64,000 nucleotides of DNA from an uncultured delta proteobacterium (lineage in GTDB: Bacteria > Desulfobacterota > WTBG01). Location: positions 292,526-356,525 of the forward strand of contig CAWCBP010000004.1 in assembly GCA_963793865.1 (NCBI GenBank), in the 5' to 3' direction. The translations under genes were made by a program, and so were the position numbers. Shown here one piece after another: positions 1 to 64,000 of this stretch; within the stretch, counting starts at the first letter, position 1; each line of letters opens with the position of its first letter. The notes beneath the pieces are model-generated. The model was given only the letters and a program-made list of their open reading frames with translations. It had not been told where the DNA came from and made no database searches.

Positions 1-348
1 CACCTGCTGTCGGAGATAGAAATGATCTGCGACCGGGTGGCCATTCTCAATCACGGGAAGCTGGTGGGGTCGGGAACCAAGGAGGAGCTCACCGCCCGGA
101 CAACATCGGTCGAGCTGAAGGTGGAGGGAATAAGCGACCGGCTGCTGGAAAAGATCAAGGAAGTCGCCTCGCAGATAACGGTGGATGGCGATACCATACT
201 GCTCAGCCTCCGCGCCGGCGAGCCCATCAGCACGCTCCCCGAGATAATCGTCAATCAGGGGGCGAAGCTGCTTTCTTTGAACTCCCGCTCGGAATCGCTT
301 GAAGATATCTTTTACCGGCTTGTCAAGGAAACAAAGGCAGATGAGTAA
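1..348 (+). CDS. ABC transporter ATP-binding protein, C-terminal part (5' truncated by window)
   Basis: Frame 1 reads HLLSEIEMICDRVAILNHGKLV, the H-loop region of ABC-2 type ATPases. Confidence 0.9.
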   Translation, partial: HLLSEIEMICDRVAILNHGKLVGSGTKEELTARTTSVELKVEGISDRLLEKIKEVASQITVDGDTILLSLRAGEPISTLPEIIVNQGAKLLSLNSRSESLEDIFYRLVKETKADE

Positions 349-1131
349 AATACTGGCCATAGCCCGGATGACGGTCAAAGGGGAGCTGCGCAACAGGCTG
401 ATCTACATACTGCTGGCCGTCGCATTGCTCTTCCTCTTCATGGCCGGGGATGCGCGCCGGCGAAAATCAACATCGAAAAGGGATTTATCAATCCCGAACA
501 GATTACCCGGGCGGGCATGCTTTTTACCTTTAACTGCATCCTCTTCTGGGGGCTTTCCCTGTGCGGCCTGCTGGCCATGAACGCCATCCCCCGTGAGCTG
601 GATGAGGAAACCATCGTGCTGACCATAACCAAGCCGGTCAAGCGACACTGGTTTCTGGCAGGCAAATTTCTGGGCATCTTTTTCATAGTCTTCAGCAATA
701 TCATGGTCCTGACGCTCTGTTTCCTGCTTTTCTTTTACCTGAGAACGGGGGCTGCAGACCCCCGGATTTTTGCCGTCCTGGCCGCGGCCACGCCAAACTT
801 TATCCTGGTTATCTCGCTTGTTTTCCTTTTGTCCCTCCTGCTCCCCAGGGCCTTGGGCGCGATTCTCACCCTTGGCGTATATGCCACCAGTTTGTGGCTG
901 AGCGTACTTTTCTTCTTTGAGAAGGTGCGGGCTTACTGGGAACCATCATTGCCCACCCAGGTCCTCCACTACCTGCTTCCCCAGCTCGGCGGGGTGCATC
1001 TGTACGCGCTGTCCCTCATGAGTGATGTTTTCCCCTCTTCCATGGGCATGTGGGCGCTGCTGGACATCACGGCGTACCTCATCGTTATCTGGACAATCAT
1101 GATTATCGTTTTCCGGCGCAAGGCCATTTAG
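341..1131 (+). CDS. ABC-2 type transporter permease, one frameshift near 445-450
   Basis: MSKILAIARMTVKGELRNR start overlaps the ATPase stop; continues in ORF 517..1131 with IPRELDEETIVLTITKPVKR...LAGKFLG motif and several TM helices. Confidence 0.8.
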
Positions 1132-1209
1132 GAAGGCGGTGTTAGTGGAGGGAATGATTTCGCACAATAGCAGCTGAGCGAACGACGGACGTGAGCTAAC
1201 ACAAACGCA

Positions 1210-1236
1210 GTGGGGCGACCGGCCGGTCGCCCCTGC
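1210..1236. repeat. REP-like palindrome, family B (GTAGGGGCGACCGGCCGGTCGCCCCTAC type)
   Basis: gtggggcgaccggccggtcgcccctgc; near-identical copies at 50358 and 50859. Confidence 0.8.
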
Positions 1237-1254
1237 ATTTTTCAATAGTCTTGT

Positions 1255-1452
1255 TTAATGCCTGTTTGGCACAGTATTTCTCTTACCCTGCTGTTTTGAC
1301 AGATGCCGTTTCCTGTGGGCCGGGCCGCGGGCAGTTGTATCCTCCGGGAACCGGTGGGGTGCATTCTTATCGTTTCTGTTCAGGCCTGAAAGCCTCAACT
1401 GCTTATTATAGGTCCTCAGAACGGTCTGTATCTGCTGAGTCGAAACGCTCAT
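1255..1452 (-). CDS. DVU0524-family (FlgM-associated) small protein, short
   Basis: N-terminus MSVSTQQIQTVLRTYNKQLR fits the family's QIxNVLRTYxKQL pattern; sigma28-like promoter upstream. Confidence 0.6.
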   Translation of the reverse strand: MSVSTQQIQTVLRTYNKQLRLSGLNRNDKNAPHRFPEDTTARGPAHRKRHLSKQQGKRNTVPNRH

Positions 1453-1513
1453 GACTTTTTCCCTGCCTGGTATTCGTTTTGACAGTATTCATTACATGTA
1501 AAGTCTCCTATAC

Positions 1514-1540
1514 TCATCGGAAAACAGGGGGAAACCTTTA
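1514..1540 (-). promoter_or_regulatory. Putative sigma28 (FliA) promoter
   Basis: Minus strand TAAA-N15-TCCGATGA versus consensus TAAA-N15-GCCGATAA. Confidence 0.55.
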
Positions 1541-1573
1541 GCATTATGCCAAGGGGGTGGAAACGGGCATCAG

Positions 1574-2140
1574 CTATTCCCAGGGACAATTCCAGGCGGC
1601 AGGATCCACGCCCGGCGCCACCCAGAGGGCGCGCTTGATACCCTTCACCATGTTGAAGTACTGCATCATTTCAGGAACAATCCTGGTAACGATGAGGAAG
1701 TCGGGAATGGCCGTTTGATTAAAGTCAGCAAGCTGCCGTTCCACGTGGAGCAGGTCGCAGCCCTTCTTCCATTCCGCGTCGCCCTTATGGAAGACCTGCG
1801 CGTTTCCCCAGATCCGCAGCCCGCGGGTTGACTTGTAGCCGAAGTACGGCGAGATAATGCCCACGCAGCAGCGCGGGTTTCGCTCGATGAACATTTTCTT
1901 CCACTCCACCACCTTGCCCTTTTCACCTTTTTGATAAAACTCATAGCTCCTGCCTTCCGACACCACATACAAGGTGGCACCGTCATTGCGGTATTCCACC
2001 GGTGTCGCCCGGGGAACGTTATTATGGGCGAATGCCAGGGTGCAAATATTGTTGATTTCGAGATACTCCACCATTTCCCGGTAGAGTTCGTCCTGAGTCA
2101 GCTTTCCTTTCGCCGCATCCTTTTGTTCAGTTCCCGCCAT
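1574..2140 (-). CDS. Pyridoxamine 5'-phosphate oxidase-like FMN-binding split-barrel protein
   Basis: CTLAFAHNNVPRATPVEY, K..FIERNPRCCV and GLRIWGNA motifs. Confidence 0.75.
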   Translation of the reverse strand: MAGTEQKDAAKGKLTQDELYREMVEYLEINNICTLAFAHNNVPRATPVEYRNDGATLYVVSEGRSYEFYQKGEKGKVVEWKKMFIERNPRCCVGIISPYFGYKSTRGLRIWGNAQVFHKGDAEWKKGCDLLHVERQLADFNQTAIPDFLIVTRIVPEMMQYFNMVKGIKRALWVAPGVDPAAWNCPWE

Positions 2141-2257
2141 GCTCTGCTCCTTTGTTTAAATGCCTGCCTTCCAATTACTTCATCAAAGATGCAACAGTAT
2201 GTCTTTCCATCCTGTAATGTGCTTGCTATACATCCAGCCCAAATATTTTAAATTTGG

Positions 2258-2307
2258 GTAGGAGCGCCTTCAGGCGCGATGCATTCGCGGCTGAAAGCCG
2301 CTCCTAC
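2258..2307. repeat. Inverted REP doublet (REPIN-like), family A (GTAGGAGCGGCTTTAGCCGCG)
   Basis: gtaggagcgccttcaggcgcga...tcgcggctgaaagccgctcctac. Confidence 0.85.
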
Positions 2308-2387
2308 CGGTTATCAATATTTCTGAGAGAAAAACCGGCCCGCGGCTGGTAAATGCTCAGACATGGGCCTGTAAGAAAAAGCCCACT

Positions 2388-3896
2388 TCAGGAGAGCGGA
2401 GCCAGAAGGGTGATGTGCGTTCCCTTTCCGGGCGCTGATCTGACAACCATGTCTCCCTTATGCCATTGCAGCCTCTCCTTAATGCTGAACAGCCCGAATC
2501 CCTTGTTGCGGTCGGGAAGCAATTGTAAGCTCCTGGTGTCAAAGCCGACCCCGTCATCTCTCATCTCCAGCCGCACCTGATGATCATCCTGTCTGAGCGA
2601 TACCATTACATTTTTTGCATTGGCATGCTTGACAACATTGGTCAGCAGCTCTCTTGCAGCCCGGTACAAGAGCGTGCTCATATTTTGATCCATGACTTTT
2701 GGTTTTCGATCGCTTTCAAAGTTAATTTTGAGATCGTGTTCTTTATTGGCCTGGTCAACCAGCCATTCCAGGGCGGCCTCAAGCCCGAACTCATTGAGAA
2801 TGGAAGGACTCATTTCATAGGACAAGGCGCGTGTATCGTTCACTGCCTTTTCAATGAGCTTGAATATTTCCTTCCAGGTTTCAGCGCTTTCGCCACCGGC
2901 TTCGGCTTTCGCCATCATTTCCAATCTTATTTTCAGCACAAACAGCGTCTGCCCGATCCTGTCATGCAGATAGTTCGAAAAGGTGCGCCTGGCATTTTCC
3001 TCTATGGCCGTCACTTCCATGGCCAAAGCCTTGAGCTTATCCCGTGCCGCAATAAGCTCTTCCTCCTTCTGTTTCATCTCCGTTATCTCATGGGCGAAAA
3101 TAACAACTTGCGAGACACTGCCCTCCCGGTCGAAAATGGGATGGATGGCATTATCAAACCAGCGGGTGCCGTTATTATCCTGGAAATAAACCGGGATTCG
3201 TTCCCGCAGCACCTTTTTAAAGAATGCCGTTCTTTTTTTTGCCACGTCCCTGCCGAATAAATCAAGCGGCTTCTTGCCGATGAGCTGATCTCTGCTCATG
3301 TTCATTTTCCGGCAGAACGCCTCATTGGCATCGATGAGCGTGGCTTTATTATCAACCAGAACAGCAATATCCGCGGTGGCGTTTAAAAGGATCCGCGCCC
3401 GTTCTTCACTCACCCGCAGCTGCTCTTCCATCTGTATCCGGTCCGAGATTTCACGGATGATGCCGGTCACTGCATATGTGCCTTCCGGTTTAATAAGATG
3501 AAAGGAGCCTTCTATGGGAAATGTCTGACCGTCCTTTCGTGATCCCAGTCCCTCCCGGATGGATCCCGTGTGGGCGCTGCTAAAATTCATAGACATGGTT
3601 TTAAACTTATCCTTTTCTTTATTTCTCCTCTGTGTGGGTAAAAGTATCGATGCCGGCTTGTCCATGATCTCCTTACGGCTGTAGCCGAACATCTGTTCAG
3701 CCTTCCGGTTAAAAGAGCTGATCCTGCCCTTGCTGTCAGTTGTCAAGATGGCATCGTTGGCATACTCAATGGTGTTTTTATATTTTTCTCTCAGCTCTCT
3801 TTGTTCCTGCTTGAGCTTTTCAATTTCAGCAACCAGGCGGCTTATTTCTTTTGATGTATCATTCGCGCGGCTTTTTGTCTTCGTTCCGGCTTTCAT
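2388..3896 (-). CDS. PAS-PAS sensor histidine kinase (HisKA_3, NarX/UhpB type)
   Basis: Two PAS domains; LHDRIGQ H-box, ELLTNVVKHA N-box, DDGVGF, GFGLFSIKER; start chosen at the ATG after GAGGTAGG. Confidence 0.9.
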   Translation of the reverse strand: MKAGTKTKSRANDTSKEISRLVAEIEKLKQEQRELREKYKNTIEYANDAILTTDSKGRISSFNRKAEQMFGYSRKEIMDKPASILLPTQRRNKEKDKFKTMSMNFSSAHTGSIREGLGSRKDGQTFPIEGSFHLIKPEGTYAVTGIIREISDRIQMEEQLRVSEERARILLNATADIAVLVDNKATLIDANEAFCRKMNMSRDQLIGKKPLDLFGRDVAKKRTAFFKKVLRERIPVYFQDNNGTRWFDNAIHPIFDREGSVSQVVIFAHEITEMKQKEEELIAARDKLKALAMEVTAIEENARRTFSNYLHDRIGQTLFVLKIRLEMMAKAEAGGESAETWKEIFKLIEKAVNDTRALSYEMSPSILNEFGLEAALEWLVDQANKEHDLKINFESDRKPKVMDQNMSTLLYRAARELLTNVVKHANAKNVMVSLRQDDHQVRLEMRDDGVGFDTRSLQLLPDRNKGFGLFSIKERLQWHKGDMVVRSAPGKGTHITLLAPLS

Positions 3897-4166
3897 GCCT
3901 ACCTCTGGCGATGGAGATATTTTTATCAGGTTCCCGATACCACTGCGCATCATACCCGGAAATTACAGACAATCAATTAATTAAAATTGCATATTTGTCA
4001 AGAGGGGATGCAAAGTCGCAGAATGCTGAAGCCATAGACGGGAAATAGGAGCACCTGCTAAGTCTGGCAGTGGTCAAGGAGCTGTTTCACATTGAGTCCT
4101 TTACTGCTGTGAACATTTGTTTGCCAGGTTAAGACCGTTGACAGGAGCACTCAGGGAAAGGGATGA

Positions 4167-4478
4167 CTACCGTACCCTGGTTAGGCAGTGTGAAGAAGCG
4201 GTTACCGTACAACAAACATAGCTCCAGTCAGTCAGATTCATGGCATTGGCATAAGAATCTGCAAGAGCTAAAGCCTTTTTTAAACCCTTATGTTTTGAAA
4301 AGTAGTTTGCTTTAATGGTACCGGCAAATAACTCTTTATCAATTGAGCTGCTGTCCACGTACACATCAAAGGCGATCAAGCCATAGGGAATATTATTACC
4401 ATCGCATATATTGCTTTTCCATAGCAACGCGACAATGAAAAGTAATCCCAGGAGAATATAAAAAATACGCTTGATCAT
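4167..4478 (-). CDS. Hypothetical protein with N-terminal membrane anchor, AT-rich
   Basis: 103-aa ORF, hydrophobic N-terminus, no recognised motif. Confidence 0.35.
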   Translation of the reverse strand: MIKRIFYILLGLLFIVALLWKSNICDGNNIPYGLIAFDVYVDSSSIDKELFAGTIKANYFSKHKGLKKALALADSYANAMNLTDWSYVCCTVTASSHCLTRVR

Positions 4479-4582
4479 GGCATGAAGGTTTGGAAGGTTT
4501 AGGGACGTTGTTGACTAAGTGAAATTGGAAAAGTAGAAACACTTGCCTATGATTAAGGCACTCTCCTATCCGGCACTGAATT

Positions 4583-4603
4583 CACGGCTGAAGCCGCTCC
4601 TAT
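4583..4603. repeat. REP family A copy (degenerate), next to AAATGTC heptamers
   Basis: cacggctgaagccgctcctat followed by aaatttcaaatgtcaaaatac. Confidence 0.7.
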
Positions 4604-4646
4604 CGTTTGTTAAATTTCAAATGTCAAAATACACCAACCCGGATCC

Positions 4647-5333
4647 TCATTTACCAAAAACTTTCTTCAAAAGATCCGTTGACCGCGCGGCGGGATTTCC
4701 CCTGATCATTTTTTCCTGCTGTCCAAGCATCAAAAAAAGACCATCGCCTGACTTCCGGGTCACATAATCATCAAGGTCAACCTCCATCCCGCGCATAAAA
4801 GGCATGGTCTTGGTCCTGCCCATAATGTTTTCATAAAGGCGGGTCGTGCCCACCTCGGACATGGTTGATGAGATGATGGGCTTAAATTCCTTGTAAATCC
4901 TATCCGAGGTCTTCAGCTTAAAATAATCCGTCGCCGCGGTATCACCGCCATTAAGAATCTTCTGCGCGTCCTCAAGCTTCATGTTTTTTATGGCATCGGC
5001 AAATATGGAGGCTGCTTTCGGGGCCGCCTTCTCCGCCGCCCTGTTCATGCTGAGAATAAATGCATCGACCTGTTTCTGCATACCCGCCTTGCTCAGAGCG
5101 TCCGTTACCATGCGCATCTTTTCCGGCATCAGAATTTTAATCATTTTATTGCCGAAATATCCGTCTTGCTTCCCGACAAGGGCAATTGCTTTTTCCGTGC
5201 TCAGGGCGAGCGCCTCTTTAAGACCTGATATTATGGTTGCCTGATCAAGTGCGGCTGTTGCGGAATGAGCAATCCACAGCATGCCACTTCCGGCGGCCAG
5301 GACAAGCATGGTTTTATAAATTTTTCGTCTCAT
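4647..5333 (-). CDS. DUF4197 family exported protein
   Basis: GLKEAL, DGYFGN..IKILMPE, MNRAAEKAAP, ILNGGDTAATDYF, EKMIRGNPAAR...LLKKVFG; signal peptide. Confidence 0.92.
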   Translation of the reverse strand: MRRKIYKTMLVLAAGSGMLWIAHSATAALDQATIISGLKEALALSTEKAIALVGKQDGYFGNKMIKILMPEKMRMVTDALSKAGMQKQVDAFILSMNRAAEKAAPKAASIFADAIKNMKLEDAQKILNGGDTAATDYFKLKTSDRIYKEFKPIISSTMSEVGTTRLYENIMGRTKTMPFMRGMEVDLDDYVTRKSGDGLFLMLGQQEKMIRGNPAARSTDLLKKVFGK

Positions 5334-5408
5334 GGGATTTTCTCCTTTGCGATTAACGGGTCAATGAATACTTTATTGTTTCCATAGAAAGCTCATTTAT
5401 TCAAGGAC

Positions 5409-5448
5409 AAAAAAACAGCCCCCAGCCTGCCAAGGCCAAGTGGCTATT
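5409..5448 (-). terminator. Intrinsic terminator
   Basis: AATAGCCACTTGGCCT-TGGC-AGGCTGGGGGCTGTT stem with G-U pairs, running into a T tract. Confidence 0.7.
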
Positions 5449-5600
5449 TTGCAAAGGGAACATTCCCTCCCTATTAAGGGGAAACCAACAATCAATGTCC
5501 TCCGCGTGCCGGCCGGAGGTAGTAGAGTTCTCTCGTAAGGTCCCTGTCCACATCGCCGCAGCCCATGGACATATGCCAAGCACCAACCGGTGACCCTGCC
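5409..5600 (-). ncRNA. Candidate structured RNA, possibly an orphan IS110-type non-coding end
   Basis: Hairpins at 5546-5570 and 5499-5519, further stems, ending in a terminator; recalled resemblance to the IS110 (ISPpu9-like) downstream non-coding region, not verified. Confidence 0.4.
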
Positions 5601-5601
5601 G

Positions 5602-6174
5602 CTATTTATCTTTGAGTGCCGCTTTGATTTTAAGACCGAGCTGCCGTGCCTGTTCCATGATGTCGGGCTTTTCCCTGACATCGTCCATGCCCGCAATGGC
5701 CCCTACCTTGCCCACCACCTTTATCTCGCTGTAGGCAAGGAACTTCTCCATGACCTCCAATGTGTGTTCAATCCCGTGGCCTGCCACGGCCCCCACCACG
5801 GCGCCGGGCTTGCCTGCAAGGGGCTTCCTGCCGTGCATGGGATTGTCGGACTCCTTGCCGATCCCCATGTAGCCAAGCGCAATGCTTCTGTCCATCATGC
5901 TCTTCATCAATCCTGAAACTTCGCCGTAATAACAGGGGGAGCCGAGGACGATGGCTTCAGCGTCAAGGAGTTTCTTGTACAGGATGTTGGTCATCCCATC
6001 CTGCTGCCAGCAGTTGCCCTCGAACACGCAGCGCATGCACCCGGTGCAGTAGCCGGGGTTTATATCGATGAGCCATATAAGCTCATTTTCAGCCCCTGTC
6101 GCTTTCAGTACCGCTTCAATGAGTGCGCCGGTATTTCCCTCTTTCCTTCCGCTTCCGCAGATGCCAAGTATCAT
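5602..6174 (-). CDS. Iron-sulfur flavoprotein / NADPH-dependent FMN reductase family
   Basis: GSGRKEGNT, CTGCMRC-x5-C, GSPCYYGEVSGLMKSMMDR. Confidence 0.9.
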   Translation of the reverse strand: MILGICGSGRKEGNTGALIEAVLKATGAENELIWLIDINPGYCTGCMRCVFEGNCWQQDGMTNILYKKLLDAEAIVLGSPCYYGEVSGLMKSMMDRSIALGYMGIGKESDNPMHGRKPLAGKPGAVVGAVAGHGIEHTLEVMEKFLAYSEIKVVGKVGAIAGMDDVREKPDIMEQARQLGLKIKAALKDK

Positions 6175-6241
6175 GGTGTGATCCTTTCAAGAGCAGCTTG
6201 AAAATTGCATTTTGGAATTTTTCATTCTCCCTAAAAAAATA

Positions 6242-6328
6242 TGGTGCCGGCGGAGAGGATCGAACTCTCATGGGCGTGAGCCCGCGGGATTTTGAGTCCC
6301 GTGCGTCTACCAGTTTCACCACGCCGGC
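6242..6328 (-). tRNA. tRNA-Leu(CAA)
   Basis: GCCGGCGTGGTGAAACTGGTAGACGC...CT-CAA-AA...long variable arm...GTTCGATCC...CACCA; cloverleaf with encoded CCA. Confidence 0.97.
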
Positions 6329-6364
6329 ACTGTGGAGGTGCAATGATAAATCAGTGTGCTCATA

Positions 6365-6538
6365 CCAAATATCCAAATTGAATGCATCAGAACCATCTAC
6401 ATGACCATCAAAATCCAAATGCCTCAAGAGAATTACGCGGCTGAAGCCGCTCCTACCGGTTTGTTGCAACTATGGTTCTCCTTGTCATTTGAACTTTGAA
6501 CTTCATTTGTCATTTGGGCCTTGGCATTTGTCATTTCT
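6365..6538 (-). repeat. Composite hairpin element: AAATGAC-type heptamer arms with a family A REP inside
   Basis: Reverse complement aligns by eye over most of its length with 9445-9620. Confidence 0.75.
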
Positions 6539-6540
6539 CT

Positions 6541-6991
6541 AATAATTATTTTCTCTTTGATAAGAGAATGGACGAATTGGGGCAGTATCAGCATCAATGG
6601 GTCAGTTCCTATAGCCTCCTGAGGAGCATAACCTTTTACAATTGCTCTCCACGGTACCGGAATCATGGTCTTCAATATCATTCTAAGCCAATGTTTAGTC
6701 CGTAACCGCAAAACCTGGGTTCCTTGGCCATTACCTTTTTAATATGGCAATCGTCGTTATTTTGTCGCTGATAAATCTTTTTTCGATCAAGGGTATTACG
6801 GCGCCATCAGCCTCCATATAATTGGCGCCTATGCTCGTGCCGGAACGAACCAGCTGCGAGATTAGCTCATTATTAACGATACCCTTGGGCAAATGATTTA
6901 AACAAAATCGATTACCTGTTCTCCAAATGAGAGCAGTTCTTTCTTCAAGATCATAAACTTTTTTTTCATTTGGGCTTTGACATTGAGCCAT
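6541..6991 (-). pseudogene. Four helix bundle protein (TIGR02436 / 23S rRNA IVP-like), broken by many indels
   Basis: YDLEERT...QLVRSGTSIGANYMEADGA in one frame and TKHWLRMI in another. Confidence 0.8.
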
Positions 6992-7237
6992 TTGAAAAGC
7001 ACTTCATAGGAGTATTAATAGTGGGCTTTGGAACCTGTCATTTCACTCTTTATCAGCAAAAGACCGCTTACCTACTAATCTAATGTTATAAATATTCAAA
7101 TGTCAAACATCCAAAGGTTCAAGAAAAAATAGCCCCCTTAATTTTTCCGTTTAGCGCTTTGAAATTTGTTATTCTGCAGCAGAATAACCTGCCACCGCAC
7201 TACATAATCATTTCCCTACCTTGCGCCCAAATGCCCT

Positions 7238-7370
7238 TTTTTCATTTGAGCTTTGGTATTTGTCATTGCACATATTTCGCGGCTAAAAGCCGCTCCTACC
7301 GGGTCGGTCGCTTTGTCCATTTGAACTTTGAAATTCATTTGGTATTTGGGCTTTGAAATTTGTCATTTCC
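7238..7370 (-). repeat. Composite heptamer/REP element, second copy
   Basis: Reverse complement: gaaatgacaaatttcaaagcccaaataccaaatgaatttcaaagttcaaatg...gtaggagcggcttttagccgcga. Confidence 0.75.
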
Positions 7371-7418
7371 TTAATTAATGTAAAAACGCCGCTTCTGTCA
7401 ACACAAAAGTAATCGCCC

Positions 7419-9420
7419 CTATCCCGCGCGGTACTGCAGCTCCATTTGCTCCAGCCTTTTGATCTCATCGCGGAGCTCGGCTGCCCGCTCGAACTCCAGC
7501 TCCCTCGCCGCCGCCTGCATCTGCTTCTGCAGCCTCTTGATCTTTTTAATAATATCATCCACCGAAGCATATTCCTCCACCTCCTCAGCCGCAAGGGAGA
7601 CCGTGTAGTAGTCCGCTTCGTAGACGGAGCTCAGAACGTCCTGCACTGATTTCTTAATGCTCTCAGGGGTTATGTTGTGCTCACGGTTGAAGTTGTCCTG
7701 GATGATCCTGCGACGGTTTGTCTCATCAATGGCCCTCTTCATGGACTGGGTCAGGGTGTCCGCATACATGAGCACCCTGCCTGAAAGGTTTCTGCGCTGC
7801 CCGCCCGCAGGTCTGGATAAGCGACCGCTCCGAGCGCAGGAAGCCCTCCTTATCCGCGTCCAGTATGGCAACCAGGGAAACCTCCGGGAGGTCCAATCCT
7901 TCCCTCAGGAGGTTGATGCCGATCAGCACATCAAAGGCGCCGAGCCTCAGGTCCCGTATGATCTGCACCCGCTCCAGGGTATCGATATCAGAGTGGAGGT
8001 ACTTCACCTTGAGCCCCAGGTCAGCGTAGTACTCGGTCAGGTCCTCGGCCATGCGCTTGGTGAGGGTTGTCACCAGCGTTCGCTCCTGCCTCTCCACCTG
8101 CTTCTTCACCTCAGCCAGAAGGTCATCCACCTGGTTCGTTGCCGGCCTCACCTCAACCGCGGGATCAATCAGCCCCGTGGGCCTGATAATCTGCTCGACA
8201 ACCTTTCCCTTACTCTTCTGCAGTTCATACGCGCCGGGTGTGGCGGAGACATACACCACCTGGTTTACTTTCCGTTCGAATTCCTCAAACGTAAGCGGCC
8301 TGTTGTCAACCGCCGATGGCAGGCGGAAGCCGTACTCAACCAGCGTTCCCTTGCGGGAGCGGTCTCCCCGGTACATGCCGTTAAGCTGGGGGATGGTTAT
8401 GTGGCTTTCGTCGATGAAGAGCAGGAAATCGGCGGGAAAGTAGTTCAGCAGCACCGCCGGCGGATCCCCGGGCTTCCGGCCATCCAGGTGGCGCGAGTAA
8501 TTCTCTATGCCCGTGCAGTAGCCCATCTCTTCTATCATTTCCAGGTCGAACCGGGTCCGCTCCTTCAGCCGCTGCTCCTCGAGCAGCTTGTTCTGTGCGT
8601 GCAGCTCCACCAGCCGGGCCTTGAGCTCCAGGCGAATGGAGCGGACGGCCGCCTCGAGGCGCTCTTTGCCGGTCACGTAATGGCTGTTGGGATAGATGGG
8701 TATCTTATTGAGCTTCCGCAGAACCTTTCCGCGCAGCGGATCGATCTCCGAGATGCCGTCCACGGTATCGCCGAAGAACTCAACCCGGATGGCCCTGTCC
8801 TCCTCATAGGCGGGAAAGATTTCCACCACGTCACCCCGCACCCGGAAGGTGCCCCGGCTGAAATCGTAATCATTGCGTTCGTACTGTATCTCCACCAGCC
8901 GCGAGAGCACCTCGTCCCGGGAAACCTCCGCCTGCCTCTGGAACAGAACCAGCATGTTCTTGTACTCCTCGGGAGACCCCAGCCCGTAGATGCAGGAAAC
9001 GCTGGCCACGATGATCACGTCCCTCCGCTCAAACAGCGAGTGGGTGGCGGCGTGCCGCATCTTGTCGATGGTGTCGTTTATGGAGGCGTCCTTGGCGATG
9101 TAGGTGTCGGTCGTGGGCAGGTATGCTTCAGGCTGGTAATAATCGTAATAGCTGACAAAAAACTCGACCGCGTTTTCGGGAAAGAGCTCCTTGAACTCCC
9201 CGTAGAGCTGCGCGGCCAGGGTCTTGTTGGGGGCAATGACCAGTGTCGGCTTCTGCACCTGTTCCACCACCTTGGCCATGGTGAAAGTCTTTCCTGAGCC
9301 GGTCACGCCCAGGAGCACCTGGTGCCTGTCCCCCTGCTCGATGCCCCTGCTCAATTTTTCTATGGCCTGCGGTTGATCACCCTGGGGGGTAAAGGAGGAA
9401 ACGATGGTAAAAGGAGGCAT
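7419..9420 (-). CDS. uvrB: Excinuclease ABC subunit B, one extra base near 7795
   Basis: [41 protein letters not shown]; C-terminal UVR domain ([13 protein letters not shown]) in ORF 7419..7871. Confidence 0.96.
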
Positions 9421-9444
9421 TGAGGCGACCTGAAAAATAAGGGA

Positions 9445-9620
9445 AGAAATGACAAATGTCTCAAAGCTCAAACGACAAATGAAGTTCAAAGTTCAAGTGA
9501 CAAAGAAAACCGTGGTTGCGCCGAACCGGTAGGAGCGGCTTTTAGCCGCGAAATATCTCCTGAGTCATTTGGATTTTGACATTCATTTGAACTTTGGATT
9601 TGGTCATTTGGCATTTTCAA
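9445..9620 (+). repeat. Composite heptamer-armed hairpin with central REP, between cysS and uvrB
   Basis: AAATGAC/AAAGTTC heptamers, GTAGGAGCGGCTTTTAGCCGCGA at 9529-9551, then inverted CATTTGG/ACTTTGG heptamers. Confidence 0.8.
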
Positions 9621-11094
9621 AATTCAGTTTTTTCCTACCTTCCATGTCGTTCCCTGTGGCGCTGTCCTCAAGGATGATGCCCTTGCTTAAGAGCTCATCC
9701 CGGATCTCGTCGGCCCTTTTCCAATTCTTCTGGGCACGGGCGGCCTTTCGCTCCTCGATGTAGTTGAGTATCTGCTCCTCGCTCAAGGCAACATCCTTCA
9801 TACCCTCATCCTGCTTCTGCCTGAAATATTCAGCCGGGTCTGTGGTCAGGATACCGAGAACGGCCCCCAGCCTCGTGAAGGCTGCAAGGCCCTCTTCCAG
9901 AAGTGCGGGTGGAAAACCCGCGGCAGCATCCTGTTTGGCCTCCGCGAACAACCGGTTGAGGTCACGGGTCGCGCGCTGAAGCACTCCCAGGGCGGCTGCG
10001 CTATTAAAATCATCGTCCATGGCCTTCTCGAACTGCTCCGGCAGCGATCGTACAATCTCCTCCATTTCTTTCGTGCCCGCGGCAGGCGATCCTTTAATCT
10101 CGCCTTTCATTTCCTTTAAATCCTTGAGCAGCGCGTACAGGCGGTCCAGGGCCTGCTGGGCTTCGCGCAGGCTCTGCTCGGAAAAATCCACCGGACTGCG
10201 ATAATGATTGGAGAGCAGAAACAGCCTCACCGCTTCGGGATGGCAGTAGCCCAGGATCTCCCGGATGGTGGAAAAATTCTTGAGAGACTTGGACATCTTC
10301 TCCTGGTTTATGGTGACAAACCCGTTGTGAATCCAGTAGCGGACAAACGGCTTTCCCGTGGCGCCCTCCGCCTGGGCAATCTCATTCTCGTGGTGGGGAA
10401 AAATCAGGTCAGCCCCTCCCCCGTGGATGTCAAAGGTTTCTCCCAGAAAATGCTGGCCCATGGCGGAGCACTCGATGTGCCAGCCGGGCCTCCCCTTGCC
10501 CCAGGGGCAATCCCACGCCGGCTCGCCGGGTTTGCTTGCCTTCCACAGGGCAAAATCCAGGGGATCCTTCTTCCGGTCATCAACCTCCACCCGGGCGCCC
10601 GCCTGCAGCTGCTCAGTGTTCTTCCCCGACAGCTTTCCGTACGGCCCGAACTTTGAAACCGCGTAGTACACGTCGCCTTCCACTTCGTAGCCGTACCCGT
10701 TTTCAACCAGCCGCTCTATCAGCCGGATCATCCCCGTGATGTGCTCCGTCGCGCGCGGCGTGTGTGAAGGAGTCTCGACATTCAGCGCCGCCATGTCCCG
10801 GTCATACTCGGCAATGTAGCGCTCGGCAATCTCCCTGGCGCTCACCCCTTCCTGATTGGCCTTGTTGATTATTTTGTCATCGACATCGGTATAATTTCTC
10901 ACGTAGGTTACATCGTATCCCTTGAATTTCAAGTACCGGTAGATAATGTCAAAAACGATGGCCGCCCGTGCGTGCCCGATATGGGAAAGGTCATACACGG
11001 TCACCCCGCAGACATACATTCCCACCTTGCCCTCTCTGAGCGGCTGAAAGGGTTCCTTTTTGCCGGTCATGGTGTTGTAAATGGTAAGTGCCAT
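9604..11094 (-). CDS. cysS: Cysteine--tRNA ligase (true stop probably 9624 after correcting a G-run indel)
   Basis: YVCGVTVYD, HIGH, GRPGWHIEC, KMSKS motifs. Confidence 0.97.
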   Translation of the reverse strand: MALTIYNTMTGKKEPFQPLREGKVGMYVCGVTVYDLSHIGHARAAIVFDIIYRYLKFKGYDVTYVRNYTDVDDKIINKANQEGVSAREIAERYIAEYDRDMAALNVETPSHTPRATEHITGMIRLIERLVENGYGYEVEGDVYYAVSKFGPYGKLSGKNTEQLQAGARVEVDDRKKDPLDFALWKASKPGEPAWDCPWGKGRPGWHIECSAMGQHFLGETFDIHGGGADLIFPHHENEIAQAEGATGKPFVRYWIHNGFVTINQEKMSKSLKNFSTIREILGYCHPEAVRLFLLSNHYRSPVDFSEQSLREAQQALDRLYALLKDLKEMKGEIKGSPAAGTKEMEEIVRSLPEQFEKAMDDDFNSAAALGVLQRATRDLNRLFAEAKQDAAAGFPPALLEEGLAAFTRLGAVLGILTTDPAEYFRQKQDEGMKDVALSEEQILNYIEERKAARAQKNWKRADEIRDELLSKGIILEDSATGNDMEGRKKLNFENAK

Positions 11095-11135
11095 CAGCAA
11101 ATCCTCGTGGTGATGATTAGTGTAAAATTTCCCCG

Positions 11136-11345
11136 TCATTTGAAATTTGAACTTCGATTGGGCATTTGTCATGCCAAGGTGCCGTAATGTCAAATGTCAA
11201 AACCCAAAGTTCAAATCAATGACAAAATCAAAATGTCTAAATGGCTCTTTTTTAACTTTGAACTTCATTTGGCATTTGGACTTTGAAATTTGTCATTATC
11301 CTCACTGAAACACCAAATGACAAAATCCAAATTTTTCCCTCGAAA
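11136..11345. repeat. Heptamer-repeat hairpins (AAATGTC / CATTTGG) between ispF and cysS
   Basis: 7-nt periodic arms in both orientations, same family as 9445-9620 but without REP. Confidence 0.7.
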
Positions 11346-11360
11346 TGACACAAAGCAGGA

Positions 11361-11855
11361 TTATGACACAGCCTCCGGGGCCGCCTTCATCAGAACCACC
11401 GCGTGCGCGGAGATGCCCTCTCCCCGCCCGATGGGCCCCAGACCCTCGGCGGTGGTGGCCTTAATGCTGACCCGGTCTGATGGGATGCCGGAAACGTGCG
11501 CTATATTTTCGCGCATCTTCCCGGTGTATGCCGCGACTTTCGGCCGCTCCGCAACCAGTGAAACATCGATATTGCCGACCGCATAACCCTTTTCCTTTGC
11601 CAGCTTTACAACCCCCCTTAAAAGCTCCAGGCTGGCAATGTCCTTAAAGCGGCTGTCGGTATCAGGAAAGTGCACGCCGATATCACCCAATGCCAGGGCG
11701 CCGAGGATCGCGTCGCATACCGCGTGCAGCAGCACATCAGCATCCGAGTGCCCGTACAGCCCCCGCTCGAACGGCACATGTACACCGCCCAGCATGAGCT
11801 TTCTGCCCTCAACCAGCCGGTGAACATCGTAGCCATAACCAATTCGCACGGACAT
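11361..11855 (-). CDS. ispF: 2-C-methyl-D-erythritol 2,4-cyclodiphosphate synthase
   Basis: RIGYGYDVH, GHSDADVLLHA, DIGVHFPD, KATTAE. Confidence 0.97.
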   Translation of the reverse strand: MSVRIGYGYDVHRLVEGRKLMLGGVHVPFERGLYGHSDADVLLHAVCDAILGALALGDIGVHFPDTDSRFKDIASLELLRGVVKLAKEKGYAVGNIDVSLVAERPKVAAYTGKMRENIAHVSGIPSDRVSIKATTAEGLGPIGRGEGISAHAVVLMKAAPEAVS

Positions 11856-11914
11856 TTTTCTTCGTGCTCTCCGTAGTTAGTATTATTGTTTCGTGTGCTT
11901 CGTGGTTGCGTTTG

Positions 11915-11949
11915 AGGGGTCAGGGTACAGGGAACAGGGTGTAGGGCTA
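11915..11949 (+). repeat. Five tandem AGGGNNN heptamers
   Basis: aggggtc agggtac agggaac agggtgt agggcta. Confidence 0.6.
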
Positions 11950-12666
11950 AAGACCGACTCCTGCATCATTCGTCTTCTGCGACCTTCTCCTCAATATCAT
12001 CTCCCCCACAGCCAGGTCTTCCGGGGTGGTAATTTTGATGTTTTCGTAAGAGCCTTCAACCACCTTGACCGGCAGGCCCAGCCGCTCCACCAGAGAGGCC
12101 TCATCAGTGGCATAAAAACCATCCTCCATGGCCTGGCGGTACGCCCTGCGCAAAACGTCACGCTTGAACGTCTGCGGAGTCTGTACCAGGAAGACGCTCT
12201 TTCTGTCCGGTGTCTTCAGCACCATATGTTGATCGGAAACCAGCTTGACCGTGTCCTTGGCCGGCACTGCGGCAATGCTCGCGCCGCAGTCAATCGCCCC
12301 CTCGATGGAGCGCGCCAGCATCTCCTGCGAAATAAAAGGCCGCACACCGTCATGCACCATCACCAGGTCGCAATCATCCTGAACCGTCCTGAGCCCCTCC
12401 CACACCGAGTCCTGGCGCTGCACGCCGCCCGCGAGTACGGCGCCCACTTTTTGGAGCCTGAACGCCTCAACCACGGATGCCCGCGCGCGCTCAATTTCAC
12501 CGCTCTCCACTATGAGCACTACCTCATGAATCAGCGGGCAGCGCTCAAGCTCCAGGAGGGTATGAGCGAGAATGGGCTTTCCCTGCAGCAGAAGATAGGG
12601 CTTGCTGTGGGCACCGCCCATTCTTTTCCCCTGCCCGGCGGCAGGGATGAGGGCAACGCATTTCAT
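11947..12666 (-). CDS. ispD: 2-C-methyl-D-erythritol 4-phosphate cytidylyltransferase
   Basis: IPAAGQGKRM, RQDSV, VHDGVRP, QTPQ, NIKITTPEDL. Confidence 0.97.
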   Translation of the reverse strand: MKCVALIPAAGQGKRMGGAHSKPYLLLQGKPILAHTLLELERCPLIHEVVLIVESGEIERARASVVEAFRLQKVGAVLAGGVQRQDSVWEGLRTVQDDCDLVMVHDGVRPFISQEMLARSIEGAIDCGASIAAVPAKDTVKLVSDQHMVLKTPDRKSVFLVQTPQTFKRDVLRRAYRQAMEDGFYATDEASLVERLGLPVKVVEGSYENIKITTPEDLAVGEMILRRRSQKTNDAGVGL

Positions 12667-12672
12667 CCGCGT

Positions 12673-13704
12673 TTACCTGTCAGAGTTGGAGGAATTTTCA
12701 GCCGATTTCCTGCTCTTGAGCTCGGTAAAAATCATTCTTCCCGCCGTCGTTTGCAGGACGCTGGTAACGGTAACATCGGCATTTCTGCCCATAAACCTTC
12801 TTCCGTTTTCCACCACCACCATGGTGCCGTCGTCAAGGTAGGCCACACCCTGGCCCTGCTCCTTCCCTTCCCGCTGAATGAAAACATTCATCTGCTCACC
12901 GGGGAGCACAACCGGACGCAGGGCCGTGGCCAGCTGATTGACATTGAGCACCGGGACGCCCTGCAGCTCCGCCACCTTGTTGAGGTTAAAATCGTTGGTA
13001 ATAATCTTCCCTTCCATCTTTTTGGCCAGGGCGACCAGCTTGGCATCAACCTCTTTTATCTTGGGAAAGTCCTGGTCGATAATCTTGACCTCAACATCCA
13101 CCTGCTTCTGAATCTTGTTCAGGATATCCAGGCCCCGCTTTCCCCTGACCCGTCTCATCGAGTCCGAGGAATCTGCAATGTAGAGCAGCTCCTGCAGCAC
13201 AAACTGGGGAATGATTAATGTGCCTTCAACAAAGCCGGTTTCAAAAATGTCCGCTATTCTCCCGTCGATGATGGCGCTCGTATCCATGACCTTGATGTTC
13301 TGGTTCCCGGCCGCGCCACGCAAGCCGCCGGACCTGGTTTTCACCAGCTCATCCGCCTTGCCGACGCCAATGGCCAGGCCCAGAAAACCGAGCAGGACAT
13401 TGAGCATGAGGTAGATGGTGAAGCTGATGAGCGCGTTTCCCGGATAGTGAAAAAGAAGTGCAAAGGAAGAAAGATTGGCCAGTACCAGGCCCGTGGCAAA
13501 ACCTGCAACACCTCCTGCAACTACCCTCAAGGGGGTCTTTTTGACCTTATGCTCAATGAGCATTGCGACAGCCGCCAGGGCGATTCCCGCCAGTCCTCCC
13601 AGCAGGGCAAAATTTGTTGTCTTGAACAGCCCCCGGAAGAGAAAAGCACCGACCGCGGCAGCACAAAAAGCCAGCACGCATCTGAAAACTATCATTGTGT
13701 TCAC
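12673..13704 (-). CDS. PIN/TRAM domain membrane protein (YacL family)
   Basis: TM helices, DTSAIIDGRI, TNDFNLNKVA, QGVAYLDDGTMVVVE. Confidence 0.93.
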   Translation of the reverse strand: MNTMIVFRCVLAFCAAAVGAFLFRGLFKTTNFALLGGLAGIALAAVAMLIEHKVKKTPLRVVAGGVAGFATGLVLANLSSFALLFHYPGNALISFTIYLMLNVLLGFLGLAIGVGKADELVKTRSGGLRGAAGNQNIKVMDTSAIIDGRIADIFETGFVEGTLIIPQFVLQELLYIADSSDSMRRVRGKRGLDILNKIQKQVDVEVKIIDQDFPKIKEVDAKLVALAKKMEGKIITNDFNLNKVAELQGVPVLNVNQLATALRPVVLPGEQMNVFIQREGKEQGQGVAYLDDGTMVVVENGRRFMGRNADVTVTSVLQTTAGRMIFTELKSRKSAENSSNSDR

Positions 13705-13922
13705 CTCCTTTCATCAGTGACGTAATACCTATAAAAGCACAGCTTCAAGGTGTGGCGCATTGCCACACCCGTCGTAAAAAGCATCTCCACCTGCATAACC
13801 GCGCTATATGATGTAATCCGTGGGAAAAAGATTCGTCGTTCGAGGGGAGTAAAATCATTTTTTTGAAGAGCTGCACGTGTGAGAGGAAAGCAGAAATTTC
13901 AGGTCAGGCGAGGGGTAAGGCT

Positions 13923-14405
13923 TCAGTAGTCGAAAATTCTTTTCAGCTCTTTTTCAATGGTCTTCTCAGAGCTGTTCTTCACGATGGAAAGCTCTTTAAT
14001 CAGCAGGTTTCTTGCCGTATCCAGCATCCTCCGCTCGCCGAACGAAAGGTCTTTATCCAGCCTCAGCAGGAACAGATCACGCAGCACACCCGCAACTTCA
14101 AAGATGGAACCGGTTTTAATTTTATCAACGTATTCACGGTATCTTCTGTTCCAGGTCTGGGAATCAATCTCTATGTCTTTCTTCTTTAAAATCTTATAAA
14201 CCTTGGACACCTGGTTCTCGGCAATCACTTCCCTGAGCCCCACGGAATCGGCATTCTTGGTAGGAATCATTATGGTCATGCCGTTGCCCAGTACCCTGAG
14301 AACATAAAACGTGTGCTTATCGCCTGAAATCTCTTTACTTTCTATGGACTCTATGACGCCCACACCGTGCGTTGGATAAACCGCCATATCTCCCACTTTG
14401 AACAC
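13923..14405 (-). CDS. carD: CarD family transcriptional regulator
   Basis: FKVGDMAVYPTHGVG, WNRRYR, LSFGERRML. Confidence 0.95.
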   Translation of the reverse strand: MFKVGDMAVYPTHGVGVIESIESKEISGDKHTFYVLRVLGNGMTIMIPTKNADSVGLREVIAENQVSKVYKILKKKDIEIDSQTWNRRYREYVDKIKTGSIFEVAGVLRDLFLLRLDKDLSFGERRMLDTARNLLIKELSIVKNSSEKTIEKELKRIFDY

Positions 14406-14676
14406 GCCGATTTACCTCCTCCGGTTGTTATATCAAAGATTCAATCAAACCACACCGATAATGAATTATACACGTATTGAGCGTTTTAAGCAACCAAAAT
14501 TATTTTATTTATTATTCAATTGCAGACTCAAAGTGGGGGTTTACATGGATGAGGCCACCCTTAAAATAAAAGTCATTATAAATCAATTGGTAATAACCCA
14601 TAGCGGCTCTGCGCCGTATGAAAATACAACGGATTGCCGCTGGAGTTCACCCCTGGGTTAACAGGGTAAATGAAAG

Positions 14677-14699
14677 AAAAACCGCTCTGAGAGCGGTTT
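14677..14699 (-). terminator. Probable terminator after nuoN
   Basis: AAACCGCTC-TCA-GAGCGGTTT hairpin followed by T residues on the minus strand. Confidence 0.55.
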
Positions 14700-14745
14700 C
14701 ATGAGGCAGAACCATGCACCTTGATAAAAAACTCTTATTAATCAA

Positions 14746-16215
14746 CTACATCAGCATCTCAATCGATGCCCTGGCAATTTGCAGATAGCGCGCAGGAAGT
14801 ATGCCCATGTGGAGGGTAAAAAATATTGTGATGAGCAGGGCAACAATCATGGGAAAGGAAAAAGAAAGATTGCCGACCTCCTTAACCGGGTCCCTCATGT
14901 ACATGACCACGGTGACCCTGAGATAGTAATAGGCGGCGATGAGGCTGTTTAAAACGCCGATGATGGTAAGCCAGATAAATCCCTGTTTTACCGCGGCGCT
15001 GAAAATATAAAATTTGCCGATAAAACCGGCCAGCGGCGGAATGCCTGCCAGGGACAACATGAAGACGGCCATGGCAGCCGACAGCCAGGGATACTTAAAG
15101 CCGGCCCCGGCGTAGTCCGTCACCAGGATGTTTTCCTCACCCTTCTTCCCGTAGAGGATGACGATGGCAAATGCCCCCAGGTTCATGAGGGTGTAGGCCA
15201 TGAGGTAATAGATAATGCTGGTCGTGGCCAGGCTTCCCCCCGCTGTCATTGCCACCAGAATATAGCCGGCATGGGCAATGCTGGAGTAGGCCAGCATGCG
15301 CTTGATGTTTTCCTGGCTTATTGCCACCAGGTTTCCCAGGGTCATGGTCACCGCGGACAGCACCCAGAGAATCATGGTCCAGTCCGGCCTCAGCGACTCG
15401 AACGAGGAGAGAAAAACCCTCAGGAAGGCGGAGAACGCGGCCGCCTTCACCCCCACCGACATAAAGGCGGTTATGGAGGTCGGCGCCCCCTCGTACACAT
15501 CGGGTGTCCACATGTGGAAGGGCACCAGGGCCACCTTGAAGCCGAAGCCCACCAGGAGGAGCCCCACGGCGGCGAGCACCAGGGGGCTGGAGGCAAGCAG
15601 CGGCGTGCTTTGAATGTAAGCGGCGATGGCAGGCAGGCGGGTGGTGCCCGTCGCGCCGTAGATGAAGGCAATGCCGTACAGCAGAAAGGCGCTGGAAAAC
15701 GCGCCCAGCAGAAAATATTTCAGCGCCGATTCATTGGACTTAAGGCTGTTTCTCAAAAAACCCACCAGCACGTACACGGAGACGGAGAGGGTTTCCAGGC
15801 CGAGAAAGACGACCATCAGGTCATTGGCCTTGGCCATGATCATCATCCCCACCGTCGCCAGCAGGATGAGCACGTAAAACTCCCCGTAGTTGATCCCCTC
15901 CAGCCTGATGTAGTTTACCGAGATGAGCACGGTGATGAACGCCGCCGCCGCGAAGAGGCCGGTAAAAAAGAGGCTGAAGCGGTCCACCACGATCATGGCG
16001 TTAAAGGCGTGCTCCGCGACACCGTCCGCCCAGATGCCGGCGGAGGCAACGAACGAAGTGGCCAGGCCGAGCAGGGTCACCCATGCCAGGGGCGTCTTGT
16101 TGTCCTTTCCCAGCGCGAGATCGGTGAGCAGCACCACCAGGGCGGTGACCAGCACCATCAGTTCGGGCAGCACCGCCCGCATGTTTATCAGCGGAAGAAC
16201 TATCGGCTCCATCAT
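14746..16215 (-). CDS. nuoN: NADH-quinone oxidoreductase subunit N
   Basis: ALKYFLLG, FKVALVPFHMWTPDVYEGAP, KRMLAYSSIAH. Confidence 0.96.
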   Translation of the reverse strand: MMEPIVLPLINMRAVLPELMVLVTALVVLLTDLALGKDNKTPLAWVTLLGLATSFVASAGIWADGVAEHAFNAMIVVDRFSLFFTGLFAAAAFITVLISVNYIRLEGINYGEFYVLILLATVGMMIMAKANDLMVVFLGLETLSVSVYVLVGFLRNSLKSNESALKYFLLGAFSSAFLLYGIAFIYGATGTTRLPAIAAYIQSTPLLASSPLVLAAVGLLLVGFGFKVALVPFHMWTPDVYEGAPTSITAFMSVGVKAAAFSAFLRVFLSSFESLRPDWTMILWVLSAVTMTLGNLVAISQENIKRMLAYSSIAHAGYILVAMTAGGSLATTSIIYYLMAYTLMNLGAFAIVILYGKKGEENILVTDYAGAGFKYPWLSAAMAVFMLSLAGIPPLAGFIGKFYIFSAAVKQGFIWLTIIGVLNSLIAAYYYLRVTVVMYMRDPVKEVGNLSFSFPMIVALLITIFFTLHMGILPARYLQIARASIEMLM

Positions 16216-17783
16216 CGATCTCCTGTCCTCTCGTGCCGGGCACCGGGTACCGTGGAAACCATCTTCACTTCAGCACCGCGCCGTGACGTTTTCGATTCTA
16301 CCTGGGTAATCAGGTGCTTGACCGTGGCATCCATCCGGGACAAAAACGGCCTTGGATAGACGCCGATCTGCACGATAAAGAAAATCAGCGGGAGCAGCAC
16401 ACAAACCTCCCGCAGCGAAAGGTCCTTAAGCGTCCGGTTCGCCTCTTTGGTGATCTCTCCGAACATCACCCGCTGGAACATCCACAGCATGTAGACCGCG
16501 GCGAAAATGACCCCGAGCGCGGCAAAAACGGCGTAGGCGGCGTTGGCCCTGAACGTGCCCAGGAGGATCAGGAACTCCCCCACGAACCCGTTGAGCCCGG
16601 GCAGGCCCACCGACGACAGGGTGACGATCATGAAGAAGGTGGCAAAAACCGGCATCACCTTGGAAAGGCCGCCGAACTCCTCGATGAGGCGGGTGTGCCG
16701 GCGCTCATAGATCATCCCCACGATGAGGAAGAGGGCGCCGGTTGAAAAGCCGTGATTGAGCATCTGCAGGATGCCCCCTTCGAGGCCCTGGATGTTAAGC
16801 GCGAAGATGCCCAGCACCACGAACCCCAGATGGCTCACGCTGGAAAAGGCGATCATCCGCTTCAGGTCCTTCTGCACAATGCAGACCAGGGCGCCGTAGA
16901 CGATGCCGATGATGGCCAGCACGGACATGAGGGGGACGAAGGCAATCGTGGCCTCGGCAAACAGGGGGAGGTTGAAGCGCAGGAATCCGTAGGTTCCCAT
17001 TTTCAGGAGCACCGCCGCCAGCAGCACGCTCCCCACCGTCGGCGCCTCGGTGTGGGCGTCGGGAAGCCAGGTATGAAAGGGAAACATGGGGACCTTGATG
17101 GCGAAGGCCAGGGCAAAGGCCAGAAACAGCCAGATCTGCATCCCGTAGGGAATGGAGAGCTTGTAGAGGTCCTCGAGCATGAAGGTATAGGTGCCGGTAA
17201 CGCTGTGGTTGTAAAAGTAGAGCACCAGGATGGCAACCAGCATCAAGAGGCTTCCGAACATGGTGAAGAGAAAGAACTTGACCGCCGCGTAAATCCTGCG
17301 GGCGGGCGCCCCCCAGACCCCGATGAGCAGGTACATGGGGATGAGCATGACCTCCCAGAAGATGTAAAAGAGGAAGAGGTCCAGCGAGACAAAGACGCCG
17401 ATGACCCCCGTCTCCAGCAGCAGCAGGCAGATCATGAACCCCTTCACCTTCTCCTGGATGTCCTTCCAGCAGGCAACCACCGAGATGGCCGTCAGAAAGG
17501 TGGTGAGCAGGACCAGGAAGAGGCTGATGCCGTCCACGCCCAAATGGTAGCTGATGCCGTATTCTTCCACCCAGGGAACGGTGGTGACGAACTGAAATTC
17601 GTGGGTGGTGCAGTCGAAGGCCCGGTAGAGAAGCAGGGAAATCAGGAAATTGAGCAGCGCCGTCAAAAAGGTGATGCCCTTGATCACGGCGGGCTTCTCC
17701 CTGCTGACGCCGACTATGAGCAGTATGCCGGCCAGGGGCAGAAAAATCAAAACCGAGAGGATATCAAAGCTGATGTTGGTCAT
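16212..17783 (-). CDS. nuoM: NADH-quinone oxidoreductase subunit M
   Basis: FWEVMLIPMY, PFHTWLPDAHTEAP, LLKMGTYG. Confidence 0.96.
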   Translation of the reverse strand: MTNISFDILSVLIFLPLAGILLIVGVSREKPAVIKGITFLTALLNFLISLLLYRAFDCTTHEFQFVTTVPWVEEYGISYHLGVDGISLFLVLLTTFLTAISVVACWKDIQEKVKGFMICLLLLETGVIGVFVSLDLFLFYIFWEVMLIPMYLLIGVWGAPARRIYAAVKFFLFTMFGSLLMLVAILVLYFYNHSVTGTYTFMLEDLYKLSIPYGMQIWLFLAFALAFAIKVPMFPFHTWLPDAHTEAPTVGSVLLAAVLLKMGTYGFLRFNLPLFAEATIAFVPLMSVLAIIGIVYGALVCIVQKDLKRMIAFSSVSHLGFVVLGIFALNIQGLEGGILQMLNHGFSTGALFLIVGMIYERRHTRLIEEFGGLSKVMPVFATFFMIVTLSSVGLPGLNGFVGEFLILLGTFRANAAYAVFAALGVIFAAVYMLWMFQRVMFGEITKEANRTLKDLSLREVCVLLPLIFFIVQIGVYPRPFLSRMDATVKHLITQVESKTSRRGAEVKMVSTVPGARHERTGDR

Positions 17784-17804
17784 TGTTCTCCCTTTTCCCT
17801 CCCA

Positions 17805-19772
17805 TCATTTCATGATCACGTAGAGGATGACCGCCAGGCCGAAGAGGATGGAGAGGGCATAGTTCTGGACAAAGCCCGTCTGCACATATTTGAGCAGGCC
17901 GCTCGCTTTTTTCACCAAGGCGGCGGACCCGTTCACCAGCGCACCGTCCACCACCTGTTCATCCAATCCCTTCCAGAGGAAGGTGGAGATGCTTTTTAAA
18001 GGCTCGACCACCAGCGCGTTATAAATCTCATCCACAAAGTACTTGTTGGTGAGCAGGTGGTAATAGCCCTTGAAGCGCCCGGCGATTTTATCAGGAAGCT
18101 CCGGCCGCCTGATATACAGATAGTAGGCGGTTATGATCCCGGCAAGCCCGATGGCGACGGAAACCCCCATCATCAGCAGCTCCAGGCCCGCCGAATGGTG
18201 CGCGAGCGGCTCCGCGGCGGCCGCCCCTTCGGAGGCAAATGCCAGCCCCGAGTACACCTTTTGCGCCACCTCCGCCGCGTGCCCGGCAACCACCGGCGCG
18301 AGGAAATCGTGGATGCGGTTCCATCCCGGGATCAGGGGAATGCCCACCAGGCCTCCGATGACCGAAAGCACCGCCAGAATCAGCAGGGGGACGGTCATCA
18401 CCGGGGGGGATTCGTGGACATGGTGCTCAACCTCCGGCTCCATGCGCGATGTCCCGTAAAAGGTCATGAAGACGGCGCGGAACATGTAGAAGGCGGTCAT
18501 GAAGGCGGCAAACGCCGCAACCGCCCAGAGGAGGAAGCTCTTCTGGAAGGCATTCCAGAGTATCTCGTCCTTGCTGAAAAAACCGGCAAAGGGCGGAATG
18601 CCGGCTATGGCCAGGCATCCGATGAAGAAGGTCATGTAGGTCACCGGCAGGCGGGACTTTAATCCCCCCATTTTCCTCATGTCCAGTTCGCCCGACAGGG
18701 CATGCATCACGCTGCCTGCGCAGAGAAAGAGCAGGGCCTTGAAAAAGGCGTGCGTCATCAGGTGGAAAATGCCGGCGGCAAAGGACCCCACCCCGCAGGC
18801 CAGAAACATGTAGCCCAGCTGGCTGATGGTGGAGTAGGCCAGGACCCGCTTGATGTCGTTGGCGACAATGGCAATGGAGGCGGTAAAGATGGCGGTAAGC
18901 GCGCCGATGACGGCAACCACCTGCATGGACAGGGGCGCAAGCGTGTAAAGGGCGCTGCACCGGGCCACCATGTAAACGCCGGCGGTGACCATGGTCGCCG
19001 CGTGGATGAGGGCGCTGACCGGGGTCGGGCCTTCCATGGCGTCGGGAAGCCAGACATAGAGCGGGATCTGCGCGGACTTGCCGCAGGCCCCGACAAAGAG
19101 AAGCAGGGTAATCAGCGTCACCGTGAGCTCTCCCCCCTTGAAGAACTGGGGCGCTTTTTCGAAAACGGGAAGAAAATCGAGGCTGCCGAACACCACGAAG
19201 ATGAGCATCATGGCCAGCAGAAAGCCGTAGTCCCCGATGCGGTTGACGATAAAGGCCTTCTTGCCCGCGTCGGCCGGCGCCTTCTTCCGGTACCAGAAGC
19301 CGATGAGCAGGTAGCTGCACAGCCCCACTCCCTCCCAGCCGATGAACATGAGCAGAAAGCTGTTGGCCGAAACCAGGATGAGCATGAAGAACACAAACAG
19401 GTTCAGGTAGGTGAAGTAGCGGCGGAACCCGGGGTCATCGTGCATGTAGCCGACTGAATAGACATGAATGACAAAGGAGACGCCGGACACGGTGAGCATC
19501 ATGATGAGCGAGAGGGCGTCCACCAGGAAGCCGATGTTCACCTGCAGGTCGCCGCAGGGTATCCAGCGGTAGAGCAGGATCTCAAAAACCCTCGCCTGGG
19601 GATCGGCCTGCAGCACCTGCGCCAGGATGAGGCAGGAAACCAGAAAGGAAAGCAGGATCATCGCCGACCCGATGATGCCGGTCAGGGTCTTGGGAAAGCG
19701 AATGCCCGCGAGGCCGTTCAGCAGCACGCCGATGAGGGGAAACGCGGGAACAAGCCATACATAGTCAATCAT
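17805..19772 (-). CDS. nuoL: NADH-quinone oxidoreductase subunit L
   Basis: GWEGVGLCSYLLIGFW, KSAQIPLYVWLPDAMEGPTPVSALIHAATMV. Confidence 0.96.
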   Translation of the reverse strand: MIDYVWLVPAFPLIGVLLNGLAGIRFPKTLTGIIGSAMILLSFLVSCLILAQVLQADPQARVFEILLYRWIPCGDLQVNIGFLVDALSLIMMLTVSGVSFVIHVYSVGYMHDDPGFRRYFTYLNLFVFFMLILVSANSFLLMFIGWEGVGLCSYLLIGFWYRKKAPADAGKKAFIVNRIGDYGFLLAMMLIFVVFGSLDFLPVFEKAPQFFKGGELTVTLITLLLFVGACGKSAQIPLYVWLPDAMEGPTPVSALIHAATMVTAGVYMVARCSALYTLAPLSMQVVAVIGALTAIFTASIAIVANDIKRVLAYSTISQLGYMFLACGVGSFAAGIFHLMTHAFFKALLFLCAGSVMHALSGELDMRKMGGLKSRLPVTYMTFFIGCLAIAGIPPFAGFFSKDEILWNAFQKSFLLWAVAAFAAFMTAFYMFRAVFMTFYGTSRMEPEVEHHVHESPPVMTVPLLILAVLSVIGGLVGIPLIPGWNRIHDFLAPVVAGHAAEVAQKVYSGLAFASEGAAAAEPLAHHSAGLELLMMGVSVAIGLAGIITAYYLYIRRPELPDKIAGRFKGYYHLLTNKYFVDEIYNALVVEPLKSISTFLWKGLDEQVVDGALVNGSAALVKKASGLLKYVQTGFVQNYALSILFGLAVILYVIMK

Positions 19773-19788
19773 GATGATGCTCCTTCAT

Positions 19789-20091
19789 CTACCACTTCAT
19801 GAGATTGATATCGTCAACGTTTAAGGTTTCCCTGTTCCGGTAGAGCGCGATGATGATGCCCAGTCCCACGGCGGCCTCGGCGGCGGCCACGGTCATGACG
19901 AAAAAGACAAACACCTGGCCGTCGAGAGAGTCAAGGTGGCGGGAAAAGGTTATGAAGGCCAGGTTGGCCGCGTTGAGCATCAGCTCGATGCACATGAAGA
20001 TGACGATGGCGTTCCGTCTGGTGAACACGCCCCACACGCCGATAAAAAAGAGGATGACGCTTAAAATCAGATAATGGGAAAGGGGAACCAT
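19789..20091 (-). CDS. nuoK: NADH-quinone oxidoreductase subunit K
   Basis: [21 protein letters not shown]. Confidence 0.96.
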
Positions 20092-20129
20092 GGCTTGCGT
20101 CCTTTCTGTGCCGCCCCGGGCGGGACGGT

Positions 20130-20639
20130 TTAGAGCTTCTTTTTGGCCAGCACCACCGCCCCGATGATGGCGGCCAGCAGCAGCACCGAGGTTATCTCAA
20201 AGGGCAGAAGAAAATCGGTAAAGAGCGCCTTTCCGATGAGCGCGCTGTTGCCGATGGCATCGACCTTCTCCGGGGGATACGCCCCCTTGGCTCCGGTGAA
20301 GACGCTCATGGTGCTTGCGGATATGAAGGAAAAGGCGATGGCCAGGCACAGCACCAGGGCCCAGAACTTCTGCGGCCCCCGGCCGTCCCCCGCGGAAGAC
20401 TCCCGATCCACGTTGAGCAGCATGATCACGAACAGAAACAGCACCATGATCGCACCGGCATAGACAATCACCTGAACGGCGGCGATGAACTGGGCGTTAA
20501 GCTGGAGGAAGATGCCCGCCAGGCAGAAGAAGCACAGGATCAGAAAGAGCGCGCTGTGCACGGGGTTCCTTCTTAAAATCACCATCAGCGATGAAATCAC
20601 CATCACTGCGGCCAGACTGTAAAAAATAAGCGCTTCCAT
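20130..20639 (-). CDS. nuoJ: NADH-quinone oxidoreductase subunit J
   Basis: [37 protein letters not shown]. Confidence 0.96.
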
Positions 20640-20729
20640 AGAGTAACCTCTTGGTCAACGGTAGTTATCAGCCAACAGATGGTACTTACACACCAGAGAT
20701 GTTGAGTGGCATCAACCCGGGTCCCTTCC

Positions 20730-21164
20730 CTACTCTCTGAGGAGCCGCTCCTTGGTGTAGATCATGCTCTCCCGGGTGTAATCGGCAAGCTCATAGTCGC
20801 CGGTCAGCAAAAGGGCCCCCACCGGGCAGGCCTCCACGCAGTAGCCGCAGAAGATGCAGCGGGAGATGTCAATCTGGTAATGCTGGGCGTACTTGACATT
20901 GTTTTCCTTCTCACCCGCCTCAACGGTGATGCAGCGGGCGGGGCACACCGCCGCGCAGAGCGAGCAGGCCACGCACTTTTCTTTGCCCTCTTCATCCCGC
21001 AAAAGCTTATGCAGGCCGTGAAAGCGGGGATAGGGGGTCCGCCGCTCCTCGGGATACATTTGGGTGATGGGCTTCCCCAGTATGGTCGTACCGAGAAAAT
21101 ATGCCAGGGTTTCCTTCAGTCCCACCAGCAGCGCCCAGATGCGTTTGATCACAGAACCTACCAT
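20730..21164 (-). CDS. nuoI: NADH-quinone oxidoreductase subunit I
   Basis: CVACSLCAAVCP and CIFCGYCVEACP. Confidence 0.95.
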   Translation of the reverse strand: MVGSVIKRIWALLVGLKETLAYFLGTTILGKPITQMYPEERRTPYPRFHGLHKLLRDEEGKEKCVACSLCAAVCPARCITVEAGEKENNVKYAQHYQIDISRCIFCGYCVEACPVGALLLTGDYELADYTRESMIYTKERLLRE

Positions 21165-21178
21165 GCTTCATCCTTTGC

Positions 21179-22225
21179 TTAAAGCAGATTAACCATTAGC
21201 AGAACGGCGGTGACTACAATATTAAGCAGCGCCAGTGGAAACAGAACCTTCCAGCCAAACTCCATCAGCTGGTCATAGCGCAGGCGCGGATAGGTCGCCC
21301 GGAGCCAGATGAAGAAAAAGAGGCAGAGGAAGACCTTGGCGCCGAAGACGCCCATGGGGATCAGGGCAACCGCCAGCTGACCCGCCGGGTTAGAAGGCTG
21401 GAAGCTGCTGATGTCCACAAACGGCAGGTGCCACCCCCCGAGAAACAGGGTGGTAATCAGCGAGCCCATGACGATCATGTGGGCGTACTCGGCCATGAAG
21501 AAAAGGGCGAACTTCATGCTGGAATATTCCACGTGGAAGCCGGCCACCAGCTCGTTCTCCGCTTCAGGCAGATCAAAGGGCGAGCGGTTGCACTCGGCTA
21601 TGCCGCAGATGAGAAAGATGATGAACCCTATCGGCTGCTGCACCACGTACCAGATGTCCGACTGGGCCCGCACCACCTCAACCAGGCTCAGCGACCCGGT
21701 GAGCATGAGCACCCCGATGACCGAGAGCCCCATGGCGATCTCGTAGCTGATCATCTGCGCCGAGGAGCGGATCCCGCCCATGAGCGCGTATTTATTATTG
21801 GAGGCCCATCCCGCCAGGGTCACGCCGTACACGTTCATGGAGCCGAGGGCAAAGATGTAGAGGATGCCGATGTCCACGTCGGCAACCCGCAGATCGATGG
21901 TATGACCGAAGAGGGTGATCACGTTGCCGAAGGGAACCACCGCGAACGAGGCGAAGGCGCAGACCGCCACGATGAAGGGGGCAAGGATGTAGATGACCTT
22001 GTTGGCCTTCTCCACCACGATATCCTCTTTGAAAAAGAGCTTGATGCCGTCGGCAATGGGCTGCAGCAGGCCGTGCCAGCCCGTTCTCATGGGGCCGTAG
22101 CGCACCTGCATGTGCCCGAGCACCTTGCGCTCCAGCCAGGTGAGATAGGCGACGCAGGTGAGCAGTACGATAAACACCACTATGACCTTAAGCAGCATTA
22201 TTATCATGGCAGCCATACTTGTCAT
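21179..22225 (-). CDS. nuoH: NADH-quinone oxidoreductase subunit H
   Basis: ERKVLGHMQVRYGP, QPIADGIKL, PFDLPEAENELVAGFHVEYS, PRLRYDQLM. Confidence 0.96.
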   Translation of the reverse strand: MTSMAAMIIMLLKVIVVFIVLLTCVAYLTWLERKVLGHMQVRYGPMRTGWHGLLQPIADGIKLFFKEDIVVEKANKVIYILAPFIVAVCAFASFAVVPFGNVITLFGHTIDLRVADVDIGILYIFALGSMNVYGVTLAGWASNNKYALMGGIRSSAQMISYEIAMGLSVIGVLMLTGSLSLVEVVRAQSDIWYVVQQPIGFIIFLICGIAECNRSPFDLPEAENELVAGFHVEYSSMKFALFFMAEYAHMIVMGSLITTLFLGGWHLPFVDISSFQPSNPAGQLAVALIPMGVFGAKVFLCLFFFIWLRATYPRLRYDQLMEFGWKVLFPLALLNIVVTAVLLMVNLL

Positions 22226-22318
22226 GGGAATGTATCTCTCCTGCAGATGCGCAATCAGCTAAATAAGTGCATTCATCCTGTTGATCTGAAATCCGAAATT
22301 CGAATAAACTTTTTACAT

Positions 22319-22464
22319 GAGATTGCTTCGTCGCTTATGCTCCTCGCAATGACCGTATTGGTGCGTCATTGCGTGAATTTGTCATTGCGAGCCCTTCGCT
22401 TGTCATTCTGAGCAACGCGAAGAATCTTGTTTTTGGCTCAGGATAAACTCCGCGCGGCAATCTC
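22319..22464. repeat. GTCATTGCGAG...GCAATCTC palindromic repeat cluster (family C)
   Basis: gagattgcttcgtcgc...ctcgcaatgac and gtcattgcgag...gcaatctc; related copy at 53318-53425. Confidence 0.75.
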
Positions 22465-22531
22465 GTTTTTGGACAAATCTGAAACAGCATCTATAATTAA
22501 CAAATAGCAAATTTAATTTGAATTATGCCTG

Positions 22532-25141
22532 CTACACCTTTTCCAGTTTGACCCAAGTCGGGACAAGATCCCTGCTGGTCAGCCGGTTGACGGGGTGGTC
22601 TGCAAAGTGGCAGGGAATATACACCATTCCCTTGGCCTGCTTTCTGCTGATTTTCACCTTTGCCTCCAGTGACCCCATCCTTGATGTAACCAGCACCTTC
22701 TCTCCATCCCCAAGGCCGTATGTCCCGGCATCGGCGGGAGACACCTCCACCCTGCCTCCGGACCCGAGCTCGTTCAACGCCGGGGCGTGGGTTGACAGGG
22801 AACCGGAATGAAAGAGCATGCTGCCGGTGCGCAGCAGCAGCGGATAGTCACCATCAATCCCGCGGGCCGGTTCGGCATGCTCGAGCGGGACAAAGCTGTA
22901 GCTCGTTCGCCCGCCGCCCGGCGGGGACGGCACAAGCCGGCCTCCCGCTCCGAGGGATTCGCAGCTGATGTCCGCGTAGAGAGGAACCAGCGAGCCGATC
23001 TCCCTCATCACGTCCTCAGGCCCGGCTGCCTGCATGACATGACCCATCCTGCGGGACAGCTCGCAGAAAATTTCCAGGTCTGTTTTGACCCCTTCCATCA
23101 CCGGCAGCGCCGGGGACAGCGCCTGCACCCTCCGCTCGAAGCTGGTATAGGTGCCTTTTTTCTCGGCGAAGCTGGCCACCGGCAGCACGACGTCGGCCTG
23201 CCGGGCGGTGGGGGTTAAAAACATGTCCTGCACCACCAGGAAATCCAGGGACTCCAGGGCCTTCAGGGTGTATTCGCTTTCAGGATAGTTAAGCAGCGGG
23301 TTTTCCCCTGCCAGGTACAGCGCGTGCAGCCTGCCTTCCGCCGCGCTGGTGATCATTTCCATGGCATTTTGACCGGGCCGCGCGGGAAGGGTCACCTTCC
23401 ACGCTTCTTCAAAGCGGCCCCGCGTCTTGTCATCACCCACTTCACCGAATCCGGGCAGAAAACCGGGAAGCACTCCCATGTCCAGGGTGCCCTGGGAATT
23501 GCACTTCTCCCCCAGGAAGGCGATGCCGCATCCCTCCCGCTTCACCATCCCGGTCAGCAGGGCGAGGTTGGCCACCGCCAGACCCAGCTTTTCATCGTCC
23601 GCGGGAATCCCCAGGCCGGTGGAAAGGAGGATGCACAGCCGCCTGCTTCCCGCAATCAGGCGGGCTGCCTGCGCGAGGTCATCCCGGCCGACGCCGGTCA
23701 CCCCTTCACAATACTCAGGGGTGTACCGGGCCACCGACCTGTTGAGGTTTTCAAGACCGGCGGTCGAGGAAGAGACAAACTCCCTGTCGTACAGCCCCTC
23801 GCTGATAATGATATTGATCATGCCCTGGAGCAGGACCAGCTCGGTTTCGGGCCGGTGGATGAGCGCGCAGCTGGCCAGCCGGCTGTGCTTGATCGGCCGC
23901 TCGCCGGCGACAACCAGCTTTCGTTCGTCCCGTTTTACCGCCATGGTCACCTGGTATCCCACCACCGGATGCGTCTCGGAGAGGTGGGAGCGCAGCAGGA
24001 ACACGGTGTCCGCATTGCGTATGTCGTTCAGCGTGGCCGTTCCCGCGGTCAAGCCCAGCGCAGGCCTCAGCCCCTTCATCAGCCCCGAGTAGCTGTATCC
24101 CCCGGCGTGGTCGATGTTGTTGGTGCCGACGACGGCGCGTAAAAATTTCTGAAACAGGTAGGCCTCCTCATTGGTCAGGCGGCCGGAGCAGATGCCGCCG
24201 ATCCCGTCGGGCCCGTACTTTTGTTTGACCGCGCCCAAACCCCCGGCTATCTTCTCCATCGCCTCCGCCCAGGTGGCCCGCACCAGCCCCTCGGCGCCCT
24301 TTCTCACCAGGGGGCTGTTCATCCGCTCGGGGCTGGAGACATACCCGTAGCCGAACCGGCCCTTCGCGCAGAGGCTCCCGCGGTTGGCCCCGATGCTGTC
24401 GTCCCCGATCACCCGGTAGATGCGGTTGTTCTTCACCCCCAGGGTGATGGTGCAGCCGGTGCTGCAATATGAGCAGACGGTGCTGGTCCTGGTTAGCTCC
24501 CAGGAGCGCGCCTTGTATTTGAAAAGCTTGTCGGTGAGGGCGCCCACCGGGCAGATGTTAACGCACTCTCCGCAGAACTCGCAGTCCAGCACCCGGTCAA
24601 AGTCGGTGCCGATCCTGGTCTTGAATCCCCGGTTGACAAAGCTGATTTCGGATACGCCCACCATCTCCTCGCACACCCGCGCGCACATACCGCAGAGGAC
24701 GCAGCGGTTCACATTCCTTTCTATCAGGTGAGAGGCGGTTTCAGCCGGCTGGTTGAACTTGCGGTCAAGAAACCGGTTGCTGCTCACCTCGTATTCATAC
24801 ACCAGGTCCTGCAGCTTGCACTCGCCCCCCTTGTCGCACACGGGACAATCAAGGGGATGGTGCACCAGCAGGAGCTCAAGCAGCGTTTTGCGGGCGCTTC
24901 TCACCGCGGGGGTGTTGGTGCTTACCACCATGCCGTTGGCGGCCGGCGTGGAGCAGGAAGGGACCAGGCGGCCCTTCATCTGCTCGACCTCAACCACGCA
25001 CATGCGGCACGCCCCGAAGGGCATCAGGCGCTTGTGGTAGCAAAAGGTGGGAATATAAACCCCGGCAGCCTCCGCAGCCTCGAGGATGCTGGAGCCGTCC
25101 GCTACCTCTATTTCCCGATCGTCAATGGTCAAACTGATCAT
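22532..25141 (-). CDS. nuoG: NADH-quinone oxidoreductase subunit G (long, molybdopterin-oxidoreductase fold)
   Basis: [2Fe-2S] motif, HPLDCPVCDKGGEC, two CxxCxxCxxxC, CSYCSTGC; the FDH Cys/Sec-His position reads IDHAGGYSYS. Confidence 0.88.
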   Translation of the reverse strand: MISLTIDDREIEVADGSSILEAAEAAGVYIPTFCYHKRLMPFGACRMCVVEVEQMKGRLVPSCSTPAANGMVVSTNTPAVRSARKTLLELLLVHHPLDCPVCDKGGECKLQDLVYEYEVSSNRFLDRKFNQPAETASHLIERNVNRCVLCGMCARVCEEMVGVSEISFVNRGFKTRIGTDFDRVLDCEFCGECVNICPVGALTDKLFKYKARSWELTRTSTVCSYCSTGCTITLGVKNNRIYRVIGDDSIGANRGSLCAKGRFGYGYVSSPERMNSPLVRKGAEGLVRATWAEAMEKIAGGLGAVKQKYGPDGIGGICSGRLTNEEAYLFQKFLRAVVGTNNIDHAGGYSYSGLMKGLRPALGLTAGTATLNDIRNADTVFLLRSHLSETHPVVGYQVTMAVKRDERKLVVAGERPIKHSRLASCALIHRPETELVLLQGMINIIISEGLYDREFVSSSTAGLENLNRSVARYTPEYCEGVTGVGRDDLAQAARLIAGSRRLCILLSTGLGIPADDEKLGLAVANLALLTGMVKREGCGIAFLGEKCNSQGTLDMGVLPGFLPGFGEVGDDKTRGRFEEAWKVTLPARPGQNAMEMITSAAEGRLHALYLAGENPLLNYPESEYTLKALESLDFLVVQDMFLTPTARQADVVLPVASFAEKKGTYTSFERRVQALSPALPVMEGVKTDLEIFCELSRRMGHVMQAAGPEDVMREIGSLVPLYADISCESLGAGGRLVPSPPGGGRTSYSFVPLEHAEPARGIDGDYPLLLRTGSMLFHSGSLSTHAPALNELGSGGRVEVSPADAGTYGLGDGEKVLVTSRMGSLEAKVKISRKQAKGMVYIPCHFADHPVNRLTSRDLVPTWVKLEKV

Positions 25142-25206
25142 AATAAGCCTTCAACCTCGATGGTATCGCCTGTTTAATAAATTATCAATGGGCTACCGCC
25201 CCTTTG

Positions 25207-26994
25207 CTACTCAATGGCATTGAACTTACAGGCCATGATGCAGTTCTTGCACTTGACGCACTTCTCCCGGTCAATTGCGGCCACCTGCTTCTTTTCCCAG
25301 GTGATCGCCCCGGCGGGACAGGCCTTGAAGCACTGGCCGCACCGCTTGCAGAGCTCCGGATTCACCGCAAACTTGATCAAGGAAATGCAGGAGTGCGCGG
25401 GGCAGCGCTTTTCCTTTACGTGGGCCTCATATTCGTCGCGGAAATAGCGCAGGGTGGTGAGCACCGGGTTGGGCGCGGTATTGCCCAGGCCGCAGAGGGC
25501 CGTGCTCTTGATGGTTTGGGCCAGATCCTTAAGCGTCTCCAGGTCTTCTTCCTTGCCCTCGCCGGCGGTGATCCTGGTCAGGATATCAAGCATCATCTTG
25601 GTCCCCACCCGGCAGGGAATGCACTTGCCGCAGGACTCCTCCTGGGTGAACCCCAGAAAGAATTTCGCGATATCAACCATGCAGGTGGTTTCATCCATCA
25701 CCACCATGCCGCCGGACCCCATGATGGCACCGGTCTGACTGATCGACTCATAGTCCACCGGGGTGTCAACCAGCGACTCGGGAATGCACCCGCCCGACGG
25801 GCCGCCCATCTGCACCGCCTTGAACTTGCGCTTGCCCTTGATGCCGCCGCCGATATCGTAGATGATGGAGCGCAGGCTGGTGCCCATGGGCACTTCAACC
25901 AGGCCGATGTTGTTGACCGCGCCGGTCACGGCAAAGACCTTGGTGCCCTTGCTCTTTTCCGTTCCCAGCTCGCTGTACCAGCTGCCGCCGTGCAGGATGA
26001 TGGGCGGAACATTGGCGTAGGTCTCCACGTTGTTTAAAATGGTCGGCTTTCTCCACAGTCCCTTGTACGCGGGGAACGGAGGCCGCGGCCGCGGCATGCC
26101 CCGCTTTCCCTCAATGGAGGTCATCAGGGCCGTTTCCTCGCCGCAGACAAACGCCCCGGCTCCCTGGTAAATGTCAATGTCAAAATCGAAGTCCGAGTTA
26201 AGAATGTTCTTTCCCAGCAGGCCGTAGTCCCGCGACTGCCGGATGGCCACCTTGAGCCGGGAAACGGCGAGCGGATATTCCGCGCGCACGTAAATGTAGC
26301 CCTGATGGGCGCCGATGGCCTTGGCCGCGATGGTCATCCCCTCCAGAACCGAATGCGGGTCCGCCTCCAGGATGCTGCGGTCCATGAACGCGCCGGGGTC
26401 ACCCTCGTCCCCATTGCACAAAACATACTTCACCTCGCCCCTGGCCTTGGCGCAGAACTCCCACTTCAGCCCGGTGGGGAACCCCGCGCCGCCGCGGCCC
26501 CGAAGCCCGGAAATCTTGACCTCCTCGATGATGCCCTCGGGCGTCAGCTCGGTGAGCGCCTTTCCCAGGGCCTGGTATCCGTCACGTCCGATGTACTCTT
26601 CAATCTTTTCAGCATCGATGATGCCGCGGTTCCGTAATGCCCGGAGCACCTGCAGCCCGAAGAAGGAGATGTCCTGCATGCGGGGCACCGTCGCCTTCTT
26701 TTCCTCCTCCCGGTACATGAGCTTCTCGACCGGCCTTCCCTTGAGAAAATGCTCCGACACCAGCAGGGGGATGTCCTCCCGGGTGAGCCTTTGATAAAAG
26801 ATCCCCTCGGGGTAGACCACCATGACCGGGCCGACGGCGCAGAAGCCGTTGCATCCGGTGATGACCACCTGCACCTCTTCCTCCAGTCCGCACTTCTTGA
26901 GCTCTTCTTGAAGCGCCGTTCGCACTTGTAGCGACTTGTTGGACACACAGCCGGTTCCGGCGCAAATCAACGCATGTGAGCGAAAAGTTTTCAT
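25207..26994 (-). CDS. nuoF: NuoF/HydB (BfuB)-type NADH-binding flavoprotein
   Basis: N-terminal thioredoxin-like [2Fe-2S], GRGGAGFPTG, GDEGDPGAFMDR, GGPSGG, ESCGKCIPCR, C-terminal 2x[4Fe-4S]. Confidence 0.92.
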   Translation of the reverse strand: MKTFRSHALICAGTGCVSNKSLQVRTALQEELKKCGLEEEVQVVITGCNGFCAVGPVMVVYPEGIFYQRLTREDIPLLVSEHFLKGRPVEKLMYREEEKKATVPRMQDISFFGLQVLRALRNRGIIDAEKIEEYIGRDGYQALGKALTELTPEGIIEEVKISGLRGRGGAGFPTGLKWEFCAKARGEVKYVLCNGDEGDPGAFMDRSILEADPHSVLEGMTIAAKAIGAHQGYIYVRAEYPLAVSRLKVAIRQSRDYGLLGKNILNSDFDFDIDIYQGAGAFVCGEETALMTSIEGKRGMPRPRPPFPAYKGLWRKPTILNNVETYANVPPIILHGGSWYSELGTEKSKGTKVFAVTGAVNNIGLVEVPMGTSLRSIIYDIGGGIKGKRKFKAVQMGGPSGGCIPESLVDTPVDYESISQTGAIMGSGGMVVMDETTCMVDIAKFFLGFTQEESCGKCIPCRVGTKMMLDILTRITAGEGKEEDLETLKDLAQTIKSTALCGLGNTAPNPVLTTLRYFRDEYEAHVKEKRCPAHSCISLIKFAVNPELCKRCGQCFKACPAGAITWEKKQVAAIDREKCVKCKNCIMACKFNAIE

Positions 26995-27015
26995 CTGCCC
27001 GTTCCTTCCTGCAGC

Positions 27016-27399
27016 TTAATAGGTCGTTTCACTGCCCACCGCCAGGGCATATTTTTCCACTATCCTGCCGCCGATAACGTGTTCCACCAGGATCTCCCTG
27101 GTCTTCCCGTCATCCAGATCCACGTACTTGACCGGCGCTTCGCCGAGAAGCTCAACCGTGGCCATGGGCTCGCGGCTGCACAGCCCCGCGCATCCGGAGG
27201 TGGTAACGATGACATCCGTGATCTGCCGCTTGGCAATCTCATCCATAAACGCGCTCATGACCGCCCGCGCCCCGGACGCGATTCCGCAGGTCCCCATGTG
27301 GACGGTTATCTTGGCGCGCTGGCCGCCTTCCCGGAGGGTGGTGGCGGCTTTTGATTCCTCCTTTATCCGTTTCAAGTCATCGAGCGTCAGTTTCGGCAT
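27016..27399 (-). CDS. Thioredoxin-like [2Fe-2S] ferredoxin (HydD/HndB-like)
   Basis: VHMGTCGIASGA...TSGCAGLCSREP. Confidence 0.88.
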   Translation of the reverse strand: MPKLTLDDLKRIKEESKAATTLREGGQRAKITVHMGTCGIASGARAVMSAFMDEIAKRQITDVIVTTSGCAGLCSREPMATVELLGEAPVKYVDLDDGKTREILVEHVIGGRIVEKYALAVGSETTY

Positions 27400-27430
27400 A
27401 GCTTATACCTCCTGCGAGCAGCGCTTCCTG

Positions 27431-27580
27431 CAGGCTGTTGAAAAACGCCCATCTGCTGCGTTACACTCATCCTTCGTCATTGCAGCGTACTCACATGTAC
27501 GCCTCATTCCTCAGGATTTCGCGTGCCTTGCATCTGGATGTTTTTGAACAGCCTGCGGAAAACTATTTTTTCAACAACCT
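27431..27580. mobile_element. MITE (27431-27555) with CAGGCTGTTGAAAAA-type terminal inverted repeats, plus an extra partial TIR
   Basis: caggctgttgaaaaa...tttttgaacagcctg; related sequences at 38379 and 61870. Confidence 0.75.
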
Positions 27581-28109
27581 AATAATAATTTTTCTTTATG
27601 GTGTCTAAAGCCGTCGCCGGCTCCAGCAGGCCATAGGTGTCTTCGTTAACCATCATGGCCGGCGCGAGGCCGCAGCACCCGATGCAGCGCACGCCCTCCA
27701 GGGAAAATTTCTTGTCCGGCGTCACCTCGCCTTCGTGTATGCCCAGCTCCTGCTGCAGCCGCTTGTAAATTTCCTCGCTCCGCTTGACGAAACAGGCCGT
27801 CCCCAGGCAGACGCGGACATTGTATTTGCCCCGGGGCTTCATGGTAAAATAGGAGTAGAAGGAAACCACCCCGTACACCAGGCTGGGCGAAGTGTTCAGG
27901 CCTTCGGCAATTCTGCGCTGCACCTCCGCGGGCAGAAAGCCGCACACCTCCTGACACTGCTGGAGAACGGGTATGAGCGCACCGGCCTTGCCGACGTGCT
28001 CATCGATGACCCGGTCAACCTTTTCCCACTGCTCCGCGGTTATCTCCACGGTAACGTCCTGCTGCTTCTGCGCTGATTCTGCGTTCATTACTTGGAATAC
28101 CTCCACCAT
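27579..28109 (-). CDS. nuoE: NuoE/HydC-type [2Fe-2S] subunit
   Basis: VYGVVSFYSYF, VCLGTACFV, RCIGCCGLAP. Confidence 0.92.
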   Translation of the reverse strand: MVEVFQVMNAESAQKQQDVTVEITAEQWEKVDRVIDEHVGKAGALIPVLQQCQEVCGFLPAEVQRRIAEGLNTSPSLVYGVVSFYSYFTMKPRGKYNVRVCLGTACFVKRSEEIYKRLQQELGIHEGEVTPDKKFSLEGVRCIGCCGLAPAMMVNEDTYGLLEPATALDTIKKNYY

Positions 28110-28122
28110 GATATATATCTAT

Positions 28123-28668
28123 CTAATGCACGCCCAGCTGCGCCAGGCCCTCCTCGAGATCGCCCCTGATCAGCCCGATCACCCGGGGATCGGAAACGGG
28201 GACCTCGCCCAACTCCTTCCCGATCACCGCTGTGTCAAGGCTGTAGGTTCGGCCATCCCTGCGATGATGATAATAAAAGCTGATCCCGGGATTGCCCGCG
28301 ATGAGGGTGATCAGGGTCTCAACCATGTTTCCCCAGGGCTTGCGATCAATGTGGCTTGCCTGAAAGGTACCGGTCAGCTTCGTCCCCCTGCCCGGCTCGG
28401 ATTCTATGTGAACCCCGCCATTGCACGCCCGGGCCGCCTGGGCAAAGAGCGGTAATCCCAGGCCCACCTTTCTGGTCGTCCGCGTTGTCACAAAAGGATC
28501 CAGCACCCTGTCCGCCATCTTCCTGCTCATGCCCGTGCCGTCGTCGGTAATTTCTATGGTGAGCAGATCCCTGATGCTGTCCTCGTCTATCCCGATTTCG
28601 ATCCGCGTTGCCGCCGCGGTTATTGAATTCTCGGCAAGATCAAGAATGTGGAGGGAAAAATCCTGCAC
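28123..28668 (-). CDS. Stand-alone HATPase_c (histidine kinase-like ATPase)
   Basis: HILDLAENS, DDGTGM, DPFVTTRTTRKVGLGLPL, SHIDRKP; no sensor or HisKA domain. Confidence 0.88.
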   Translation of the reverse strand: MQDFSLHILDLAENSITAAATRIEIGIDEDSIRDLLTIEITDDGTGMSRKMADRVLDPFVTTRTTRKVGLGLPLFAQAARACNGGVHIESEPGRGTKLTGTFQASHIDRKPWGNMVETLITLIAGNPGISFYYHHRRDGRTYSLDTAVIGKELGEVPVSDPRVIGLIRGDLEEGLAQLGVH

Positions 28669-28672
28669 GCTG

Positions 28673-29422
28673 TCACCCTACCCCGAGCACCTTTCTGCCC
28701 TCTTTTCCCCCGAGCGCCAGTCTCATCTCGCCGATGCCGGCGGCCGACATCAGAAAGACGGTCGAACTTCTGCCGATCCCATCAAGGGAGTGGGCATCCG
28801 ATGAGCTGATGAAGGGGAGATGGTCGAGCCCGGGAAACCGCCTCCGCGCCTCATCCAGGCCCGTGGCCGGCGAAACCTCCAGCGCATCCAGCGCCAGCCC
28901 CGGCGGCACAAAGCCGAGCTGGCTGATGATGCTGTATGCCTCGCGATCAATGTGGGAGGCAACGGCAAGACCGCCCCGGGAGTGAATCAGCTCGACCACC
29001 GCTTCCAGGGGAAGGGTTGTTGCCCCGATCAGCAATTTTTCATTAAAGGACACGACCTCCTCGTGTTCATTGACCACAACCTGGCAGCCGAAGGTTTTTT
29101 CATCGTTTTTGCCGGGGAGGTGCTCGTACACAACCCCCTGCACCTCAAGGGCATGCGCTTCCGTTTCAAAAAGGCCCAGGATGTGAATTTCTTCCCGAGT
29201 GGTTATCTCCATTCCCGCCAGCGCCGCCAGCCCGGCGTCCTGCGCCGCCTTGTGCAGGGCGGGAAAATTCTCGCAGGAGTTGTGGTCGCACACCGCAATC
29301 ACCTGCAGGCCCGCCTCCACCGACCGTCGCACAATGGCACGGGGCGACATTTCGACAGGCTCGGTACAGGGAGAGAGGATGGAATGGATATGCAAATCCG
29401 CCCGATACGCCCTGAGCATCAC
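28673..29422 (-). CDS. PHP domain phosphoesterase
   Basis: DLHIHS, CDHN, GMEITTREEIH, SHIDR, SSDAH. Confidence 0.9.
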   Translation of the reverse strand: MMLRAYRADLHIHSILSPCTEPVEMSPRAIVRRSVEAGLQVIAVCDHNSCENFPALHKAAQDAGLAALAGMEITTREEIHILGLFETEAHALEVQGVVYEHLPGKNDEKTFGCQVVVNEHEEVVSFNEKLLIGATTLPLEAVVELIHSRGGLAVASHIDREAYSIISQLGFVPPGLALDALEVSPATGLDEARRRFPGLDHLPFISSSDAHSLDGIGRSSTVFLMSAAGIGEMRLALGGKEGRKVLGVG

Positions 29423-29763
29423 CTCGTTCCGGAAATGCCGAGGCCGTACAGCCTGCCCACGAGCTCAAAGGTCTGCAGCTCGCTCACCATAAGCGGGACG
29501 CCTTCCTGACGAGCCTTTTCCGCCGTCTGTTCCTCGGGCTTCCTGCCCTGAACCACAACGATGCCGGCCAGCCCCTTGAGCGAGGCAACGGCGATGACAT
29601 TGGGATGCGCCTGCATGGTCACCCAGATGTCGCCCTCCCTGCTGTTGGCCATGACGTCACTCAGCAGGTCGCTCGCGTAACCGCCGGTAACCTCCCCCTC
29701 CAGGTTCTCCCCGGCCGCCACCACCTTCAGCTCCAGTTTCTCCACGATATCCTTGAGCTTCAT
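29419..29763 (-). CDS. DRTGG domain protein
   Basis: VTGGYASDLLSDVMA, WVTMQAHPNVIAVA. Confidence 0.85.
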   Translation of the reverse strand: MKLKDIVEKLELKVVAAGENLEGEVTGGYASDLLSDVMANSREGDIWVTMQAHPNVIAVASLKGLAGIVVVQGRKPEEQTAEKARQEGVPLMVSELQTFELVGRLYGLGISGTR

Positions 29764-29783
29764 CCCATTCCCTTCAGTGGTTA

Positions 29784-31097
29784 TCACGCACCCTTCTTGC
29801 GAATCGAAAGAGGGGCTTTCTGAGCTATTTCAAGTCCCCTGAGCAGCGATTCCATGGTCGCTTCCCTGAGCTTGAACACGCAATCAGTGACCTCACCCCT
29901 TCCCTGGATGACATCCTCGGCAAAGGATTTACAGTTCGGGGCGCCGCATGCCCCGCAATTAATGCGCGGGAGACTCTCTAAAATGGATTCCCGCTCCTTT
30001 ACTTTCCTGATCGCCTCCCTGGCATCCGTGCCCAGCGGCTGCACGGGATAGGTGGACAGCTCAACATCGCATGACAGGTGGGCGCGCATCCGCTCCACTT
30101 CAGCGAGGTTAATGTTTAACTTCCTCCCCAGCTGCTGAATCAGTTTCATGGCCTTGATCTTGGCCAGAAAGCGATTATCCACCGCAAGGGGGCCCCCCAC
30201 GCACCCGCCGGGGCAGGCCCATAATTCCAGGTAGTTTACATTGGTGATTTTGCCGCGCTCCACGTCCTCCAGTATTTTGATTACATTTTTAACCCCGTCC
30301 ACGGCTATGGCATTCTCGATTTCGAGGCCGGCAATGCATGCGCCGGGGATCCCCGTGGCCACACCGAAGCCCCCCGAGTCGTGAAGCGGCTCAAGCGACT
30401 TGATCTTGCGGATGGCGCTAAAGAGAACCCCGTAGATATCCGAAATGGCAATGGCACCGTCCAGGGTCGGATCCGATTTGAAGATGGGGTGATTTACGGC
30501 GATCATCTTGGCGGGGCAGGGGGTGATAAAAATGGCCCCGACATCCTGGGGGCTTATTCCCAGTATTTTGGCCTTGGCCATCTTATATGCGCCGGCGATG
30601 GCGCTGGGCGCCTCCATGGAAAGCAGATTTCCCATGAGATCGGGAAAGTTTATCTGGATCAGCCTGACAACGGCCAGGCAGACGGTTGAGATGTAGGGCT
30701 TGTTTTGAGAATAGCTCTGGAGGTGTTCCTTGAGCACCGCCGAATAAATTTCACAGGCCCTGCCCACATCATAGGCCTCGTTAAAACCCAGACCCTTAAG
30801 ACCGTTTAAAATATGGTTGGGGGTAACGCCCATGCTGTACTGGGAGTACAGAACCGGAGAAGGTATGGCGATGGTGTATTTAAACCTGGTCAGGTCTTCG
30901 AACGACCCGGTCATGGATCGGACCGCCCGGGCGGGACATACCCGGATGCAGTCACCGCAGTCAATGCACCGGTCCTCCAGAATGAGGGCCTTGCCCTCAC
31001 GGATGCGCATGGCCTCGGTTGGACACGCCCGCATGCACTGCATGCAGCCGGTGCATTTATCGGTTTCCACCTCGATGGAGTGATAATATTTGCTCAT
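29784..31097 (-). CDS. [FeFe]-hydrogenase-like Fe-S protein (putative sensory HydS/group D-like)
   Basis: N-terminal 2x[4Fe-4S]; H-cluster-like motifs STVCL, TPCPAKM, ELWACPGGCVGG; C-terminal CGACGAPNC...C Fe-S domain. Confidence 0.82.
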   Translation of the reverse strand: MSKYYHSIEVETDKCTGCMQCMRACPTEAMRIREGKALILEDRCIDCGDCIRVCPARAVRSMTGSFEDLTRFKYTIAIPSPVLYSQYSMGVTPNHILNGLKGLGFNEAYDVGRACEIYSAVLKEHLQSYSQNKPYISTVCLAVVRLIQINFPDLMGNLLSMEAPSAIAGAYKMAKAKILGISPQDVGAIFITPCPAKMIAVNHPIFKSDPTLDGAIAISDIYGVLFSAIRKIKSLEPLHDSGGFGVATGIPGACIAGLEIENAIAVDGVKNVIKILEDVERGKITNVNYLELWACPGGCVGGPLAVDNRFLAKIKAMKLIQQLGRKLNINLAEVERMRAHLSCDVELSTYPVQPLGTDAREAIRKVKERESILESLPRINCGACGAPNCKSFAEDVIQGRGEVTDCVFKLREATMESLLRGLEIAQKAPLSIRKKGA

Positions 31098-31552
31098 GGC
31101 CGGTCTTTATTTCCGGTTAGGATGACCATTTCCACCCGCGTGCCCTCACCTACCACCGAGCTGATGCGCAATTCATCGGTGTTCTTCTTGATGTTGGGCA
31201 ATCCCAGGCCGGCCCCGAAGCCCATTTCCTTGATTTCCCTGGAGGAGGTTGAATAACCCTCCTGCATGGCCAGCTCGATATCCGGAATGCCCTGCCCCTC
31301 ATCATCGGCAATGACCGTGAGAAGATCCGGGGTAATGGCCAGGTGAAACGCTGCATGCCGCGCATAGCACACCACGTTCATCTCGGCTTCATAGACGGCA
31401 ATAGCCGCCCGCCTGATGATGTCATGGCTTATGCCGATGTCTTTTAAAATCGCCTTAATGCTGCTTGAAACCTCGCCGGCATGAATGAAATCGCCGCCCT
31501 GTACGGCAAACTCCCGCTCCAGCAGGGGCTCAGCTTGTTTTTCCTGCATCAT
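31094..31552 (-). CDS. RsbW/RsbT-like Ser/Thr kinase (anti-sigma regulatory factor fold)
   Basis: YEAEMNVV, DEGQGIPDIELAMQEGYST, GFGAGLGLPNIKK. Confidence 0.88.
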   Translation of the reverse strand: MMQEKQAEPLLEREFAVQGGDFIHAGEVSSSIKAILKDIGISHDIIRRAAIAVYEAEMNVVCYARHAAFHLAITPDLLTVIADDEGQGIPDIELAMQEGYSTSSREIKEMGFGAGLGLPNIKKNTDELRISSVVGEGTRVEMVILTGNKDRP

Positions 31553-31904
31553 CAACTCTTTCAATACAACCGGACAGGCCGTGCTTGAACAACCTGCCGC
31601 AGGTTTCAAACATGATGTAACGGGTGCAGAAGAGCGGAATCTTTTTGGCCCGGGCAAGCTTGATCGCTTCCTCGTCAGGCCTTTTGCCCCTCACGAAGAC
31701 AATGCCCAGCAGCTCCAGCATTTCAGCGGTGCGCACCACTTGCGGGTTGGTAATCCCGGTTATGAGGAGCGCGCCCTCCCTGGCAAAGGCCAGAACGTCG
31801 CTCAGGAGGTCGGAAGCAAAGGCGCCCCTGATGGTATCCTCCATGCGGTCATCACCGACCACAACCTCCGCTCCCAAAATATCCGCCAGCTCTCTGAAGG
31901 TCAT
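31530..31904 (-). CDS. DRTGG domain protein
   Basis: AFASDLLSDVLA, LLITGITNPQVVRTAEM, VFVRGKRP. Confidence 0.85.
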   Translation of the reverse strand: MTFRELADILGAEVVVGDDRMEDTIRGAFASDLLSDVLAFAREGALLITGITNPQVVRTAEMLELLGIVFVRGKRPDEEAIKLARAKKIPLFCTRYIMFETCGRLFKHGLSGCIERVDDAGKTS

Positions 31905-31933
31905 ACGCTTGAGATCTCCATGCCCGGGACCGC

Positions 31934-33121
31934 CTACCGGTCCACCTCTCCCAGGCAGATGTCAATGCTGCCGATAATGGCAACGATGTCGGCCATCATC
32001 CGCCCCTGCGCCATGGTGCAGAACGACTCCATGTTCACAAAGGAGGGGGTTCTGATCTTCACCCGGTAGGGCTTGCTGCCCCCATCGCTCACAATATAAA
32101 AGCCCAGCTCCCCTTTTGACGACTCCACGCTGCAATACGCCTCGCCTTTGGGCACATTGAATCCCTCGGTCATCAAATGGAAGTGGATGATCAATGACTC
32201 AATGCTTTCCTGCACCAGCTCCTTCGGAGGAGGCACCACCTTGGGGCTCACGGCGTTGAACGGGCCCGAGGGCAGCCGCTCCAGGGCCTGCCTGATGATC
32301 CGGTTGCTCTGGCGCATCTCCTCCAGCCGCACCAGGTAGCGGTCATACGAATCCCCGTACCGGCCGGTGGGTATCTCGAAATCAAAGTGATCGTAGGAGG
32401 AATAGGGATTGGCCTTGCGCAGATCCCACTTTACCCCGCAGCCCCTCAGGCAGGGGCCGGAAAGCCCCAGGGCGATGCCCTCTTCCGCTGAAATGACCCC
32501 CACGCCCTTTGTCCGGTTGAGCCAGATCTTGTTTTCGGTCAGCAGGCGCTCGTACCCGTCAATCCGAGAGGGCAGCACCTCACAGAAGGCCTTCACCTTT
32601 TCTTCAAACCCGTCAGGCAGGTCGGCGGCAAGGCCCCCGATGCGAAAGTAGCTCTGGTTCATCCGGGCCCCGCCCACCATTTCAAACATGTCCAGGGTTT
32701 CTTCCCGCTCGCGGAAGCAGTAGAGCAGCGGCGACATGGCCCCGATGTCCAGGGCATGGGTTCCCAGCCAGATGAGATGGCTCTGGATCCTGGTAAGTTC
32801 GGCGAGCAGCACCCTGGCATACTGGGCCCGGAGCGGAACCTCCAGGTCCAGAAGCTTCTCAACCGTAAGCACGTAGGCAAGGTTGTTGATGAAGGGCGAG
32901 GTATAATCCAGCCGGTCGGTGAGGGTGATGAACTGGTGGTAGGTTTTATGCTCGGCCAGCTTCTCGATGCCCCGGTGCAGATACCCCAGCACCGGGGTTG
33001 CCTTGGTGACCACCTCGCCGTCGAGCTCCAGCACCACCCGGAGCACCCCGTGGGTGCTTGGATGCTGGGGGCCCATGTTCAGGGTTACCACCTCTGTCCT
33101 GATGTCAGACGCTGTTTCCAT
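31934..33121 (-). CDS. nuoD: NADH-quinone oxidoreductase subunit D
   Basis: NMGPQHPSTHGVLR, GYLHRGIEK, DRLDY, GEVDR; no Ni-binding CxxC. Confidence 0.96.
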   Translation of the reverse strand: METASDIRTEVVTLNMGPQHPSTHGVLRVVLELDGEVVTKATPVLGYLHRGIEKLAEHKTYHQFITLTDRLDYTSPFINNLAYVLTVEKLLDLEVPLRAQYARVLLAELTRIQSHLIWLGTHALDIGAMSPLLYCFREREETLDMFEMVGGARMNQSYFRIGGLAADLPDGFEEKVKAFCEVLPSRIDGYERLLTENKIWLNRTKGVGVISAEEGIALGLSGPCLRGCGVKWDLRKANPYSSYDHFDFEIPTGRYGDSYDRYLVRLEEMRQSNRIIRQALERLPSGPFNAVSPKVVPPPKELVQESIESLIIHFHLMTEGFNVPKGEAYCSVESSKGELGFYIVSDGGSKPYRVKIRTPSFVNMESFCTMAQGRMMADIVAIIGSIDICLGEVDR

Positions 33122-33139
33122 ACTGTGCAAAGCCCCCGT

Positions 33140-33600
33140 TTATCTTCCCCGCAGCGGAAAATCTTTTCTGAGCGGATACTCTTTAAAGCCGTCCGGGGTG
33201 AGGATCCTCCTCAAATCAGGATGATCGCTGAAGGTTATTCCCAGGAGATCGTAGCACTCCCGCTCGTGCCAGTTCGCCGTCTTCCAGACAGAAACCACGG
33301 AAGGCACGGTAAGGTCATCGTCCGGGGGGAGGTCTTCATGCGCAGCCGGTGCCGGTGCTTCATGGAATAGAGGTGATACACCACCTCAAACCGGGGCGCC
33401 CGGCCCAGGTAATCGACGCCGCAGAGGTCGGAGAGGAAGTCAAACCCGCAGGAGGGATCTTCCTTGAGGAAGCGCGACACCTCGAGCAGGCGGGACAGCT
33501 TGACCCGTATGGTATGCTCATCCTTATAGACCGCCGTTTCTTCGATGGCCTCAGGAAAGGTTTCCTTTATTTTCCCCACCAGCTCTTCCAGGTCAGCCAT
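33140..33600 (-). CDS. nuoC: NADH-quinone oxidoreductase subunit C, frameshift in homopolymer near 33325
   Basis: LCGVDY...[10 protein letters not shown]; shifted frame gives [26 protein letters not shown]...[11 protein letters not shown]. Confidence 0.92.
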
Positions 33601-34078
33601 TGCTCGTTTCCCTTAAGTGTTCCTTGTCTATCTTTTTCTGAAGCTGCATGATGGCATAGAGCAGGGATTCCGGACGGGGCGGACAGCCGGGGACGTAGAC
33701 ATCCACGGGGATAATCTCGTCCACCCCCTGCACCACGGCATAGGTATCAAAAATTCCGCCCGAGCAGGCGCAGGCGCCCATGGCAATGACCCACTTGGGG
33801 TTGGGCATCTGATTGTAGATCCTCCTGGCCACGGGGGCCATTTTCCTGGTCAGGGTGCCGGCAACAATCATCAGGTCTGCCTGCCGCGGCGAGGCCCTGA
33901 AAACCTCGGCGCCGAAGCGGGCAATATCATAGCGGGCGGCGGCGGTGGCCATCATTTCGAGGGCGCAGCAGGCCAGCCCGAAGGTCGCGGGCCAGAGCGA
34001 CGATTTGCGGGCCCAGTTGACCAGTTTCTCAAGGGTGGTGGTGATGATGGTGTCACCAAAACAGCTTTCTACTCCCAT
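33593..34078 (-). CDS. nuoB: NADH-quinone oxidoreductase subunit B
   Basis: [36 protein letters not shown]. Confidence 0.96.
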
Positions 34079-34434
34079 TCCAGAGCCCCTTTCTTCCATA
34101 CATATATAAAGCCGACCAGCAGGATGCCGATAAAAACAGCCATTTCTAAAAAGACAAATCCTTTATACTGGTTAAACTGCCGGAAGACAATTGCCCAGGG
34201 GTATAAAAATACCGCCTCCACGTCGAAGACGATAAACAGCATGGCAATGATGAAAAACTTGACTGAGAACCGCGTGCGCGCATTGCCCACCGGGTCAAGG
34301 CCGCATTCGTAGGGCATGAGCTTTTCCCGGGTCGCCGCCTTCCGCCCGAAAAGGGCCGACAGAGCGATGACCGCCCCCGCGAAGAGAACCGACAGAAAAA
34401 GAAAAATGATCAGCGGCGTGTATCCTTCAGCCAT
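34069..34434 (-). CDS. nuoA: NADH-quinone oxidoreductase subunit A
   Basis: [27 protein letters not shown]. Confidence 0.96.
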
Positions 34435-34449
34435 GGCTGTGTCCTCGTG

Positions 34450-35130
34450 CTAGTAATTAATCGTGCCCTGCTTTCGTGCCAGTTCCCGCCCCCGGTCGAT
34501 GAGCCGGAAGGCCGCCTGCTGCGCCAGCACCACGGCATCTTCCGTGGGAAGATAGGCGGGCAGGCTGGCATCGAACAGGATCCGCGCCTCAGGCGGAAAT
34601 TCCTCATCCCCGTTCCAGAAAAGAAATGCCATGGGGACTTTGGGGAGAGCGGCAATGATGACACCCCGGTCACCCGCGGGCGCCTTTGTTCCTCCCAGGG
34701 CGCGACCGGCCTCTTCAAAAAGATCCTCCCGCTGCGCAAAAAAATCGAGCAGCGGCTTTTGAGATCTCCTGTCGAAAGCCGGGTAATACATGTCCCCGCC
34801 GGACAATTGTCGGAAGCTGATCCACTCACCGGCAAGCGGGCTGCCCTGCGCCTGTATAAGGTAATGCAGAATGACGAGCCTGCTCCAGAGGGGAACCTCC
34901 CCTCCTTCGCCCTGATAGGTTACCGTTATGTCGGGAAAATGTATGAGGCAGTATTGATTGAAAAAATTGAGCTTGACCAGGCAGCGCCCGTCATCTTTTT
35001 TCTCAAAAAAAGCCCCGCTTTTTCCTGCCCGCTCCTCTATGTCGGCACTTCTTAAAACCTCGCAGGCCAACGTAAAAGCATGGTCGTACGGTGATCCGGC
35101 AGGGTTGATTCCCGCATTGCGCGTGTCCAT
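34450..35130 (-). CDS. DUF3786 family protein
   Basis: ILHYL, WISFRQLSGGDMYYPAF, ALPKVP, GDEEFPPEARILFD. Confidence 0.85.
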   Translation of the reverse strand: MDTRNAGINPAGSPYDHAFTLACEVLRSADIEERAGKSGAFFEKKDDGRCLVKLNFFNQYCLIHFPDITVTYQGEGGEVPLWSRLVILHYLIQAQGSPLAGEWISFRQLSGGDMYYPAFDRRSQKPLLDFFAQREDLFEEAGRALGGTKAPAGDRGVIIAALPKVPMAFLFWNGDEEFPPEARILFDASLPAYLPTEDAVVLAQQAAFRLIDRGRELARKQGTINY

Positions 35131-35236
35131 GCGTTTTATGGCATCATTGCCCGAGAAAAAAGCTCTCTGCCGAGTAGAAATTTTCAGCTTGAAAAAATAG
35201 CGGATTTATAATAAAAACATGAAAAATTGATGAAAA

Positions 35237-35265
35237 TTTCTAGCATATGTATATTTCCCTGTCAA
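35237..35265 (-). promoter_or_regulatory. Sigma70-type promoter for the DUF3786-nuo operon
   Basis: TTGACA-N17-TAGAAA with TG extension. Confidence 0.55.
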
Positions 35266-35419
35266 GGCATTTCCTCTGTGATTACAACCGCGGCAGAGAA
35301 GCTGACTGTATCGTTTTAGAATGGGTGTGAATGGTCACTGAAATCGATGCCGGTGCTGTTGGCCACAACGCGGCGTCACCCCTTTCCGGTCATATTACAC
35401 AATGTAAAGGAGGCAGGCT

Positions 35420-36241
35420 GTGTACAAGGTACTTGACAAGCAGAAGCTGGCATCCACGGTTACCCTGCTTAAACTGCAGGCGCCGGAAATCGCCAAAAAG
35501 GTCAGGCCGGGCCAATTTGTCATCATACGATTGAATGAGCCGGGCGAACGCATTCCCCTCACGGTCAATGATTTTGACCGGGAGCAGGGCACCTTAACCA
35601 TTGTGTTCCAGGAGGTGGGTAAGACGACAAAACTGCTGGGCAGGCTCAGCATCGGCGACAGCATAACCGACCTGGTGGGTCCGCTGGGCAGGCATACGGA
35701 AATTGAAAAATTCGGGAAAGTCATCTGCATCGGCGGGGGCGTGGGGACGGCGGTCATTTATCCCGTCACCCGGGCCCTTCACCAGGCGGGAAACGAGGTA
35801 ACCGGCATCGTCGGCGCCCGCACCAAAGACCTGCTCACCTTCACCGGGGAGATGGAGGCGGTCACCAACCGGCTTATCATCACCACCGATGACGGATCCA
35901 TGGGCAGGCACGGTTTGGTCACCGATCCCCTCAAGGAGATCCTGGAGAGCGGGGAAAAGATCGACCGCGTTATCGCCATCGGTCCTGCCGTGATGATGAA
36001 GTTCGTCTGCAAGACCACCGAGCCCTTCAAGGTCAAGACCATCGTCAGCCTGAATCCCATCATGCTCGACGCCACGGGCATGTGCGGGGTGTGCAGGGTG
36101 CTGGTGGGAGGCGAAACCAAATTCGGGTGCGTGGACGGACCGGAGTTTGACGGTCATAAAGTGGATTTTGACCTGCTTATCAAACGGCTCAATCAATATC
36201 TGGCGGAAGAAAAGATCTCACTGGCAGCCATAGAAGGCTAA
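35420..36241 (+). CDS. nfnA: NfnA/SudB: small subunit of NADH-dependent reduced ferredoxin:NADP+ oxidoreductase
   Basis: PGQFVI, GERIPLT, GGGVG, DATGMCGVCRV...CVDGPEFD. Confidence 0.9.
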   Translation: MYKVLDKQKLASTVTLLKLQAPEIAKKVRPGQFVIIRLNEPGERIPLTVNDFDREQGTLTIVFQEVGKTTKLLGRLSIGDSITDLVGPLGRHTEIEKFGKVICIGGGVGTAVIYPVTRALHQAGNEVTGIVGARTKDLLTFTGEMEAVTNRLIITTDDGSMGRHGLVTDPLKEILESGEKIDRVIAIGPAVMMKFVCKTTEPFKVKTIVSLNPIMLDATGMCGVCRVLVGGETKFGCVDGPEFDGHKVDFDLLIKRLNQYLAEEKISLAAIEG

Positions 36242-36304
36242 GATGAGGGTCCGGGCATCAAGTGTAAATCGACCGTTATCACCAGCGATTAAAAGGAGAA
36301 ACGC

Positions 36305-37723
36305 ATGGCGGCGGAAGGAAAAGAGAAAAAGAAGATCAACCCGAAGCGGGTGCACATGGCGGAGCAGCCGGCGGAGGAGCGGGTTAAAAACTTCAGGGAA
36401 GTCCCCCTCGGATATACCGAAGCTGAAGCAGCGGAGGAGGCGCGCCGCTGTCTGCAGTGCAAAAAGCCCGCCTGCTCAACCGGCTGCCCGGTGGAAATAG
36501 ACATTCCCGCATTCATCAGCCTGGTGGCGGAAAAAAAATTCGCTGAAGCGGCAAAAAAAATAAAAGAAACCAACAGCCTGCCGGCCGTGTGCGGCAGGGT
36601 CTGCCCCCAGGAAATCCAGTGCGAGTCCCGGTGCGTGGTGGGAAAGAAAGGCGAGCCGGTTGCCATCGGCAGGCTGGAGCGGTTTGTTGCCGACTGGGAG
36701 CGGGAAAAGGGAAAAGTGGAACCTCCTCCCCGGCCCCGGCCGAAACATAAAAAGGTGGCCGTGATCGGCTCCGGTCCCGCGGGCCTGACCGTTGCCTCCG
36801 ACCTGGTTAAGCTGGGCTACGCCGTAACCCTCTTTGAGGCACTGCACAAGACGGGAGGGGTGCTGGTGTACGGCATACCTGAATTCAGGCTCCCCAAGGC
36901 CATCGTGCAGGCCGAGGTTGATTTCGTGGAAAGCCTGGGGGTGGAGATTAAAACCAACGCCCTCATGGGCACCCTTTATACCGTTCCCGAGCTGATGGAG
37001 ATGGGCTACGAGGCCGTTTTCATCGGCATCGGCGCCGGGGGGCCCATGTTCATGAACATCCCCGGGGAGGCCCTCAACGGGGTTTATTCCGCCAACGAGT
37101 TTCTCACCCGCTCCAACCTGATGAAGGCCTACCTCTTTCCCGCATACGACACCCCCATCAAGAAGAGCAAAAAGGTGGCCGTGGTGGGAGCAGGAAACGT
37201 GGCCATGGATTCGGTCAGGACCGCCATACGGCTGGGGGCGGAGGAGGTCTACCTTGTCTACCGGCGCTCCGAACAGGAGATGCCGGCCCGCGTCGAAGAG
37301 ATCGAGCGGGCAAAAGAGGAGGGCGCCATTTTCAGGCTGCTTACCAATCCCGTCAGAATCATCGGCGATGACAAGGGATGGGTAACCTCCATGGAATGCA
37401 TCCGCATGGAGCTTGGCGAGCCCGATGACTCCGGGAGGCGGAGGCCGGTGCCGGTTAAGGGGTCTGAATTCACCATAGAAGTCGACTCCATCATCATGGC
37501 GCTGGGCACCAATGCCAACCCGCTGCTCCCCCGGTCGACACCCGGCCTCAAGCTGAACAAATGGGGCTATATCATGACCGATGAAGAAACCTGCGGGAGC
37601 AGCATCAGGGGGGTCTACGCGGGTGGAGATATCGTCACCGGATCCGCCACCGTCATTCTGGCCATGGGCGCGGGCCGCAAAGCGGCACGGGCAATCGATA
37701 AATACTTGAGCGGCACCGAGTGA
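36305..37723 (+). CDS. nfnB: NfnB/SudA (GltD-like) large subunit
   Basis: RCLQC...C...CP, CGRVCPQEIQCE, GSGPAGL, GAGNVAMD, GGDIVTGSATVILAMGAG; follows nfnA. Confidence 0.9.
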   Translation: MAAEGKEKKKINPKRVHMAEQPAEERVKNFREVPLGYTEAEAAEEARRCLQCKKPACSTGCPVEIDIPAFISLVAEKKFAEAAKKIKETNSLPAVCGRVCPQEIQCESRCVVGKKGEPVAIGRLERFVADWEREKGKVEPPPRPRPKHKKVAVIGSGPAGLTVASDLVKLGYAVTLFEALHKTGGVLVYGIPEFRLPKAIVQAEVDFVESLGVEIKTNALMGTLYTVPELMEMGYEAVFIGIGAGGPMFMNIPGEALNGVYSANEFLTRSNLMKAYLFPAYDTPIKKSKKVAVVGAGNVAMDSVRTAIRLGAEEVYLVYRRSEQEMPARVEEIERAKEEGAIFRLLTNPVRIIGDDKGWVTSMECIRMELGEPDDSGRRRPVPVKGSEFTIEVDSIIMALGTNANPLLPRSTPGLKLNKWGYIMTDEETCGSSIRGVYAGGDIVTGSATVILAMGAGRKAARAIDKYLSGTE

Positions 37724-37751
37724 GGAAAGCCCCCACTGCACCATCCGTCTG

Positions 37752-37784
37752 AAGGGGAGCCGGAAATGCCCGGCTTCCCTTTTT
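37752..37784 (+). terminator. Intrinsic terminator after nfnB
   Basis: aaggggagccgg-aaatgc-ccggcttccctt followed by T residues. Confidence 0.75.
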
Positions 37785-37822
37785 ATCTGTATCGCCGGCC
37801 AAGCAAGCACCCGCCATTTCCA

Positions 37823-37851
37823 TTGACACTTCAGAAATTATATTTTAGTCT
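37823..37851 (+). promoter_or_regulatory. Sigma70-type promoter
   Basis: TTGACA-N17-TAGTCT; AGGAGG SD before 37893. Confidence 0.55.
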
Positions 37852-37892
37852 TAATTGAGAGGTTCGTTTTAACCATTTTATCAGGAGGAGCC

Positions 37893-38378
37893 ATGGTTAA
37901 AAGAGCATTGCCCTTCAAGCTGCTGCCCTTCCTTTGCTCCTGCATGCTGGTTTTGAGCTGCCTCAGGGCTCAATCACCCGAATTACCCTACAGCAATCAG
38001 CAGAAGAGCAATCTGACCGCCGGCATGGTCAAGAAATATGTCAAAGTCGGTGTTGCCACCCAGACCGAGATTATCTCGGTTTTCGGCGCCCCCAACATCA
38101 TCACCCGTGACAAGGACGGCAAAGAGGTGTGGACCTACGACAAGCAGAGCATGGCCTCCGCGTCAGAAGTTGCGGAATGGAACGCCTCCGGGGGGGCCGG
38201 GGCCATCGCGGGAGGATTGGCGGGAGATGCGGCCATCGGCGGCGGGGTAACTGCAGGCGGTTCTGCAGGCAAGAGCAGCAGCGCAGGACAGATCAGCAGC
38301 GCCACCTTCACGCTGATGATACAGTTTGACGACAGCGACGTGGTGAAGGACTACCGCATGATGGCAACCCAGTTCTAA
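37893..38378 (+). CDS. Lipoprotein, SmpA/BamE-like with Gly-rich insert
   Basis: Lipobox VLSC; VGVATQTEIISVFGAPN...EVWTY...LMIQFDDSDVVKDY. Confidence 0.7.
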   Translation: MVKRALPFKLLPFLCSCMLVLSCLRAQSPELPYSNQQKSNLTAGMVKKYVKVGVATQTEIISVFGAPNIITRDKDGKEVWTYDKQSMASASEVAEWNASGGAGAIAGGLAGDAAIGGGVTAGGSAGKSSSAGQISSATFTLMIQFDDSDVVKDYRMMATQF

Positions 38379-38412
38379 CAGGCTGTTGAAAAACCACTTT
38401 TTCAACAACCTG
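38379..38412. mobile_element. 34-bp minimal MITE with CTAA target duplication
   Basis: CTAA|CAGGCTGTTGAAAAA-CCAC-TTTTTCAACAACCTG|CTAA. Confidence 0.8.
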
Positions 38413-38435
38413 CTAAAGAGGATCCCGCTGCCGCA

Positions 38436-39062
38436 ATGAAAACAGCCTGTTCATTTCTCCTGCTGGTTTTGACAAGCATTTCCCTTGCGTCGGGCTGTGG
38501 CCAGAACAAATCCCGTTTGCAGCCACCTCCGCCGCTCTCCATTCAGCAGCGAGCAGCCATGCAGACGAAAGAGCTGGAGGGTGACTTCGACACGGGATTT
38601 GCCGCAACCATTTCAGTGCTGCAGGATGAAGGGTGGCAAATCGAAGTAGTCGACAAATCGAGCGGGATTATCCAGGCCGTTTCCCTCAAGCACCAGGACA
38701 TCATCGGCCCGCATGAGGACTGGTATGCGGAGAAGGATGCCGGCTACCGGGATGATATACTAAAAGAATCGAAGGACCGGAAAATGCCCCTGTCCGAGTG
38801 GAACCGGTGGGAGCAGCTCACCTGCCATATCGAAGCCTGGGGTGAAAACCGGATCCGGCAACGGATGACCATTACCGCATTCGGCTCTCTTCCGGCCAAC
38901 ACCTTCAGCTATGCCGAGAAGAAAAAGGATAAGCAGAACATTGTAACCTCCGGCGGCAAAGAGCAGTCCCGTATAGTGGAAGATCCTGCGCGCTATCAAT
39001 ATCTCTTCCAGCAGATACAGCGCGCCGTCTTTATCCGCCAGGGGCTCAAGAGCTACCGCTAA
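38436..39062 (+). CDS. Hypothetical lipoprotein
   Basis: Lipobox LASGC; RAAMQTKE...ISVLQDEG..I...DKSSGII. Confidence 0.7.
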   Translation: MKTACSFLLLVLTSISLASGCGQNKSRLQPPPPLSIQQRAAMQTKELEGDFDTGFAATISVLQDEGWQIEVVDKSSGIIQAVSLKHQDIIGPHEDWYAEKDAGYRDDILKESKDRKMPLSEWNRWEQLTCHIEAWGENRIRQRMTITAFGSLPANTFSYAEKKKDKQNIVTSGGKEQSRIVEDPARYQYLFQQIQRAVFIRQGLKSYR

Positions 39063-39085
39063 CCTTTCACAGATACAGAGGACAT

Positions 39086-40762
39086 ATGCGAAACACTACT
39101 GACACATTCGGATCTTCCGATATGCCAAAAACACGGACGTTTCTGAACTGCTGTGTGCCCCTGTTTGTTCTTGCGCTCGGCCTTGTGCTGTCCGGTTGTT
39201 CGGTCAGCGAAACCTACATGGTTCCCATGAGAGACAAAGTCAAGCTGGCCACCGATGTATACCTGCCGCCCGGCGGCAGGGGCGCCTGGCCGGTGCTCCT
39301 GATCAGGACACCCTACGGCAGGGAGGAAAGCGAGTCGCTGTTCAGGTTCGCCGACGAGTACGCCATTGTCATACAGGATGTGCGGGGACGCTTTGACTCA
39401 GAGGGTGAGTACCGGCCTTTCCTGGACGATGGCTGGGGAGACAAAAAGGACGGATACGATACGGTGGCCTGGATACGCAGGCAGACCTGGTGCAACGGGA
39501 AGATAGGAACCGCCGGTCAGTCCGCTGAAGGCATTACCCAGCACCTGATGGCAGGAACTGCGCCGCCCGGCCTTACCTGTCAGTTCATCCGCTTTACGCC
39601 CACAGACAATTACTCGCAGATTGTTTTTCAGGGCGGCGCCTTTAACCAGGCCCAGGTTACCGGCTGGTTGGACCGGCAGGAGGCAAGCTTTTTTCTCGAT
39701 ACCTATAAAGCGCACCCCTCCTACGACTCCTTCTGGGATTTGGGAAACGTTGAAATCAGGGCAAACGTGGTCAGGGCGCCGGCGCTGCACGTGGGAGGCT
39801 GGTACGACATGGCACTGAAGGGGGCCATCAATGGATTTCTCACCCGTCAATATGAGGGGGCCAGGGGCGCCCGGGGAAACCAGAGGCTTGTCATCGGCCC
39901 CTGGACCCATTCAGGATACAGTTCAAGGGAGCAGGGAGAGATTACCTTCCCGCCGAGCTCGGTCCTCGATCAGAATGAGTTGTTCAAAAGTTGGATTGAC
40001 TACTGGCTCAAAGGTGAAGATACAGGCATTATGGACCCGGATCCCGTTTACTACTACGTCATGGGCGATGCCCGGGATTATGAGGCGCCGGGCCACGAGT
40101 GGAGGTACGCGGCAACCTGGCCGCCCTTTGATGTGCCCCCGACCGCCTACTACCTGCACCCGGCGGGTGTCCTCTCGCCCGATGCGGCCGCCGCGGGGGC
40201 TTTTTCCTCCTCCTATCGCTTCGACCCCGAAGATCCCGTTCCTTCACAGGGCGGCACAAATCTCGATCTCACCATAGCGGCAGGGCCTTATGACCAGTCG
40301 AATCTTGAAGGCCGCCCGGATGTGGTGGTCTTTTCAACCGAGATCCTTGAGGCGCCGCTGGAAGTGACCGGTGACCTGAAAGTCGTTTTATATGCTTCAT
40401 CCGACGCCCTGGACACCGACTTTACCGCCAAGCTCACTGACGTCTACCCTGAAGGTCAATCCATGCTCATAGCCGACGGCATTATTCGAGCCCGCTATCG
40501 CAACACCTTCACCACCCCCGAGCTTATGACGCCGGGGACCGTGTACCGGTTTGAGATCGATCTCTGGGCCACCAGCATCGTCGTCAACACCGGCCACCGC
40601 CTCCGCCTTGCCGTATCCAGCAGCAACAACCCCCGGTTTGACGTCAATCCCAACACCGGGGGGGACACCTTTGACAAGGAGAACATGATCACCGCCACCA
40701 ACACCATCTACTATAACAGCACCTATCCCTCGCATATCCTGCTGCCGGTTGTTTCCCCGTAA
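39086..40762 (+). CDS. CocE/NonD family hydrolase, lipoprotein
   Basis: VPMRDKVKLATDVY, RTPY, QDVRGRFDSEG, GQSAEG, GGWYD, GPWTH; lipobox LSGC. Confidence 0.9.
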   Translation: MRNTTDTFGSSDMPKTRTFLNCCVPLFVLALGLVLSGCSVSETYMVPMRDKVKLATDVYLPPGGRGAWPVLLIRTPYGREESESLFRFADEYAIVIQDVRGRFDSEGEYRPFLDDGWGDKKDGYDTVAWIRRQTWCNGKIGTAGQSAEGITQHLMAGTAPPGLTCQFIRFTPTDNYSQIVFQGGAFNQAQVTGWLDRQEASFFLDTYKAHPSYDSFWDLGNVEIRANVVRAPALHVGGWYDMALKGAINGFLTRQYEGARGARGNQRLVIGPWTHSGYSSREQGEITFPPSSVLDQNELFKSWIDYWLKGEDTGIMDPDPVYYYVMGDARDYEAPGHEWRYAATWPPFDVPPTAYYLHPAGVLSPDAAAAGAFSSSYRFDPEDPVPSQGGTNLDLTIAAGPYDQSNLEGRPDVVVFSTEILEAPLEVTGDLKVVLYASSDALDTDFTAKLTDVYPEGQSMLIADGIIRARYRNTFTTPELMTPGTVYRFEIDLWATSIVVNTGHRLRLAVSSSNNPRFDVNPNTGGDTFDKENMITATNTIYYNSTYPSHILLPVVSP

Positions 40763-40861
40763 ATACTGAAGGGAAATAAACAGGCGCGACCGGTCGGTTG
40801 CACCTTCATGTGGATACGATGTGGATCCCTGCTTTCGAGGGGATGACAACCAGTCAGGGGG

Positions 40862-40909
40862 AAAAGAAGCATCCCATTCCCGCAACGGGGGATGAGATGC
40901 TTCTTTTTT
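40862..40909. terminator. Bidirectional terminator between convergent genes
   Basis: aaaagaagcatc...gatgcttctttttt. Confidence 0.7.
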
Positions 40910-40962
40910 AATGCTTCGCAGCGCCCTCAGGGGCGCGGGGTTTTATTCGTATTCCTCTGATC

Positions 40963-43332
40963 TCACACCGCTATAAGCCGGTCCTTTACCATTATCCCTT
41001 CCTTGACCAGATTAAGAACCTGGTCCACCTGGAACGGCTTGTGAACGACAAGGTTTACGCCGCTGCTGTGCATGGCTGCATCGTCCAGCACCACATTCCA
41101 TCCGGTGACGAGGGCAATGGGAACACATTTGTTCATCTGCCTGATCTTCCCCGCCACCTCCCAGCCGGACATCACCGGCATGCCAAGGTCGGTAAGGACA
41201 AGGTCATAGGCTTGCTTTTCAAACATCTCTATGCCTTCGCAGCCATTGTGGGCCATTTCCACATCATGGCCGGCATCGCTGAGAATGTCACGCAGCAGCT
41301 CGCGCACATCCGCCTCGTCATCGATCACCAGAATCCTGGCTTTTTTATGCCTGCCCTGCATGGGTATAACTTTTTCCCGGAGATCTTCTTTCGTATCTGC
41401 TTTCCCGGAGATCGGCAGCTTGATGGTAAAGACAGTTCCTTTACCCTCCAAACTTTCAGCGGTAATAGTGCCATGATGCCGGTTGATGATTCCGTAGGAC
41501 ACACTCAATCCCAGCCCGGTGGATTGAGGACCTTTGGTGGTAAAGAAGGGGTCAAAAATTCTGCCTTTTATGCTGAGGGGAATACCGCCCCCGGTATCCT
41601 CAATGGTGATTTCCGCCCACTCAGTATTCATGCAGGATTGTACCCTTATTTCACCGCCCCGGGGCAGGGCATCAACGGCGTTGTTTATCAGATTGGTAAA
41701 CACCTCCCTGAGCTCCGAGGCGCTTCCCATGATGGGGGGAAGGCTGGAAAGCGCTTTGCTAATCTCGATTTTTATCCCCCGGGACTGGACCTCGTCCGCC
41801 CACTTGACCTTGGTAAATTCCAGAGCGTTTTCTATCAGTTCATTGATATCAACCTGCACAAAATCCTTTTGATCGCTTCTCCGTCTGCAGAACTCCTGGA
41901 TTCGCCTGACTGTCTCCGCGCCATCCAGTGAAGCCCGCTCAATTATTTCAAGGCCTTTCTCCAGATCAATCGCCGAGCCCCTTTTTTCCGTCTTCCCCAT
42001 GGGTGGGGCGAGCTGCTTTCGCAGCAACTGGACCCGTCCCAGAATGGCGGCGAGAATATTATTGAAGTCGTGCGCGACCCCTCCCGCCAGCTCGCCCAGT
42101 GATTTAAGCTTTTCCGACTGGAGAAGCTGCTGCTCCATCTTCTTTTTTTCCGTGACATCCCGGATGAAATTAACCCCTCCCACAATGGTGCTGTCTTTGT
42201 CTTTGAGAAGGGAGAGGTTAAACTCGACAAATATCTGCTGCCCGTCTTTTTTCAGCCAGACGGATTCCTGCCCGTAGATTTTTCCCTCTTCGAAAAGCAG
42301 TTCCATAATTTTAAGCGCCTGGGATCTGCTGCCATCGTCCCGGAGGGTAAACACGCCGGTATGCATTCCAAGCAGCTCTTCCCGCGTATAGCCCACCATC
42401 TCTTCCATGGCACCATTGACCATGGTGATGTTCCCCTTCGCATCGGTGACCATGATCGCGTCGGTCGAGGTTTGGAAGAGATTTTCCAGGAATTCCTTGG
42501 CCTCCCTGATTTCATTCTCCCGCTTCTTCCGTTCGGTAAGGTCCCTGATCACCCCGATGACCGTTTTGTTTTTCTTTCCGGTGAGCGAAAAGGAGATCTC
42601 GAGCGGAAAAAACGTGCCGTCCTTCCTGATCCCTTCTTCCTCAAACATGGAGGTCTTTGACCTGCCGTACTTCGCCACCTCGTCGAGCACCTCGTAATGT
42701 TTCGCCCAGTACTGCTCGGGGGTGAGCAGGCGGGGTGACTGGCCGATCAGCTCGTCTTTTTCATACCCGTACAGTTCTTCTGCCCTCCGGTTGATATCGG
42801 TGATCACATCTCCCTCAGCGACGATAATCCCCGCGTTGGCAAACTCAATAAGGTCGTGATAGCGCTCCTCCGACTTCAGTAGCTTCGACTCAACCTCCGC
42901 CAGTCGCTCCGCTACCTCCAGCTGCTCCACCACCCGCTTGACCACGGCTGGCAATACCGCGAGAAATTCCGCATCCTTCACCACAAAGTCACGCGCGCCG
43001 AGCTTCATCATTTCCACGGCCACTTTCACGTCAGCATGGCCGGTCATGATGATGAAGGGTATGCTGTGCTGCCGATCGGCGAGGATTTCAATCACCCGCC
43101 GGCCAGACATGTCGGGCAGGCTATAGTCCAGCAGCATCAGCGCGTTGCGATTGGCGGCAACAAAGGCCAGGGCCGCCTCCCCGCTCGACGCAGCTTCCGT
43201 GTGATAGCCCTCGCGGCGGAGGTTTTTCTGGAGCAGGTGCGACAAGCCCTCCTCATCCTCCACCACAAAAATCACCCGGTGTGTGCCGGTCTGATGCTTC
43301 CCCGTATCATCAGCGTGCTTCTGTTCTTCCAT
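40963..43332 (-). CDS. Hybrid sensor kinase REC-PAS-PAS-HisKA-HATPase-REC
   Basis: N-terminal REC, AHDFNNIL H-box, FDPFFTTK, GLGLSVSYGI, C-terminal REC. Confidence 0.92.
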   Translation of the reverse strand: MEEQKHADDTGKHQTGTHRVIFVVEDEEGLSHLLQKNLRREGYHTEAASSGEAALAFVAANRNALMLLDYSLPDMSGRRVIEILADRQHSIPFIIMTGHADVKVAVEMMKLGARDFVVKDAEFLAVLPAVVKRVVEQLEVAERLAEVESKLLKSEERYHDLIEFANAGIIVAEGDVITDINRRAEELYGYEKDELIGQSPRLLTPEQYWAKHYEVLDEVAKYGRSKTSMFEEEGIRKDGTFFPLEISFSLTGKKNKTVIGVIRDLTERKKRENEIREAKEFLENLFQTSTDAIMVTDAKGNITMVNGAMEEMVGYTREELLGMHTGVFTLRDDGSRSQALKIMELLFEEGKIYGQESVWLKKDGQQIFVEFNLSLLKDKDSTIVGGVNFIRDVTEKKKMEQQLLQSEKLKSLGELAGGVAHDFNNILAAILGRVQLLRKQLAPPMGKTEKRGSAIDLEKGLEIIERASLDGAETVRRIQEFCRRRSDQKDFVQVDINELIENALEFTKVKWADEVQSRGIKIEISKALSSLPPIMGSASELREVFTNLINNAVDALPRGGEIRVQSCMNTEWAEITIEDTGGGIPLSIKGRIFDPFFTTKGPQSTGLGLSVSYGIINRHHGTITAESLEGKGTVFTIKLPISGKADTKEDLREKVIPMQGRHKKARILVIDDEADVRELLRDILSDAGHDVEMAHNGCEGIEMFEKQAYDLVLTDLGMPVMSGWEVAGKIRQMNKCVPIALVTGWNVVLDDAAMHSSGVNLVVHKPFQVDQVLNLVKEGIMVKDRLIAV

Positions 43333-43342
43333 GGCCTGCTTC

Positions 43343-43783
43343 TTAATTGAGTTGCGGTACTTCCACGACCATCAGAAAGAGTCCGAGCTGCCGAATGGAT
43401 TCAACAAATTTTTCATAATCAATGGGCTTGGTAATGTAATTGCTGCAGCCCAAGGTGTGGCAATTTTCCACCTCGCGCGGGTCGTCGGTGGTGGTGATCA
43501 TGATCACCGGCATCTTGCGCAGTTCTTCGTGCCCCTTTACCTGGCGCAGCACCTCGACCCCGTCAACCTTGGGCATGCGAATGTCCAGCAGCAGCATGTA
43601 GGCGACGTTTGGTTTGCGGTGCGGCCCTCCGCCGTTGCTCCCCACCAGGAAGTCGAGCGCCTCCGCTCCGTCCTTGAAGTGCACAATCTCATTTGAAATG
43701 CCCGCGCGCTTGAGGTTTTTCTTGATCAGCGCCGCATGCCCTTCATCATCCTCGGCGATCAGTATGACCACTTCTTTTTTCAT
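43343..43783 (-). CDS. Single-domain response regulator (Rcp1-like)
   Basis: AEDDEGHA, LLDIRMPKVDG, CSNYITKP. Confidence 0.92.
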   Translation of the reverse strand: MKKEVVILIAEDDEGHAALIKKNLKRAGISNEIVHFKDGAEALDFLVGSNGGGPHRKPNVAYMLLLDIRMPKVDGVEVLRQVKGHEELRKMPVIMITTTDDPREVENCHTLGCSNYITKPIDYEKFVESIRQLGLFLMVVEVPQLN

Positions 43784-43807
43784 CGTCGTATGCTCCTTAA
43801 AGAATTG

Positions 43808-45490
43808 CTAATTGGCCGGCAGGGACACAAAAAAAGTGCTCCCCTTGCCCTGTTCGGATTTGACCCATATTTTACCGGTATGCCGGTCGAGTATCCTGCG
43901 GGTGATGGCAAGACCCAGCCCTTCACCCTGGGTGGCTTTCGGGTCAAGACGATGGAACAGTTCATATATTTTGTCCTGATGCTCGGGGGCGATGCCGATG
44001 CCATCGTCTTCCACGTAATACACCGCGTTCCCGTTCTCCCTGCCGCCGCCTATGGCGATGACGCCTGCCTGGCTGGGCTTGCGATATTTCAAGGCGTTGT
44101 CGATAAGGTTGGAAAAGACCTGATTAATCTGTGTTTCATCCCCAAGACAGGGGGGCAGCGGTTCAACCGTGAGGGTCACCCCGGCCTCCTTGGCCTGGTA
44201 TTCAAAGGACTTGGTAATGTCGCCCACAATCCTGTCCATGTCGAGCGATTTGATATTGAGAGCCGCCCGCCCCAGGCGCGCCAGCCGCAGCAGGCCGGCA
44301 AGCAGGGAGTCCATCTTGGCAATGCTGGTGAGAATATAATGAATGGCCTCCGGGATGTCCTCGTCCAGGGTGGGGGCAATCATCTCCTTCACCCGCGGGG
44401 AGACATCTTCACTGTGGAATAAAATCGACTGTACATACTTGAAGGCGTGCTCCAGTTCCTTGCTGAAACCCTGAACATTCACCAGAGGCGAACGCAGATC
44501 ATGCGACGCAATATACACCAGCTGCTCCAGCTCCTTGTTCTTGTCCTGCAGCTCATCAAGCAGCCGGATGCGCTCCTCCTCCGCCTTCCGCCGCTCGGAA
44601 ACGTCCCGTACCACCGCGATGATCATGTTCTCCTTTTCAACCTCGAGGGTAAAGGAAATTTCGATGGGAACAAGGGAACCGTCTTTTCTTAAACCCTCCT
44701 CCTCAAAAATCATTTTATCCGCCCGGCCGGTGGTTAAAATATCAAGCAGGATTTTTCTGTGCTGTTCCTTGTGTTTTTCAGGAGACAAAATGCTCGGGGG
44801 TTTGCCGATGAGTTCATCTTTGGAATAACCGTAAATCTCTTCGGCGGTCCGGTTCACCTGGGTTATGATGTCATTTTCGGCAACAATAATGCCCGCGCTC
44901 GCCAGCTCGATGAGAGTATGATATTTCTCTTCCGACTTTTTTAAAAATGCGATCCCTTTTTTTCTTTCAGTGATGTCCCTGACGATACCCACGGATCCGG
45001 TTATTTCTCCGCTCTCATGGTATAAAAAAGTCAGGTTCATCTCGACAGGAACGACTTTACCGTCCTTGCGGAGATAATAGGTCTCCCAATTGCTGGCTTT
45101 GCCTTCTTTGAGTAATTTCTCATGCGTCGCTTTTCTCGCATCATTAAAAAATTCCTCGTCAACGGTAACCGTATCCCCTGTGGTGGATTTGTAAACCCCC
45201 TTCTCGGTTATCGAAAGCTCCATCACATGTTTCCCGTACACCTCTTCAGGCTGATAGCCGATCATTTGTAAAAACGACCTGTTCACCCTGACGATATTTC
45301 CCGTGCTGTCTCCCACAACGATGCCGTCCAGAGAACTCTCTATGATGTTGTCCAGATGATTTTTTGTTTCTATGAGCTTTCCTTCGCCCTGTTTCAGGCT
45401 TATTCCCTTTTCTTCCAGCTCGGAGTTCTTGTGGCGAAGTTCCCGCAGTTCGCTCAGGAGCTGTTTTTTGGTCTTATCTTCATCTCTCAT
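43808..45490 (-). CDS. PAS-PAS sensor histidine kinase (Cph1-type HisKA)
   Basis: YIASHDLRSPL, NLIDNALKY, DDGIGI, GEGLGLAI. Confidence 0.92.
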   Translation of the reverse strand: MRDEDKTKKQLLSELRELRHKNSELEEKGISLKQGEGKLIETKNHLDNIIESSLDGIVVGDSTGNIVRVNRSFLQMIGYQPEEVYGKHVMELSITEKGVYKSTTGDTVTVDEEFFNDARKATHEKLLKEGKASNWETYYLRKDGKVVPVEMNLTFLYHESGEITGSVGIVRDITERKKGIAFLKKSEEKYHTLIELASAGIIVAENDIITQVNRTAEEIYGYSKDELIGKPPSILSPEKHKEQHRKILLDILTTGRADKMIFEEEGLRKDGSLVPIEISFTLEVEKENMIIAVVRDVSERRKAEEERIRLLDELQDKNKELEQLVYIASHDLRSPLVNVQGFSKELEHAFKYVQSILFHSEDVSPRVKEMIAPTLDEDIPEAIHYILTSIAKMDSLLAGLLRLARLGRAALNIKSLDMDRIVGDITKSFEYQAKEAGVTLTVEPLPPCLGDETQINQVFSNLIDNALKYRKPSQAGVIAIGGGRENGNAVYYVEDDGIGIAPEHQDKIYELFHRLDPKATQGEGLGLAITRRILDRHTGKIWVKSEQGKGSTFFVSLPAN

Positions 45491-45550
45491 ATCAGTCACC
45501 TGGGTATCAAGGGGGTGAAGCGTCTTGCGTACGTGCATTGTATTTGCATT

Positions 45551-45577
45551 AGTTCGGAATTGTTCAAAAAAACTTAA
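45551..45577 (-). promoter_or_regulatory. Possible sigma28 promoter for the kinase operon
   Basis: TTAAG-N14-TCCGAACT, same spacing as 1514-1540. Confidence 0.35.
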
Positions 45578-45810
45578 GCAAAAACCTCCCTGATTGAGCG
45601 TGAGAGGTTTTGAATCTTGCCTGAAGATGAACAGAGTATCCGCGCGGCGGTCTTTTGCTGTGAAAGGGGTTTTGCTTGCGGAGAAAAGAGTTGCGCGGAT
45701 TGGCCTGCCGACGGAGGGTGAAAAAAATAAAGGCAGGAGCTGTTTTGACCCCTGCCCGGGAACGACGCTGTTTTATCTGATTATTCAGCTACTTGTAAAG
45801 CCCTGGGGCA

Positions 45811-46597
45811 TCAGTATATCCGGCCGTATAAACAATAATCAGGCTTTACCCGGCCTCGCGAGGCGCAGAGATCTTCGTTATACTGATCTGCCAGGGCGAT
45901 GTTGATCGCGCACAGATCGATACAGGCATCACAACCGTCACAGAATACTGATGATGACCGTGTCGGACGCATTATTGCAGGTATCGGTTGCCGTTATCGC
46001 GTACCCCCCAAGATTATCAGGATCCTCGCAGCAGTAATCACCAATCAAAAGCCTCCAGGTACAATCGTCGATCTTATCAATGGAGAGCCAGGACGCGGGG
46101 GGTGAAATCGTCCACACCAGGCACGATGGATCAAATGAAGAGCAGTCGGAACAGAGCGTAAAGTCGATGATATCGTTGCAGGTGTATGGTTCGGTCCTTC
46201 TTCCCGGCCTGCCATAGACGATTTCGATATCGCAGGTTGTGGTTGTCGAGCTTGTCGTGGTGTAGGTGCACCCCTCCCCCTCCATGCACGCGGAACAGGG
46301 ATTCTTAAACGGGCTGCGGCCGAAGTCGGATTTGAAGAGGGCGCCGTCGGTGCCGTCAACGCAGCCGTCACACAGGAAGTCTCCATTGCAGGGATTTTCG
46401 TTGGTGCAGGGATTCAAAATGATGCTTCTCCCGAAGTCAGACTTGAAGGCCGAGGCGTCTGCGCCATCCTGATCCCCATCACAATCGAAGTCGCCCTCAC
46501 AGTAGCTGATGGAGGTCGTCGTGGATGTTTGAGCCAGTACCGGGGCAACTGAAAACATAATAAAAAAGGCAATCACTGCTGCTCGTTTCTTAACCAT
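45811..46597 (-). CDS. Secreted Cys-rich protein with two dockerin/EF-hand-like Ca-binding repeats (ORF stops at 45938; probable frameshifted tail to 45811)
   Basis: Signal peptide; CEGDFDCDGDQDGADASAFKSDFGRS and CNGDFLCDGCVDGTDGALFKSDFGRS; Thr-rich linkers. Confidence 0.7.
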
Positions 46598-46941
46598 GGC
46601 AGCCCTCCTTTTTATTCAAATGTACCTGAAATGATCATAAATAGCAAACCCACCCTCTCAGACCTCATAGATCTGATGCAAGTGGGAATCTGTCTGCCGC
46701 CAACCTTCATTTCTCTGCTCCTGCAGTTTAACGCCTCATGCATTGTATATAATCAAATCACAGCCCATTCGTAAAAGCAAGGATATTCTTGCAGCGCTTG
46801 TTCTGCCATCCTGTAAAAGGAGCGGTGCCTGTATCCATCGGCAATGACCCCTTGACATAAACACTGAAACGTATTAAGAGAAACGATACAAGTCTCCATG
46901 CTTTTTGTCATAGGCACGGAAAAGCTTAATGAAATCAATGT

Positions 46942-47020
<79 letters not shown>

Positions 47021-47041
47021 ATAAATTCGAAGTAACATCCC

Positions 47042-48124
47042 ATGGAAAAGCATCAGGTTGTCATTGTCGGCGCCGGCCCTGCCGGCGCGTCGTGCGCAAA
47101 GGCCTTGCATGACGCGGGGGTTGAGGCGCTGATTATCGAAGTAGAATCGCTGCCGCGACATAAAACATGTTCGGGCGTTCTGTTCGGGCAGACCCAGGAA
47201 CTGCTGCTTAAGCTCTTCGGCTCGCTGCCGCCGGAGGAAATCTACTGCGAGCCGAAGACCATCCAGGCCTCGCAGATTATTGAGTGGAAAGGCGGACAGG
47301 ACTTTATCCAGTATTTCTGGGAGATACCCAAAAGCGGCCATGCGTTTCCCCAGACATATTACAACATACATCGCGACAAATTTGACCACTGGATGGTGAA
47401 ACAATGCGGAGCCGCGGTCAGGGAAAACTGTTTGTTTCGGGGATGTGCGGCTGAAGGGGAGCAGGTCAGGGTTGACGTATTTCTGCGCGACCCTGAGATA
47501 CTGGAACCCGGCGGGAAGGGTGAGCCGAACCGGATGATACAATGTGATTACCTGGTCGGAGCCGATGGCAGCGCCTCGTCAGTGCGCAGGGCGCTGACGC
47601 CGGACGTTTGGGCCGCAACGCCCGCAGTGGTCATCTATCAGGAGTATTGTCCGATTGAGGATACGGGCACCCTGCGCGAGGGGTGCTGGCATGTTTTTTT
47701 TGAAAAAAGCGTCGGGGAAATGCTCTCCTGCGTGCACCGCAAGAATGACTGTCTTGTGCTCTGCGTCGGATCCTTCAACGGCCGTACCCTGCGCTCAGGC
47801 ATGGAGACCTTCAAGGAGTTTCTCCGGGACAACTTCAAGGTATCAGTCAAGAAGCACGAGCATGTGGAGGGGTGCATCATAAAGATGTGGCCCCCGGACC
47901 TGGGCCGCGGCAGGGTGCTGCTGACCGGCCAGGCGGGCGGGTTTATATACCTCAACGATGAGGGCATCAGCGCCGCCATGGATTCAGGCTACCGGTGCGG
48001 CACGGCGATAGCACGCGCACTGCGCGACGGGGGTGATGCTCTGGAAATGTACCGCGCCGCTACGGGCGACATCACGGCCCACATGGAAGACTGCGCACGA
48101 CAGACGCATTTTCTGGTGGAATGA
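47042..48124 (+). CDS. FAD-dependent oxidoreductase, geranylgeranyl reductase-like
   Basis: GAGPAGA, PRHKTCSG, VGADG, GQAGG...EGISAAMDSG. Confidence 0.85.
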   Translation: MEKHQVVIVGAGPAGASCAKALHDAGVEALIIEVESLPRHKTCSGVLFGQTQELLLKLFGSLPPEEIYCEPKTIQASQIIEWKGGQDFIQYFWEIPKSGHAFPQTYYNIHRDKFDHWMVKQCGAAVRENCLFRGCAAEGEQVRVDVFLRDPEILEPGGKGEPNRMIQCDYLVGADGSASSVRRALTPDVWAATPAVVIYQEYCPIEDTGTLREGCWHVFFEKSVGEMLSCVHRKNDCLVLCVGSFNGRTLRSGMETFKEFLRDNFKVSVKKHEHVEGCIIKMWPPDLGRGRVLLTGQAGGFIYLNDEGISAAMDSGYRCGTAIARALRDGGDALEMYRAATGDITAHMEDCARQTHFLVE

Positions 48125-48217
48125 TCTCAGGCAAGACAGGTTAGACAATAGTGTGACGCAGCGTTGTCCCGAGCACCTGTCTTCTGATTGACATCCAACA
48201 ACAAAACCCCGCTCCCT

Positions 48218-48670
48218 TCATTTCCCCGCTTTTTGCGCAAGCTCTTTGCCGAGGGCACGACCCTTCTCTGCAGCTTCACCGGCATCGGCAGGTTTTCTCT
48301 CCACCGTCTCGCCTACCAGCGTAAAGAATCGACCGCCGAATTTCTCAAGACTCTGTTTGACCGTTCCGCCGCCGCCATGTGAATAAAAGAGCGCGGCGGG
48401 TTTTCCGGTAACCGCCTGTCCCGCCTTGTCCCAGATGTACATGTCATCGAAAAATGTTTTGATGGTTCCGGCCACGTAACCATAATAATCGGGTGATCCT
48501 ACGGCAACCGCATCGGCATGCAGCAGATCATCAAGTGTCACCCGGCGCTCATTGGTATTCATCAACACAACATTTGCCCCGGCCGTGCGGGCGCCTTCGG
48601 CCAGCGCCTCCGCAACATCCCTGGTGTTGCCCCTCTGCTGGCTGTGGTAGATGACGAGTATTTTTCCCAT
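48218..48670 (-). CDS. Flavodoxin-fold protein (WrbA-like)
   Basis: YHSQQRGNT, GSPDYYGYVAGTIKTFFD. Confidence 0.85.
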   Translation of the reverse strand: MGKILVIYHSQQRGNTRDVAEALAEGARTAGANVVLMNTNERRVTLDDLLHADAVAVGSPDYYGYVAGTIKTFFDDMYIWDKAGQAVTGKPAALFYSHGGGGTVKQSLEKFGGRFFTLVGETVERKPADAGEAAEKGRALGKELAQKAGK

Positions 48671-48821
48671 ATGCTTCTCCTTTCCGTTCCGGACAGAAAC
48701 TGTGTTCGCACAGTTATCGATGGAATTGCTGTGTGGCACGCTGCAAGAACCATGGCCTCTTTACCGGTGGTCACTATATGAAAACATCCAGGGTGAGTCA
48801 ATACCATAATCCATTTTTTTA

Positions 48822-48850
48822 TTGACAGGCGAAGGAGGCGTTTCTATACT
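48822..48850 (+). promoter_or_regulatory. Sigma70-type promoter
   Basis: TTGACA-N17-TATACT. Confidence 0.65.
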
Positions 48851-48911
48851 GCAGGCGATGTAAAATGGTTTGATAATGAAACTATCTAACCTGAAGCGGA
48901 AAGGGCGGCGT

Positions 48912-50261
48912 ATGGCAAAAGTGTTTGATGTGGTAATTGTCGGGGGAGGCCCCGCGGGGCTCATGGCGGCAAAGGTGGCGGGGCAGAACGGCCTGGATGT
49001 CGCCCTGATTGAGCGCAAGAAAAATGTAACCGCCATTCAGCGCAGCTGCCAGACCATGGTGGCGATTGAAGACGAATACTACTTCGGGGAGCGGATGTAT
49101 TTCGATGAACAGCAGCGCCGCATCGTCTTCCCGGTCAACAACTTCTCGGTTCGCTATGACGGCCCTTTCAAGAACTTCTATGCCTGGAACGTCTATACCC
49201 CTGACGGGAAGCACTGCGTACGGTTGGGTGATTACGAAAAAAACAAGCGGGGCGGAAGCAAAACCCGCCTTTCCGCCTTTTATAACAAACATGAGCTGCT
49301 GAAAGGCCTGATGAGCGAAGCGCTGGAAAGCGGCGTCAAGGTGTTCCCGGGCATGAATGTCATCGGGCATCGGCGTGCCGACGGGGTCAATGAGATCAGC
49401 ACCGCCGAGGGAAAGATTTTCAAGGGGACATTCACTATCGCCGCGGACGGCGTCAACTCGCGGCTGATGAAACTGTTAGGCCTCAACAAGCAGCGCTCCT
49501 TCTTCGGCACCATCGTGGGCGCGGGCTATTACATGCAGGGGGTACGGCCGCCCTATCCCGAAGCGGTAAATTATCCCATCGTATTTCATAAAGGCAGGCT
49601 TCCCATCATGCTCTGGGTCGGGCTCAGCCCTTATGGCGATGATGAATCCTGGGTATACGCGGGGGGATGCTCGCATCCCGAGATCAACTACCAGGAGGTC
49701 ATAGACCGCACCATCAAGGACAGCCCTTTTTCAGGCTGGTTCAAGGGTGCCACCATCCTCAGGCGGCACGGGCACGTGGCAAACATCTGGTCGCCCGCGC
49801 CCATCCCGTTTCAAGACAACGTGCTCATCACCGGCGACGCGGGCTGGACGGTGGAGGCGGAATGCACCGGCTCCATGATGACCGGCTCCAGGGCCGCAAA
49901 CGCAATTACCGAGGCGCTGCGCAACAACAAGCCCAACCGGGAGGGGGTGCAGCAATACATTGACTGGTGGTTGAAGAATTTACCCGGATTTATGGACTAC
50001 CGGGAATTCCTCACCCTGCTGAGCGCGGGGCTGGTGGGCGAGGATGTGGCCAATTATCTCTACAAGCTGGTCACCGAAATACTTCCCTGCTCGCTCAATC
50101 CCTACAACCTGGTGAACAACATCAATGGATCGATCATGAGAAAAATGGATGTTATCCAGAAGGAGCGCCCGGATATCATCGCCATGATGCAGAAGATGGC
50201 CGCAGTGCCGGTTGAAGCGCAGATGAAGCCCTTTATAAGGACGGGGTTCCCGAATCGTTAA
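48912..50261 (+). CDS. FAD-dependent oxidoreductase (GGR/FixC-like)
   Basis: DVVIVGGGPAG, IAADGVNS, TGDAG. Confidence 0.85.
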   Translation: MAKVFDVVIVGGGPAGLMAAKVAGQNGLDVALIERKKNVTAIQRSCQTMVAIEDEYYFGERMYFDEQQRRIVFPVNNFSVRYDGPFKNFYAWNVYTPDGKHCVRLGDYEKNKRGGSKTRLSAFYNKHELLKGLMSEALESGVKVFPGMNVIGHRRADGVNEISTAEGKIFKGTFTIAADGVNSRLMKLLGLNKQRSFFGTIVGAGYYMQGVRPPYPEAVNYPIVFHKGRLPIMLWVGLSPYGDDESWVYAGGCSHPEINYQEVIDRTIKDSPFSGWFKGATILRRHGHVANIWSPAPIPFQDNVLITGDAGWTVEAECTGSMMTGSRAANAITEALRNNKPNREGVQQYIDWWLKNLPGFMDYREFLTLLSAGLVGEDVANYLYKLVTEILPCSLNPYNLVNNINGSIMRKMDVIQKERPDIIAMMQKMAAVPVEAQMKPFIRTGFPNR

Positions 50262-50303
50262 AGAATGTTGTTTCGTTTCGACACCCTCATAAATGTACAC
50301 CAG

Positions 50304-50333
50304 AATACCCCGCAGATCTCATGCGGGGTATTT
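50304..50333. terminator. Hairpin terminator between convergent genes
   Basis: aataccccgca-gatctca-tgcggggtattt. Confidence 0.6.
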
Positions 50334-50357
50334 ATTATTGTAAATCGTATCTGATGC

Positions 50358-50385
50358 GTAGGGGCGACCGGCCGGTCGCCCCTAC
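50358..50385. repeat. REP family B perfect palindrome
   Basis: gtaggggcgaccggccggtcgcccctac. Confidence 0.85.
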
Positions 50386-50407
50386 AGATTTTTTTATTGT
50401 GCCGCCG

Positions 50408-50794
50408 CTACCTCAGGGGGAATTTGTAGATTCCGTAGAGGAAGGTGATGAAATCGATGAACCAGGCGATTTCCGTCACCCCGATCAGAACGTGAAAGGC
50501 CTTCGCCCTCCCCGCCCGGCGGACCAGCAGCGCCGCGACAAACAGCATCCACACCACAAAGCCAAACACGATCGCGGCGACAATTGCCCCGTTGCTGCCC
50601 TTGACATCCATCTTCAGCGCTGTAACTCCCGCCACCGGAAGCATGCTCACCAGAAAATCAAGCGCCACCCCGGCGGACATGATCCGCACCGCCGGCGCAG
50701 AGCCGTCCTCGCGAAACGATTTGGCCGCCCCCGCCAGAAACAGGCAATAGGCTATGATGTATAATATTTCGTTGAGTGTCATGGGATCATTCAA
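50408..50794 (-). CDS. Small 4-TM membrane protein of unknown function
   Basis: Four hydrophobic segments. Confidence 0.65.
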   Translation of the reverse strand: MNDPMTLNEILYIIAYCLFLAGAAKSFREDGSAPAVRIMSAGVALDFLVSMLPVAGVTALKMDVKGSNGAIVAAIVFGFVVWMLFVAALLVRRAGRAKAFHVLIGVTEIAWFIDFITFLYGIYKFPLR

Positions 50795-50858
50795 GACCGG
50801 TATTGTATGTGCTCTTCCGGCACGTGAAAAATTTTAATACGAAAATAATATCTCCATT

Positions 50859-50886
50859 GTAGGGGCAACCGGCCGGTTGCCCCTAC
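50859..50886. repeat. REP family B palindrome
   Basis: gtaggggcaaccggccggttgcccctac. Confidence 0.85.
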
Positions 50887-51077
50887 ATCCGGATAAGAAT
50901 CAAACAGGAAGGGACGCGCTCCATCGCGCCCGAATATTGTATGCTGCCATGACGGAGCATGGCCCTCCATATCACTACGCTCTGTCACGAAACATAAAAG
51001 GAATCCCCGCGGAAGCGGGAATATAATATATAGTGTTTTCATGCCACAGGCAATACCTTCTTTCCAGAAGACTCCTC

Positions 51078-51107
51078 TTGACTTACCCCTGCTGAAGGGG
51101 GTATCCT
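51078..51107 (+). promoter_or_regulatory. Putative promoter for a leaderless rnr transcript
   Basis: TTGACT-N18-TATCCT ending 6 nt before the ATG; no convincing SD. Confidence 0.45.
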
Positions 51108-51113
51108 GCACCC

Positions 51114-53297
51114 ATGCCACTGACATCAGATAAAATATTGCAATTCATTCAATCCCAAACCGCCCGGCCCGTGAACCTCAAGGATCTGGCCCGGGCGATG
51201 AACATCAGCCAGGAGGAATATCCCGCATTCCGGCGGCTGGTGAAAAAGCTCATCACTGACGGCTCCCTGATCATGCTCAAGCGGGGCAGGATCGGGCAGC
51301 CCGACCAGCTGGACATGGCCGTGGGGACGATTTCCATTAATCGCTCCGGCCGGGGATTTCTCGAGGTTGAAGGCGTTGAGCAGGATATCATGATAGCTGA
51401 CGCAGGGCTCCATACAGCCCTGGACGGCGACCGGGCGATGGTAAAGCTGCTGGGGGAGCGGTCCGGGCGTCCTTACGGCACGGTGATAAAGGTCCTTGAG
51501 CGGTTTGACAGAAACATCGTCGGCGTGCTCCACAAAAAGAACGAATTGTTGTTTGTCCATCCGGATAATCCTCGCATTCACCGGGACATCTATATTTCCC
51601 GCCAGGACTCCCTCCACGCCCAGGAAGGGGAAAAAGTGGTGGTAAAGCTCACCTCCTGGGATGACCCGCATACCAACCCGTACGGCAGAATCGCCGAACG
51701 GATCGGCCCTCCCACCGCGCCGGGTGTGGATATGCTGGCCATCATCAAGAGCCACAATCTCCTGGAGGATTTTTCGGACGAGGTGATGAACCAGGCTGAA
51801 AAGGCTGCTGCCATGGATACCTCCAGGGAAATAGCGCGCCGGGCCGATCTCACCCGCGAATGCATCTACACCATAGACCCCTTTGACGCCAAGGATCACG
51901 ACGACGCCATTTCCATTGCCAGAACGCCCCAGGGCTATCGCCTGGGCGTGCATATTGCCGATGTGTCATTTTATGTCACTGAGGGATCGGCCCTTGACGC
52001 GGCGGCTTTCGAGCGGGGCAACTCGGTCTATCTTCCCGGCATGGTCATACCCATGCTTCCCGAGGTGCTGTCAAACGATGTCTGCTCATTGCGCCCCAAC
52101 CGGCGGCGGCTGGCGCACTCAGTGATTCTGGATTTTGACCGCCATGGGAAAGTGCTCGGCTGGCAGATCATGGACACGGTGATACGCTCGCAGGCCAAGC
52201 TCTCATACGAGGAGGTCCAGGACTTTTTCAACGGTCAGCCTGTCACCCCGGGCGTTAGCCGGGTTGCCGACAGCCTCTTGCTGGCCCGTGAACTGGCAAC
52301 GCTTTTAACCAGGCAGCGTGCCGCTGAAGGCTCGCTTGATTTTGACCTGCCCGAGGCAAAGATTATCTTGAACAAACAGGGAGAGGTGCTCGAGCTGGGT
52401 GATAAGGTGCGGCTTGAATCACACCGGCTGATCGAGGAATTCATGCTGGCTGCCAACCGGGCAGTTGCTTTCGAGGCCTTCAGCAAGGACCAGCCGTTTC
52501 TCTACCGGGTTCATGGGAAGCCTGCCATAGCGAAACTGACCGCTTTCTCCGAGATGATGGGGCGGCTCGGCCACACCTTCCACGCATCTGAACACATCAA
52601 GCCGATTCAGTTTGCCCGCTTTCTTCAGCAGGTTAAGGGCCGGCCCGAGGAGGATTTCATCAATGAGCTTATGCTGCGCTCCATGCAAAAGGCAATCTAC
52701 CAGGGAGAGAATATAGGGCATTTCGGACTTGCCTTTACCCACTATACCCACTTCACGTCGCCCATCCGGAGATATCCCGATCTTCTGGTGCACCGGCTGA
52801 TACGCAAGCTGCGGCAGGGTAAGTACCCGGCCCCTTTCGCGCGCCGCGTAACCGGTCTGATCGACCGCGTCAGCGGGCACTGCTCTGAGACGGAGCGGGT
52901 GGCCGAGGCTGCCGAACGGGAAGGGGTGCGCACCAAGCAGGTCTCCTTCATGGCCAGGCACGTGGGGGACGAGTTCGAGGGGATCATATCCGGCACAGTG
53001 GCATCCGGCTTTTTTGTGAGGCTTACCAGCCTGGGCGCCGAAGGAATGGTGCGCCTGTCATCCGTGGATGATGATTACTATCACTACGATGAAAAGCAGT
53101 ACCGGATCATCGGGCGTCACACCGGCCGCATATTCAGGATGGGCGACCCGGTCAAAGTGGCGGTGGACAGCGTCAGAACGGAACTGAATGAAATCAACCT
53201 GACCCTGGTTGAGACAGGCAGGGAAAAGAAAGGCATGGAAGAGGAAAAGCCCCGGCGCAGAAGCCGATCTTTCAGGAGGAGACACCGAGGACATTAA
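51114..53297 (+). CDS. rnr: Ribonuclease R
   Basis: TIDPFDAKDHDDA, HIADVS, LIEEFML, HFTSPIRRYPDL, S1 domain, basic tail. Confidence 0.96.
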   Translation: MPLTSDKILQFIQSQTARPVNLKDLARAMNISQEEYPAFRRLVKKLITDGSLIMLKRGRIGQPDQLDMAVGTISINRSGRGFLEVEGVEQDIMIADAGLHTALDGDRAMVKLLGERSGRPYGTVIKVLERFDRNIVGVLHKKNELLFVHPDNPRIHRDIYISRQDSLHAQEGEKVVVKLTSWDDPHTNPYGRIAERIGPPTAPGVDMLAIIKSHNLLEDFSDEVMNQAEKAAAMDTSREIARRADLTRECIYTIDPFDAKDHDDAISIARTPQGYRLGVHIADVSFYVTEGSALDAAAFERGNSVYLPGMVIPMLPEVLSNDVCSLRPNRRRLAHSVILDFDRHGKVLGWQIMDTVIRSQAKLSYEEVQDFFNGQPVTPGVSRVADSLLLARELATLLTRQRAAEGSLDFDLPEAKIILNKQGEVLELGDKVRLESHRLIEEFMLAANRAVAFEAFSKDQPFLYRVHGKPAIAKLTAFSEMMGRLGHTFHASEHIKPIQFARFLQQVKGRPEEDFINELMLRSMQKAIYQGENIGHFGLAFTHYTHFTSPIRRYPDLLVHRLIRKLRQGKYPAPFARRVTGLIDRVSGHCSETERVAEAAEREGVRTKQVSFMARHVGDEFEGIISGTVASGFFVRLTSLGAEGMVRLSSVDDDYYHYDEKQYRIIGRHTGRIFRMGDPVKVAVDSVRTELNEINLTLVETGREKKGMEEEKPRRRSRSFRRRHRGH

Positions 53298-53317
53298 AAG
53301 GCACATGTTATAAAACT

Positions 53318-53425
53318 GTCGTTGCGAGGAGTCCCGCTTAAGAGGGACGACGAAGCAATCCCTGTCTTCACTATGAACGCATCGAGTTATACAAAATGAG
53401 ATTGCTTAGCGTTGCTCGCAATGAC
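53318..53425. repeat. Family C inverted repeat pair
   Basis: gtcgttgcgagg...gaagcaatcc and gagattgc...ctcgcaatgac. Confidence 0.7.
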
Positions 53426-53471
53426 AACCTACTAATCAACCAAACATTAAATGAACTTCCTGGACGCGGCC

Positions 53472-54236
53472 CTAGACTCTCCTCAGCGCCAGCCTTCTCA
53501 ATGTCCAGGTGATTCCCTTGCGGGTGTCGCCGGACTCCTGTATTTGCCGAATCTCTTCTGCTATCTTCCTGCGCTCCTTTTCTGACACCCGCTCCCTTAT
53601 GTATGCGTCCCGCTTCCAGACGCTGACGGTATTGGGATAATACCACGCGGCGCATATGCAGTTGGGAACCGGAATGCGCACCGGCTGATTATAAACAACC
53701 TCCGCTTCATAGCGAGCGTCCTTCAGCAGCCGGCCGGCATATAAACATCCTCCCTGGGCGGCAATCATACCCTTGGTCACCTGCACGTATTTTTTAAACA
53801 CCGCTATTCCGGTTTCTATGCCGTCAGTCTCTTCCATGAGCAGTATTCCAGTACGGTTTAGCTGCCGCACCCATTGATTTACCAGCGCCGCTTGATTTTT
53901 GAGGTGGGTGAGCAAAAACCGGGCGTAGATGAGATCCGCCCGCACCGGAAAGGGCGTCCGGGAAACATCATGCTTGAGAAACCGGCATTGTTTAAACCTG
54001 GACGCTGCCGCTTTGAGAAACCGGGATGAGCTGTCCAGACCGCAGACATTGGGACAGGCGGCAGCCTCTGCGACCATTGCCGTGGTGAAGCCGGGGCCGC
54101 AGCCCAGGTCCAAAGCTGATGTGACCGGGGCGGTTACGTGCTGTTGAATGAACTGCCGCGAAAAGGGATTGAAAAAGGAAGCCAATGTCTCCAGACGCAA
54201 CGCGGCGGTTCGATCGGTGCCCAGCGTATATCTCAT
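53472..54236 (-). CDS. Class I SAM-dependent methyltransferase
   Basis: ALDLGCGPGFTT, DLIYARFLLTHL. Confidence 0.88.
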   Translation of the reverse strand: MRYTLGTDRTAALRLETLASFFNPFSRQFIQQHVTAPVTSALDLGCGPGFTTAMVAEAAACPNVCGLDSSSRFLKAAASRFKQCRFLKHDVSRTPFPVRADLIYARFLLTHLKNQAALVNQWVRQLNRTGILLMEETDGIETGIAVFKKYVQVTKGMIAAQGGCLYAGRLLKDARYEAEVVYNQPVRIPVPNCICAAWYYPNTVSVWKRDAYIRERVSEKERRKIAEEIRQIQESGDTRKGITWTLRRLALRRV

Positions 54237-54279
54237 GGGGGTGTATTCTCAGCAGGTATAGAAGCGCTTTGCAGGATAT

Positions 54280-54861
54280 TTAATTTCTCTCGGCAGGCTT
54301 TCTTCCTAAAAGGCCGGAGCGCTGAATAAGCGTGCTCATGGTCACCAGGCTTTCGACATCTTCCACGTGCCGCCTGATTTCCTCCCTTCCTCCTTCCTCC
54401 CGGTCCACCAGGGTAATCACCTTTACCACCAGCAGGCCCTCGCTGCGCGCGCTCTCGATGGCGCGGATGGTTGACGCCCCGGTGGTAATGACATCATCCA
54501 CAACCACTGCCCGCTCGCCCTTTCTTATATTGCCCTCTATCTTTCTGACGATCCCGTGGTCCTTTGCCTGCTCACGTACGTAAAAGGGCTTTATATATTT
54601 TCCCTTGTGATAGGCGGTCATGGAAACGGCATCCACGATGGGAATGGCGCCCAGCGCCGGCCCCCCTATGACATCAATGCCTATATCTTTTATTTTGTCA
54701 TAGATGAGACTGCCGATGAGATGCATCCCCTCGGGGTCGATGGTGACCAGCCGGCAGTTGACGTAATAGTTGCTGAGCTTTCCTGACGCGAGCTTGAAGC
54801 TCGGCGTATCGCTCATCTGAAAGGATCGCTCGGCAATCATCCGAATGAGTCTTTCCAGCAT
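54280..54861 (-). CDS. pyrE: Orotate phosphoribosyltransferase
   Basis: FKLASGKLSNYY, VREQAKDHG, VVVDDVITTGAS. Confidence 0.95.
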   Translation of the reverse strand: MLERLIRMIAERSFQMSDTPSFKLASGKLSNYYVNCRLVTIDPEGMHLIGSLIYDKIKDIGIDVIGGPALGAIPIVDAVSMTAYHKGKYIKPFYVREQAKDHGIVRKIEGNIRKGERAVVVDDVITTGASTIRAIESARSEGLLVVKVITLVDREEGGREEIRRHVEDVESLVTMSTLIQRSGLLGRKPAERN

Positions 54862-54862
54862 A

Positions 54863-56078
54863 TCATCTCCTTGTTTCCACGGAGGGCAGAACGGGCAGCA
54901 GGGTCACCAAGGCGCGGTAGATAAAGACGATGGTGAGAACGAGCCCGAGGGTCAGGGCGAATTCCCCGATGGCAGGAACATAAGCCTTGATGGCGTAGAA
55001 CGGTTCATAGGCGATAAAGAAGACGGTTGACCGGTTGAGGAGAATCCCCGGCGACATACATGGCGGCGGCGATAAAGAGTGAGCGGGGCGAGCGGCGGAC
55101 ATCCGAGGACATGAACATGAAAAAGGGAACCACCGTCAGCAAACCGAATTCAATCCAGAACATCATAACCGCAGGATGGGCCTCCATAAGATACAGGTAG
55201 CTTCCCCTCCAGAGCATGTCACCCAGCTTGACGGCAATATAAAGACCCAGCAGCCAGGGGATAATTTTCGCGAGCGGGGTGAGCACGTGCATCTCCGGTT
55301 TTCGGCCGAAGGCCCTGCCGGCAATCATCGATTCAAAGATGATCATGGCACAGCCCGACCGCGATGGCGGAGGTCAGGAAGAAGAGCGGCCACAGCTGCG
55401 ACCGGTAGAGCGGATGCATCTTGTAAGGCGCAATGACCATGAGGGTGCCGAGCGAGGACTGGTGCAGGCAGGAGAGCACGATCGCCGGCAATGATGAAGA
55501 TGAACATGATCTTGCCCAGGATATAATCCGCGAACCTGAGCGCCATGTCCACGCTGTCGTTGAAGCGGCCCAGCATGCCGGGCAGGTTGACCCGGCCGAT
55601 GAACCGCTCGCAGACGATGGGGACGAACTCGATGTACAGCACCGTCAGGTAGATCATCACGCACATGCCGACTTCAAAGAGCACGGAGTTGCCCTGCCAC
55701 ATGAAGGGCACCGTCGGATGCCAGACGTTGTACCAGCGCCCCAGGTCGAACAGGAGCCCGATGCCCACAAAGGTGTAGCCCAGCAGTCGCGGTCAGCAGG
55801 GCCGGGCGGATGACCGCGTGGAAGTGCTCGCGATTGAAAATGTAGACCAGTGCGCTCGAGGTAAACCCGCCGGCGGCCAGCGCGACGCCGGTGGCCACAT
55901 CAACGCCGATCCAGAGCCCCAGCGGATACTGGTCGTTCAGATTGGTGACCGCCTCAAGGCCGAAGAACATGCGGTAGAGGCCGAACCCGAGCCCGCTGAG
56001 CATGATGGCGGTCAGGGCCTTCATGCCGGGGGTGAAAAACGTTTTCTGCACCGGCGCCGCTTGTTCGTGGACGCTCAT
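54863..56078 (-). CDS. hmcC: HmcC/HybB-like NrfD-family membrane subunit, several frameshifts
   Basis: TNLNDQYPLGLWIGVDVATGVALAAGGF, DLGRW, SVLFEVGMC spread over four ORF fragments. Confidence 0.78.
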
Positions 56079-57010
56079 GATCTGCCTTCGCTCCCGCTCA
56101 CATCCGGGTTGGAATGCTTACTTGCTTTTCTGTTCCGCAGCCACCACATGATGCCGCCCAGGGTTGCGTACAATCCGATGGGCGGGAGAAACCATTTGAA
56201 AATCGCGTGCTGAATCGGCTCGGTGTAGCCCGGCGCGGGATGGTATCCAAGGCGTGGGGAAATCAATTTCCTCGAAAGGAACACCCGACAGATACAGCCA
56301 GGCGGTTCCTCCCACCTCCTGCTCCCCATAGACATGCGGAACATAGCGGCCGGGGTATTTCCGGATCAGCTCCCTTGCCACGCACGATAAGGTCGTTCCG
56401 CTTGCCGAAGGTCATCACCTCCATGGGGCAGGATTGCACGCAGGCGGGCACTTTACCCCTGGCGAGCCGCTGCTGAAAACAGAAGGTGCATTTTCTCACC
56501 TGGGGCGTAAGCACGTTGCCGATATTCATAGGCAGGCACCTGGAACGGGCAGGCGGCCATGCAGTAGCGGCAGCCGATGCACTTCCATGCGTCATAGATC
56601 ACCGCCCCGCTGGGGTCCCTGGTAAACGCGCCGACGATGCAGGCGGAAACGCAGGCGGGGTAAAGGCAGTGCATGCACTGGAATTTTGTAAAATAGGGCT
56701 TGCTGTCCCGGCGTGCTTTCGTAGCGGTTGACCACGGTGTAGGCGCCATAGTCCATCCGCCGCTTCTGCTTCGAATGCCGACTCATCCTTAAACCACTCC
56801 GCCGGCCTGCGGGGAAGGTCCGTCGTTGATCTCATTGCAGGCCTTTTCACAGTTCCGGCATCCCACGCAGCGCGTGGTGTCAACCAGCACGCCGCACTGA
56901 TCGGGATTGACCTGCAGGCGGGACGCCTCGGCCTCTCTCCTGCCGCCCAGCAGAAACAAGCCTGAAATACCCGCCGCCTTCTGTAAAAATGTCCGTCTGG
57001 AACTTCTCAT
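56075..57010 (-). CDS. hmcB: HmcB/HybA-like Tat-exported [4Fe-4S] protein, several frameshifts
   Basis: SRRTFL Tat motif, [42 protein letters not shown]...PACVQSCP, C-terminal TM. Confidence 0.8.
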
Positions 57011-58799
57011 GAATGCTTTGTGTGCCTTCTATTCTTTGACCGCCTGCGCCTGTTCTTCCTTCTTCTCCTCGTGACAGCCGGTGCAGGTCTGAGGCATGTC
57101 TTCTTCCTTGCCGCCCATCTGCTTGTGGCAGCCCAGGCATTGCTGGTGATAGGCGCCGAGCAGGGTCGGTATGGCTGACTCGGGTTCCTTCCGGACGGTG
57201 TGGCAGGTCGCGCAGGACGGAACTTGTGCCTGCTTCTCCAGGGGCCCAGATGGTGGCAGCCGGCGCAGACGGTGTGTCTCCTCAACGTGAAAATGCTGTG
57301 CCAGCTTGCTTTCGTTGCGAAATCTCGGTGAGCTTCTGCAGCGATCTGCAGGTGTTTCACCTTTGAAGGCTGGTATTCATTTTCCAGGACCTTGATCTCC
57401 AGCTCATCCTCAAGGTCTTCGGGGAATAAGCTCCTTCGGGTCGGGAAGTTTCCTGGCTGCTCGAGGCTCGCGAGCTCGCCGGTGTGGCAGGTGCCGCAGG
57501 AGGATTCAACCAGTCCTCCCTGAGGCGGTGGTGGCAGCCGGCGCAGTCCGCTTTCTTCTTCTCCGTCTCGTGGCAGCCGATGCAGCTCCAGGGCGATGAA
57601 GCCTCGTGGTGGGCCTCTGCCAGGGTGATGCCCTCACCCTCGTCGCATCCCTCCACCGTATGGCATTCGGCACAGGGCCGCAGGGTTTGATGGTGGCAGT
57701 CCTGGCAGGAACGGCTTTTTTCCTGGTGTCGCCTTGTGGTTGAAGGGCACCCCCTTGGCCCGGGCCCCTTCTTCTATCAGGATGAGGATCTTCTCTTCCT
57801 GTTCGCAGTCCTGGCGGGGAACGTCGGCCATTTCTTCGATGGTGCGCGCTGTACCCGTGTGGCATTCGTTGCAGTCAAGCGGCCCGCCCTTCTCCTGTTT
57901 CGCCTTCGCGCTCAAGATGGCAGTTCAAGCAGCGGAAGTGTGCGCTTTCCTCTTCGGTCAGGCTGTTCTTCTCATCGATCTCCCTGAGCCAGTCCTTGCA
58001 GGCCGGCTCTTTTCCCTCGGCCGCAAGCTGCGCCTTCCGCTGCGGGGAGAGATAATGGCAGAGTTCGCACTTCTCTTCGAGCGCCTTGTCGTGCTTGTCG
58101 TGAATCGAGGTAGTCAAAGAGCGACCTGTCGGCCAGGCGTCTTCACGACGTGCGCTTCCTTCACGTAGAAGGCCTTCCAGTCGAGGCCCCCGGCGTCCTC
58201 GGCCGCTTTGGCGGGTTCCGGTGGCAGGCGAGGCAGTCCTTGTGATAGGTGTCTCGCAGTACCTCGTAGTACTCGGGCATGACCGGCGAGATATTCCCGC
58301 TTCAGATACTCCTCGCTGATCGACGATGGCATTCGCCGCAGGTGACCGGTCCCGCCTTCTCCCCCGCGTCGGCTTGCTCCTGGTGGCAGCCGATGCAGGC
58401 GTCGTGATACGAATTCATCAGCGCGTCTTTATCGCGTCTCGTTCCGTTCCTTGGGAAAGGTAAAGAGGAGCTTTTCATCTTCGTCCTGGGGTGGCAAGGG
58501 TGCAGCCATCCTTTTCCAGCGCTGCGCGCGTGCTTGTCGTGGTTGAACTTTACCGGCGCCCTCTCCAGCTCCTTAAATATTTCCGGCAGCTCGATAAAGC
58601 GCGGCCGCTCCGGCAATTCCTTTTTCTCCACTGCAGGAGGCTGCACGTCGGGCGCGAGCGTCTCTTCGGTGATGCCGCTTTCCTGAACCACCGCATCCAC
58701 CGCCTCTTCTTCCGAGGAAACAACCGCCTTCTTCCCGACCATCCCCAGGCAGAGGCAAAGAAACATCATGACCACCAATGCCGACCATTTCTTATTCAT
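57007..58799 (-). CDS. hmcA: HmcA-like high-molecular-weight multiheme cytochrome c (about 16 hemes), several frameshifts
   Basis: Signal peptide, PVKFNHDKH and VPFNHK c3-type motifs; 16 CxxCH counted across frames, one of them broken by an indel. Confidence 0.8.
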
Positions 58800-58831
58800 T
58801 CACGTGCCTTGACCTGTAAACCGGTGCGCTC

Positions 58832-59755
58832 TTACAAAACGGGGCGGGGCAGCAGCCCGGCCTTCTGGACAATCTCCGGGACGCGGTGCTCCCACTCGAT
58901 GGCCATAAGGTGGATGCCCGCCACCCCTTTCATGGTTTTGAATTCCTCGATCTGCTCGCAGCAGATGGCGATGCCCTCGGCCGCCTGGGCCTTTTTCTCA
59001 ACGCCTTCAATCCGCTTGATGACCCAGTCGGGGACATCCATGCCGGGAACATTTTTCTGCATGTAGCGCGCCATGCCCAGCGACTTCATGGGCGTGACGC
59101 CGGCCAGGATGTACACCTTCTCGGTGAGGCCCATGTCGCGCGCCTGGCTGATCCAGGTCCTGAACCGCTCCATGTTATAGATGCACTGGGTCTGTATGAA
59201 GTCGACTCCCGCCGCTATCTTTTTGGCCAGCCGGTGGACCCTGAACTCGTAGGGCTCGGCAAAAGGGTTCGCGGCGGCACCGATAAACATTTCGGGGGCT
59301 TTGGTAAGCGCCTCGCCGTTTAAAAATGTCCTCTCGTCGCGCATCTTCTTGACCATGCCGATGAGCTGGACGGAATCAATGTCAAACACCTTTTTGCTTT
59401 TGGGGTGGTCGCCGAAGATCTGGTGGTCGCCGGAGAGGCAGAGCATGTTCCTGATGCCCAGGGCAAATGCCCCCAGGATGTCGGATTGCATGGCAATCCG
59501 GTTGCGGTCCCTGCAGACCATCTGGTAATTGGGCTCCAGCCCCTCTCCTGATGAGAGGATGCAGGCGGCCCAGCTGGCCATGCGCACAACCGCCGTCTGG
59601 TTGTCGGTAATATTGATGGCGTCAACCGTGCCTTTGAAATGCTTGGCCTTTTCCTGTATCACCTCCGCGTCCGCTCCGCGGGGCGGGCCGAGTTCCCCGG
59701 TTACGGCGAACTGCCCCGCGCTGAGCACCTTCTCCAAATTGCTTCCTGATTTCAT
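58832..59755 (-). CDS. metF: Methylenetetrahydrofolate reductase
   Basis: VTGELGPP, NITDNQTAVVRM, CRDRNR, LSGDH, FIQTQ, GIHLM. Confidence 0.93.
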   Translation of the reverse strand: MKSGSNLEKVLSAGQFAVTGELGPPRGADAEVIQEKAKHFKGTVDAINITDNQTAVVRMASWAACILSSGEGLEPNYQMVCRDRNRIAMQSDILGAFALGIRNMLCLSGDHQIFGDHPKSKKVFDIDSVQLIGMVKKMRDERTFLNGEALTKAPEMFIGAAANPFAEPYEFRVHRLAKKIAAGVDFIQTQCIYNMERFRTWISQARDMGLTEKVYILAGVTPMKSLGMARYMQKNVPGMDVPDWVIKRIEGVEKKAQAAEGIAICCEQIEEFKTMKGVAGIHLMAIEWEHRVPEIVQKAGLLPRPVL

Positions 59756-59832
59756 CTCCCGGCTCCTGTTTCGGATGCCTAGTGGCGCAGGCTGCAGGTA
59801 GCTGACTTAGCAAGGGCGAGGCATGTCGCCTG

Positions 59833-60510
59833 TCAGGACTTCGGCGTGTATCTGTCCCTGTACTCTTCCAAAACAATGCTTCGCTGAACCTGGTCCTGCC
59901 ACTCCCTGGGCGCGTATATTTTATGAATGCTGTCCAGCCTGCCCTGCGCCTTCAGCCGTTCGTAGATATTCACCCAGGCGCAGGGGATGTCCGTGCTTAC
60001 CTCGCAATGGCCGTCTTTGGGCCCGCCGCAGGGCCCGTTAAAGAGGGATTTGGCGCACATGGTCACCGGACAAATTCCGGCGGTCATGTCCAGCACGCAG
60101 TCGCCGCAGCACTTGCAGCGCTCTTCATACCATCCGATATCCCGGTTGACGCCCACAAAGGTGGTGTTGACCGCCGGAAAAACCGGCTTGTCGGGAAACC
60201 GCTCCGCCAGAAATTGAATTCCCGCGCCGCAGGCCATGGAGAGAAGCGCCCCGTACGGTTTGACCATCCGGTCAAGCTCCGCCAAAAAGGGCACTTCGCA
60301 CTGGCGCTCCACTGTATACCCGTCGATACTGAAGGGGATCCCCTCCCCTTTGAATGAAAGCGACAGACGGAGGTTCAAATTGTCAACTTCCTTCTGGCCG
60401 CCCGCCAGGCAGACAGCGACGCATCCCCCGCATCCCACATTCAGAACCCGGCCGCAGCCCTTGAGCATCGCCTTTATCTCTTCCAGTGGCTTAATTTCCG
60501 CTATTACCAT
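59833..60510 (-). CDS. metV: Methylene-THF reductase Fe-S/Zn subunit (MTHFR_C)
   Basis: GCGGCVAVC, ERQCE, CKCCGDC, CPVTMCAKSLFNGPCGG, CAW. Confidence 0.9.
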   Translation of the reverse strand: MVIAEIKPLEEIKAMLKGCGRVLNVGCGGCVAVCLAGGQKEVDNLNLRLSLSFKGEGIPFSIDGYTVERQCEVPFLAELDRMVKPYGALLSMACGAGIQFLAERFPDKPVFPAVNTTFVGVNRDIGWYEERCKCCGDCVLDMTAGICPVTMCAKSLFNGPCGGPKDGHCEVSTDIPCAWVNIYERLKAQGRLDSIHKIYAPREWQDQVQRSIVLEEYRDRYTPKS

Positions 60511-60557
60511 GTCTTAGACTCCCTGATTTACTGTTTTCTCAGACATGCTTGTATCCG

Positions 60558-60580
60558 GTAGGAGCGGCTTTAAGCCGCGA
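60558..60580 (+). repeat. REP family A copy supplying the stop codon of the Fe-S ORF
   Basis: gtaggagcggctttaagccgcga. Confidence 0.8.
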
Positions 60581-61124
60581 ATTTTCGATGGGATATGCTT
60601 AACAGCTCGACTGCGTTCCATCGCAATGACATACCGATTGTCTGCCGATTTACATCAATGACAGATACATTGACAGCATTGAGATCCCGTTTCATTAACT
60701 TGCGGCGAGGCGTATCCCGGTACTCGCCCGCCGGCCCGCCCACCGAATGCGGATACATGCCGTAAATGCCCTGCGAGCGCAAAATGGACCGCGCAAAGGC
60801 GATCATGTTGGGAATATCAATGCCGAAGGGACAATAGCATCGCCCGCAGAGCGCGCAGTTTTTGAAGACCAGCTCCTTCATCTCTTCAAGCTGGGCGCGG
60901 TTTACCCTGCCGCGCTTTTTGTACAGCCGCCCCAGGGAACGCACCACTTTATACGAGGGCATGTAGCGGGGATCCTTGTCATGGCCCATGAACAGAAAGC
61001 AGCTCTCCGCGCACAGGCTGCAGCTTGCGCACGCGGTGAGACAGAGCTGCATCCTGCTCTTTTTCTGCCCGAGCAGCTCCCTGATTTTCGCCGTGTCGAC
61101 CGCCGGTTTCTTATGTTCAGGCAT
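60570..61124 (-). CDS. 2x[4Fe-4S] protein resembling the N-terminal domain of TmcB/HmcF/DsrK, without CCG domain
   Basis: CASCSLCAESC and CALCGRCYCPFGIDI; YMPSYK motif; no CCG motif. Confidence 0.78.
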   Translation of the reverse strand: MPEHKKPAVDTAKIRELLGQKKSRMQLCLTACASCSLCAESCFLFMGHDKDPRYMPSYKVVRSLGRLYKKRGRVNRAQLEEMKELVFKNCALCGRCYCPFGIDIPNMIAFARSILRSQGIYGMYPHSVGGPAGEYRDTPRRKLMKRDLNAVNVSVIDVNRQTIGMSLRWNAVELLSISHRKFAA

Positions 61125-61142
61125 CGGGTCTCCTTTTCCTTC

Positions 61143-61829
61143 CTACCGCGACCAAGTCCTGTTGCCCCGCCCGAAAGCGTATTCTCCGCCCATGAGCATT
61201 CTCACAAAAAAGAAAAACACCATGTGCCCGATTTTGCTGAAAGGAATGGCGATAAGCATTGCCTCGCCCGCAAGCATGTGCAGGGTAATGACTGTCTTGT
61301 AATCAAACCACTGATGATAGGCGAAAAGGCCGGTCAGAAACGGAGCGGCGGTCAGGAAGAGCACGGCATAATCATAGGCGGTGGAGATGGCCTGCACGCG
61401 GGGAATCACCATGCGGCGCATGAGAAAGAAGAGGGCGCATGCCAAAAGGATCATGGTAAAAAGATCGATCAGTCCATCAGGCAGGCTGGGAAGCGAAATC
61501 TTCCAGGACTCGTAGAACAACAGACTGTGGCCGAGGGCAAGCAGCGGGGCAAGAAAAAGGCAGCTGTGGAATATCACGCTCACGATGGCCATGACCGGGT
61601 TTTTCCCGATGAGCGTGTTCTGGAAGGCAACAATCATGTTTATCTTTTTCTCTTCGTCTGTCGCAGCGGCGGGAGGGGCTGCCCCGGCAGGGCGGGCGGG
61701 ACAGAGGATGCGCTCCTTCCGCCCGGTTAATAAAAACAGCTGCAGGGCCCGCACGGCAATGCCGCACACAAAAATAAGCGCCGAGATCCACACCAGCGGT
61801 CCCCGGGCCAATTCATACAGCATCTGCAT
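61143..61829 (-). CDS. TmcC/HmcE-like NarI-family membrane cytochrome b
   Basis: GPLVW, FH...GH and LH...PFSKIGH heme-b histidine pairs. Confidence 0.82.
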   Translation of the reverse strand: MQMLYELARGPLVWISALIFVCGIAVRALQLFLLTGRKERILCPARPAGAAPPAAATDEEKKINMIVAFQNTLIGKNPVMAIVSVIFHSCLFLAPLLALGHSLLFYESWKISLPSLPDGLIDLFTMILLACALFFLMRRMVIPRVQAISTAYDYAVLFLTAAPFLTGLFAYHQWFDYKTVITLHMLAGEAMLIAIPFSKIGHMVFFFFVRMLMGGEYAFGRGNRTWSR

Positions 61830-61869
61830 ACAGCTACTCCTTTAACGCCGGGCAGATAAGAACATCCTG

Positions 61870-61906
61870 TACGTAACGCAGCAGATGGGTGTTTTTCACC
61901 AGCCTG
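61870..61906 (-). mobile_element. Partial copy of the CAGGCTG MITE
   Basis: Reverse complement caggctggtgaaaaacacccatctgctgcgttac matches 27431-27464. Confidence 0.7.
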
Positions 61907-62794
61907 CTATGTGTCCAGCCAGGAGTTAGAGAACAATACCTGCCCCTGAAGCACTTTCACTGATTTGGCATACTGCTTTTCTTTTTCTGAAAGGCCCGCC
62001 ATGTCAACCGGCCGTCCGTCCATCAGCTTCGCAACCAGCTCGAACAGTTCCGGCATCCCGCCTTTGCAGAGGGCCATCATTTCCTTATCGTACGCGTCAA
62101 CAATAGCCGAGTAGAGCCCCTGCTTGTGGAGCATCAGGAGATAGGGACGGTTCAAAAAGGGGCGCAATGCGTCAGGGGCGCCATTGGAGACGTTTGACAA
62201 TCCCACGGTCGATTTGCAGCCGGGGCCCAGATCCTGCAGCATGCCCATAAACTCCAGACAGGCCTTCACCTGGTTTATCTCCCCGCTGATGGGGGTTGCA
62301 ATAGGATCGATGAAAATGTCCTCATTGGGAATGCCCTTTTCGTTTGCCTTGATTATAAGGTCCACGGCCAGGGAAGCCCGTTCGTTCACGTCCCGGGGCA
62401 TTCCGTCGGTCCCCCAGAGCAGGCCCACCATGAGCGCGCCGTATTTTTTTACCAGGTCGAGTCCCGGATCAATGCGGTCAAGCTGACAGGAAACGGAATT
62501 GACCAGGGGGCGCCCGCCTTTTTTGTGCGCCTTCAAGCCCGCCTCCATGGCCTCCAGGTTGGTGGTATCAAGCGAGAGGGGCAGATCTACCACCTCGTGG
62601 ATGGTCCTGACCAGCCACTCCATCATCTCGGCGCCGCCCTTGCGCGCGGGCCCTATGTTGACGTCGAGAAACTGCGCACCGGCCTCTGCCTCGGCGATGG
62701 CCATTTCCTGGATGGGCTTGGAGTTTTTCTCCCGCATGGCCGGCCCTATGGTCTTGGACATGATGTTAATGCTCTCGGCGATGGCTACTATCAT
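61907..62794 (-). CDS. acsE: Methyl-THF:corrinoid Fe-S protein methyltransferase (pterin-binding)
   Basis: AESINIM, LDVNIGP, LSLDTTN, NSVS, IDP, GLSNVSNG; follows acsC. Confidence 0.85.
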   Translation of the reverse strand: MIVAIAESINIMSKTIGPAMREKNSKPIQEMAIAEAEAGAQFLDVNIGPARKGGAEMMEWLVRTIHEVVDLPLSLDTTNLEAMEAGLKAHKKGGRPLVNSVSCQLDRIDPGLDLVKKYGALMVGLLWGTDGMPRDVNERASLAVDLIIKANEKGIPNEDIFIDPIATPISGEINQVKACLEFMGMLQDLGPGCKSTVGLSNVSNGAPDALRPFLNRPYLLMLHKQGLYSAIVDAYDKEMMALCKGGMPELFELVAKLMDGRPVDMAGLSEKEKQYAKSVKVLQGQVLFSNSWLDT

Positions 62795-62857
62795 GGCTTT
62801 GATCCCCCCGTGTGTGTCACAATCGTTAATAATAAACCAAACATGGTTGAACTTTCG

Positions 62858-62907
62858 GCAGGAGCGCATTCATGCGCGATTCATCAGCGGCTTAAAGCCG
62901 CTCCTGC
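62858..62907. repeat. Inverted REP doublet, family A
   Basis: gcaggagcgcattcatgcgcga...gcggcttaaagccgctcctgc. Confidence 0.8.
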
Positions 62908-62947
62908 CGGTTGTCACTCAGTCAGACTCCCGCCGGCATGAGAAAGC

Positions 62948-64000
62948 TTATGCCTTCCCGGAGGCGAGATTTTTCAGGAAGGGCGTAATGTGGGCAGCTT
63001 CCCGCGGCCCGATTTGAACCTCCCAGTCCTTAAGCTCTTCATCCAGTTCTCCGCTGATGGTTGCGGCCGCCCCCGGTATGATGAGCTTTCTGTGCTTGAT
63101 CTTCCCCTCGATCCCGCACTTTTTTACAAACGGGGCGATGGCATCGGCCACAAACTTTCCCGCCGCCCAGGCGGTGAGCACCGAAAGTCCCTCGGTATCC
63201 TTGATGAGCAGCCAGGCGGGAATCCGGCTGGACTCCACCTCGCCCGACACAATAAAATAGGTGAGGGAGAAGTTGCTGGTTATCAGCACCGGCGAGTTTT
63301 CGTCGGGGTTGTTGATCTCGTAAATCCCCTCGGTAGTGGCCATGGGCCGCTGGGGATCGGTGTAGATGTTCATCCGCTGCAGCGCCAGCGGGAAAAGATT
63401 GTGCCCTTCAACCGTTGAAAGAATGATGATGCCGCCGTACTTGGGTATGAAGGTTGAGGCGATAATGGCCTCCTGGACGGGGTCGTCCGTCATCTCGCAG
63501 GGGAAGACAATGGTGGGGAAACCCAAGGGGCGGAACCGGTCAACAAGGGCCGCCCTGCGAATGGCGATGTGGTCCTGAAATGCCCGGCTCAGCTTTCTGG
63601 CGCCGGTGTCCACAACGATGTCCTTGATCTTCATCTCGGTGAGCTTGGCGGTCATGGCGGCAACCTCCTCCAGGCCGTTCCCCTTTACCGCCAGCGGGCA
63701 GTTGTGCTCAAGGGCCAGTTTGCCCAGTTCCTCGAGATTTCCGTTTGTTGCCGCATAGAGAAGCGGTTTGCAATCAGCGGCCGCCGTTACCCCCGCCTTC
63801 AGGACCCCGGTTGTATCGCTCATCAAAACCAGGTTTTTAATCCCCGCCTTCATCACCTTTTCAACCGTCCCGGCAAACTTCCCGGCATCCCCGGTGGTAT
63901 CCTTTACGGCCACGATGTCCGCTTTCAAAAGAAGGCCGACCCGCTCGTACTCAAGCTCCCTGAACGTTTTCAGCCGGCTTTCCAGCTCGGCATCTCCCAT
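62948..64000 (-). CDS. acsC: Corrinoid Fe-S protein large subunit (ACDS gamma), 5' truncated by window
   Basis: IYTDPQRP, TSNFSLTYF, GLSVLTAWAAGKF, HRKLIIPG, GPREA. Confidence 0.95.
   Translation of the reverse strand: MGDAELESRLKTFRELEYERVGLLLKADIVAVKDTTGDAGKFAGTVEKVMKAGIKNLVLMSDTTGVLKAGVTAAADCKPLLYAATNGNLEELGKLALEHNCPLAVKGNGLEEVAAMTAKLTEMKIKDIVVDTGARKLSRAFQDHIAIRRAALVDRFRPLGFPTIVFPCEMTDDPVQEAIIASTFIPKYGGIIILSTVEGHNLFPLALQRMNIYTDPQRPMATTEGIYEINNPDENSPVLITSNFSLTYFIVSGEVESSRIPAWLLIKDTEGLSVLTAWAAGKFVADAIAPFVKKCGIEGKIKHRKLIIPGAAATISGELDEELKDWEVQIGPREAAHITPFLKNLASGKA

Follow-up and report, generated by a model that had tools for sequence, protein, structure and literature searches.

A nuoA–N operon with a Bfu-type input module and a six-gene cassette in an uncultured delta proteobacterium

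The window (the whole stretch of DNA analysed, 64,000 nucleotides) carried BfuABC genes within a full nuoA–N cluster, with nuoC counted as intact. With somewhat better than even confidence, the operon is read as encoding a confurcating complex I, which would pass electrons from NADH and reduced ferredoxin to menaquinone, pump protons and carry a phosphorylation-switch cassette. The gene arrangement is real. The kind of enzyme was already predicted by Schut et al. 2022 as Nuo-Bfu (51 sequences, BfuB clades 38 and 39, with a Geobacter example; PMC9304861), and its activity here is likewise predicted from sequence. No biochemical test of Nuo-Bfu was found in the literature, in agreement with the initial annotation, which had called such enzymes predicted but uncharacterised.

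Operon organization and NuoG

The E-D-F-G module was encoded on the minus strand and consisted of NuoE (176 aa), a HydD-like protein (127 aa), NuoF (595 aa) and NuoG (869 aa). The genome carried a single nuo operon, which held one copy each of NuoE, NuoF and NuoG. Across lineages, E-(D)-F-G was positioned between nuoD and nuoH. The DUF3786 gene had an equivalent place in the congener G003.

Table 1. Features of the nuo operon in window coordinates
Feature	Position	Strand	Remarks
DUF3786 protein	34450..35130	-	Pfam PF12654; apparent first gene, 15 bp ahead of nuoA
nuoA	34069..34434	-	
nuoB	33593..34099	-	
nuoC	33140..33600	-	1 base missing in assembly near 33323
nuoD	31934..33130	-	Above TIGR01962 cut-off
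DRTGG protein 1	31530..31904	-	Pfam PF07085; ASDLLSDVL motif
SpoIIAB-like HATPase_c_2 protein, putative Ser/Thr kinase	31094..31657	-	PF13581; TIGR01925 below cut-off
Group D (TamHydS-like) [FeFe]-hydrogenase-domain protein	29784..31097	-	2x[4Fe-4S], four H-cluster Cys, C-terminal FeS
DRTGG protein 2	29419..29787	-	
PHP-family putative phosphatase	28673..29422	-	
Stand-alone HATPase_c protein	28123..28668	-	No HisKA match
NuoE/BfuC	27579..28109	-	Thioredoxin-like [2Fe-2S] (C1); PF01257, E 3e-48
MITE-like element between nuoE and hydD	27425..27561	.	32-nt inverted ends
HydD/BfuD-like thioredoxin-fold ferredoxin	27016..27399	-	3 Cys
NuoF/BfuB	25207..26994	-	FMN/NADH site, clusters B1–B5
NuoG/BfuA	22532..25141	-	Five FeS sites on catalytically dead FDH-alpha fold
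nuoH	21179..22225	-	
nuoI	20730..21164	-	
nuoJ and nuoK	19789..20639	-	
nuoL, nuoM, nuoN	14746..19772	-	Three antiporter-like subunits

The 11 non-EFG subunits, the quinone-site motifs and the three antiporter subunits were shared with canonical complex I (E. coli NuoA–N, T. thermophilus Nqo). NuoD retained the quinone-site motifs GPQHPSTHG and DRLDY. It was ruled out as a group 4 [NiFe]-hydrogenase, since it scored above its family cut-off and no PF00374 match was found at the locus.

All of nuoA–D and nuoH–N were found, as initially annotated, but the broken reading frame of nuoC in this assembly had been overlooked. An extra G behind 33323 was present in contigs of all four sequencing runs checked (X2, X3 and X17 from other studies; X1 may be the source sample), and NuoC of G003 was intact with 153 aa. 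The frameshift is therefore an assembly error, and a pseudogene was ruled out on the same grounds. The true start of the kinase gene is probably near 31552. The MITE-like element was multicopy in the genome and is not an enzyme part; the nuoE–hydD gap of G003 was about 30 bp. The Rfam search of the sequence returned no family, and the promoter and terminator scans gave no usable result. Contigs of RNA run X17 covered 28 of 30 bins, with a small word share that cannot demonstrate transcription.

NuoG contained five FeS sites: [2Fe-2S], His-ligated, two CxxCxxCxxxC (none in E. coli) and N7-like motifs. Its fold was FDH-like (TM 0.93). DHAGGYSYSG and GEKCNSQG stood at the places of the FDH motifs DHCARL(U/C)H and RGQNNVQG, and the Mo/W-ligating Cys/Sec, the His and the Arg of FDH were missing. 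NuoG was ruled out as an active FDH because these catalytic residues were lost, and the motif comparison bore out the earlier statement that it has neither an H-cluster nor an FDH catalytic residue. In the tree, NuoG was sister to the NuoG of Geobacter Nuo-Bfu (SH-aLRT 96), outside the active FDHs. Besides this relationship (Geobacteraceae/Desulfuromonadales NuoG), the operon had in common with the predicted Nuo-Bfu systems FDH motifs degenerated in the same way, a BfuABC block midway through a nuoA–N operon and a menaquinone host.

Closely related E-(D)-F and dead-G modules occurred without nuo genes, among two-component genes or beside etf genes, so docking on a membrane arm is not a requirement for these subunits. 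An alternative in which E-D-F-G works separately, as a soluble redox or sensor module, while ferredoxin feeds an 11-subunit complex encoded by the same operon, is improbable. Stand-alone dead-G modules, which neighbour signalling genes in Nitrospirota and at G000:C1:737-745 kb, would suit that arrangement, as would a regulatory cassette. Against it, NuoG was at the canonical nuoG place ahead of nuoH in every Nuo-linked lineage and grouped with Geobacter NuoG, and the Geobacter cluster was reported to be co-expressed (PMC9304861).

NuoF and the origin of the input module

The top PDB relatives of NuoF were B subunits of Bfu, Hyd and Nfn enzymes, and canonical NuoF scored at most 417 bits. NiFe-BfuABCSL of A. 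mobile (PDB 7T2R, chain 7t2r_B) and HydABC of A. woodii (7Q4V) gave 871 and 839 bits, with the B2 ligands at the same numbers. Those enzymes are soluble with H2 as third substrate, whereas the module here has a dead A subunit and lies in a proton-pumping operon. The two organisms are in part named in PMC9304861.

The ligands of B5 were C11/C16/C48/C52, those of B1 were C455/458/461/501, and those of B2 were C438/T476/H525/C531/C536. The C-terminus carried two CxxCxxCxxxC motifs, and ligands for the [4Fe-4S] clusters B1, B3 and B4 and the [2Fe-2S] cluster B5 were present. GTKVF was found at 350 and GGPSGG at 397, and the GDEGDPGAFMDR motif supplied A202 and M204. With an offset of 30, the residues A/E232, M234 and GGPSG 427–431 of Losey et al. 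(T. maritima numbering) corresponded to A202, M204 and GGPSG 397–401. At the site near FMN where that study expects Phe367 and not Tyr, the same offset landed on the non-aromatic G337; going by the paper's description, the site would be F282 in GAGAFVCGEE, which fits. The corresponding Nqo1 Tyr lies in GAGAY. The Thr in the C-T-H-C-C pattern of B2 is a common variant (PMC9304861). The B2 His and its Cys partners were kept in 53 of 53 rows of the Nuo-linked clade and were missing from E. coli NuoF. Compared with canonical complex I, NuoF was about 150 aa longer with B2–B5, and its NADH site had A/M where the canonical protein has T/K.

The C1 [2Fe-2S] site of BfuC was found in NuoE. The HydD-like protein had no Pfam match and was 28% identical to the N-terminal domain of NuoF, and its gene adjoined the NuoF gene in every cassette-type locus. 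The mapping thus confirmed the description of NuoF in the initial annotation (595 aa, motifs, metal site and C-terminal clusters) and the ferredoxin between nuoE and nuoF. The assignment of NuoF to BfuB also held, given the B-subunit scores, cluster ligands and motifs.

These features are correlates and not proof of ferredoxin coupling, and the number of clusters by itself does not separate the groups (Losey et al.). A plain NADH:menaquinone complex I with inherited Bfu clusters and uncoupled ferredoxin would be feasible if the pmf were near 100–120 mV or fewer protons were pumped. This alternative is considered unlikely: the B2–B5 ligands were retained in three separate Nuo-linked BfuB lineages, and the non-bifurcating residues (T/S, K) were absent. 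In some family members, an FAD/NAD(P)H domain substituted for B3/B4, as expected if the B3/B4 end is a working input port.

NuoF was 53–56% identical to the Geobacter type and formed a separate clade (AU p 4e-49, with the tested group set by gene context after inspection of a FastTree tree and E. coli excluded). The AU test rejected a single origin for all Nuo-linked BfuB. NuoF grouped with Nitrospirota, which also hold cassette-less Nuo-Bfu (L286), and not with Geobacter-type BfuB. Since NuoG was sister to that of Geobacter and NuoF was not, the input module appears to have been swapped. None of the 16 Geobacter-type named loci had the separate HydD gene or the six-gene cassette. The idea of Nuo-Bfu is already in print; what is gained is a second, widespread lineage and tree evidence of a swappable BfuB module.

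Energetics and host gene content

Energetics were calculated with the potentials of Schut et al. and variants, and 4 H+ per quinone was assumed from canonical complex I with NuoL, NuoM and NuoN. Splitting NADH between menaquinone and ferredoxin yielded -28 to +3 kJ per quinone, or at most 73 mV for 4 H+. The initial annotation had proposed such a split with ion pumping. The split is chemically conceivable, with NADH at the middle potential of the three partners, and no Rnf that could supply reduced ferredoxin was found in the host. However, the energy is too small for four protons, and NuoL, NuoM and NuoN were all present with no reduced stoichiometry evident. This direction is highly improbable, and the proposed mechanism was probably backwards.

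NADH and reduced ferredoxin together onto menaquinone balanced at 146–158 mV, and NADH alone sustained a pmf of about 100–120 mV. The outcome is sensitive to the potentials chosen: with a quinone at -150 mV, the limit fell to 112 mV. Confurcation of NADH and reduced ferredoxin onto menaquinone was predicted by Schut et al., in whose table every characterised Bfu third substrate has a potential of about -320 mV or lower (PMC9304861). The wide distance from there to menaquinone counts against this reading. If the coupling is true, Bfu chemistry would reach a third substrate with a potential about 250 mV higher than that of any characterised one.

In the confurcating complex I we favour, a 14-subunit-type complex I would form one membrane complex with the BfuABC core as NADH module and HydD as accessory. 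NADH would reduce the FMN of NuoF, and reduced ferredoxin would dock at B3/B4 and feed B2 and C1. Both electron streams would join and pass through the FeS chain of NuoG to NuoI, NuoB, NuoD and menaquinone. NuoL, NuoM, NuoN and NuoH would pump protons (NADH + 2 Fd(red) + 2 MK, about 8 H+ out), and ferredoxin would lift the sustainable pmf from about 100–120 mV to about 150 mV. Complex I would then merge two donors and keep full pumping with low-potential menaquinone.

The genome contained a futalosine menaquinone cluster (mqnA/D, MqnE- and MqnC-like proteins, decarboxylase, prenyltransferase; some below cut-off). A Wood-Ljungdahl cluster lay 24–39 kb from the operon, and nfnAB was divergent from it. 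Motif searches of the genome gave a CODH and six AOR matches. Sec-FDHs were also present, and 38 ORFs with at least two CxxCH are possible quinol sinks. Sulfate reduction was rejected as electron sink, with no dsrA found in the genome. The search for Rnf in the genome found no RnfD. In a host without detected Rnf or active hydrogenase, ferredoxin reduced by CODH, AORs and NfnAB may find its ion-pumping outlet in this complex; if so, anaerobes with neither Rnf nor hydrogenase would gain an ion-coupled ferredoxin outlet.

The same enzyme might run chiefly in reverse, with the pmf driving menaquinol oxidation to NADH and reduced ferredoxin, which would serve carbon fixation or the export of formate. 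At about 150 mV the reaction is close to equilibrium, and Wood-Ljungdahl genes and Sec-FDHs without Rnf are consistent with this use. A pmf above 146–158 mV would be required, however, and the many multiheme cytochromes suit downstream quinol oxidation, which makes chiefly reverse operation rather unlikely.

Six-gene cassette between nuoD and nuoE

Six genes separated nuoD from nuoE. Two encode DRTGG proteins, and the other four encode a kinase, a group D [FeFe]-hydrogenase-like protein, a PHP phosphatase and a HATPase. The initial annotation had omitted them. Through the hydrogenase-like protein the operon does contain H-cluster motifs, although NuoG does not. A nuo-embedded cassette, complete or partial, was found in 17 of 44 sampled loci, in the host phylum and Nitrospirota. 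It was missing from the class relatives G029 and G031 and is thus dispensable. A literature search for the cassette inside or outside nuo operons gave nothing evidently on it, as judged mostly by title.

The group D protein shared the N-terminal 2x[4Fe-4S], the H-domain Cys and the C-terminal FeS with TamHydS (PMC10407848, PMC13104023). A fold predicted from its single sequence was too poor to use (pLDDT 34). Homologues kept the TamHydS S249/E252/D265/E289 spacing, with Glu at the E252 site in 28 of 36 aligned, whereas the cassette protein had Ala and Ile at the E252 and S249 equivalents (assigned from residue spacing rather than from a direct TamHydS alignment) and a complex I operon setting. 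A search for the maturases HydG and HydF found neither in the 98.6%-complete genome. The protein therefore probably cannot sense H2, and a working H2 sensor was disfavoured by this absence and the Ala. Probably it survives as a [4Fe-4S]-only relic or serves as a redox sensor.

A phosphorylation switch that came with the BfuBCD module is the most likely role of the DRTGG, kinase, PHP and HATPase proteins, and ASDLLSDVL of DRTGG protein 1 is a candidate phospho-acceptor. Tentatively, and with considerable doubt, the switch and an H2-blind FeS redox sensor on a hydrogenase scaffold may act on HydD or NuoE/F and set the ferredoxin branch to NADH-only, confurcating or reverse modes. In this view NuoG and the membrane arm would have stayed constant while the input module changed more than once, one version taking NADPH in place of ferredoxin. 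A hydrogenase-associated cassette that persists without H2 chemistry would make its target testable. The same six genes and HydD were shared with HydABCD operons such as the Clostridium leptum locus L067. In those operons a hydrogenase serves as the A subunit; in the present one NuoG takes that place, and nuoABCD and nuoH–N flank the block.

Composition of the nuo operon

The nuo operon is on the minus strand in the order DUF3786, nuoA, nuoB, nuoC, nuoD, six further genes, nuoE, a HydD-like gene, nuoF, nuoG and nuoH–N, and the HydD-like gene lies between nuoE and nuoF as the initial annotation had stated. It is the only nuo operon of the host genome (3.85 Mb, 98.6% complete), which holds several BfuB paralogues besides NuoF. 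All gaps from DUF3786 to nuoE were shorter than 30 bp. The longer gaps between nuoE and the HydD-like gene (179 bp) and between nuoG and nuoH (306 bp) both contain multicopy repeat elements. The genes nuoA–D and nuoH–N were all present as claimed, except that the nuoC reading frame is broken by a frameshift in the assembly. The frameshift is an assembly error, because an extra G behind position 33323 was found in contigs from all four sequencing runs compared and NuoC of a congener is intact (153 aa). A CODH gene (host contig C1, 620.3–622.0 kb) and three other BfuB paralogues (C12, 144–146 kb; C14, 322–324 kb; C1, 514–516 kb) also lie in two frames, probably through the same single-base assembly errors.

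Features of the nuo region in window coordinates
Feature	Position	Strand	Remark
REP-like intergenic element	~22275–22460		In the nuoG–nuoH gap; multicopy, 13 matches in genome
MITE-like intergenic element	27425–27561		In the gap between nuoE and the HydD-like gene; multicopy, 43 matches of at least 80 bp in genome, self included
nfnAB-like pair	35420–37723	+	Divergent from the nuo operon, adjoining

The best nine PDB matches of the window NuoF were Hyd, Bfu and Nfn B subunits (692–871 bits), whereas canonical NuoF structures scored at most 417 bits. Ligands of B5 (C11, C16, C48, C52), B1 (C455, C458, C461, C501) and B2 (C438, T476, H525, C531, C536) were identified, and the C-terminal end carries two ferredoxin motifs. 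These results bear out the bifurcating HydB/BfuB features noted earlier. The B2 ligands are those given for BfuB by Schut et al. (PMC9304861), according to whom position 476 is Thr in about two-thirds of BfuB and the B2 His is missing from non-bifurcating homologues. Among the features described by Losey et al. (PMC7311640), A202, M204 and GGPSG were matched; F367 had no match by numbering, and F282 fits its description. Judged by sequence, the window NuoF is a BfuB. A NuoF 97% identical to it is labeled Deltaproteobacteria.

NuoG retained five FeS sites, and its predicted fold (AlphaFold pLDDT 84) resembled the alpha subunit of NAD-dependent formate dehydrogenase (TM 0.93 to 7vw6_A). The Mo-ligating Cys and the His and Arg motifs of that enzyme were all substituted, consistent with the reported lack of a catalytic residue. 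Nuo-linked Bfu enzymes are in print as a genome-based prediction (PMC9304861), as the initial annotation stated, and the window locus is a variant of this predicted kind. The window lineage may belong to clade 39 of that work.

The six genes between nuoD and nuoE

The six genes, which the initial annotation did not mention, encode in order from nuoD a DRTGG protein, a SpoIIAB-like kinase, a 437-aa protein, a second DRTGG protein, a PHP phosphatase and a HATPase. The identical set stands upstream of clostridial hydABCD loci (e.g., L067). No description of this cassette inside a nuo operon was found in the open-access literature searched. Its domain families point to a putative phosphorylation switch.

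Ferredoxin motifs at the N-terminus, four H-cluster cysteines and an FeS domain at the C-terminus give the 437-aa protein the layout of the group D hydrogenase TamHydS (PMC13104023), and it was the only PF02906 match in the host genome. The S249/E252/D265/E289 spacing of PMC10407848 was found in its homologues. The Glu252 equivalent was Glu in 28 of 36 aligned homologue rows but Ala in the window protein and in three of four nuo-linked rows. HydG was not found in the host genome, all 10 family relatives, G012 or G013 (above cut-off in 10 of 41 genomes searched), and HydF gave no match above cut-off in the host or in five of five cassette-type hosts. Therefore, the group D protein probably cannot receive a diiron site.

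Distribution and phylogeny

Leaving aside the E. coli control, BfuB and nuoD were both within range in 44 loci, of which 17 had cassette genes and HydD, two had HydD alone and 25 had neither; the loci were chosen by similarity to NuoF and PHP, a few Nitrospirota loci may share a genome, and the counts are not frequencies. The group D gene was retained in only three of the 17. In the host phylum, cassette-type loci came from five families (f1, f3, f4, f27, f58); the others were from Nitrospirota. The PHP gene was present in 77 of 301 genomes of the phylum; six of 40 PHP loci examined were within a nuo operon, and most others adjoined soluble Bfu genes. A match to NuoF at threshold was present in 42 of the 121 Nitrospirota genomes sampled, in 16 of them at 71–74% over full length, and the nuo-cassette layout was found in all five additional loci examined. 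In f58 (L224, L225, L227, L234), the cassette is split by nuoABCD, with DRTGG-kinase before nuoA and the remainder after nuoD, which shows that the genes were rearranged inside the operon but kept. In L252, L253 and L254, cassette genes immediately follow nuoN, outside the operon interior.

BfuB trees were built with quick IQ-TREE runs (68 and 67 of 213 rows). The NuoF phylogeny proposed in the initial annotation placed the window protein in a 39-row clade (SH-aLRT 98–99) of mostly cassette- and HydD-linked BfuBs, many of them soluble, and the Geobacter-type NuoF in a separate BfuB clade. Forcing the 26 BfuB rows of the Nuo-linked clade together cost 261 log units (p-AU 4e-49). NuoG was sister to Geobacter NuoG (SH-aLRT 96; 50 of 81 rows), and NuoD+H clustered with f27/f58 (96; 34 rows); the trees are quick, with long branches, and single nodes are soft. 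This pattern indicates that BfuB was apparently exchanged, in either direction, or diverged strongly on a shared NuoG and membrane arm. Gain and loss of HydD/BfuD and a GltD-fused BfuB have been described for hydrogenases (PMC11406978).

Direction of electron flow and related modules

For the Nuo-Bfu complex, Schut et al. predicted confurcation, in which NADH and reduced ferredoxin are oxidized together and menaquinone is reduced (PMC9304861). Energetics were calculated with their potentials (PMC9304861) and two variants. At an assumed 4 H+ per quinone, confurcation supports 146–158 mV and NADH alone 103–123 mV; with quinone at −150 mV, the limits drop to 112 and 75 mV. A complex I using NADH only is considered unlikely. 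The initial annotation had proposed that NADH electrons are divided between quinone and ferredoxin while ions are pumped. Under the same assumption this supports at most 73 mV, or 0 mV with the −150 mV quinone, and is highly improbable. Forward confurcation is somewhat favored. Related modules with a catalytically dead G subunit occur without membrane subunits, which speaks against confurcation. That nuoE, the HydD-like gene, nuoF and nuoG form a separate soluble module is considered very unlikely.

The gene content of the host genome fits confurcation. Futalosine menaquinone genes, CODH and AOR motifs, the adjoining nfnAB-like pair and 38 multiheme ORFs were present, and Wood-Ljungdahl genes start at 58.8 kb of the window and continue onward; RnfD, dsrA and a convincing NiFe hydrogenase were not found in this genome. 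NfnAB enzymes convert NADPH to NADH and reduced ferredoxin together. The nfnAB-like pair would supply both to the nuo complex. A confurcating enzyme run mainly in reverse is considered quite unlikely. A large multiheme cytochrome cluster (up to 14 CxxCH) lies at C1, 548–577 kb, of this dsrA-lacking genome.

Several other modules were observed. In L021 (G010), L023 (G005) and L141, and partially in L022 and L026, the Nuo-linked NuoF has 1016 aa, with DPD-II and an FAD/NAD(P)H domain instead of the B3/B4 end, possibly a complex I with NADPH rather than ferredoxin as input. The same fusion is known for hydrogenase BfuB of sub-type I (PMC11406978); the term "Nuo" does not occur in the available text of that paper. 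A soluble host cluster (L128; C11, 27–32 kb) encodes a molybdopterin-family protein, ferredoxins, a 570-aa NuoCD-like protein and a NuoB-like protein, with no membrane subunits seen. L129 (C1, 733–745 kb) and Nitrospirota L272–L279 contain E-(D)-F and a dead formate dehydrogenase-like G without nuo genes, surrounded by histidine kinase and response regulator genes, with a NuoE-receiver fusion in L273; a Bfu-based redox sensor is possible. In L226 and L228 (f14), cassette-E-D-F-dead G is directly followed by etf and acyl-CoA dehydrogenase genes, a candidate Etf-linked Bfu.

Follow-up and report, generated by a model that had tools for sequence, protein, structure and literature searches.

A signalling-type gene cassette within a Nuo-Bfu complex I operon and its possible control of the NADH-input module

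Introduction

What is a cassette that usually accompanies hydrogenases doing in the middle of an operon for complex I? The question is raised by a 64,000-nucleotide stretch of DNA from an uncultured delta proteobacterium, analysed here as a whole (the window), in which six genes are placed between nuoD and a nuoE-like gene. The original prediction was that a hyd operon minus its HydA had replaced nuoEF, so that complex I came under partner-switching control by an H2 or redox sensor. The best explanation as a whole, which we hold with slightly more belief than doubt, is a Nuo-Bfu complex I whose input module is controlled by a redox-sensing cassette. Since the cassette is usual beside hydrogenases and is found here in the complex I operon of a bacterium unable to make such hydrogenases, its position suggests control of the shared NADH/ferredoxin input module and no hydrogen sensing.

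Organization of the operon

All genes of the nuo/cassette region are located on the minus strand (Table 1). The operon probably starts with the DUF3786 gene, which precedes nuoA by 15 nt; such a gene is also kept before nuoA in two public MAG contigs (L002 and L003) and two genomes (G005 and G011). The genome has only one set of nuoA, nuoH, nuoJ and nuoK, the one in this operon; the nuoC product is short (121 aa). From the nuoD side the cassette comprises genes for DRTGG1, a SpoIIAB/RsbW-like kinase, an Fe-S protein, DRTGG2, a PHP phosphoesterase and a stand-alone GHKL ATPase, and both domains and spacing bear out the predicted six tightly coupled genes. The nuoD and DRTGG1 genes are 29 nt apart, DRTGG1 and the kinase gene overlap by 23 nt if the latter begins at M36, the kinase/Fe-S protein and DRTGG2/PHP pairs overlap by 4 nt each, and gaps of 4 and 13 nt separate the PHP gene from the ATPase gene and the ATPase gene from nuoE. 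The kinase open reading frame was listed as 31094-31657, with M36 (31552) as the likely true start; likewise the ATG at 29763 is the likely start of DRTGG2, which would turn its 4-nt overlap with the Fe-S protein gene into a 20-nt gap. The nuoD-DRTGG1 and ATPase-nuoE junctions are bridged by none of the RNA-library contigs. The spacer between nuoE and the ferredoxin gene holds a copy of a ~150-nt interspersed repeat, which has 82 blastn matches genome-wide (about 40 near full length, 85-97% identity) and no match in Rfam; it is missing from this spacer in L003 and is outside the system.

Table 1. Features of the nuo/cassette region, with coordinates in the window
Feature	Position	Strand	Basis
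DUF3786 gene	34450..35130	-	PF12654, 181 bits (Pfam)
nuoA, nuoB, nuoC, nuoD	31934..34434	-	Pfam Oxidored_q4, Oxidored_q6, Complex1_30kDa (partial match), Complex1_49kDa
nuoD	31934-33130	-	Complex1_49kDa, 404 bits; NCBIfam NuoD, 594 bits, above cut-off
DRTGG protein 1 (124 aa)	31530..31904	-	PF07085, 37 bits
SpoIIAB/RsbW-like GHKL Ser kinase (152 aa from M36)	31094..31552	-	HATPase_c_2, 33 bits
Group-D-like [FeFe]-hydrogenase-like Fe-S protein (437 aa)	29784..31097	-	two Fer4; Fe_hyd_lg_C, 92.5 bits; FeS PF04060, 49 bits
DRTGG protein 2 (122 aa)	29419..29787	-	PF07085, 28.8 bits
PHP-domain metal-dependent phosphoesterase (249 aa)	28673..29422	-	PF02811, 38 bits
Stand-alone GHKL ATPase (181 aa)	28123..28668	-	HATPase_c, 57.5 bits
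NuoE/HydC-type (BfuC) [2Fe-2S] subunit	27579..28109	-	PF01257, 164 bits
~150-nt interspersed repeat copy	27431..27580	.	within nuoE-ferredoxin spacer
Thioredoxin-like [2Fe-2S] ferredoxin, HydD-like (127 aa)	27016..27399	-	NCBIfam 2Fe-2S ferredoxin, 34.7 bits, under cut-off
NuoF, HydB/BfuB type (595 aa)	25207..26994	-	Pfam, PDB matches, tree
NuoG, BfuA-like (869 aa)	22532..25141	-	NCBIfam Fdh-alpha, 532 bits, and NuoG, 468 bits, both under cut-offs
nuoH, I, J, K, L, M, N	14746..22225	-	Pfam

The NADH-input module

NuoE, the extra ferredoxin and NuoF form a HydC/HydD/HydB-like set that is co-linear with the hyd operons of Clostridia, the ferredoxin gene included. For NuoE the top NCBIfam model is HoxE, with every model under its cut-off. 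NuoF is composed of an N-terminal 2Fe-2S domain, FMN and NADH_4Fe-4S domains and two C-terminal [4Fe-4S] domains, and matches the HydB chains of bifurcating enzymes with 871 bits (7t2r_B) and 839 bits (7q4v_B), as against 417 bits for Thermus Nqo1. In the tree it is nested among BfuB of soluble, cassette-linked enzymes, and nuo-embedded NuoF proteins are not monophyletic (AU test, p = 1.9e-6, for a group named post hoc from the tree). NuoG has a formate-dehydrogenase-like fold, and its active site is dead as judged from its residues, Ser-Tyr standing in place of the Sec/Cys-His pair and Gly in place of Arg. It belongs to a clade (support 99) of dead NuoG from nuo operons, cassette-free ones included, and on this grouping NuoG as a substitute for HydA was rejected. 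The predicted replacement of nuoEF by a hyd operon minus HydA is partly supported, in that NuoE, ferredoxin and NuoF are HydBC-type; NuoG was not swapped for HydA. Contig C1 encodes a set of soluble paralogues (NuoE 47%, NuoF 61% and dead NuoG 45% identical) that is not part of a nuo operon, and its dead NuoG is of the same clade as that of the operon described here. Besides the latter, the genome has seven NuoEF-like loci, which are without a cassette.

Distribution and genomic partners of the cassette

The search for nuoD-cassette synteny that had been proposed returned 10 genomes including this one, from three families of one class (eight genomes of five genera in f1, one each in f3 and f4), with Fe-S protein identity down to 44%, as well as the separately assembled contigs L002 and L003 (152-kb). 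In G231 and G114 the stretch from nuoD to nuoE contains a reduced cassette (kinase, DRTGG2, PHP and HATPase in the former, DRTGG2 and HATPase in the latter), and a full cassette follows nuoN directly in family f19 (4 of 26 loci examined) and at two metagenome loci among the best 80 of 564 relatives. Within these best 80 of 564 the adjacent genes encode the kinase in 76 cases, DRTGG in 72 and PHP in 59; the HydA signature is found in 27 and nuo genes nearby in only two. Co-linearity and this signature agree with the claim that the cassette is typical of HydABC operons, but at cassette loci the partners of BfuBC include, besides HydA, also nuo, Sec-FdhA, NiFe-like subunits and HdrA/MvhD. When 16 cassette loci were inspected, each with at most 20 kb of context, 13 contained a full NuoF-like gene, one an edge fragment of it, one ended past the ferredoxin gene and one was without NuoF. 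As an accessory, the cassette belongs to BfuBC modules at large rather than to hydrogenases. It is dispensable: in G029, which shares its family with G013, the same nuoE-ferredoxin-nuoF-nuoG genes occur and the cassette does not.

Kinase, DRTGG proteins, phosphoesterase and ATPase

The kinase scores 44.8 bits with the NCBIfam spIIAB model, under its cut-off, its profile matches SpoIIAB structures (E = 1e-11), and 24 sequences show no variation in the N-box (E55/N59), the G1 box (D84/G86/G88) or the G2 box. The two DRTGG proteins are 37.5% identical, DRTGG2 being the paralogue retained by the reduced nuo cassettes. ASDLLSDV occurs in both, as had been noticed, and the alignment of 57 sequences gives the conserved core D-[LM]-[LMI]-S-[DEW]-[VIM], with the second Ser invariant and the first replaced by Ala in most DRTGG1 orthologues. 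Ser35 of DRTGG1, in the DLLSDV motif, is invariant in 24 aligned orthologues, and DRTGG1 is a candidate partner or substrate of the kinase. Complex prediction for this pair gave scores of 0.60, 0.60 and 0.64 (best of three controls 0.00), with at least 88% contact agreement between runs and partner pLDDT of at least 89. Of 80 solved complexes 58 pass the mark, as do 2 of 110 mismatched pairs; with scores of 0.60 or less it is passed by only 7 of the 80, and by both passing mismatches. These counts hold only roughly for the pair, own alignments having been supplied, and according to the tool this score class is wrong more often than right unless the guess is likely a priori. The prediction thus lends weak support to binding of DRTGG1 by the kinase.

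Neither STAS, PP2C phosphatase, sigma factor nor DNA-binding protein is encoded in the cassette, therefore it is not a canonical partner-switching module. Partner-switching phosphorylation is plausible on the conserved kinase motifs, the invariant Ser and the weak complex prediction. The closest solved relatives of the PHP protein, the putative phosphoesterase 3e0f and the 5'-3' exoribonuclease 7ug9 (weak matches), have nucleotides or RNA rather than proteins as substrates, which counts against the role proposed for it below. The stand-alone GHKL ATPase is devoid of a His-phosphotransfer domain, and N14, D42, G44 and G46 are kept by all of 29 sequences. In Foldseek searches with its model (pLDDT 90.4) the N-terminal half resembles the CA domains of histidine kinases, and the full length resembles MutL/PMS2 or Topo VI-B (TM 0.5-0.56).

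The Fe-S protein

The Fe-S protein has its PF04060 domain at the C-terminus and no PAS domain in Pfam, and it is the sole PF02906 (Fe_hyd_lg_C) match in the genome, which contains no HydA. In this MAG, 98.6% complete although genes may be missing from any MAG, HydG and HydF were not found (best matches of 43 and 99 bits against cut-offs of 312 and 326, respectively). Nor was HydG found in any of 16 genomes from families f1, f3 and f4, as compared with 11 of 42 genomes above the cut-off in the whole class. Because of these results H2 sensing by the cassette, one of the two options in the original prediction, is unlikely, and the persistence of the cassette where HydG was not found argues for redox sensing over H2 sensing. 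Every cluster cysteine is conserved, including the four ligands of the [4Fe-4S] portion of the H-cluster, as are most of motifs L1 to L3; four f1 genera have lost a first-cluster Cys, and the Glu of the 'GGE' column, equated by eye with the proton-pathway Glu of TamHydS, is lost in 7 of 7 f1 sequences. The protein probably carries [4Fe-4S] clusters only. One group-4-like NiFe hydrogenase locus is present in the genome, beside a Mo enzyme.

Proposed mechanism and its alternatives

The explanation that we favour, namely redox control of a Nuo-Bfu input module, starts from the observed gene content and its conservation, the BfuBC linkage, the Bfu-type NuoEF, the dead active site of NuoG and the absence of both HydG and HydF. 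The window would carry the operon for a 14-subunit complex I, in which a HydBC-type flavin/iron-sulfur core of electron-bifurcating enzymes (BfuC/NuoE, the extra [2Fe-2S] ferredoxin and BfuB/NuoF) is joined to the dead formate-dehydrogenase-like NuoG. Sensor input, phosphorylation, target and output are what we infer. The Fe-S protein, unable to receive the di-iron subcluster here, would use [4Fe-4S] clusters to sense the redox state of ferredoxin/NAD(H) and would govern the activity or partner choice of the kinase. The latter would bind DRTGG proteins and phosphorylate the invariant Ser of their D-L-x-S-D-V motif, the PHP phosphoesterase would undo the phosphorylation, and the GHKL ATPase may provide an additional ATP-dependent switch. 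The output would fall on the BfuBC input module, through its activity, its assembly or operon expression. If this is true, electron entry into complex I from NADH and reduced ferredoxin tracks the cellular redox state.

One may ask if the cassette signals at all. It could encode factors for BfuBC assembly or maturation (cofactor insertion, chaperoning by the GHKL ATPases), with which the strict BfuBC linkage with any catalytic partner, the lack of an output domain and a full-length ATPase as MutL/Topo VI-B-like as kinase-like would agree. However, many Bfu-type operons are cassette-free (G029, G141, G203, G322 and the seven other NuoEF-like loci here), the kinase profile closely matches the anti-sigma kinase SpoIIAB, and the kinase, DRTGG and PHP trio of the reduced cassette in G231 resembles a kinase, its substrate and a phosphatase, which makes this idea rather unlikely. 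We also consider it quite unlikely that the cassette and the genes for NuoE, ferredoxin, NuoF and NuoG encode a soluble Bfu enzyme that is simply housed within the nuo operon, with an 11-subunit ferredoxin-type complex I in the membrane. The paralogue set on contig C1 with its NuoG of the same clade, the f19 cassette-Bfu block after nuoN that carries a real Sec-FdhA, and the non-monophyly of nuo-embedded NuoF speak for it; yet the genes occupy the canonical nuoEFG position across three families, the single nuo set of the genome has no other NuoEFG beside it, the NuoG clade derives mostly from nuo operons, and Bfu-type nuo genes of Geobacter sulfurreducens are co-expressed, as cited in the available text of PMC9304861.

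For Group D 'sensory hydrogenases' the literature proposes H2 sensing, and the Fe-S protein might accordingly hold an H-cluster and signal H2 partial pressure to complex I. The conserved H-cluster cysteines and L1 to L3 motifs are in line with it, artificially matured TamHydS takes up an H-cluster and reacts with H2 (PMC13104023, as excerpted), and H2 production by the NiFe locus is possible. Against this stand the failure to find HydG and HydF here and HydG in f1, f3 and f4, the lack of another [FeFe] hydrogenase, the lost Glu and the presence of the cassette beside formate dehydrogenase, Hdr and Nuo modules, so that we regard it as highly improbable. An assembly chimera or chance juxtaposition, a possibility raised in the original prediction, is virtually eliminated by the order shared among 10 genomes of three families and the two separately assembled contigs.

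Comparison with known systems

Canonical NuoEFG of Thermus and E. coli is likewise encoded between nuoD and nuoH, and its NuoF also has FMN and N3-cluster domains, whereas NuoF here is ~150 residues longer with three more clusters, scores about half as many bits with the canonical protein as with HydB, and is accompanied by the extra ferredoxin gene. With the SpoIIAB-SpoIIAA and RsbW-RsbV-RsbU systems the cassette has in common a small GHKL Ser kinase, whose gene is directly downstream of that for a small invariant-Ser protein, and a phosphoesterase gene within the cluster; however, the partner is DRTGG instead of STAS, the phosphoesterase PHP instead of PP2C, and the locus has no sigma factor gene. 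In HydS/Hfs (Group C, with PAS; Ruminococcus albus and Thermoanaerobacterium), thought to govern redox metabolism, a hydrogenase-like sensor is also found beside a kinase and a phosphatase, but there is no PAS domain here, and accessory genes and genomic partner are different (PMC5707799, as excerpted).

The Fe-S protein matches Group D putative sensory hydrogenases (PMC3561251). Like that group (M2e, e.g., TamHydS), whose gene cluster is located upstream of HydABC, it lacks PAS and has two N-terminal [4Fe-4S] clusters, an H-domain and a four-Cys cluster at the C-terminus (PMC3561251 and PMC13104023, as excerpted), a likeness to TamHydS drawn from its description rather than sequence alignment; kinase genes adjoin, and the gene order is co-linear with cassettes beside HydABC. 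Unlike it, the protein belongs to a genome without HydA, HydG and HydF and to a complex I operon, and several residues decay in this lineage. According to the excerpted text of PMC13104023, it is unknown which partners Group D enzymes have and by which route they signal.

A counterpart of the complex itself is already in print: under the name 'Nuo-Bfu', a complex I whose input module is of the Bfu type was predicted by Schut et al. (2022; PMC9304861). In the available text of that paper the 14-gene nuo cluster has a BfuABC-type module replacing NuoEFG, with additional N-terminal 2Fe-2S and C-terminal 2x[4Fe-4S] domains in BfuB, and the word 'kinase' is not found there. NuoG falls here into the dead-site clade of the cassette-free operons G141 and G203; NuoF, in contrast, is not closest to theirs, and the six-gene signalling cassette and the extra ferredoxin gene between nuoD and nuoE set this operon apart. 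What appears to be new is the persistence of the cassette in lineages where HydG was not found, its location within nuo operons, and its travelling with the BfuBC module regardless of the catalytic partner.

Gene Order of the Complex I Operon

Between nuoD and nuoE of the window lie six minus-strand genes, termed here the cassette, and Pfam and NCBIfam scans bear out the gene content and the positions given for them in the original prediction (see the table). Within the cassette the genes overlap or are separated by at most 29 nt. Since a Pfam scan of all ORFs recovered both nuoA-D and nuoH-N, with genes of bifurcating-enzyme (Bfu) type in the middle of the cluster, the layout is that of a Nuo-Bfu, i.e., a complex I with a Bfu input module, in which BfuB corresponds to NuoF/HydB, BfuC to NuoE/HydC and BfuA to NuoG.

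Genes and elements in and around the cassette, with positions in the window
Feature	Position	Strand	Remarks
NfnAB-like gene pair	35420-37723	plus	divergent from the DUF3786-nuo operon
DUF3786 gene	34450-35130	minus	15 nt upstream of nuoA (Pfam)
nuoA, nuoB, nuoC (short), nuoD		minus	downstream of DUF3786, upstream of the cassette (Pfam, NCBIfam)
DRTGG protein 1 (DRTGG1)	31530-31904	minus	Pfam/NCBIfam
SpoIIAB/RsbW-like GHKL kinase	31094-31552	minus	from likely start M36; Pfam/NCBIfam
[FeFe]-hydrogenase-like Fe-S protein	29784-31097	minus	two Fer4, Fe_hyd_lg_C, C-terminal four-Cys 'FeS' domain, no PAS
DRTGG protein 2 (DRTGG2)	29419-29787	minus	Pfam/NCBIfam
PHP phosphoesterase	28673-29422	minus	Pfam/NCBIfam
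Stand-alone HATPase_c protein	28123-28668	minus	Pfam/NCBIfam
nuoE-like gene, small [2Fe-2S] ferredoxin-like gene, nuoF (595 aa), nuoG (869 aa), nuoH to nuoN		minus	in this order 3' of the cassette
Repeat element of ~150 nt	27431-27580		nuoE-ferredoxin spacer; terminal inverted repeats

A DUF3786 gene upstream of nuoA is also found in two public MAG contigs (L002 and L003) and in the genomes G005 and G011, and possibly these nuo operons begin with this gene, which has gone unnoticed as a part of them. The divergent pair resembling NfnAB encodes a 273-aa protein with a DHODB Fe-S-binding domain and a 472-aa GltD-like protein (Fer4_20 and Pyr_redox_2), the module of which is fused to NuoF in relatives. 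Blastn gives 82 matches to the ~150-nt element in the genome, of which some 40 are close to full length (85-97% identity), and the corresponding spacer of L003, which is 97% related, lacks it; in contigs from sediment RNA libraries it has a word depth of ~1100 and many different flanks. A search of the spacer against Rfam gave no match, and the element looks like a MITE- or REP-like repeat that is possibly transcribed.

Four RNA-library runs cover only small parts of the stretch, by short contigs that are mostly 90-95% alike and may derive from DNA carry-over. Among these short and sparse contigs, for which the same caution holds, X5 (record 29) bridges PHP and DRTGG2, and none bridges nuoD-DRTGG1 or HATPase-nuoE. 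In a scan with consensus promoters and terminators, which is uninformative, the sites in the stretch fall within coding sequence and no terminator-like site was found in the spacers within or flanking the cassette.

Conservation of the nuoD-Cassette Junction

A gene order of this kind could be an assembly chimera or a chance arrangement, and this is excluded by its recurrence in ten genomes of three families and in two separate MAG contigs. The whole order from DUF3786 to nuoI is kept in the latter, which were assembled separately, are labelled Thermodesulfobacteriota and 'delta proteobacterium' and encode Fe-S proteins 99% and 97% identical to that of the window. Orthologues of the Fe-S protein were found at E <= 1e-40 in 13 of the 42 species genomes of the class. 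In ten of the 13, the window's own included, nuoD stands directly upstream of the cassette (eight of family f1, representing five genera, G012 of f3 and G013 of f4), and across these genomes identity of the Fe-S protein drops to 44%. The locus of G001 is broken by a contig end, and G019 and G024 carry cassette genes without nuoD. Over the phylum sample this adjacency was read from fetched loci, with 150 of 460 NuoD matches listed.

The nuo operons of 14 further genomes show the nuoD-nuoE junction to be a variable spot. It is occupied by a four-gene cassette in G231 (kinase, DRTGG2, PHP, HATPase) and by two genes in G114 (DRTGG2, HATPase). The genome G029, from the family of G013, retains the same nuoE-ferredoxin-nuoF-nuoG without the cassette, which indicates that loss of the cassette can leave the module in place. 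A Bfu-type NuoF without cassette or ferredoxin is present in G141, G203 and G322, five genomes have at this spot only the C-terminal piece of NuoF, and the operon of G074 encodes a NuoF of canonical size.

In G309 (locus L095, 7100-9076) such a C-terminal piece is a 658-aa protein with NADH_4Fe-4S, Fer4_20 and Pyr_redox_2 domains (GltD-like), encoded between nuoD and nuoG, and it has matches in L097, L101, L103, L106 and L109, nuo operons without NuoE and without a NuoF FMN domain. The window's family includes another genus (G005; L094, 9205-14456) in which HATPase gene and nuoE are set apart by a 5.7-kb insert with genes for an M54 peptidase, a GcvH-domain protein, a histidine kinase of Cache/HAMP type and a response regulator dependent on sigma-54. 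A stretch of about 11 kb from nuoD to nuoH in family f51 (L098 of G156, 4699-15852; L099 of G086, 4193-15493) has no match to the nuo or cassette proteins of the window.

The Input Module

The NuoF of the window is of BfuB type: by Pfam it combines the FMN and NADH_4Fe-4S domains with an N-terminal thioredoxin-like 2Fe-2S domain and C-terminal 2x[4Fe-4S] domains, as is typical of HydB, so that with its 595 aa and extra cluster domains it departs from a canonical NuoF (~420-450 aa, FMN and N3 cluster only). It scores 871 bits with bifurcating NiFe-HydB, 839 bits with FeFe-HydB and 417 bits with Thermus Nqo1, the best PDB matches being HydB chains, and it reaches 515 bits with the nuoF_fam model (cut-off 559). 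Schut et al. (2022; PMC9304861) named such a complex 'Nuo-Bfu', with Geobacter sulfurreducens as the example, and predicted that it oxidises NADH and reduced ferredoxin together; the Bfu-type input module found here is the same, and a published prediction of it thus exists. Quinone reduction with NADH plus ferredoxin by one membrane complex is likewise a prediction of that article.

No second nuo set is present in the genome, which contains seven further NuoE/F-like pairs. A tree of 36 BfuB/NuoF sequences groups the window's NuoF with nuo-embedded genes of its class, beside Hdr-linked, formate-dehydrogenase-linked and other cassette-linked forms, and the cassette-free NuoF of G141 and G203 form a separate long-branched clade. 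Forcing all 11 nuo-embedded NuoF together cost 121 log-likelihood units (AU p = 1.9e-6), in a comparison that involves long branches and a group defined with the tree already known. The C-terminus of BfuB varies within the family: it is 2x[4Fe-4S] in the window, whereas the 1016-aa protein of G005 ends in a GltD-like domain for NAD(P)H. Outside the nuo operon, contig C1 of the same genome (737643-744600) encodes soluble paralogues of NuoE (47% identical), NuoF (61%) and a NuoG-like protein with a dead site (45%), a set which is a Bfu enzyme without an obvious catalytic subunit.

NuoG resembles formate dehydrogenase alpha over its whole length (476-480 bits with FdsA chains), and a mycobacterial NuoG matches its N-terminal half only (318 bits). 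One may ask if it is a recently disabled formate dehydrogenase that was brought in with the cassette. It falls short of the Fdh-alpha model (532 bits, cut-off 666) and has Ser-Tyr in the columns of the Sec/Cys-His pair and Gly in that of the catalytic Arg, whereas true Sec-FdhA in the same alignment retain U-H and R. These motifs are common to nuo operons that lack the cassette, and a nine-row clade with support 99 unites the dead-site NuoG of nuo operons with or without it; complex I of this kind therefore has NuoG as a native subunit, and the idea of a recent disablement was rejected. The original prediction held that a hyd operon minus its HydA had replaced nuoEF. An exchange of nuoE/F, ferredoxin and cassette with soluble Bfu operons fits the data, and a replacement of HydA by NuoG does not, as judged by the NuoG clade. 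In the nuo operon of G062 (L103, 10345-12963; nuoD, a gene for a NuoF C-terminal/GltD-like protein, a gene at the NuoG position, nuoH) the protein at the NuoG position retains both the catalytic Arg and the selenocysteine-His pair known from formate dehydrogenases, and this complex I operon may carry an active formate dehydrogenase as an input subunit.

Partners of the Cassette

The gene set was expected normally to precede bifurcating hydrogenases, and this is right. In Clostridia MAG loci the order is DRTGG, kinase, Fe-S protein, DRTGG, PHP, HydC, HATPase, ferredoxin, HydB and HydA, and HydB shares 59-61% identity with NuoF of the window. Metagenome contigs, when scanned, yielded 564 relatives. 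The best 80 of these have an adjacent kinase gene in 76 cases, DRTGG in 72, PHP in 59 and HATPase in 46; a BfuB/NuoF-like gene is present in 34 and a full-length NuoG/FdhA-like gene in one, HydA signatures occur in 27, and two have nuo membrane or Q-module genes, both with the cassette after nuoN. Many contigs are short, and hence these counts are lower bounds.

In an even sample of the phylum the Fe-S protein is present at E <= 1e-50 in 53 of 401 genomes. The Fe-S gene is accompanied by cassette neighbours in 19 of 26 newly fetched loci and stands alone in the other seven. Sixteen cassette loci could be viewed in a larger context, and 13 contain a full NuoF-like gene; of the other three, one has only a fragment of it where the locus ends, one breaks off behind the ferredoxin gene with its contig, and one (G024) has none within 20 kb. 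The partners are diverse: nuo (G005, G012, G013), in family f19 a formate dehydrogenase with selenocysteine that immediately follows nuoN (G164, G309, G054), HydA (G424, G401, G248), a NuoG-like gene with a weak NuoB-like match, possibly of a NiFe-type Bfu hydrogenase (G086), HdrA-like and MvhD genes (G074) and a formate transporter gene (G135). The cassette tracks the BfuBC core and not the hydrogenase, which points to BfuBC as the regulated target.

The Fe-S Protein and What It May Sense

The Fe-S protein has an H-domain with four [4Fe-4S] cysteines, two N-terminal [4Fe-4S] clusters and a C-terminal four-Cys cluster, without PAS, which is the plan of Group D (M2e). This domain plan, together with the synteny with HydABC-adjacent cassettes, suggests that it is of Group D type. 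According to PMC3561251, Group D proteins are putative sensory hydrogenases, poorly characterised, without PAS and located near kinases and bifurcating hydrogenases; a 2026 study of TamHydS (PMC13104023) states that interaction partners and signalling mechanism are still to be found. The Hfs/HydS literature concerns a different, PAS-type system.

An H2 or redox sensor had been proposed, and of these two H2 sensing is unlikely. The cassette Fe-S protein is the sole Fe_hyd_lg_C match in the genome, which is 98.6% complete, and the best genomic matches to the maturases HydG (43 bits, cut-off 312) and HydF (99 bits, cut-off 326) are far below the cut-offs. HydG exceeds its cut-off in 11 of the 42 class genomes. 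The families f1, f3 and f4, to which all ten nuoD-cassette junctions belong, comprise 16 genomes (completeness 59 to 98.6%), and HydG was found in not one of these. The di-iron site of the H-cluster is installed by HydE, HydF and HydG, and with neither HydG nor HydF found the Fe-S protein therefore cannot carry it. The genome further has one group-4-like NiFe locus, and no DsrA was found in it.

Over 29 sequences all cluster cysteines, whether N-terminal, C-terminal or of the H-domain, are conserved (C140, C194, C295, C299 and C381, C384, C389, C406 are invariant). Decay at other positions in this lineage is seen in one Cys of the first cluster, lost in four f1 genera, in the Lys of motif 2, which is Glu in G009, and in the Glu of the 'GGE' column, gone in seven of seven f1 sequences; this column was paired by eye with the proton-pathway Glu of TamHydS, via primers printed in PMC10407848. 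The persistence of the cassette where no H-cluster maturase was found is an argument that plain redox sensing by Fe-S clusters is within the sensor's reach, and we infer for the protein of this organism a role as [4Fe-4S] redox sensor.

A Putative Partner-Switching Module

The kinase, by its profile, matches structures of SpoIIAB (E = 1e-11) and, less strongly, RsbW, and its N-box, G1 box and G2 box are intact and invariant in 24 orthologues, as expected of a GHKL Ser kinase; with the NCBIfam model spIIAB it scores 44.8 (cut-off 135). The gene of DRTGG1 lies just upstream and overlaps that of the kinase, and spoIIAA stands likewise before spoIIAB and overlaps it. Both DRTGG proteins contain ASDLLSDV, the serines of which were put forward as phosphorylation candidates: the second, i.e., the Ser of D-L-x-S-D-V, is invariant in both paralogue families, and the first is not. 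Complex predictions for the kinase with DRTGG1, made with self-made alignments, gave 0.60, 0.60 and 0.64 (best of three controls 0.00), a result classed as weak support, given that the mark is reached by 58 of 80 solved complexes and two of 110 mismatched pairs, and that seven of the 80 and both passing mismatches lie at or below 0.60. Contacts agree by at least 88% among the runs, with partner pLDDT of at least 89.

Metal-binding motifs are recognisable by eye in the PHP protein, the nearest solved relatives of which act on nucleotides or RNA, so that to call it a protein phosphatase would be guesswork. A His-phosphotransfer domain is missing from the 181-aa GHKL protein. In Foldseek its model (pLDDT 90.4 with an alignment, 37.8 from the single sequence) resembles catalytic domains of histidine kinases over the first half and MutL/PMS2 and Topo VI-B ATPases over the full length (TM 0.5-0.56), and the modelled fold would suit a kinase-like as well as a MutL/Topo VI-B-like reading.

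A speculative and rather improbable reading of these data is that the cassette forms a redox switch that acts post-translationally on the input arm of complex I. A hydrogenase-derived [4Fe-4S] protein that has lost its H2 chemistry would read the ferredoxin/NAD(H) poise, and a new kind of partner switching, from the SpoIIAB-like kinase to DRTGG adaptors with PHP as the eraser, would gate the Bfu module that feeds NADH and reduced ferredoxin into the quinone pool. Were this redox switch real, every Bfu enzyme linked to a cassette would be under its control, and what the 'sensory hydrogenases' of fermenters sense would be the redox state of the Bfu core instead of H2. The reduced cassettes point to kinase, DRTGG, PHP and GHKL ATPase as a minimal working set and supply concrete candidate partners, and the locus bears on the control of electron entry into respiration in anaerobes.

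The Nuo-Bfu prediction, Group D sensory hydrogenases beside kinases and SpoIIAB-type kinases are already in print. Literature searches, which had figures, supplements and subscription papers outside their scope, found neither the six-gene cassette as a unit, nor its location inside or right after nuo operons, nor its general linkage to BfuBC, nor its persistence without maturases, and reviews of multimeric hydrogenases and of Thermoanaerobacter kivui do not mention it. Within that literature it would be the first dedicated signalling module encoded inside a complex I operon. As to known regulatory systems, Pfam and NCBIfam scans of the cassette detected no STAS, PP2C, sigma-factor or DNA-binding domains. 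In comparison with SpoIIAB/RsbW partner switching, the window's cassette has DRTGG in place of STAS and PHP in place of PP2C; it is thus not a member of the classical partner-switching family, but it may work like one.

Follow-up and report, generated by a model that had tools for sequence, protein, structure and literature searches.

The closest described counterparts of the gene cluster analyzed here come from two groups of redox systems. In Desulfovibrio vulgaris, Tmc (TmcABCD) couples a cytochrome b anchor to a cytoplasmic Fe-S subunit, whose N-terminal domain is of the 2x[4Fe-4S] type, and to a periplasmic tetraheme cytochrome, and the relevant portion of PMC5109826 presents it as a conduit through the membrane that joins periplasm and cytoplasm. 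The Hmc complex of the same organism (HmcABCDEF) contains a 16-heme cytochrome, and both complexes operate in the context of dissimilatory sulfite reduction (DsrAB, with DsrC as the presumed partner). DsrMKJOP is built of two modules, the cytoplasm-facing cytochrome b and Fe-S subunits (MK) and the periplasm-facing cytochrome c, Fe-S, and NrfD-type subunits (JOP), acts on the DsrC trisulfide, and also has a minimal, MK-only form.

The second group comprises the MetVF-type methylene-THF reductases (MTHFRs), among them the MetFV-HdrCBA-MvhD enzymes of Moorella thermoacetica, Sporomusa ovata, and Thermacetogenium phaeum. The sections of PMC8578096 and PMC9430772 that deal with purification describe MetVF enzymes as soluble or loosely attached to the membrane, and the account of MetFV-HdrCBA-MvhD in PMC9430772 includes no transmembrane subunit. 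A membrane link of the MTHFR has long been postulated, with no membrane subunit known in the pertinent passages of PMC8578096, PMC9430772, and PMC6895022; for MetFV-HdrCBA-MvhD, an electrical link to the membrane, quinone, and cytochrome b is proposed in such passages of the latter two papers.

Gene content of the metVF locus

The window, a 64,000-nucleotide stretch of DNA from an uncultured delta proteobacterium, carries nine genes on the minus strand, coding for AcsC, AcsE, a cytochrome b, a short Fe-S protein, MetV, MetF, and HmcA-, HmcB-, and HmcC-like proteins; the same co-oriented run had been listed in an earlier note on this DNA, and all of it was recovered. The acsC gene for the large subunit of the corrinoid iron-sulfur protein (62948..64000, with the PF03599 domain in the window part) continues beyond the window end, and its whole ORF (L001:474-1832) encodes 452 aa with PF04060 and PF03599. 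The adjacent acsE (61907..62869) encodes the methyl-THF:corrinoid protein methyltransferase (PF00809; 213 bits with NF005719 and 189 bits with NF040758). The six genes from acsC to metF are intact ORFs (acsC being completed outside the window), and RACo activase is also encoded in the operon.

The metV gene (59833..60510; PF12225, 124.1 bits, E 2e-36), encoding the small Fe-S subunit of a MetVF-type methylene-THF reductase, and metF (58832..59755; PF02219, 133.5 bits, E 1e-38), encoding its catalytic subunit, score well over the respective cutoffs and lie 77 nt apart, as a MetVF-type pair. The MetV product has 13 Cys residues that are invariant in 41 sequences, and the MetF product is 97.4% identical at the amino acid level to its counterpart in the related locus L003. 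This core is shared with MetFV-HdrCBA-MvhD, but the window cluster lacks HdrA, HdrB, and MvhD and has a dedicated cytochrome b instead. Neither RnfC2 nor HdrABC-MvhD partner genes are found beside the window metVF, whose neighbors are the genes for the cytochrome b, the Fe-S protein, and HmcABC; MvhD is encoded at a second metVF locus of the host, which is of the soluble type. Elsewhere, RnfC-like/MetV fusions are seen, indicating that in other systems MetV is the subunit on which electron-input modules dock.

The 228-aa cytochrome b (61143..61829) resembles TmcC and HmcE, with full-length NCBIfam matches below the cutoffs. The best of these is to TmcC (E 9e-55, 185.5 bits, profile positions 2 to 218 of 218; cutoff 240), and HmcE is matched over its full length as well (E 2e-45, 155 bits; cutoff 275). 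The Pfam Nitrate_red_gam model scores 21.5 against a cutoff of 22.9. Residues His88, His101, His184, and His202 are invariant in 39 sequences and form two pairs, 13 and 18 residues apart. In a Foldseek search with the AF2 model (pLDDT 81), ranks 1 to 8 were NarI chains (probability 1.0, TM ~0.5, E ~0.01) and rank 9 was the cytochrome b domain of Mycobacterium smegmatis EtfD. The protein is thus predicted to be a NarI-type di-heme cytochrome b, with its four conserved His residues in two transmembrane helices, although its sequence identity to NarI and EtfD is just 14 to 16% and their partners are different.

For the short 2x[4Fe-4S] protein (60570..61124), the matches to HmcF, TmcB, and DsrK are confined to their N-terminal ferredoxin region (residues 35-152 of 457, 31-137 of 430, and 33-152 of 453 in the respective NCBIfam models; E 6e-29 for HmcF), so the description of an HmcF/TmcB-like subunit without its CCG domains was accurate. 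Its 578 homologs range from 101 to 322 aa, typically about 140 to 165 aa, and make the CCG-less form a distinct, widespread family; 8 Cys residues are invariant. The window ORF is 184 aa long, with a tail past residue ~138 that is unconserved and disordered in the predicted model, and its gene has a 1-nt deletion at position 60712 relative to L003. No long HmcF/TmcB-type protein was found in the host genome at E<=1e-30.

The three remaining genes encode an HmcA-like 16-heme periplasmic cytochrome c (57029..58799), an HmcB-like 4x[4Fe-4S] protein that is exported by Tat and anchored in the membrane at its C terminus (56081..57010), and an HmcC-like NrfD-type integral membrane subunit (54863..56078). 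In the window all three are frameshifted and split into many short frames, with the twin-arginine motif of the HmcB-like protein still readable, and their assignment relies on the intact L003 orthologs. These are a 587-aa protein with 16 CxxCH motifs and an N-terminal hydrophobic segment that, by eye, resembles a signal peptide; a 307-aa protein with a twin-arginine signal and four Cys clusters; and a 403-aa protein of the NrfD type (PF03916). The L003 HmcA-like protein matches HmcA in the PDB with E 8e-58, and the 16-heme periplasmic cytochrome is a feature of the cluster on the evidence of this ortholog.

The cluster shares with Hmc the HmcA-, HmcB-, HmcC-, and HmcE-like subunits and the N-terminal domain of HmcF, but in a permuted order (E-F'-metV-metF-A-B-C) and with HmcF truncated. 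None of the five Hmc/Tmc-like subunits reaches the equivalog cutoffs that NCBIfam sets for Hmc and Tmc proteins: for Hmc, the scores and cutoffs are 391 and 400 for HmcA (NF045713), 324 and 420 for HmcB, and 254 and 550 for HmcC, all three with the L003 orthologs, and 155 and 275 for HmcE and 101 and 750 for HmcF. The HmcB- and HmcC-like proteins of L003 score about equally against HybA (243 bits) and HybB (349 bits). With Tmc, the cluster has in common the N-terminal domain of the Fe-S subunit and probably also the cytochrome b anchor, for which TmcC is the best family match though below its cutoff, but the TmcB-like protein is ~140 aa rather than ~430 aa, MetV and MetF belong to the cluster, and the 16-heme HmcA-like protein takes the place of the tetraheme cytochrome. 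The likeness to DsrMKJOP lies in the two-module layout; the sequence matches are distant (E 4e-13 for DsrK and 7e-4 for DsrM), and the substrate here would be methyl-/methylene-THF via MetVF rather than the DsrC trisulfide.

Conservation of the gene arrangement and host genome context

The gene order, on whose conservation the earlier note had made its proposal depend, is conserved, and the arrangement recurs in 60 loci from several phyla that were anchored on the short Fe-S gene. The cytochrome b gene is located directly upstream of this gene in 57 of them, and metV adjoins it in an equal number (on the downstream side in 54, at a distance of at most 1.2 kb, and a short way upstream in 3), with metF within 2.5 kb in 52; no metV match was obtained in L029 and L055. 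Genes of the acs operon are found upstream in only 31 loci and are absent there from the other 29, so the linkage of the Fe-S, cytochrome b, and metV genes is independent of the acs operon. The cytochrome b and Fe-S proteins are fused in four cases (L055, L056, L057, and P0121). Such an arrangement is far from chance.

A co-oriented ORF for a c-type cytochrome is present in 54 of the 60 loci, being of the Hmc type (16 to 20 hemes) in 21 and, as a counterpart of the periplasmic cytochrome of Tmc, of the tetraheme type in 33 (four CxxCH motifs, or three in L062). In the tetraheme loci, the cytochrome gene sits between the Fe-S gene and metV. Four of the 6 loci without such a cytochrome end at a contig edge just past metF; the other two, L037 and L061, have sufficient DNA and no c-type cytochrome gene, a situation that is paralleled by the MK-only form of DsrMKJOP.

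The host genome, which is 98.6% complete, carries no dsrA above the cutoff and no dsrC; hence DsrC cannot be the cytoplasmic partner, and the sulfite reduction context of Tmc and Hmc does not apply. No dsr context was seen in 9 of the 11 genomes tested, and among the 10 other genomes with an Hmc-type cluster dsrA exceeded the cutoff in 2. The cytochrome b and the short Fe-S protein are each encoded by a single-copy gene in the host.

Proposed membrane-bound MetVF complex and alternative explanations

The interpretation favored here, with moderate confidence, is that the products of the operon form a membrane-bound methylene-THF reductase of the MetVF type on a Tmc/Hmc-type scaffold that leads to periplasmic cytochromes and/or menaquinone. 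In such a complex, the TmcC/HmcE-family di-heme cytochrome b would be placed in the membrane, with the short 2x[4Fe-4S] protein (TmcB/HmcF minus the CCG catalytic domains) at its cytoplasmic face, where it would exchange electrons in either direction with MetV and the flavoprotein MetF, the two substituting for the CCG/DsrC chemistry. A multiheme cytochrome module at the periplasmic side, made up of HmcA, HmcB (the Tat-exported Fe-S protein), and HmcC (the NrfD-type protein) in the window and of a TmcA-like tetraheme cytochrome in many other genomes, would connect the network of periplasmic cytochromes with the cytochrome b, the menaquinone pool, or both, thereby linking the methyl-THF/methylene-THF couple across the membrane. 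The earlier note had likewise placed MetVF on an Hmc/Tmc conduit in lieu of the CCG domains, a proposal that agrees with the domain loss, the metV linkage, the periplasmic cytochromes, and the lack of dsrA and dsrC, whereas the association of the proteins and the path of the electrons are what we infer from these. Its view of the route as apparently uncharacterized also holds, as no membrane MetVF complex of the Tmc/Hmc type is described in the literature searched.

The same genes could encode mere neighbors: the cytochrome b, the Fe-S protein, and HmcABC or the tetraheme cytochrome would form a stand-alone Tmc/Hmc-like complex that uses a soluble carrier, such as ferredoxin, and MetVF would be co-operonic simply owing to the common role in the Wood-Ljungdahl pathway. 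The soluble or loosely attached state of the described MetVF enzymes (in the portions of PMC8578096 and PMC9430772 cited above) fits this explanation, as does the lack of fusion or structural evidence for a tie between MetV and the Fe-S protein: the fold search with the latter gave HdrC as its best match (E 1.9), 7 longer MetV relatives included no fusion to it, and its own sole longer relative found is a cytochrome b fusion, both searches being weak as evidence for absence. However, metV is found beside the Fe-S gene even in the 29 loci without upstream acs genes, 33 loci have the cytochrome c gene placed between the two, a Tmc/Hmc cytoplasmic subunit that lacks the catalytic CCG domains has no obvious site at which it could itself act on a substrate, and the separate MvhD-linked MetVF serves the soluble chemistry, which makes this explanation quite improbable. 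An accessory role, with the cytochrome b/Fe-S pair providing or draining occasional electrons instead of carrying catabolic electron flow, e.g., to activate MetVF or the corrinoid protein or to carry out redox repair on them, is suggested solely by the acs operon context, where RACo illustrates that activation functions are encoded. Yet RACo is already there, a 16-heme cytochrome with Tat-exported Fe-S and NrfD-type proteins, or a tetraheme cytochrome, is a costly outlay for a repair function, and the metV linkage holds without acs genes; such a role is very improbable.

A further possibility is that hmcABC are truly dead in this strain and the cytochrome b, Fe-S protein, and MetVF function alone, coupled to menaquinone. 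Relative to L003, the three genes contain 41 one-base indels (15 insertions and 8 deletions in hmcA, 9 and 3 in hmcB, and 5 and 1 in hmcC), which all lie within positions 55049-58521, inside the three genes, with both flanks intact, as would suit genuine decay. Synteny with L003 ends directly after hmcC, and contigs from four other metagenome runs do not have the extra bases, leaving the window version without independent confirmation either way. On the other hand, the 1279 aligned codons of hmcABC contain no stop codon, their amino acid identity to L003 is 89 to 90% (90.3% for the HmcA-like protein), and 61 to 71% of the substitutions are at codon position 3, the same as in the flanking genes. 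Natural gene decay is usually biased toward deletions and AT, whereas here 29 insertions face 12 deletions, C or G accounts for 24 of the 29 inserted bases, and every indel run but one in the metV-hmcC alignment is a single base. A point that does not favor consensus errors is an unexplained excess of AT-to-GC changes at third positions of hmcABC relative to L003 (159 versus 51). The genes are intact in two relatives, L003 and G016, the latter of the same genus, and similar patches with 10 to 19 indels per kb break other long genes in the host genome and in its closest relative, G001, at different places, so that genes broken in one are intact in the other. Given the absence of nonsense codons, the third-position bias, the intact relatives, and the patches elsewhere, the frameshifts, which if real would have spoken against the proposal of the earlier note, are most likely consensus errors, and loss of hmcABC in this strain is unlikely.

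Within the membrane-bound MetVF interpretation, electrons could flow in either direction. An inward flow, with methylene-THF being reduced, could conserve energy as a redox loop; an outward flow, with methyl-THF being oxidized, would either be driven by the membrane potential or have menaquinone as its endpoint. The potential of the methyl-THF/methylene-THF couple is -200 mV and that of menaquinone is -74 mV, so that with menaquinone as the partner the reductive direction would be uphill. The outward, oxidative direction is more likely in the host organism, since its genome lacks dsrAB and dsrC, yielded no group-1 hydrogenase, and encodes the second, soluble-type MetVF, menaquinone synthesis, and many multiheme cytochromes (31 ORFs with at least 4 CxxCH motifs).

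Gene content of the run and features of its products

The nine genes at window positions 54863-64000 are co-oriented, as the earlier note had described them, and are located on the minus strand. Six of these genes are intact, namely, acsC (which continues beyond the window end), acsE, and the genes for a 228-aa membrane protein, a 184-aa Fe-S protein, MetV, and MetF. Upstream of the run on the same contig of the host genome, where the window occupies positions G000:C4:292526-356525, lie fhs, the genes for the RACo activase and a CooC-type ATPase, folD, acsD, and acsB, so the run forms the downstream end of a long Wood-Ljungdahl operon. Beyond metF, between 58799 and 54863, none of the three reading frames stays open; their fragments, of ∼60 to 210 aa, can still be recognized as belonging to a c3-type cytochrome, an Fe-S protein with a twin-arginine motif, and a membrane protein of the NrfD type (hmcA-, hmcB-, and hmcC-like genes, respectively). 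A promoter/terminator scan, which was uninformative as a whole (19 terminator-like sites versus 11.9 ± 3.6 expected), detected no terminator-like site between metF and hmcA.

The 228-aa membrane protein is a cytochrome b that matches the TmcC/HmcE family along its whole length in NCBIfam (TmcC, E = 9e-55, 185.5 bits; HmcE, E = 2e-45), with both scores below the equivalog cutoffs and with a Pfam NarI match slightly under the threshold. Four His residues (H88, H101, H184, and H202) are invariant among 39 homologs. Foldseek comparison of its AlphaFold model (pLDDT 81) placed NarI at ranks 1 to 8 and the Mycobacterium smegmatis EtfD at rank 9, with weak E-values; a PDB sequence search returned chance hits only.

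The short Fe-S protein contains eight invariant Cys residues in the patterns CxxCxxCxxxC and CxxCxxCxC and covers only the N-terminal ferredoxin part of the NCBIfam profiles for HmcF (positions 35 to 152 of 457), TmcB (31 to 137 of 430), and DsrK (33 to 152 of 453). It has 578 homologs of 101 to 322 aa (mostly 134 to 178 aa among the matches listed), whose source names are generic, such as “Fe-S oxidoreductase” or “heterodisulfide reductase subunit C.” The restriction of the profile match to the ferredoxin part, taken together with the number of homologs, bears out the description of this protein as an HmcF/TmcB-like subunit without the CCG domain and indicates, at the level of sequence, that such proteins form a family rather than an accident of the host genome. 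The best fold match of its model (pLDDT 66) was HdrC (chain 5odc_C) at a weak E-value of 1.9, and a PDB sequence search with the Fe-S profile gave zero hits. The only longer form recovered in a search for relatives was a fusion with the Fe-S part at the C terminus of the cytochrome b (database protein P0121, 363 aa). Such fusions, of 363 to 365 aa, are also present at three of the 60 loci described below (L055:173-1270, L056:1854-2951, and L057:243-1340), in MAGs labeled Desulfobacteraceae, Nitrospinaceae, and Bacteroidales.

Properties of the three hmcABC-like products were read from L003, the corresponding locus of the closely related MAG G001, which is 90 to 96% identical to the window at the nucleotide level and in which all three genes are intact. 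The hmcA-like product (587 aa) carries 16 CxxCH motifs and matches HmcA structures at an E-value of 8e-58, while scoring 391 bits against NF045713, the cutoff of which is 400. The hmcB-like product (307 aa) combines four Cys clusters with an RR signal and a hydrophobic C-terminal segment, and the hmcC-like product (403 aa) is of the NrfD type, with about equal HybB and HmcC scores. Relative to L003, the window Fe-S gene has a 1-nt deletion near its 3' end (window 60570-60712) and reads to 184 aa versus 143 aa; the true end of the window gene is uncertain because the tail, which the model shows as disordered, is not conserved among family members. In L003, the acsE and cytochrome b genes are also ∼330 bases farther apart (L003:8886-9213). 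The synteny of the two loci stops directly after hmcC, which is followed in L003 by a gene for a 1,355-aa dockerin-domain protein on the opposite strand (L003:16323-20390) and in the window by a phosphoribosyltransferase gene.

Conservation of the arrangement

When one genome of each species was scanned with two peptide patterns derived from the Fe-S alignment, 60 loci were obtained, all in MAGs, with deposited labels that include Thermodesulfobacteriota or “delta proteobacterium,” Syntrophaceae/Syntrophales, Planctomycetaceae, Thermoguttaceae, Victivallales, Acidobacteriota, Nitrospinaceae, and others. The cytochrome b/Fe-S/metV order proved to be kept: the cytochrome b gene is directly upstream of the Fe-S gene in 57 loci (two of the three exceptions begin at a contig end), and metV is located at most 1.2 kb downstream in 54 loci and just upstream in 3 others. 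A metF gene (product at least 55% identical) is found within 2.5 kb in 52 of the 60, and acs genes are upstream in only 31.

Two layouts account for most of these loci. The window belongs to type A (21 loci), in which the genes for cytochrome b, the Fe-S protein, MetV, and MetF are followed by hmcA, hmcB, and hmcC and the cytochrome has 16 to 20 CxxCH motifs; some type A cytochromes are split or run into a contig end. Type B (33 loci, mainly Syntrophaceae) has the order metF, cytochrome b, Fe-S protein, a tetraheme cytochrome of ∼135 aa with a signal peptide, and metV, a layout that resembles Tmc more than Hmc. The remaining six loci have no c-type cytochrome open reading frame (ORF), but four of them end just after metF, so such a cytochrome is truly missing only in L037 and L061. 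In type B loci (L024 to L048), metV is followed by a second, divergent MetF-like gene whose product is 35 to 39% identical to MetF (e.g., L025:12064-12936, 290 aa), whereas the metF upstream of the cytochrome b gene is 72 to 75% identical.

Among 401 evenly sampled genomes of the host phylum, the short form (ORF of <210 aa, E ≤ 4e-53) was detected in 29 (7%), and another 36 genomes matched only via longer ORFs of 265 to 605 aa (E = 4e-43 or weaker). Most of the latter are 440 to 530 aa, as expected for TmcB/HmcF, and a clean score gap separates the two groups. MetV is encoded in 319 of the same 401 genomes. In the small order of the host, the profile matched 3 of 11 genomes, a count that understates the presence of the cluster, since in G016, a member of the same genus, it is split over two contigs and the Fe-S gene falls in the gap.

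Frameshifts in hmcABC: gene decay or consensus errors

Compared with L003, the window hmcABC has 29 one-base insertions, in 24 of which the inserted base is C or G, and 12 one-base deletions. The earlier note named real frameshifts with silent genes as a finding that would refute its proposal. There are no stop codons among the 1,279 aligned codons, and the products remain 90.3, 90.5, and 88.9% identical. Substitutions fall at third codon positions in 93 of 153, 65 of 99, and 110 of 156 cases, a bias similar to that in the six intact flanking genes (13 of 22 to 29 of 37), and synonymous changes prevail over nonsynonymous ones (230 versus 129 changed codons). All three features argue against gene decay. 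The strongest argument for consensus errors comes from a control comparison of G000 with 226 kb of G001, which revealed multikilobase patches with 10 to 23 indels per kb, mostly of single bases, in both genomes at differing places (C10:45031-51967 and C10:39841-42054 in G000; L065:4481-16712 and L071:2854-9579 in G001). G001 is fragmented where G000 has intact ORFs of 979 and 1,076 aa; conversely, G001 is intact in the regions that correspond to hmcABC and to about C10:45-52 kb, both of which are fragmented in G000; a clean 17-kb stretch in the same comparison has 15 indel runs. Such patches look like an assembly quality problem that would result in false pseudogenes. In G016, metV, metF, hmcA, hmcB, and hmcC are each matched unbroken.

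Contigs from four other metagenome runs align with the window flanks without gaps and almost without mismatches (e.g., 2 in 572 letters and 1 in 436). Over 587 letters of hmcABC, they show 31 differences and 10 gaps relative to the window, and they do not have the extra bases of the window at 56822, 57276, 57318, 57342, 57428, 57908, 58107, and 58287. These contigs come from other populations and so back the error reading only weakly. In the search for sequencing runs, the fraction of sampled window words found in a run never exceeded 0.40, and none of the runs listed was an RNA run. Overall, the hmcABC frameshifts are most probably consensus errors.

The substitutions are a separate matter. 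Divergence from L003 is 8.7 to 13% in hmcABC and 3.8 to 7.1% in the flanks, and third positions in hmcABC show 159 AT-to-GC and 51 GC-to-AT changes versus 54 of each in the flanks. Random errors as the source of the excess were rejected because the AT-to-GC excess falls at third codon positions; by its composition, the window hmcABC looks like a truly diverged allele with higher GC3, which may have been acquired by recombination. Elsewhere in the host genome, a gene for an FdnG-like formate dehydrogenase alpha subunit (G000:C1:242091-245795), which adjoins an HmcB-like Fe-S gene, is matched in two pieces (642 and 212 bits) across 12 stop codons. One of these, a TGA, may specify selenocysteine, and the remaining stops suggest another indel-dense patch.

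Possible electron path and its direction

The cluster shares its anatomy, a cytoplasm-facing cytochrome b/Fe-S pair with a periplasm-facing cytochrome module, with Tmc, Hmc, and DsrMKJOP, but it lacks the catalytic CCG domains and has genes for MetV and MetF instead. Electrons would then pass from the MetF flavin through the MetV clusters, the two [4Fe-4S] clusters, and the two b hemes to menaquinone and/or the periplasmic hemes, either those of HmcA (through HmcB and HmcC) or those of a TmcA-like cytochrome. Among seven longer MetV forms (four MetV/MetF fusions, two RnfC-like fusions, and one oddity), none contains the Fe-S domain, and the RnfC-like fusions fit, by analogy, a role of MetV as a docking subunit for an electron transfer module. 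A complex prediction for MetV and residues 1 to 140 of the Fe-S protein scored 0.09, which counts neither for nor against their contact.

The host genome (98.6% complete, 3% contamination), checked for dsr genes as the earlier note had advised, contains no dsrA match above 21 bits and no DsrC, and of 10 other genomes with a type A cluster, only 2 had a dsrA match over the cutoff, so DsrC cannot be what the Tmc/Hmc-like scaffold serves in this host. The host encodes the cytochrome b and the Fe-S protein once each and has no long TmcB/HmcF-type match; going by these searches, its HmcABC has no other HmcE/F-like partner. The host also has menaquinone biosynthesis genes of the futalosine pathway. 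Its only [NiFe] hydrogenase match is complex I-like (group 4), located beside a molybdopterin enzyme, and no group 1 hydrogenase was found in the genome. The 31 host ORFs with at least four CxxCH motifs suggest extensive periplasmic or extracellular electron transfer; one region, G000:C1:550435-576891, holds 12 ORFs with 4 to 14 such motifs (13 or 14 in five of them). A second metVF pair, at 184 to 192 kb of contig C4 (G000:C4:184000-192000; L081:2113-10079), is accompanied by MvhD (FlpD) in a soluble-type partner set that differs from HdrABC. The gene order there is MvhD, MetV, MetF, two glutamate synthase-like proteins (one with Fer4), and a GXGXG-motif protein.

The methylene-/methyl-THF couple has a potential of -200 mV and formate one of -432 mV (PMC6895022), and that of menaquinone is -74 mV (PMC8578096); methyl-THF oxidation with menaquinone is downhill. 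The membrane potential would also drive outward transfer through the b hemes and could bring the effective potential down far enough to reach formate, H2, or extracellular acceptors. Such a process would amount to the reversed electron transport that has been proposed for Thermacetogenium phaeum, with a dedicated membrane subunit added. If electrons moved inward instead, from periplasmic donors to methylene-THF, the result would be a redox loop of the kind proposed for Sporomusa ovata (PMC9430772). For the host, the oxidative direction is tentatively favored because of the lack of dsr genes, the failure to find a group 1 hydrogenase, the many multiheme cytochromes, and the separate soluble-type MetVF.

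In the accessible text of a 2021 review, energetic coupling at methylene-THF reductase (MTHFR) is said to have been postulated ∼45 years ago, to require a membrane-integrated protein, and to find no evidence of membrane localization in genome sequences (PMC8578096). The corresponding parts of two other papers infer a membrane link without a membrane subunit: in S. ovata, MTHFR would attach via MvhD and HdrCBA, with no subunit that has a transmembrane helix (PMC9430772), and in T. phaeum, a quinone-dependent MTHFR activity was combined with a model of reversed electron transport (PMC6895022). In the cluster described here, metVF is accompanied by genes for a dedicated cytochrome b, an Fe-S adaptor, and periplasmic cytochromes. 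It is possible, rather than probable, that it encodes the missing membrane-integral methylene-THF reductase, a respiratory complex for direct, quinone-free transfer between methyl-/methylene-THF and periplasmic multiheme cytochromes via two b hemes. If so, in the outward direction the membrane potential would lift methyl-THF electrons from -200 mV to potentials fit for formate, H2, or extracellular acceptors, which would clear the thermodynamic bottleneck that bacteria other than sulfate reducers face when they oxidize acetate or methyl groups by the Wood-Ljungdahl pathway. In the inward direction, methylene-THF would be an energy-conserving terminal electron acceptor, and the complex would be the coupling site postulated since 1977.

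As far as the accessible portions of the full-text literature go, no description of a cytochrome b/short Fe-S/MetVF cluster was found, although Pereira et al. (2011) could hold an earlier remark. The available part of a paper on Desulfobacterium autotrophicum has two TmcBCA clusters and a “MetF-ABC” figure label with no stated link between them (PMC2702500), the TmcB2 of the Desulfococcus multivorans Tmc2 complex is a full-length 50-kDa protein in the text available (PMC5109826), and the accessible portions of PMC5736913, PMC9012536, PMC10553843, PMC6129605, and PMC6295475 hold no relevant description. What we rate as new here is a putative further type of MetVF reductase and the reuse of a Tmc/Hmc-type scaffold outside sulfur metabolism; the cluster offers a defined gene set to express, purify, and assay. 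Elsewhere in the window, the Nuo (complex I) operon at 14749-33130 carries, between its nuoE-like and nuoD-like genes, a gene for a protein with a histidine kinase-type ATPase domain (28126-28668) and one for an [FeFe]-hydrogenase-like protein with an extra Fe-S domain (29787-31097).
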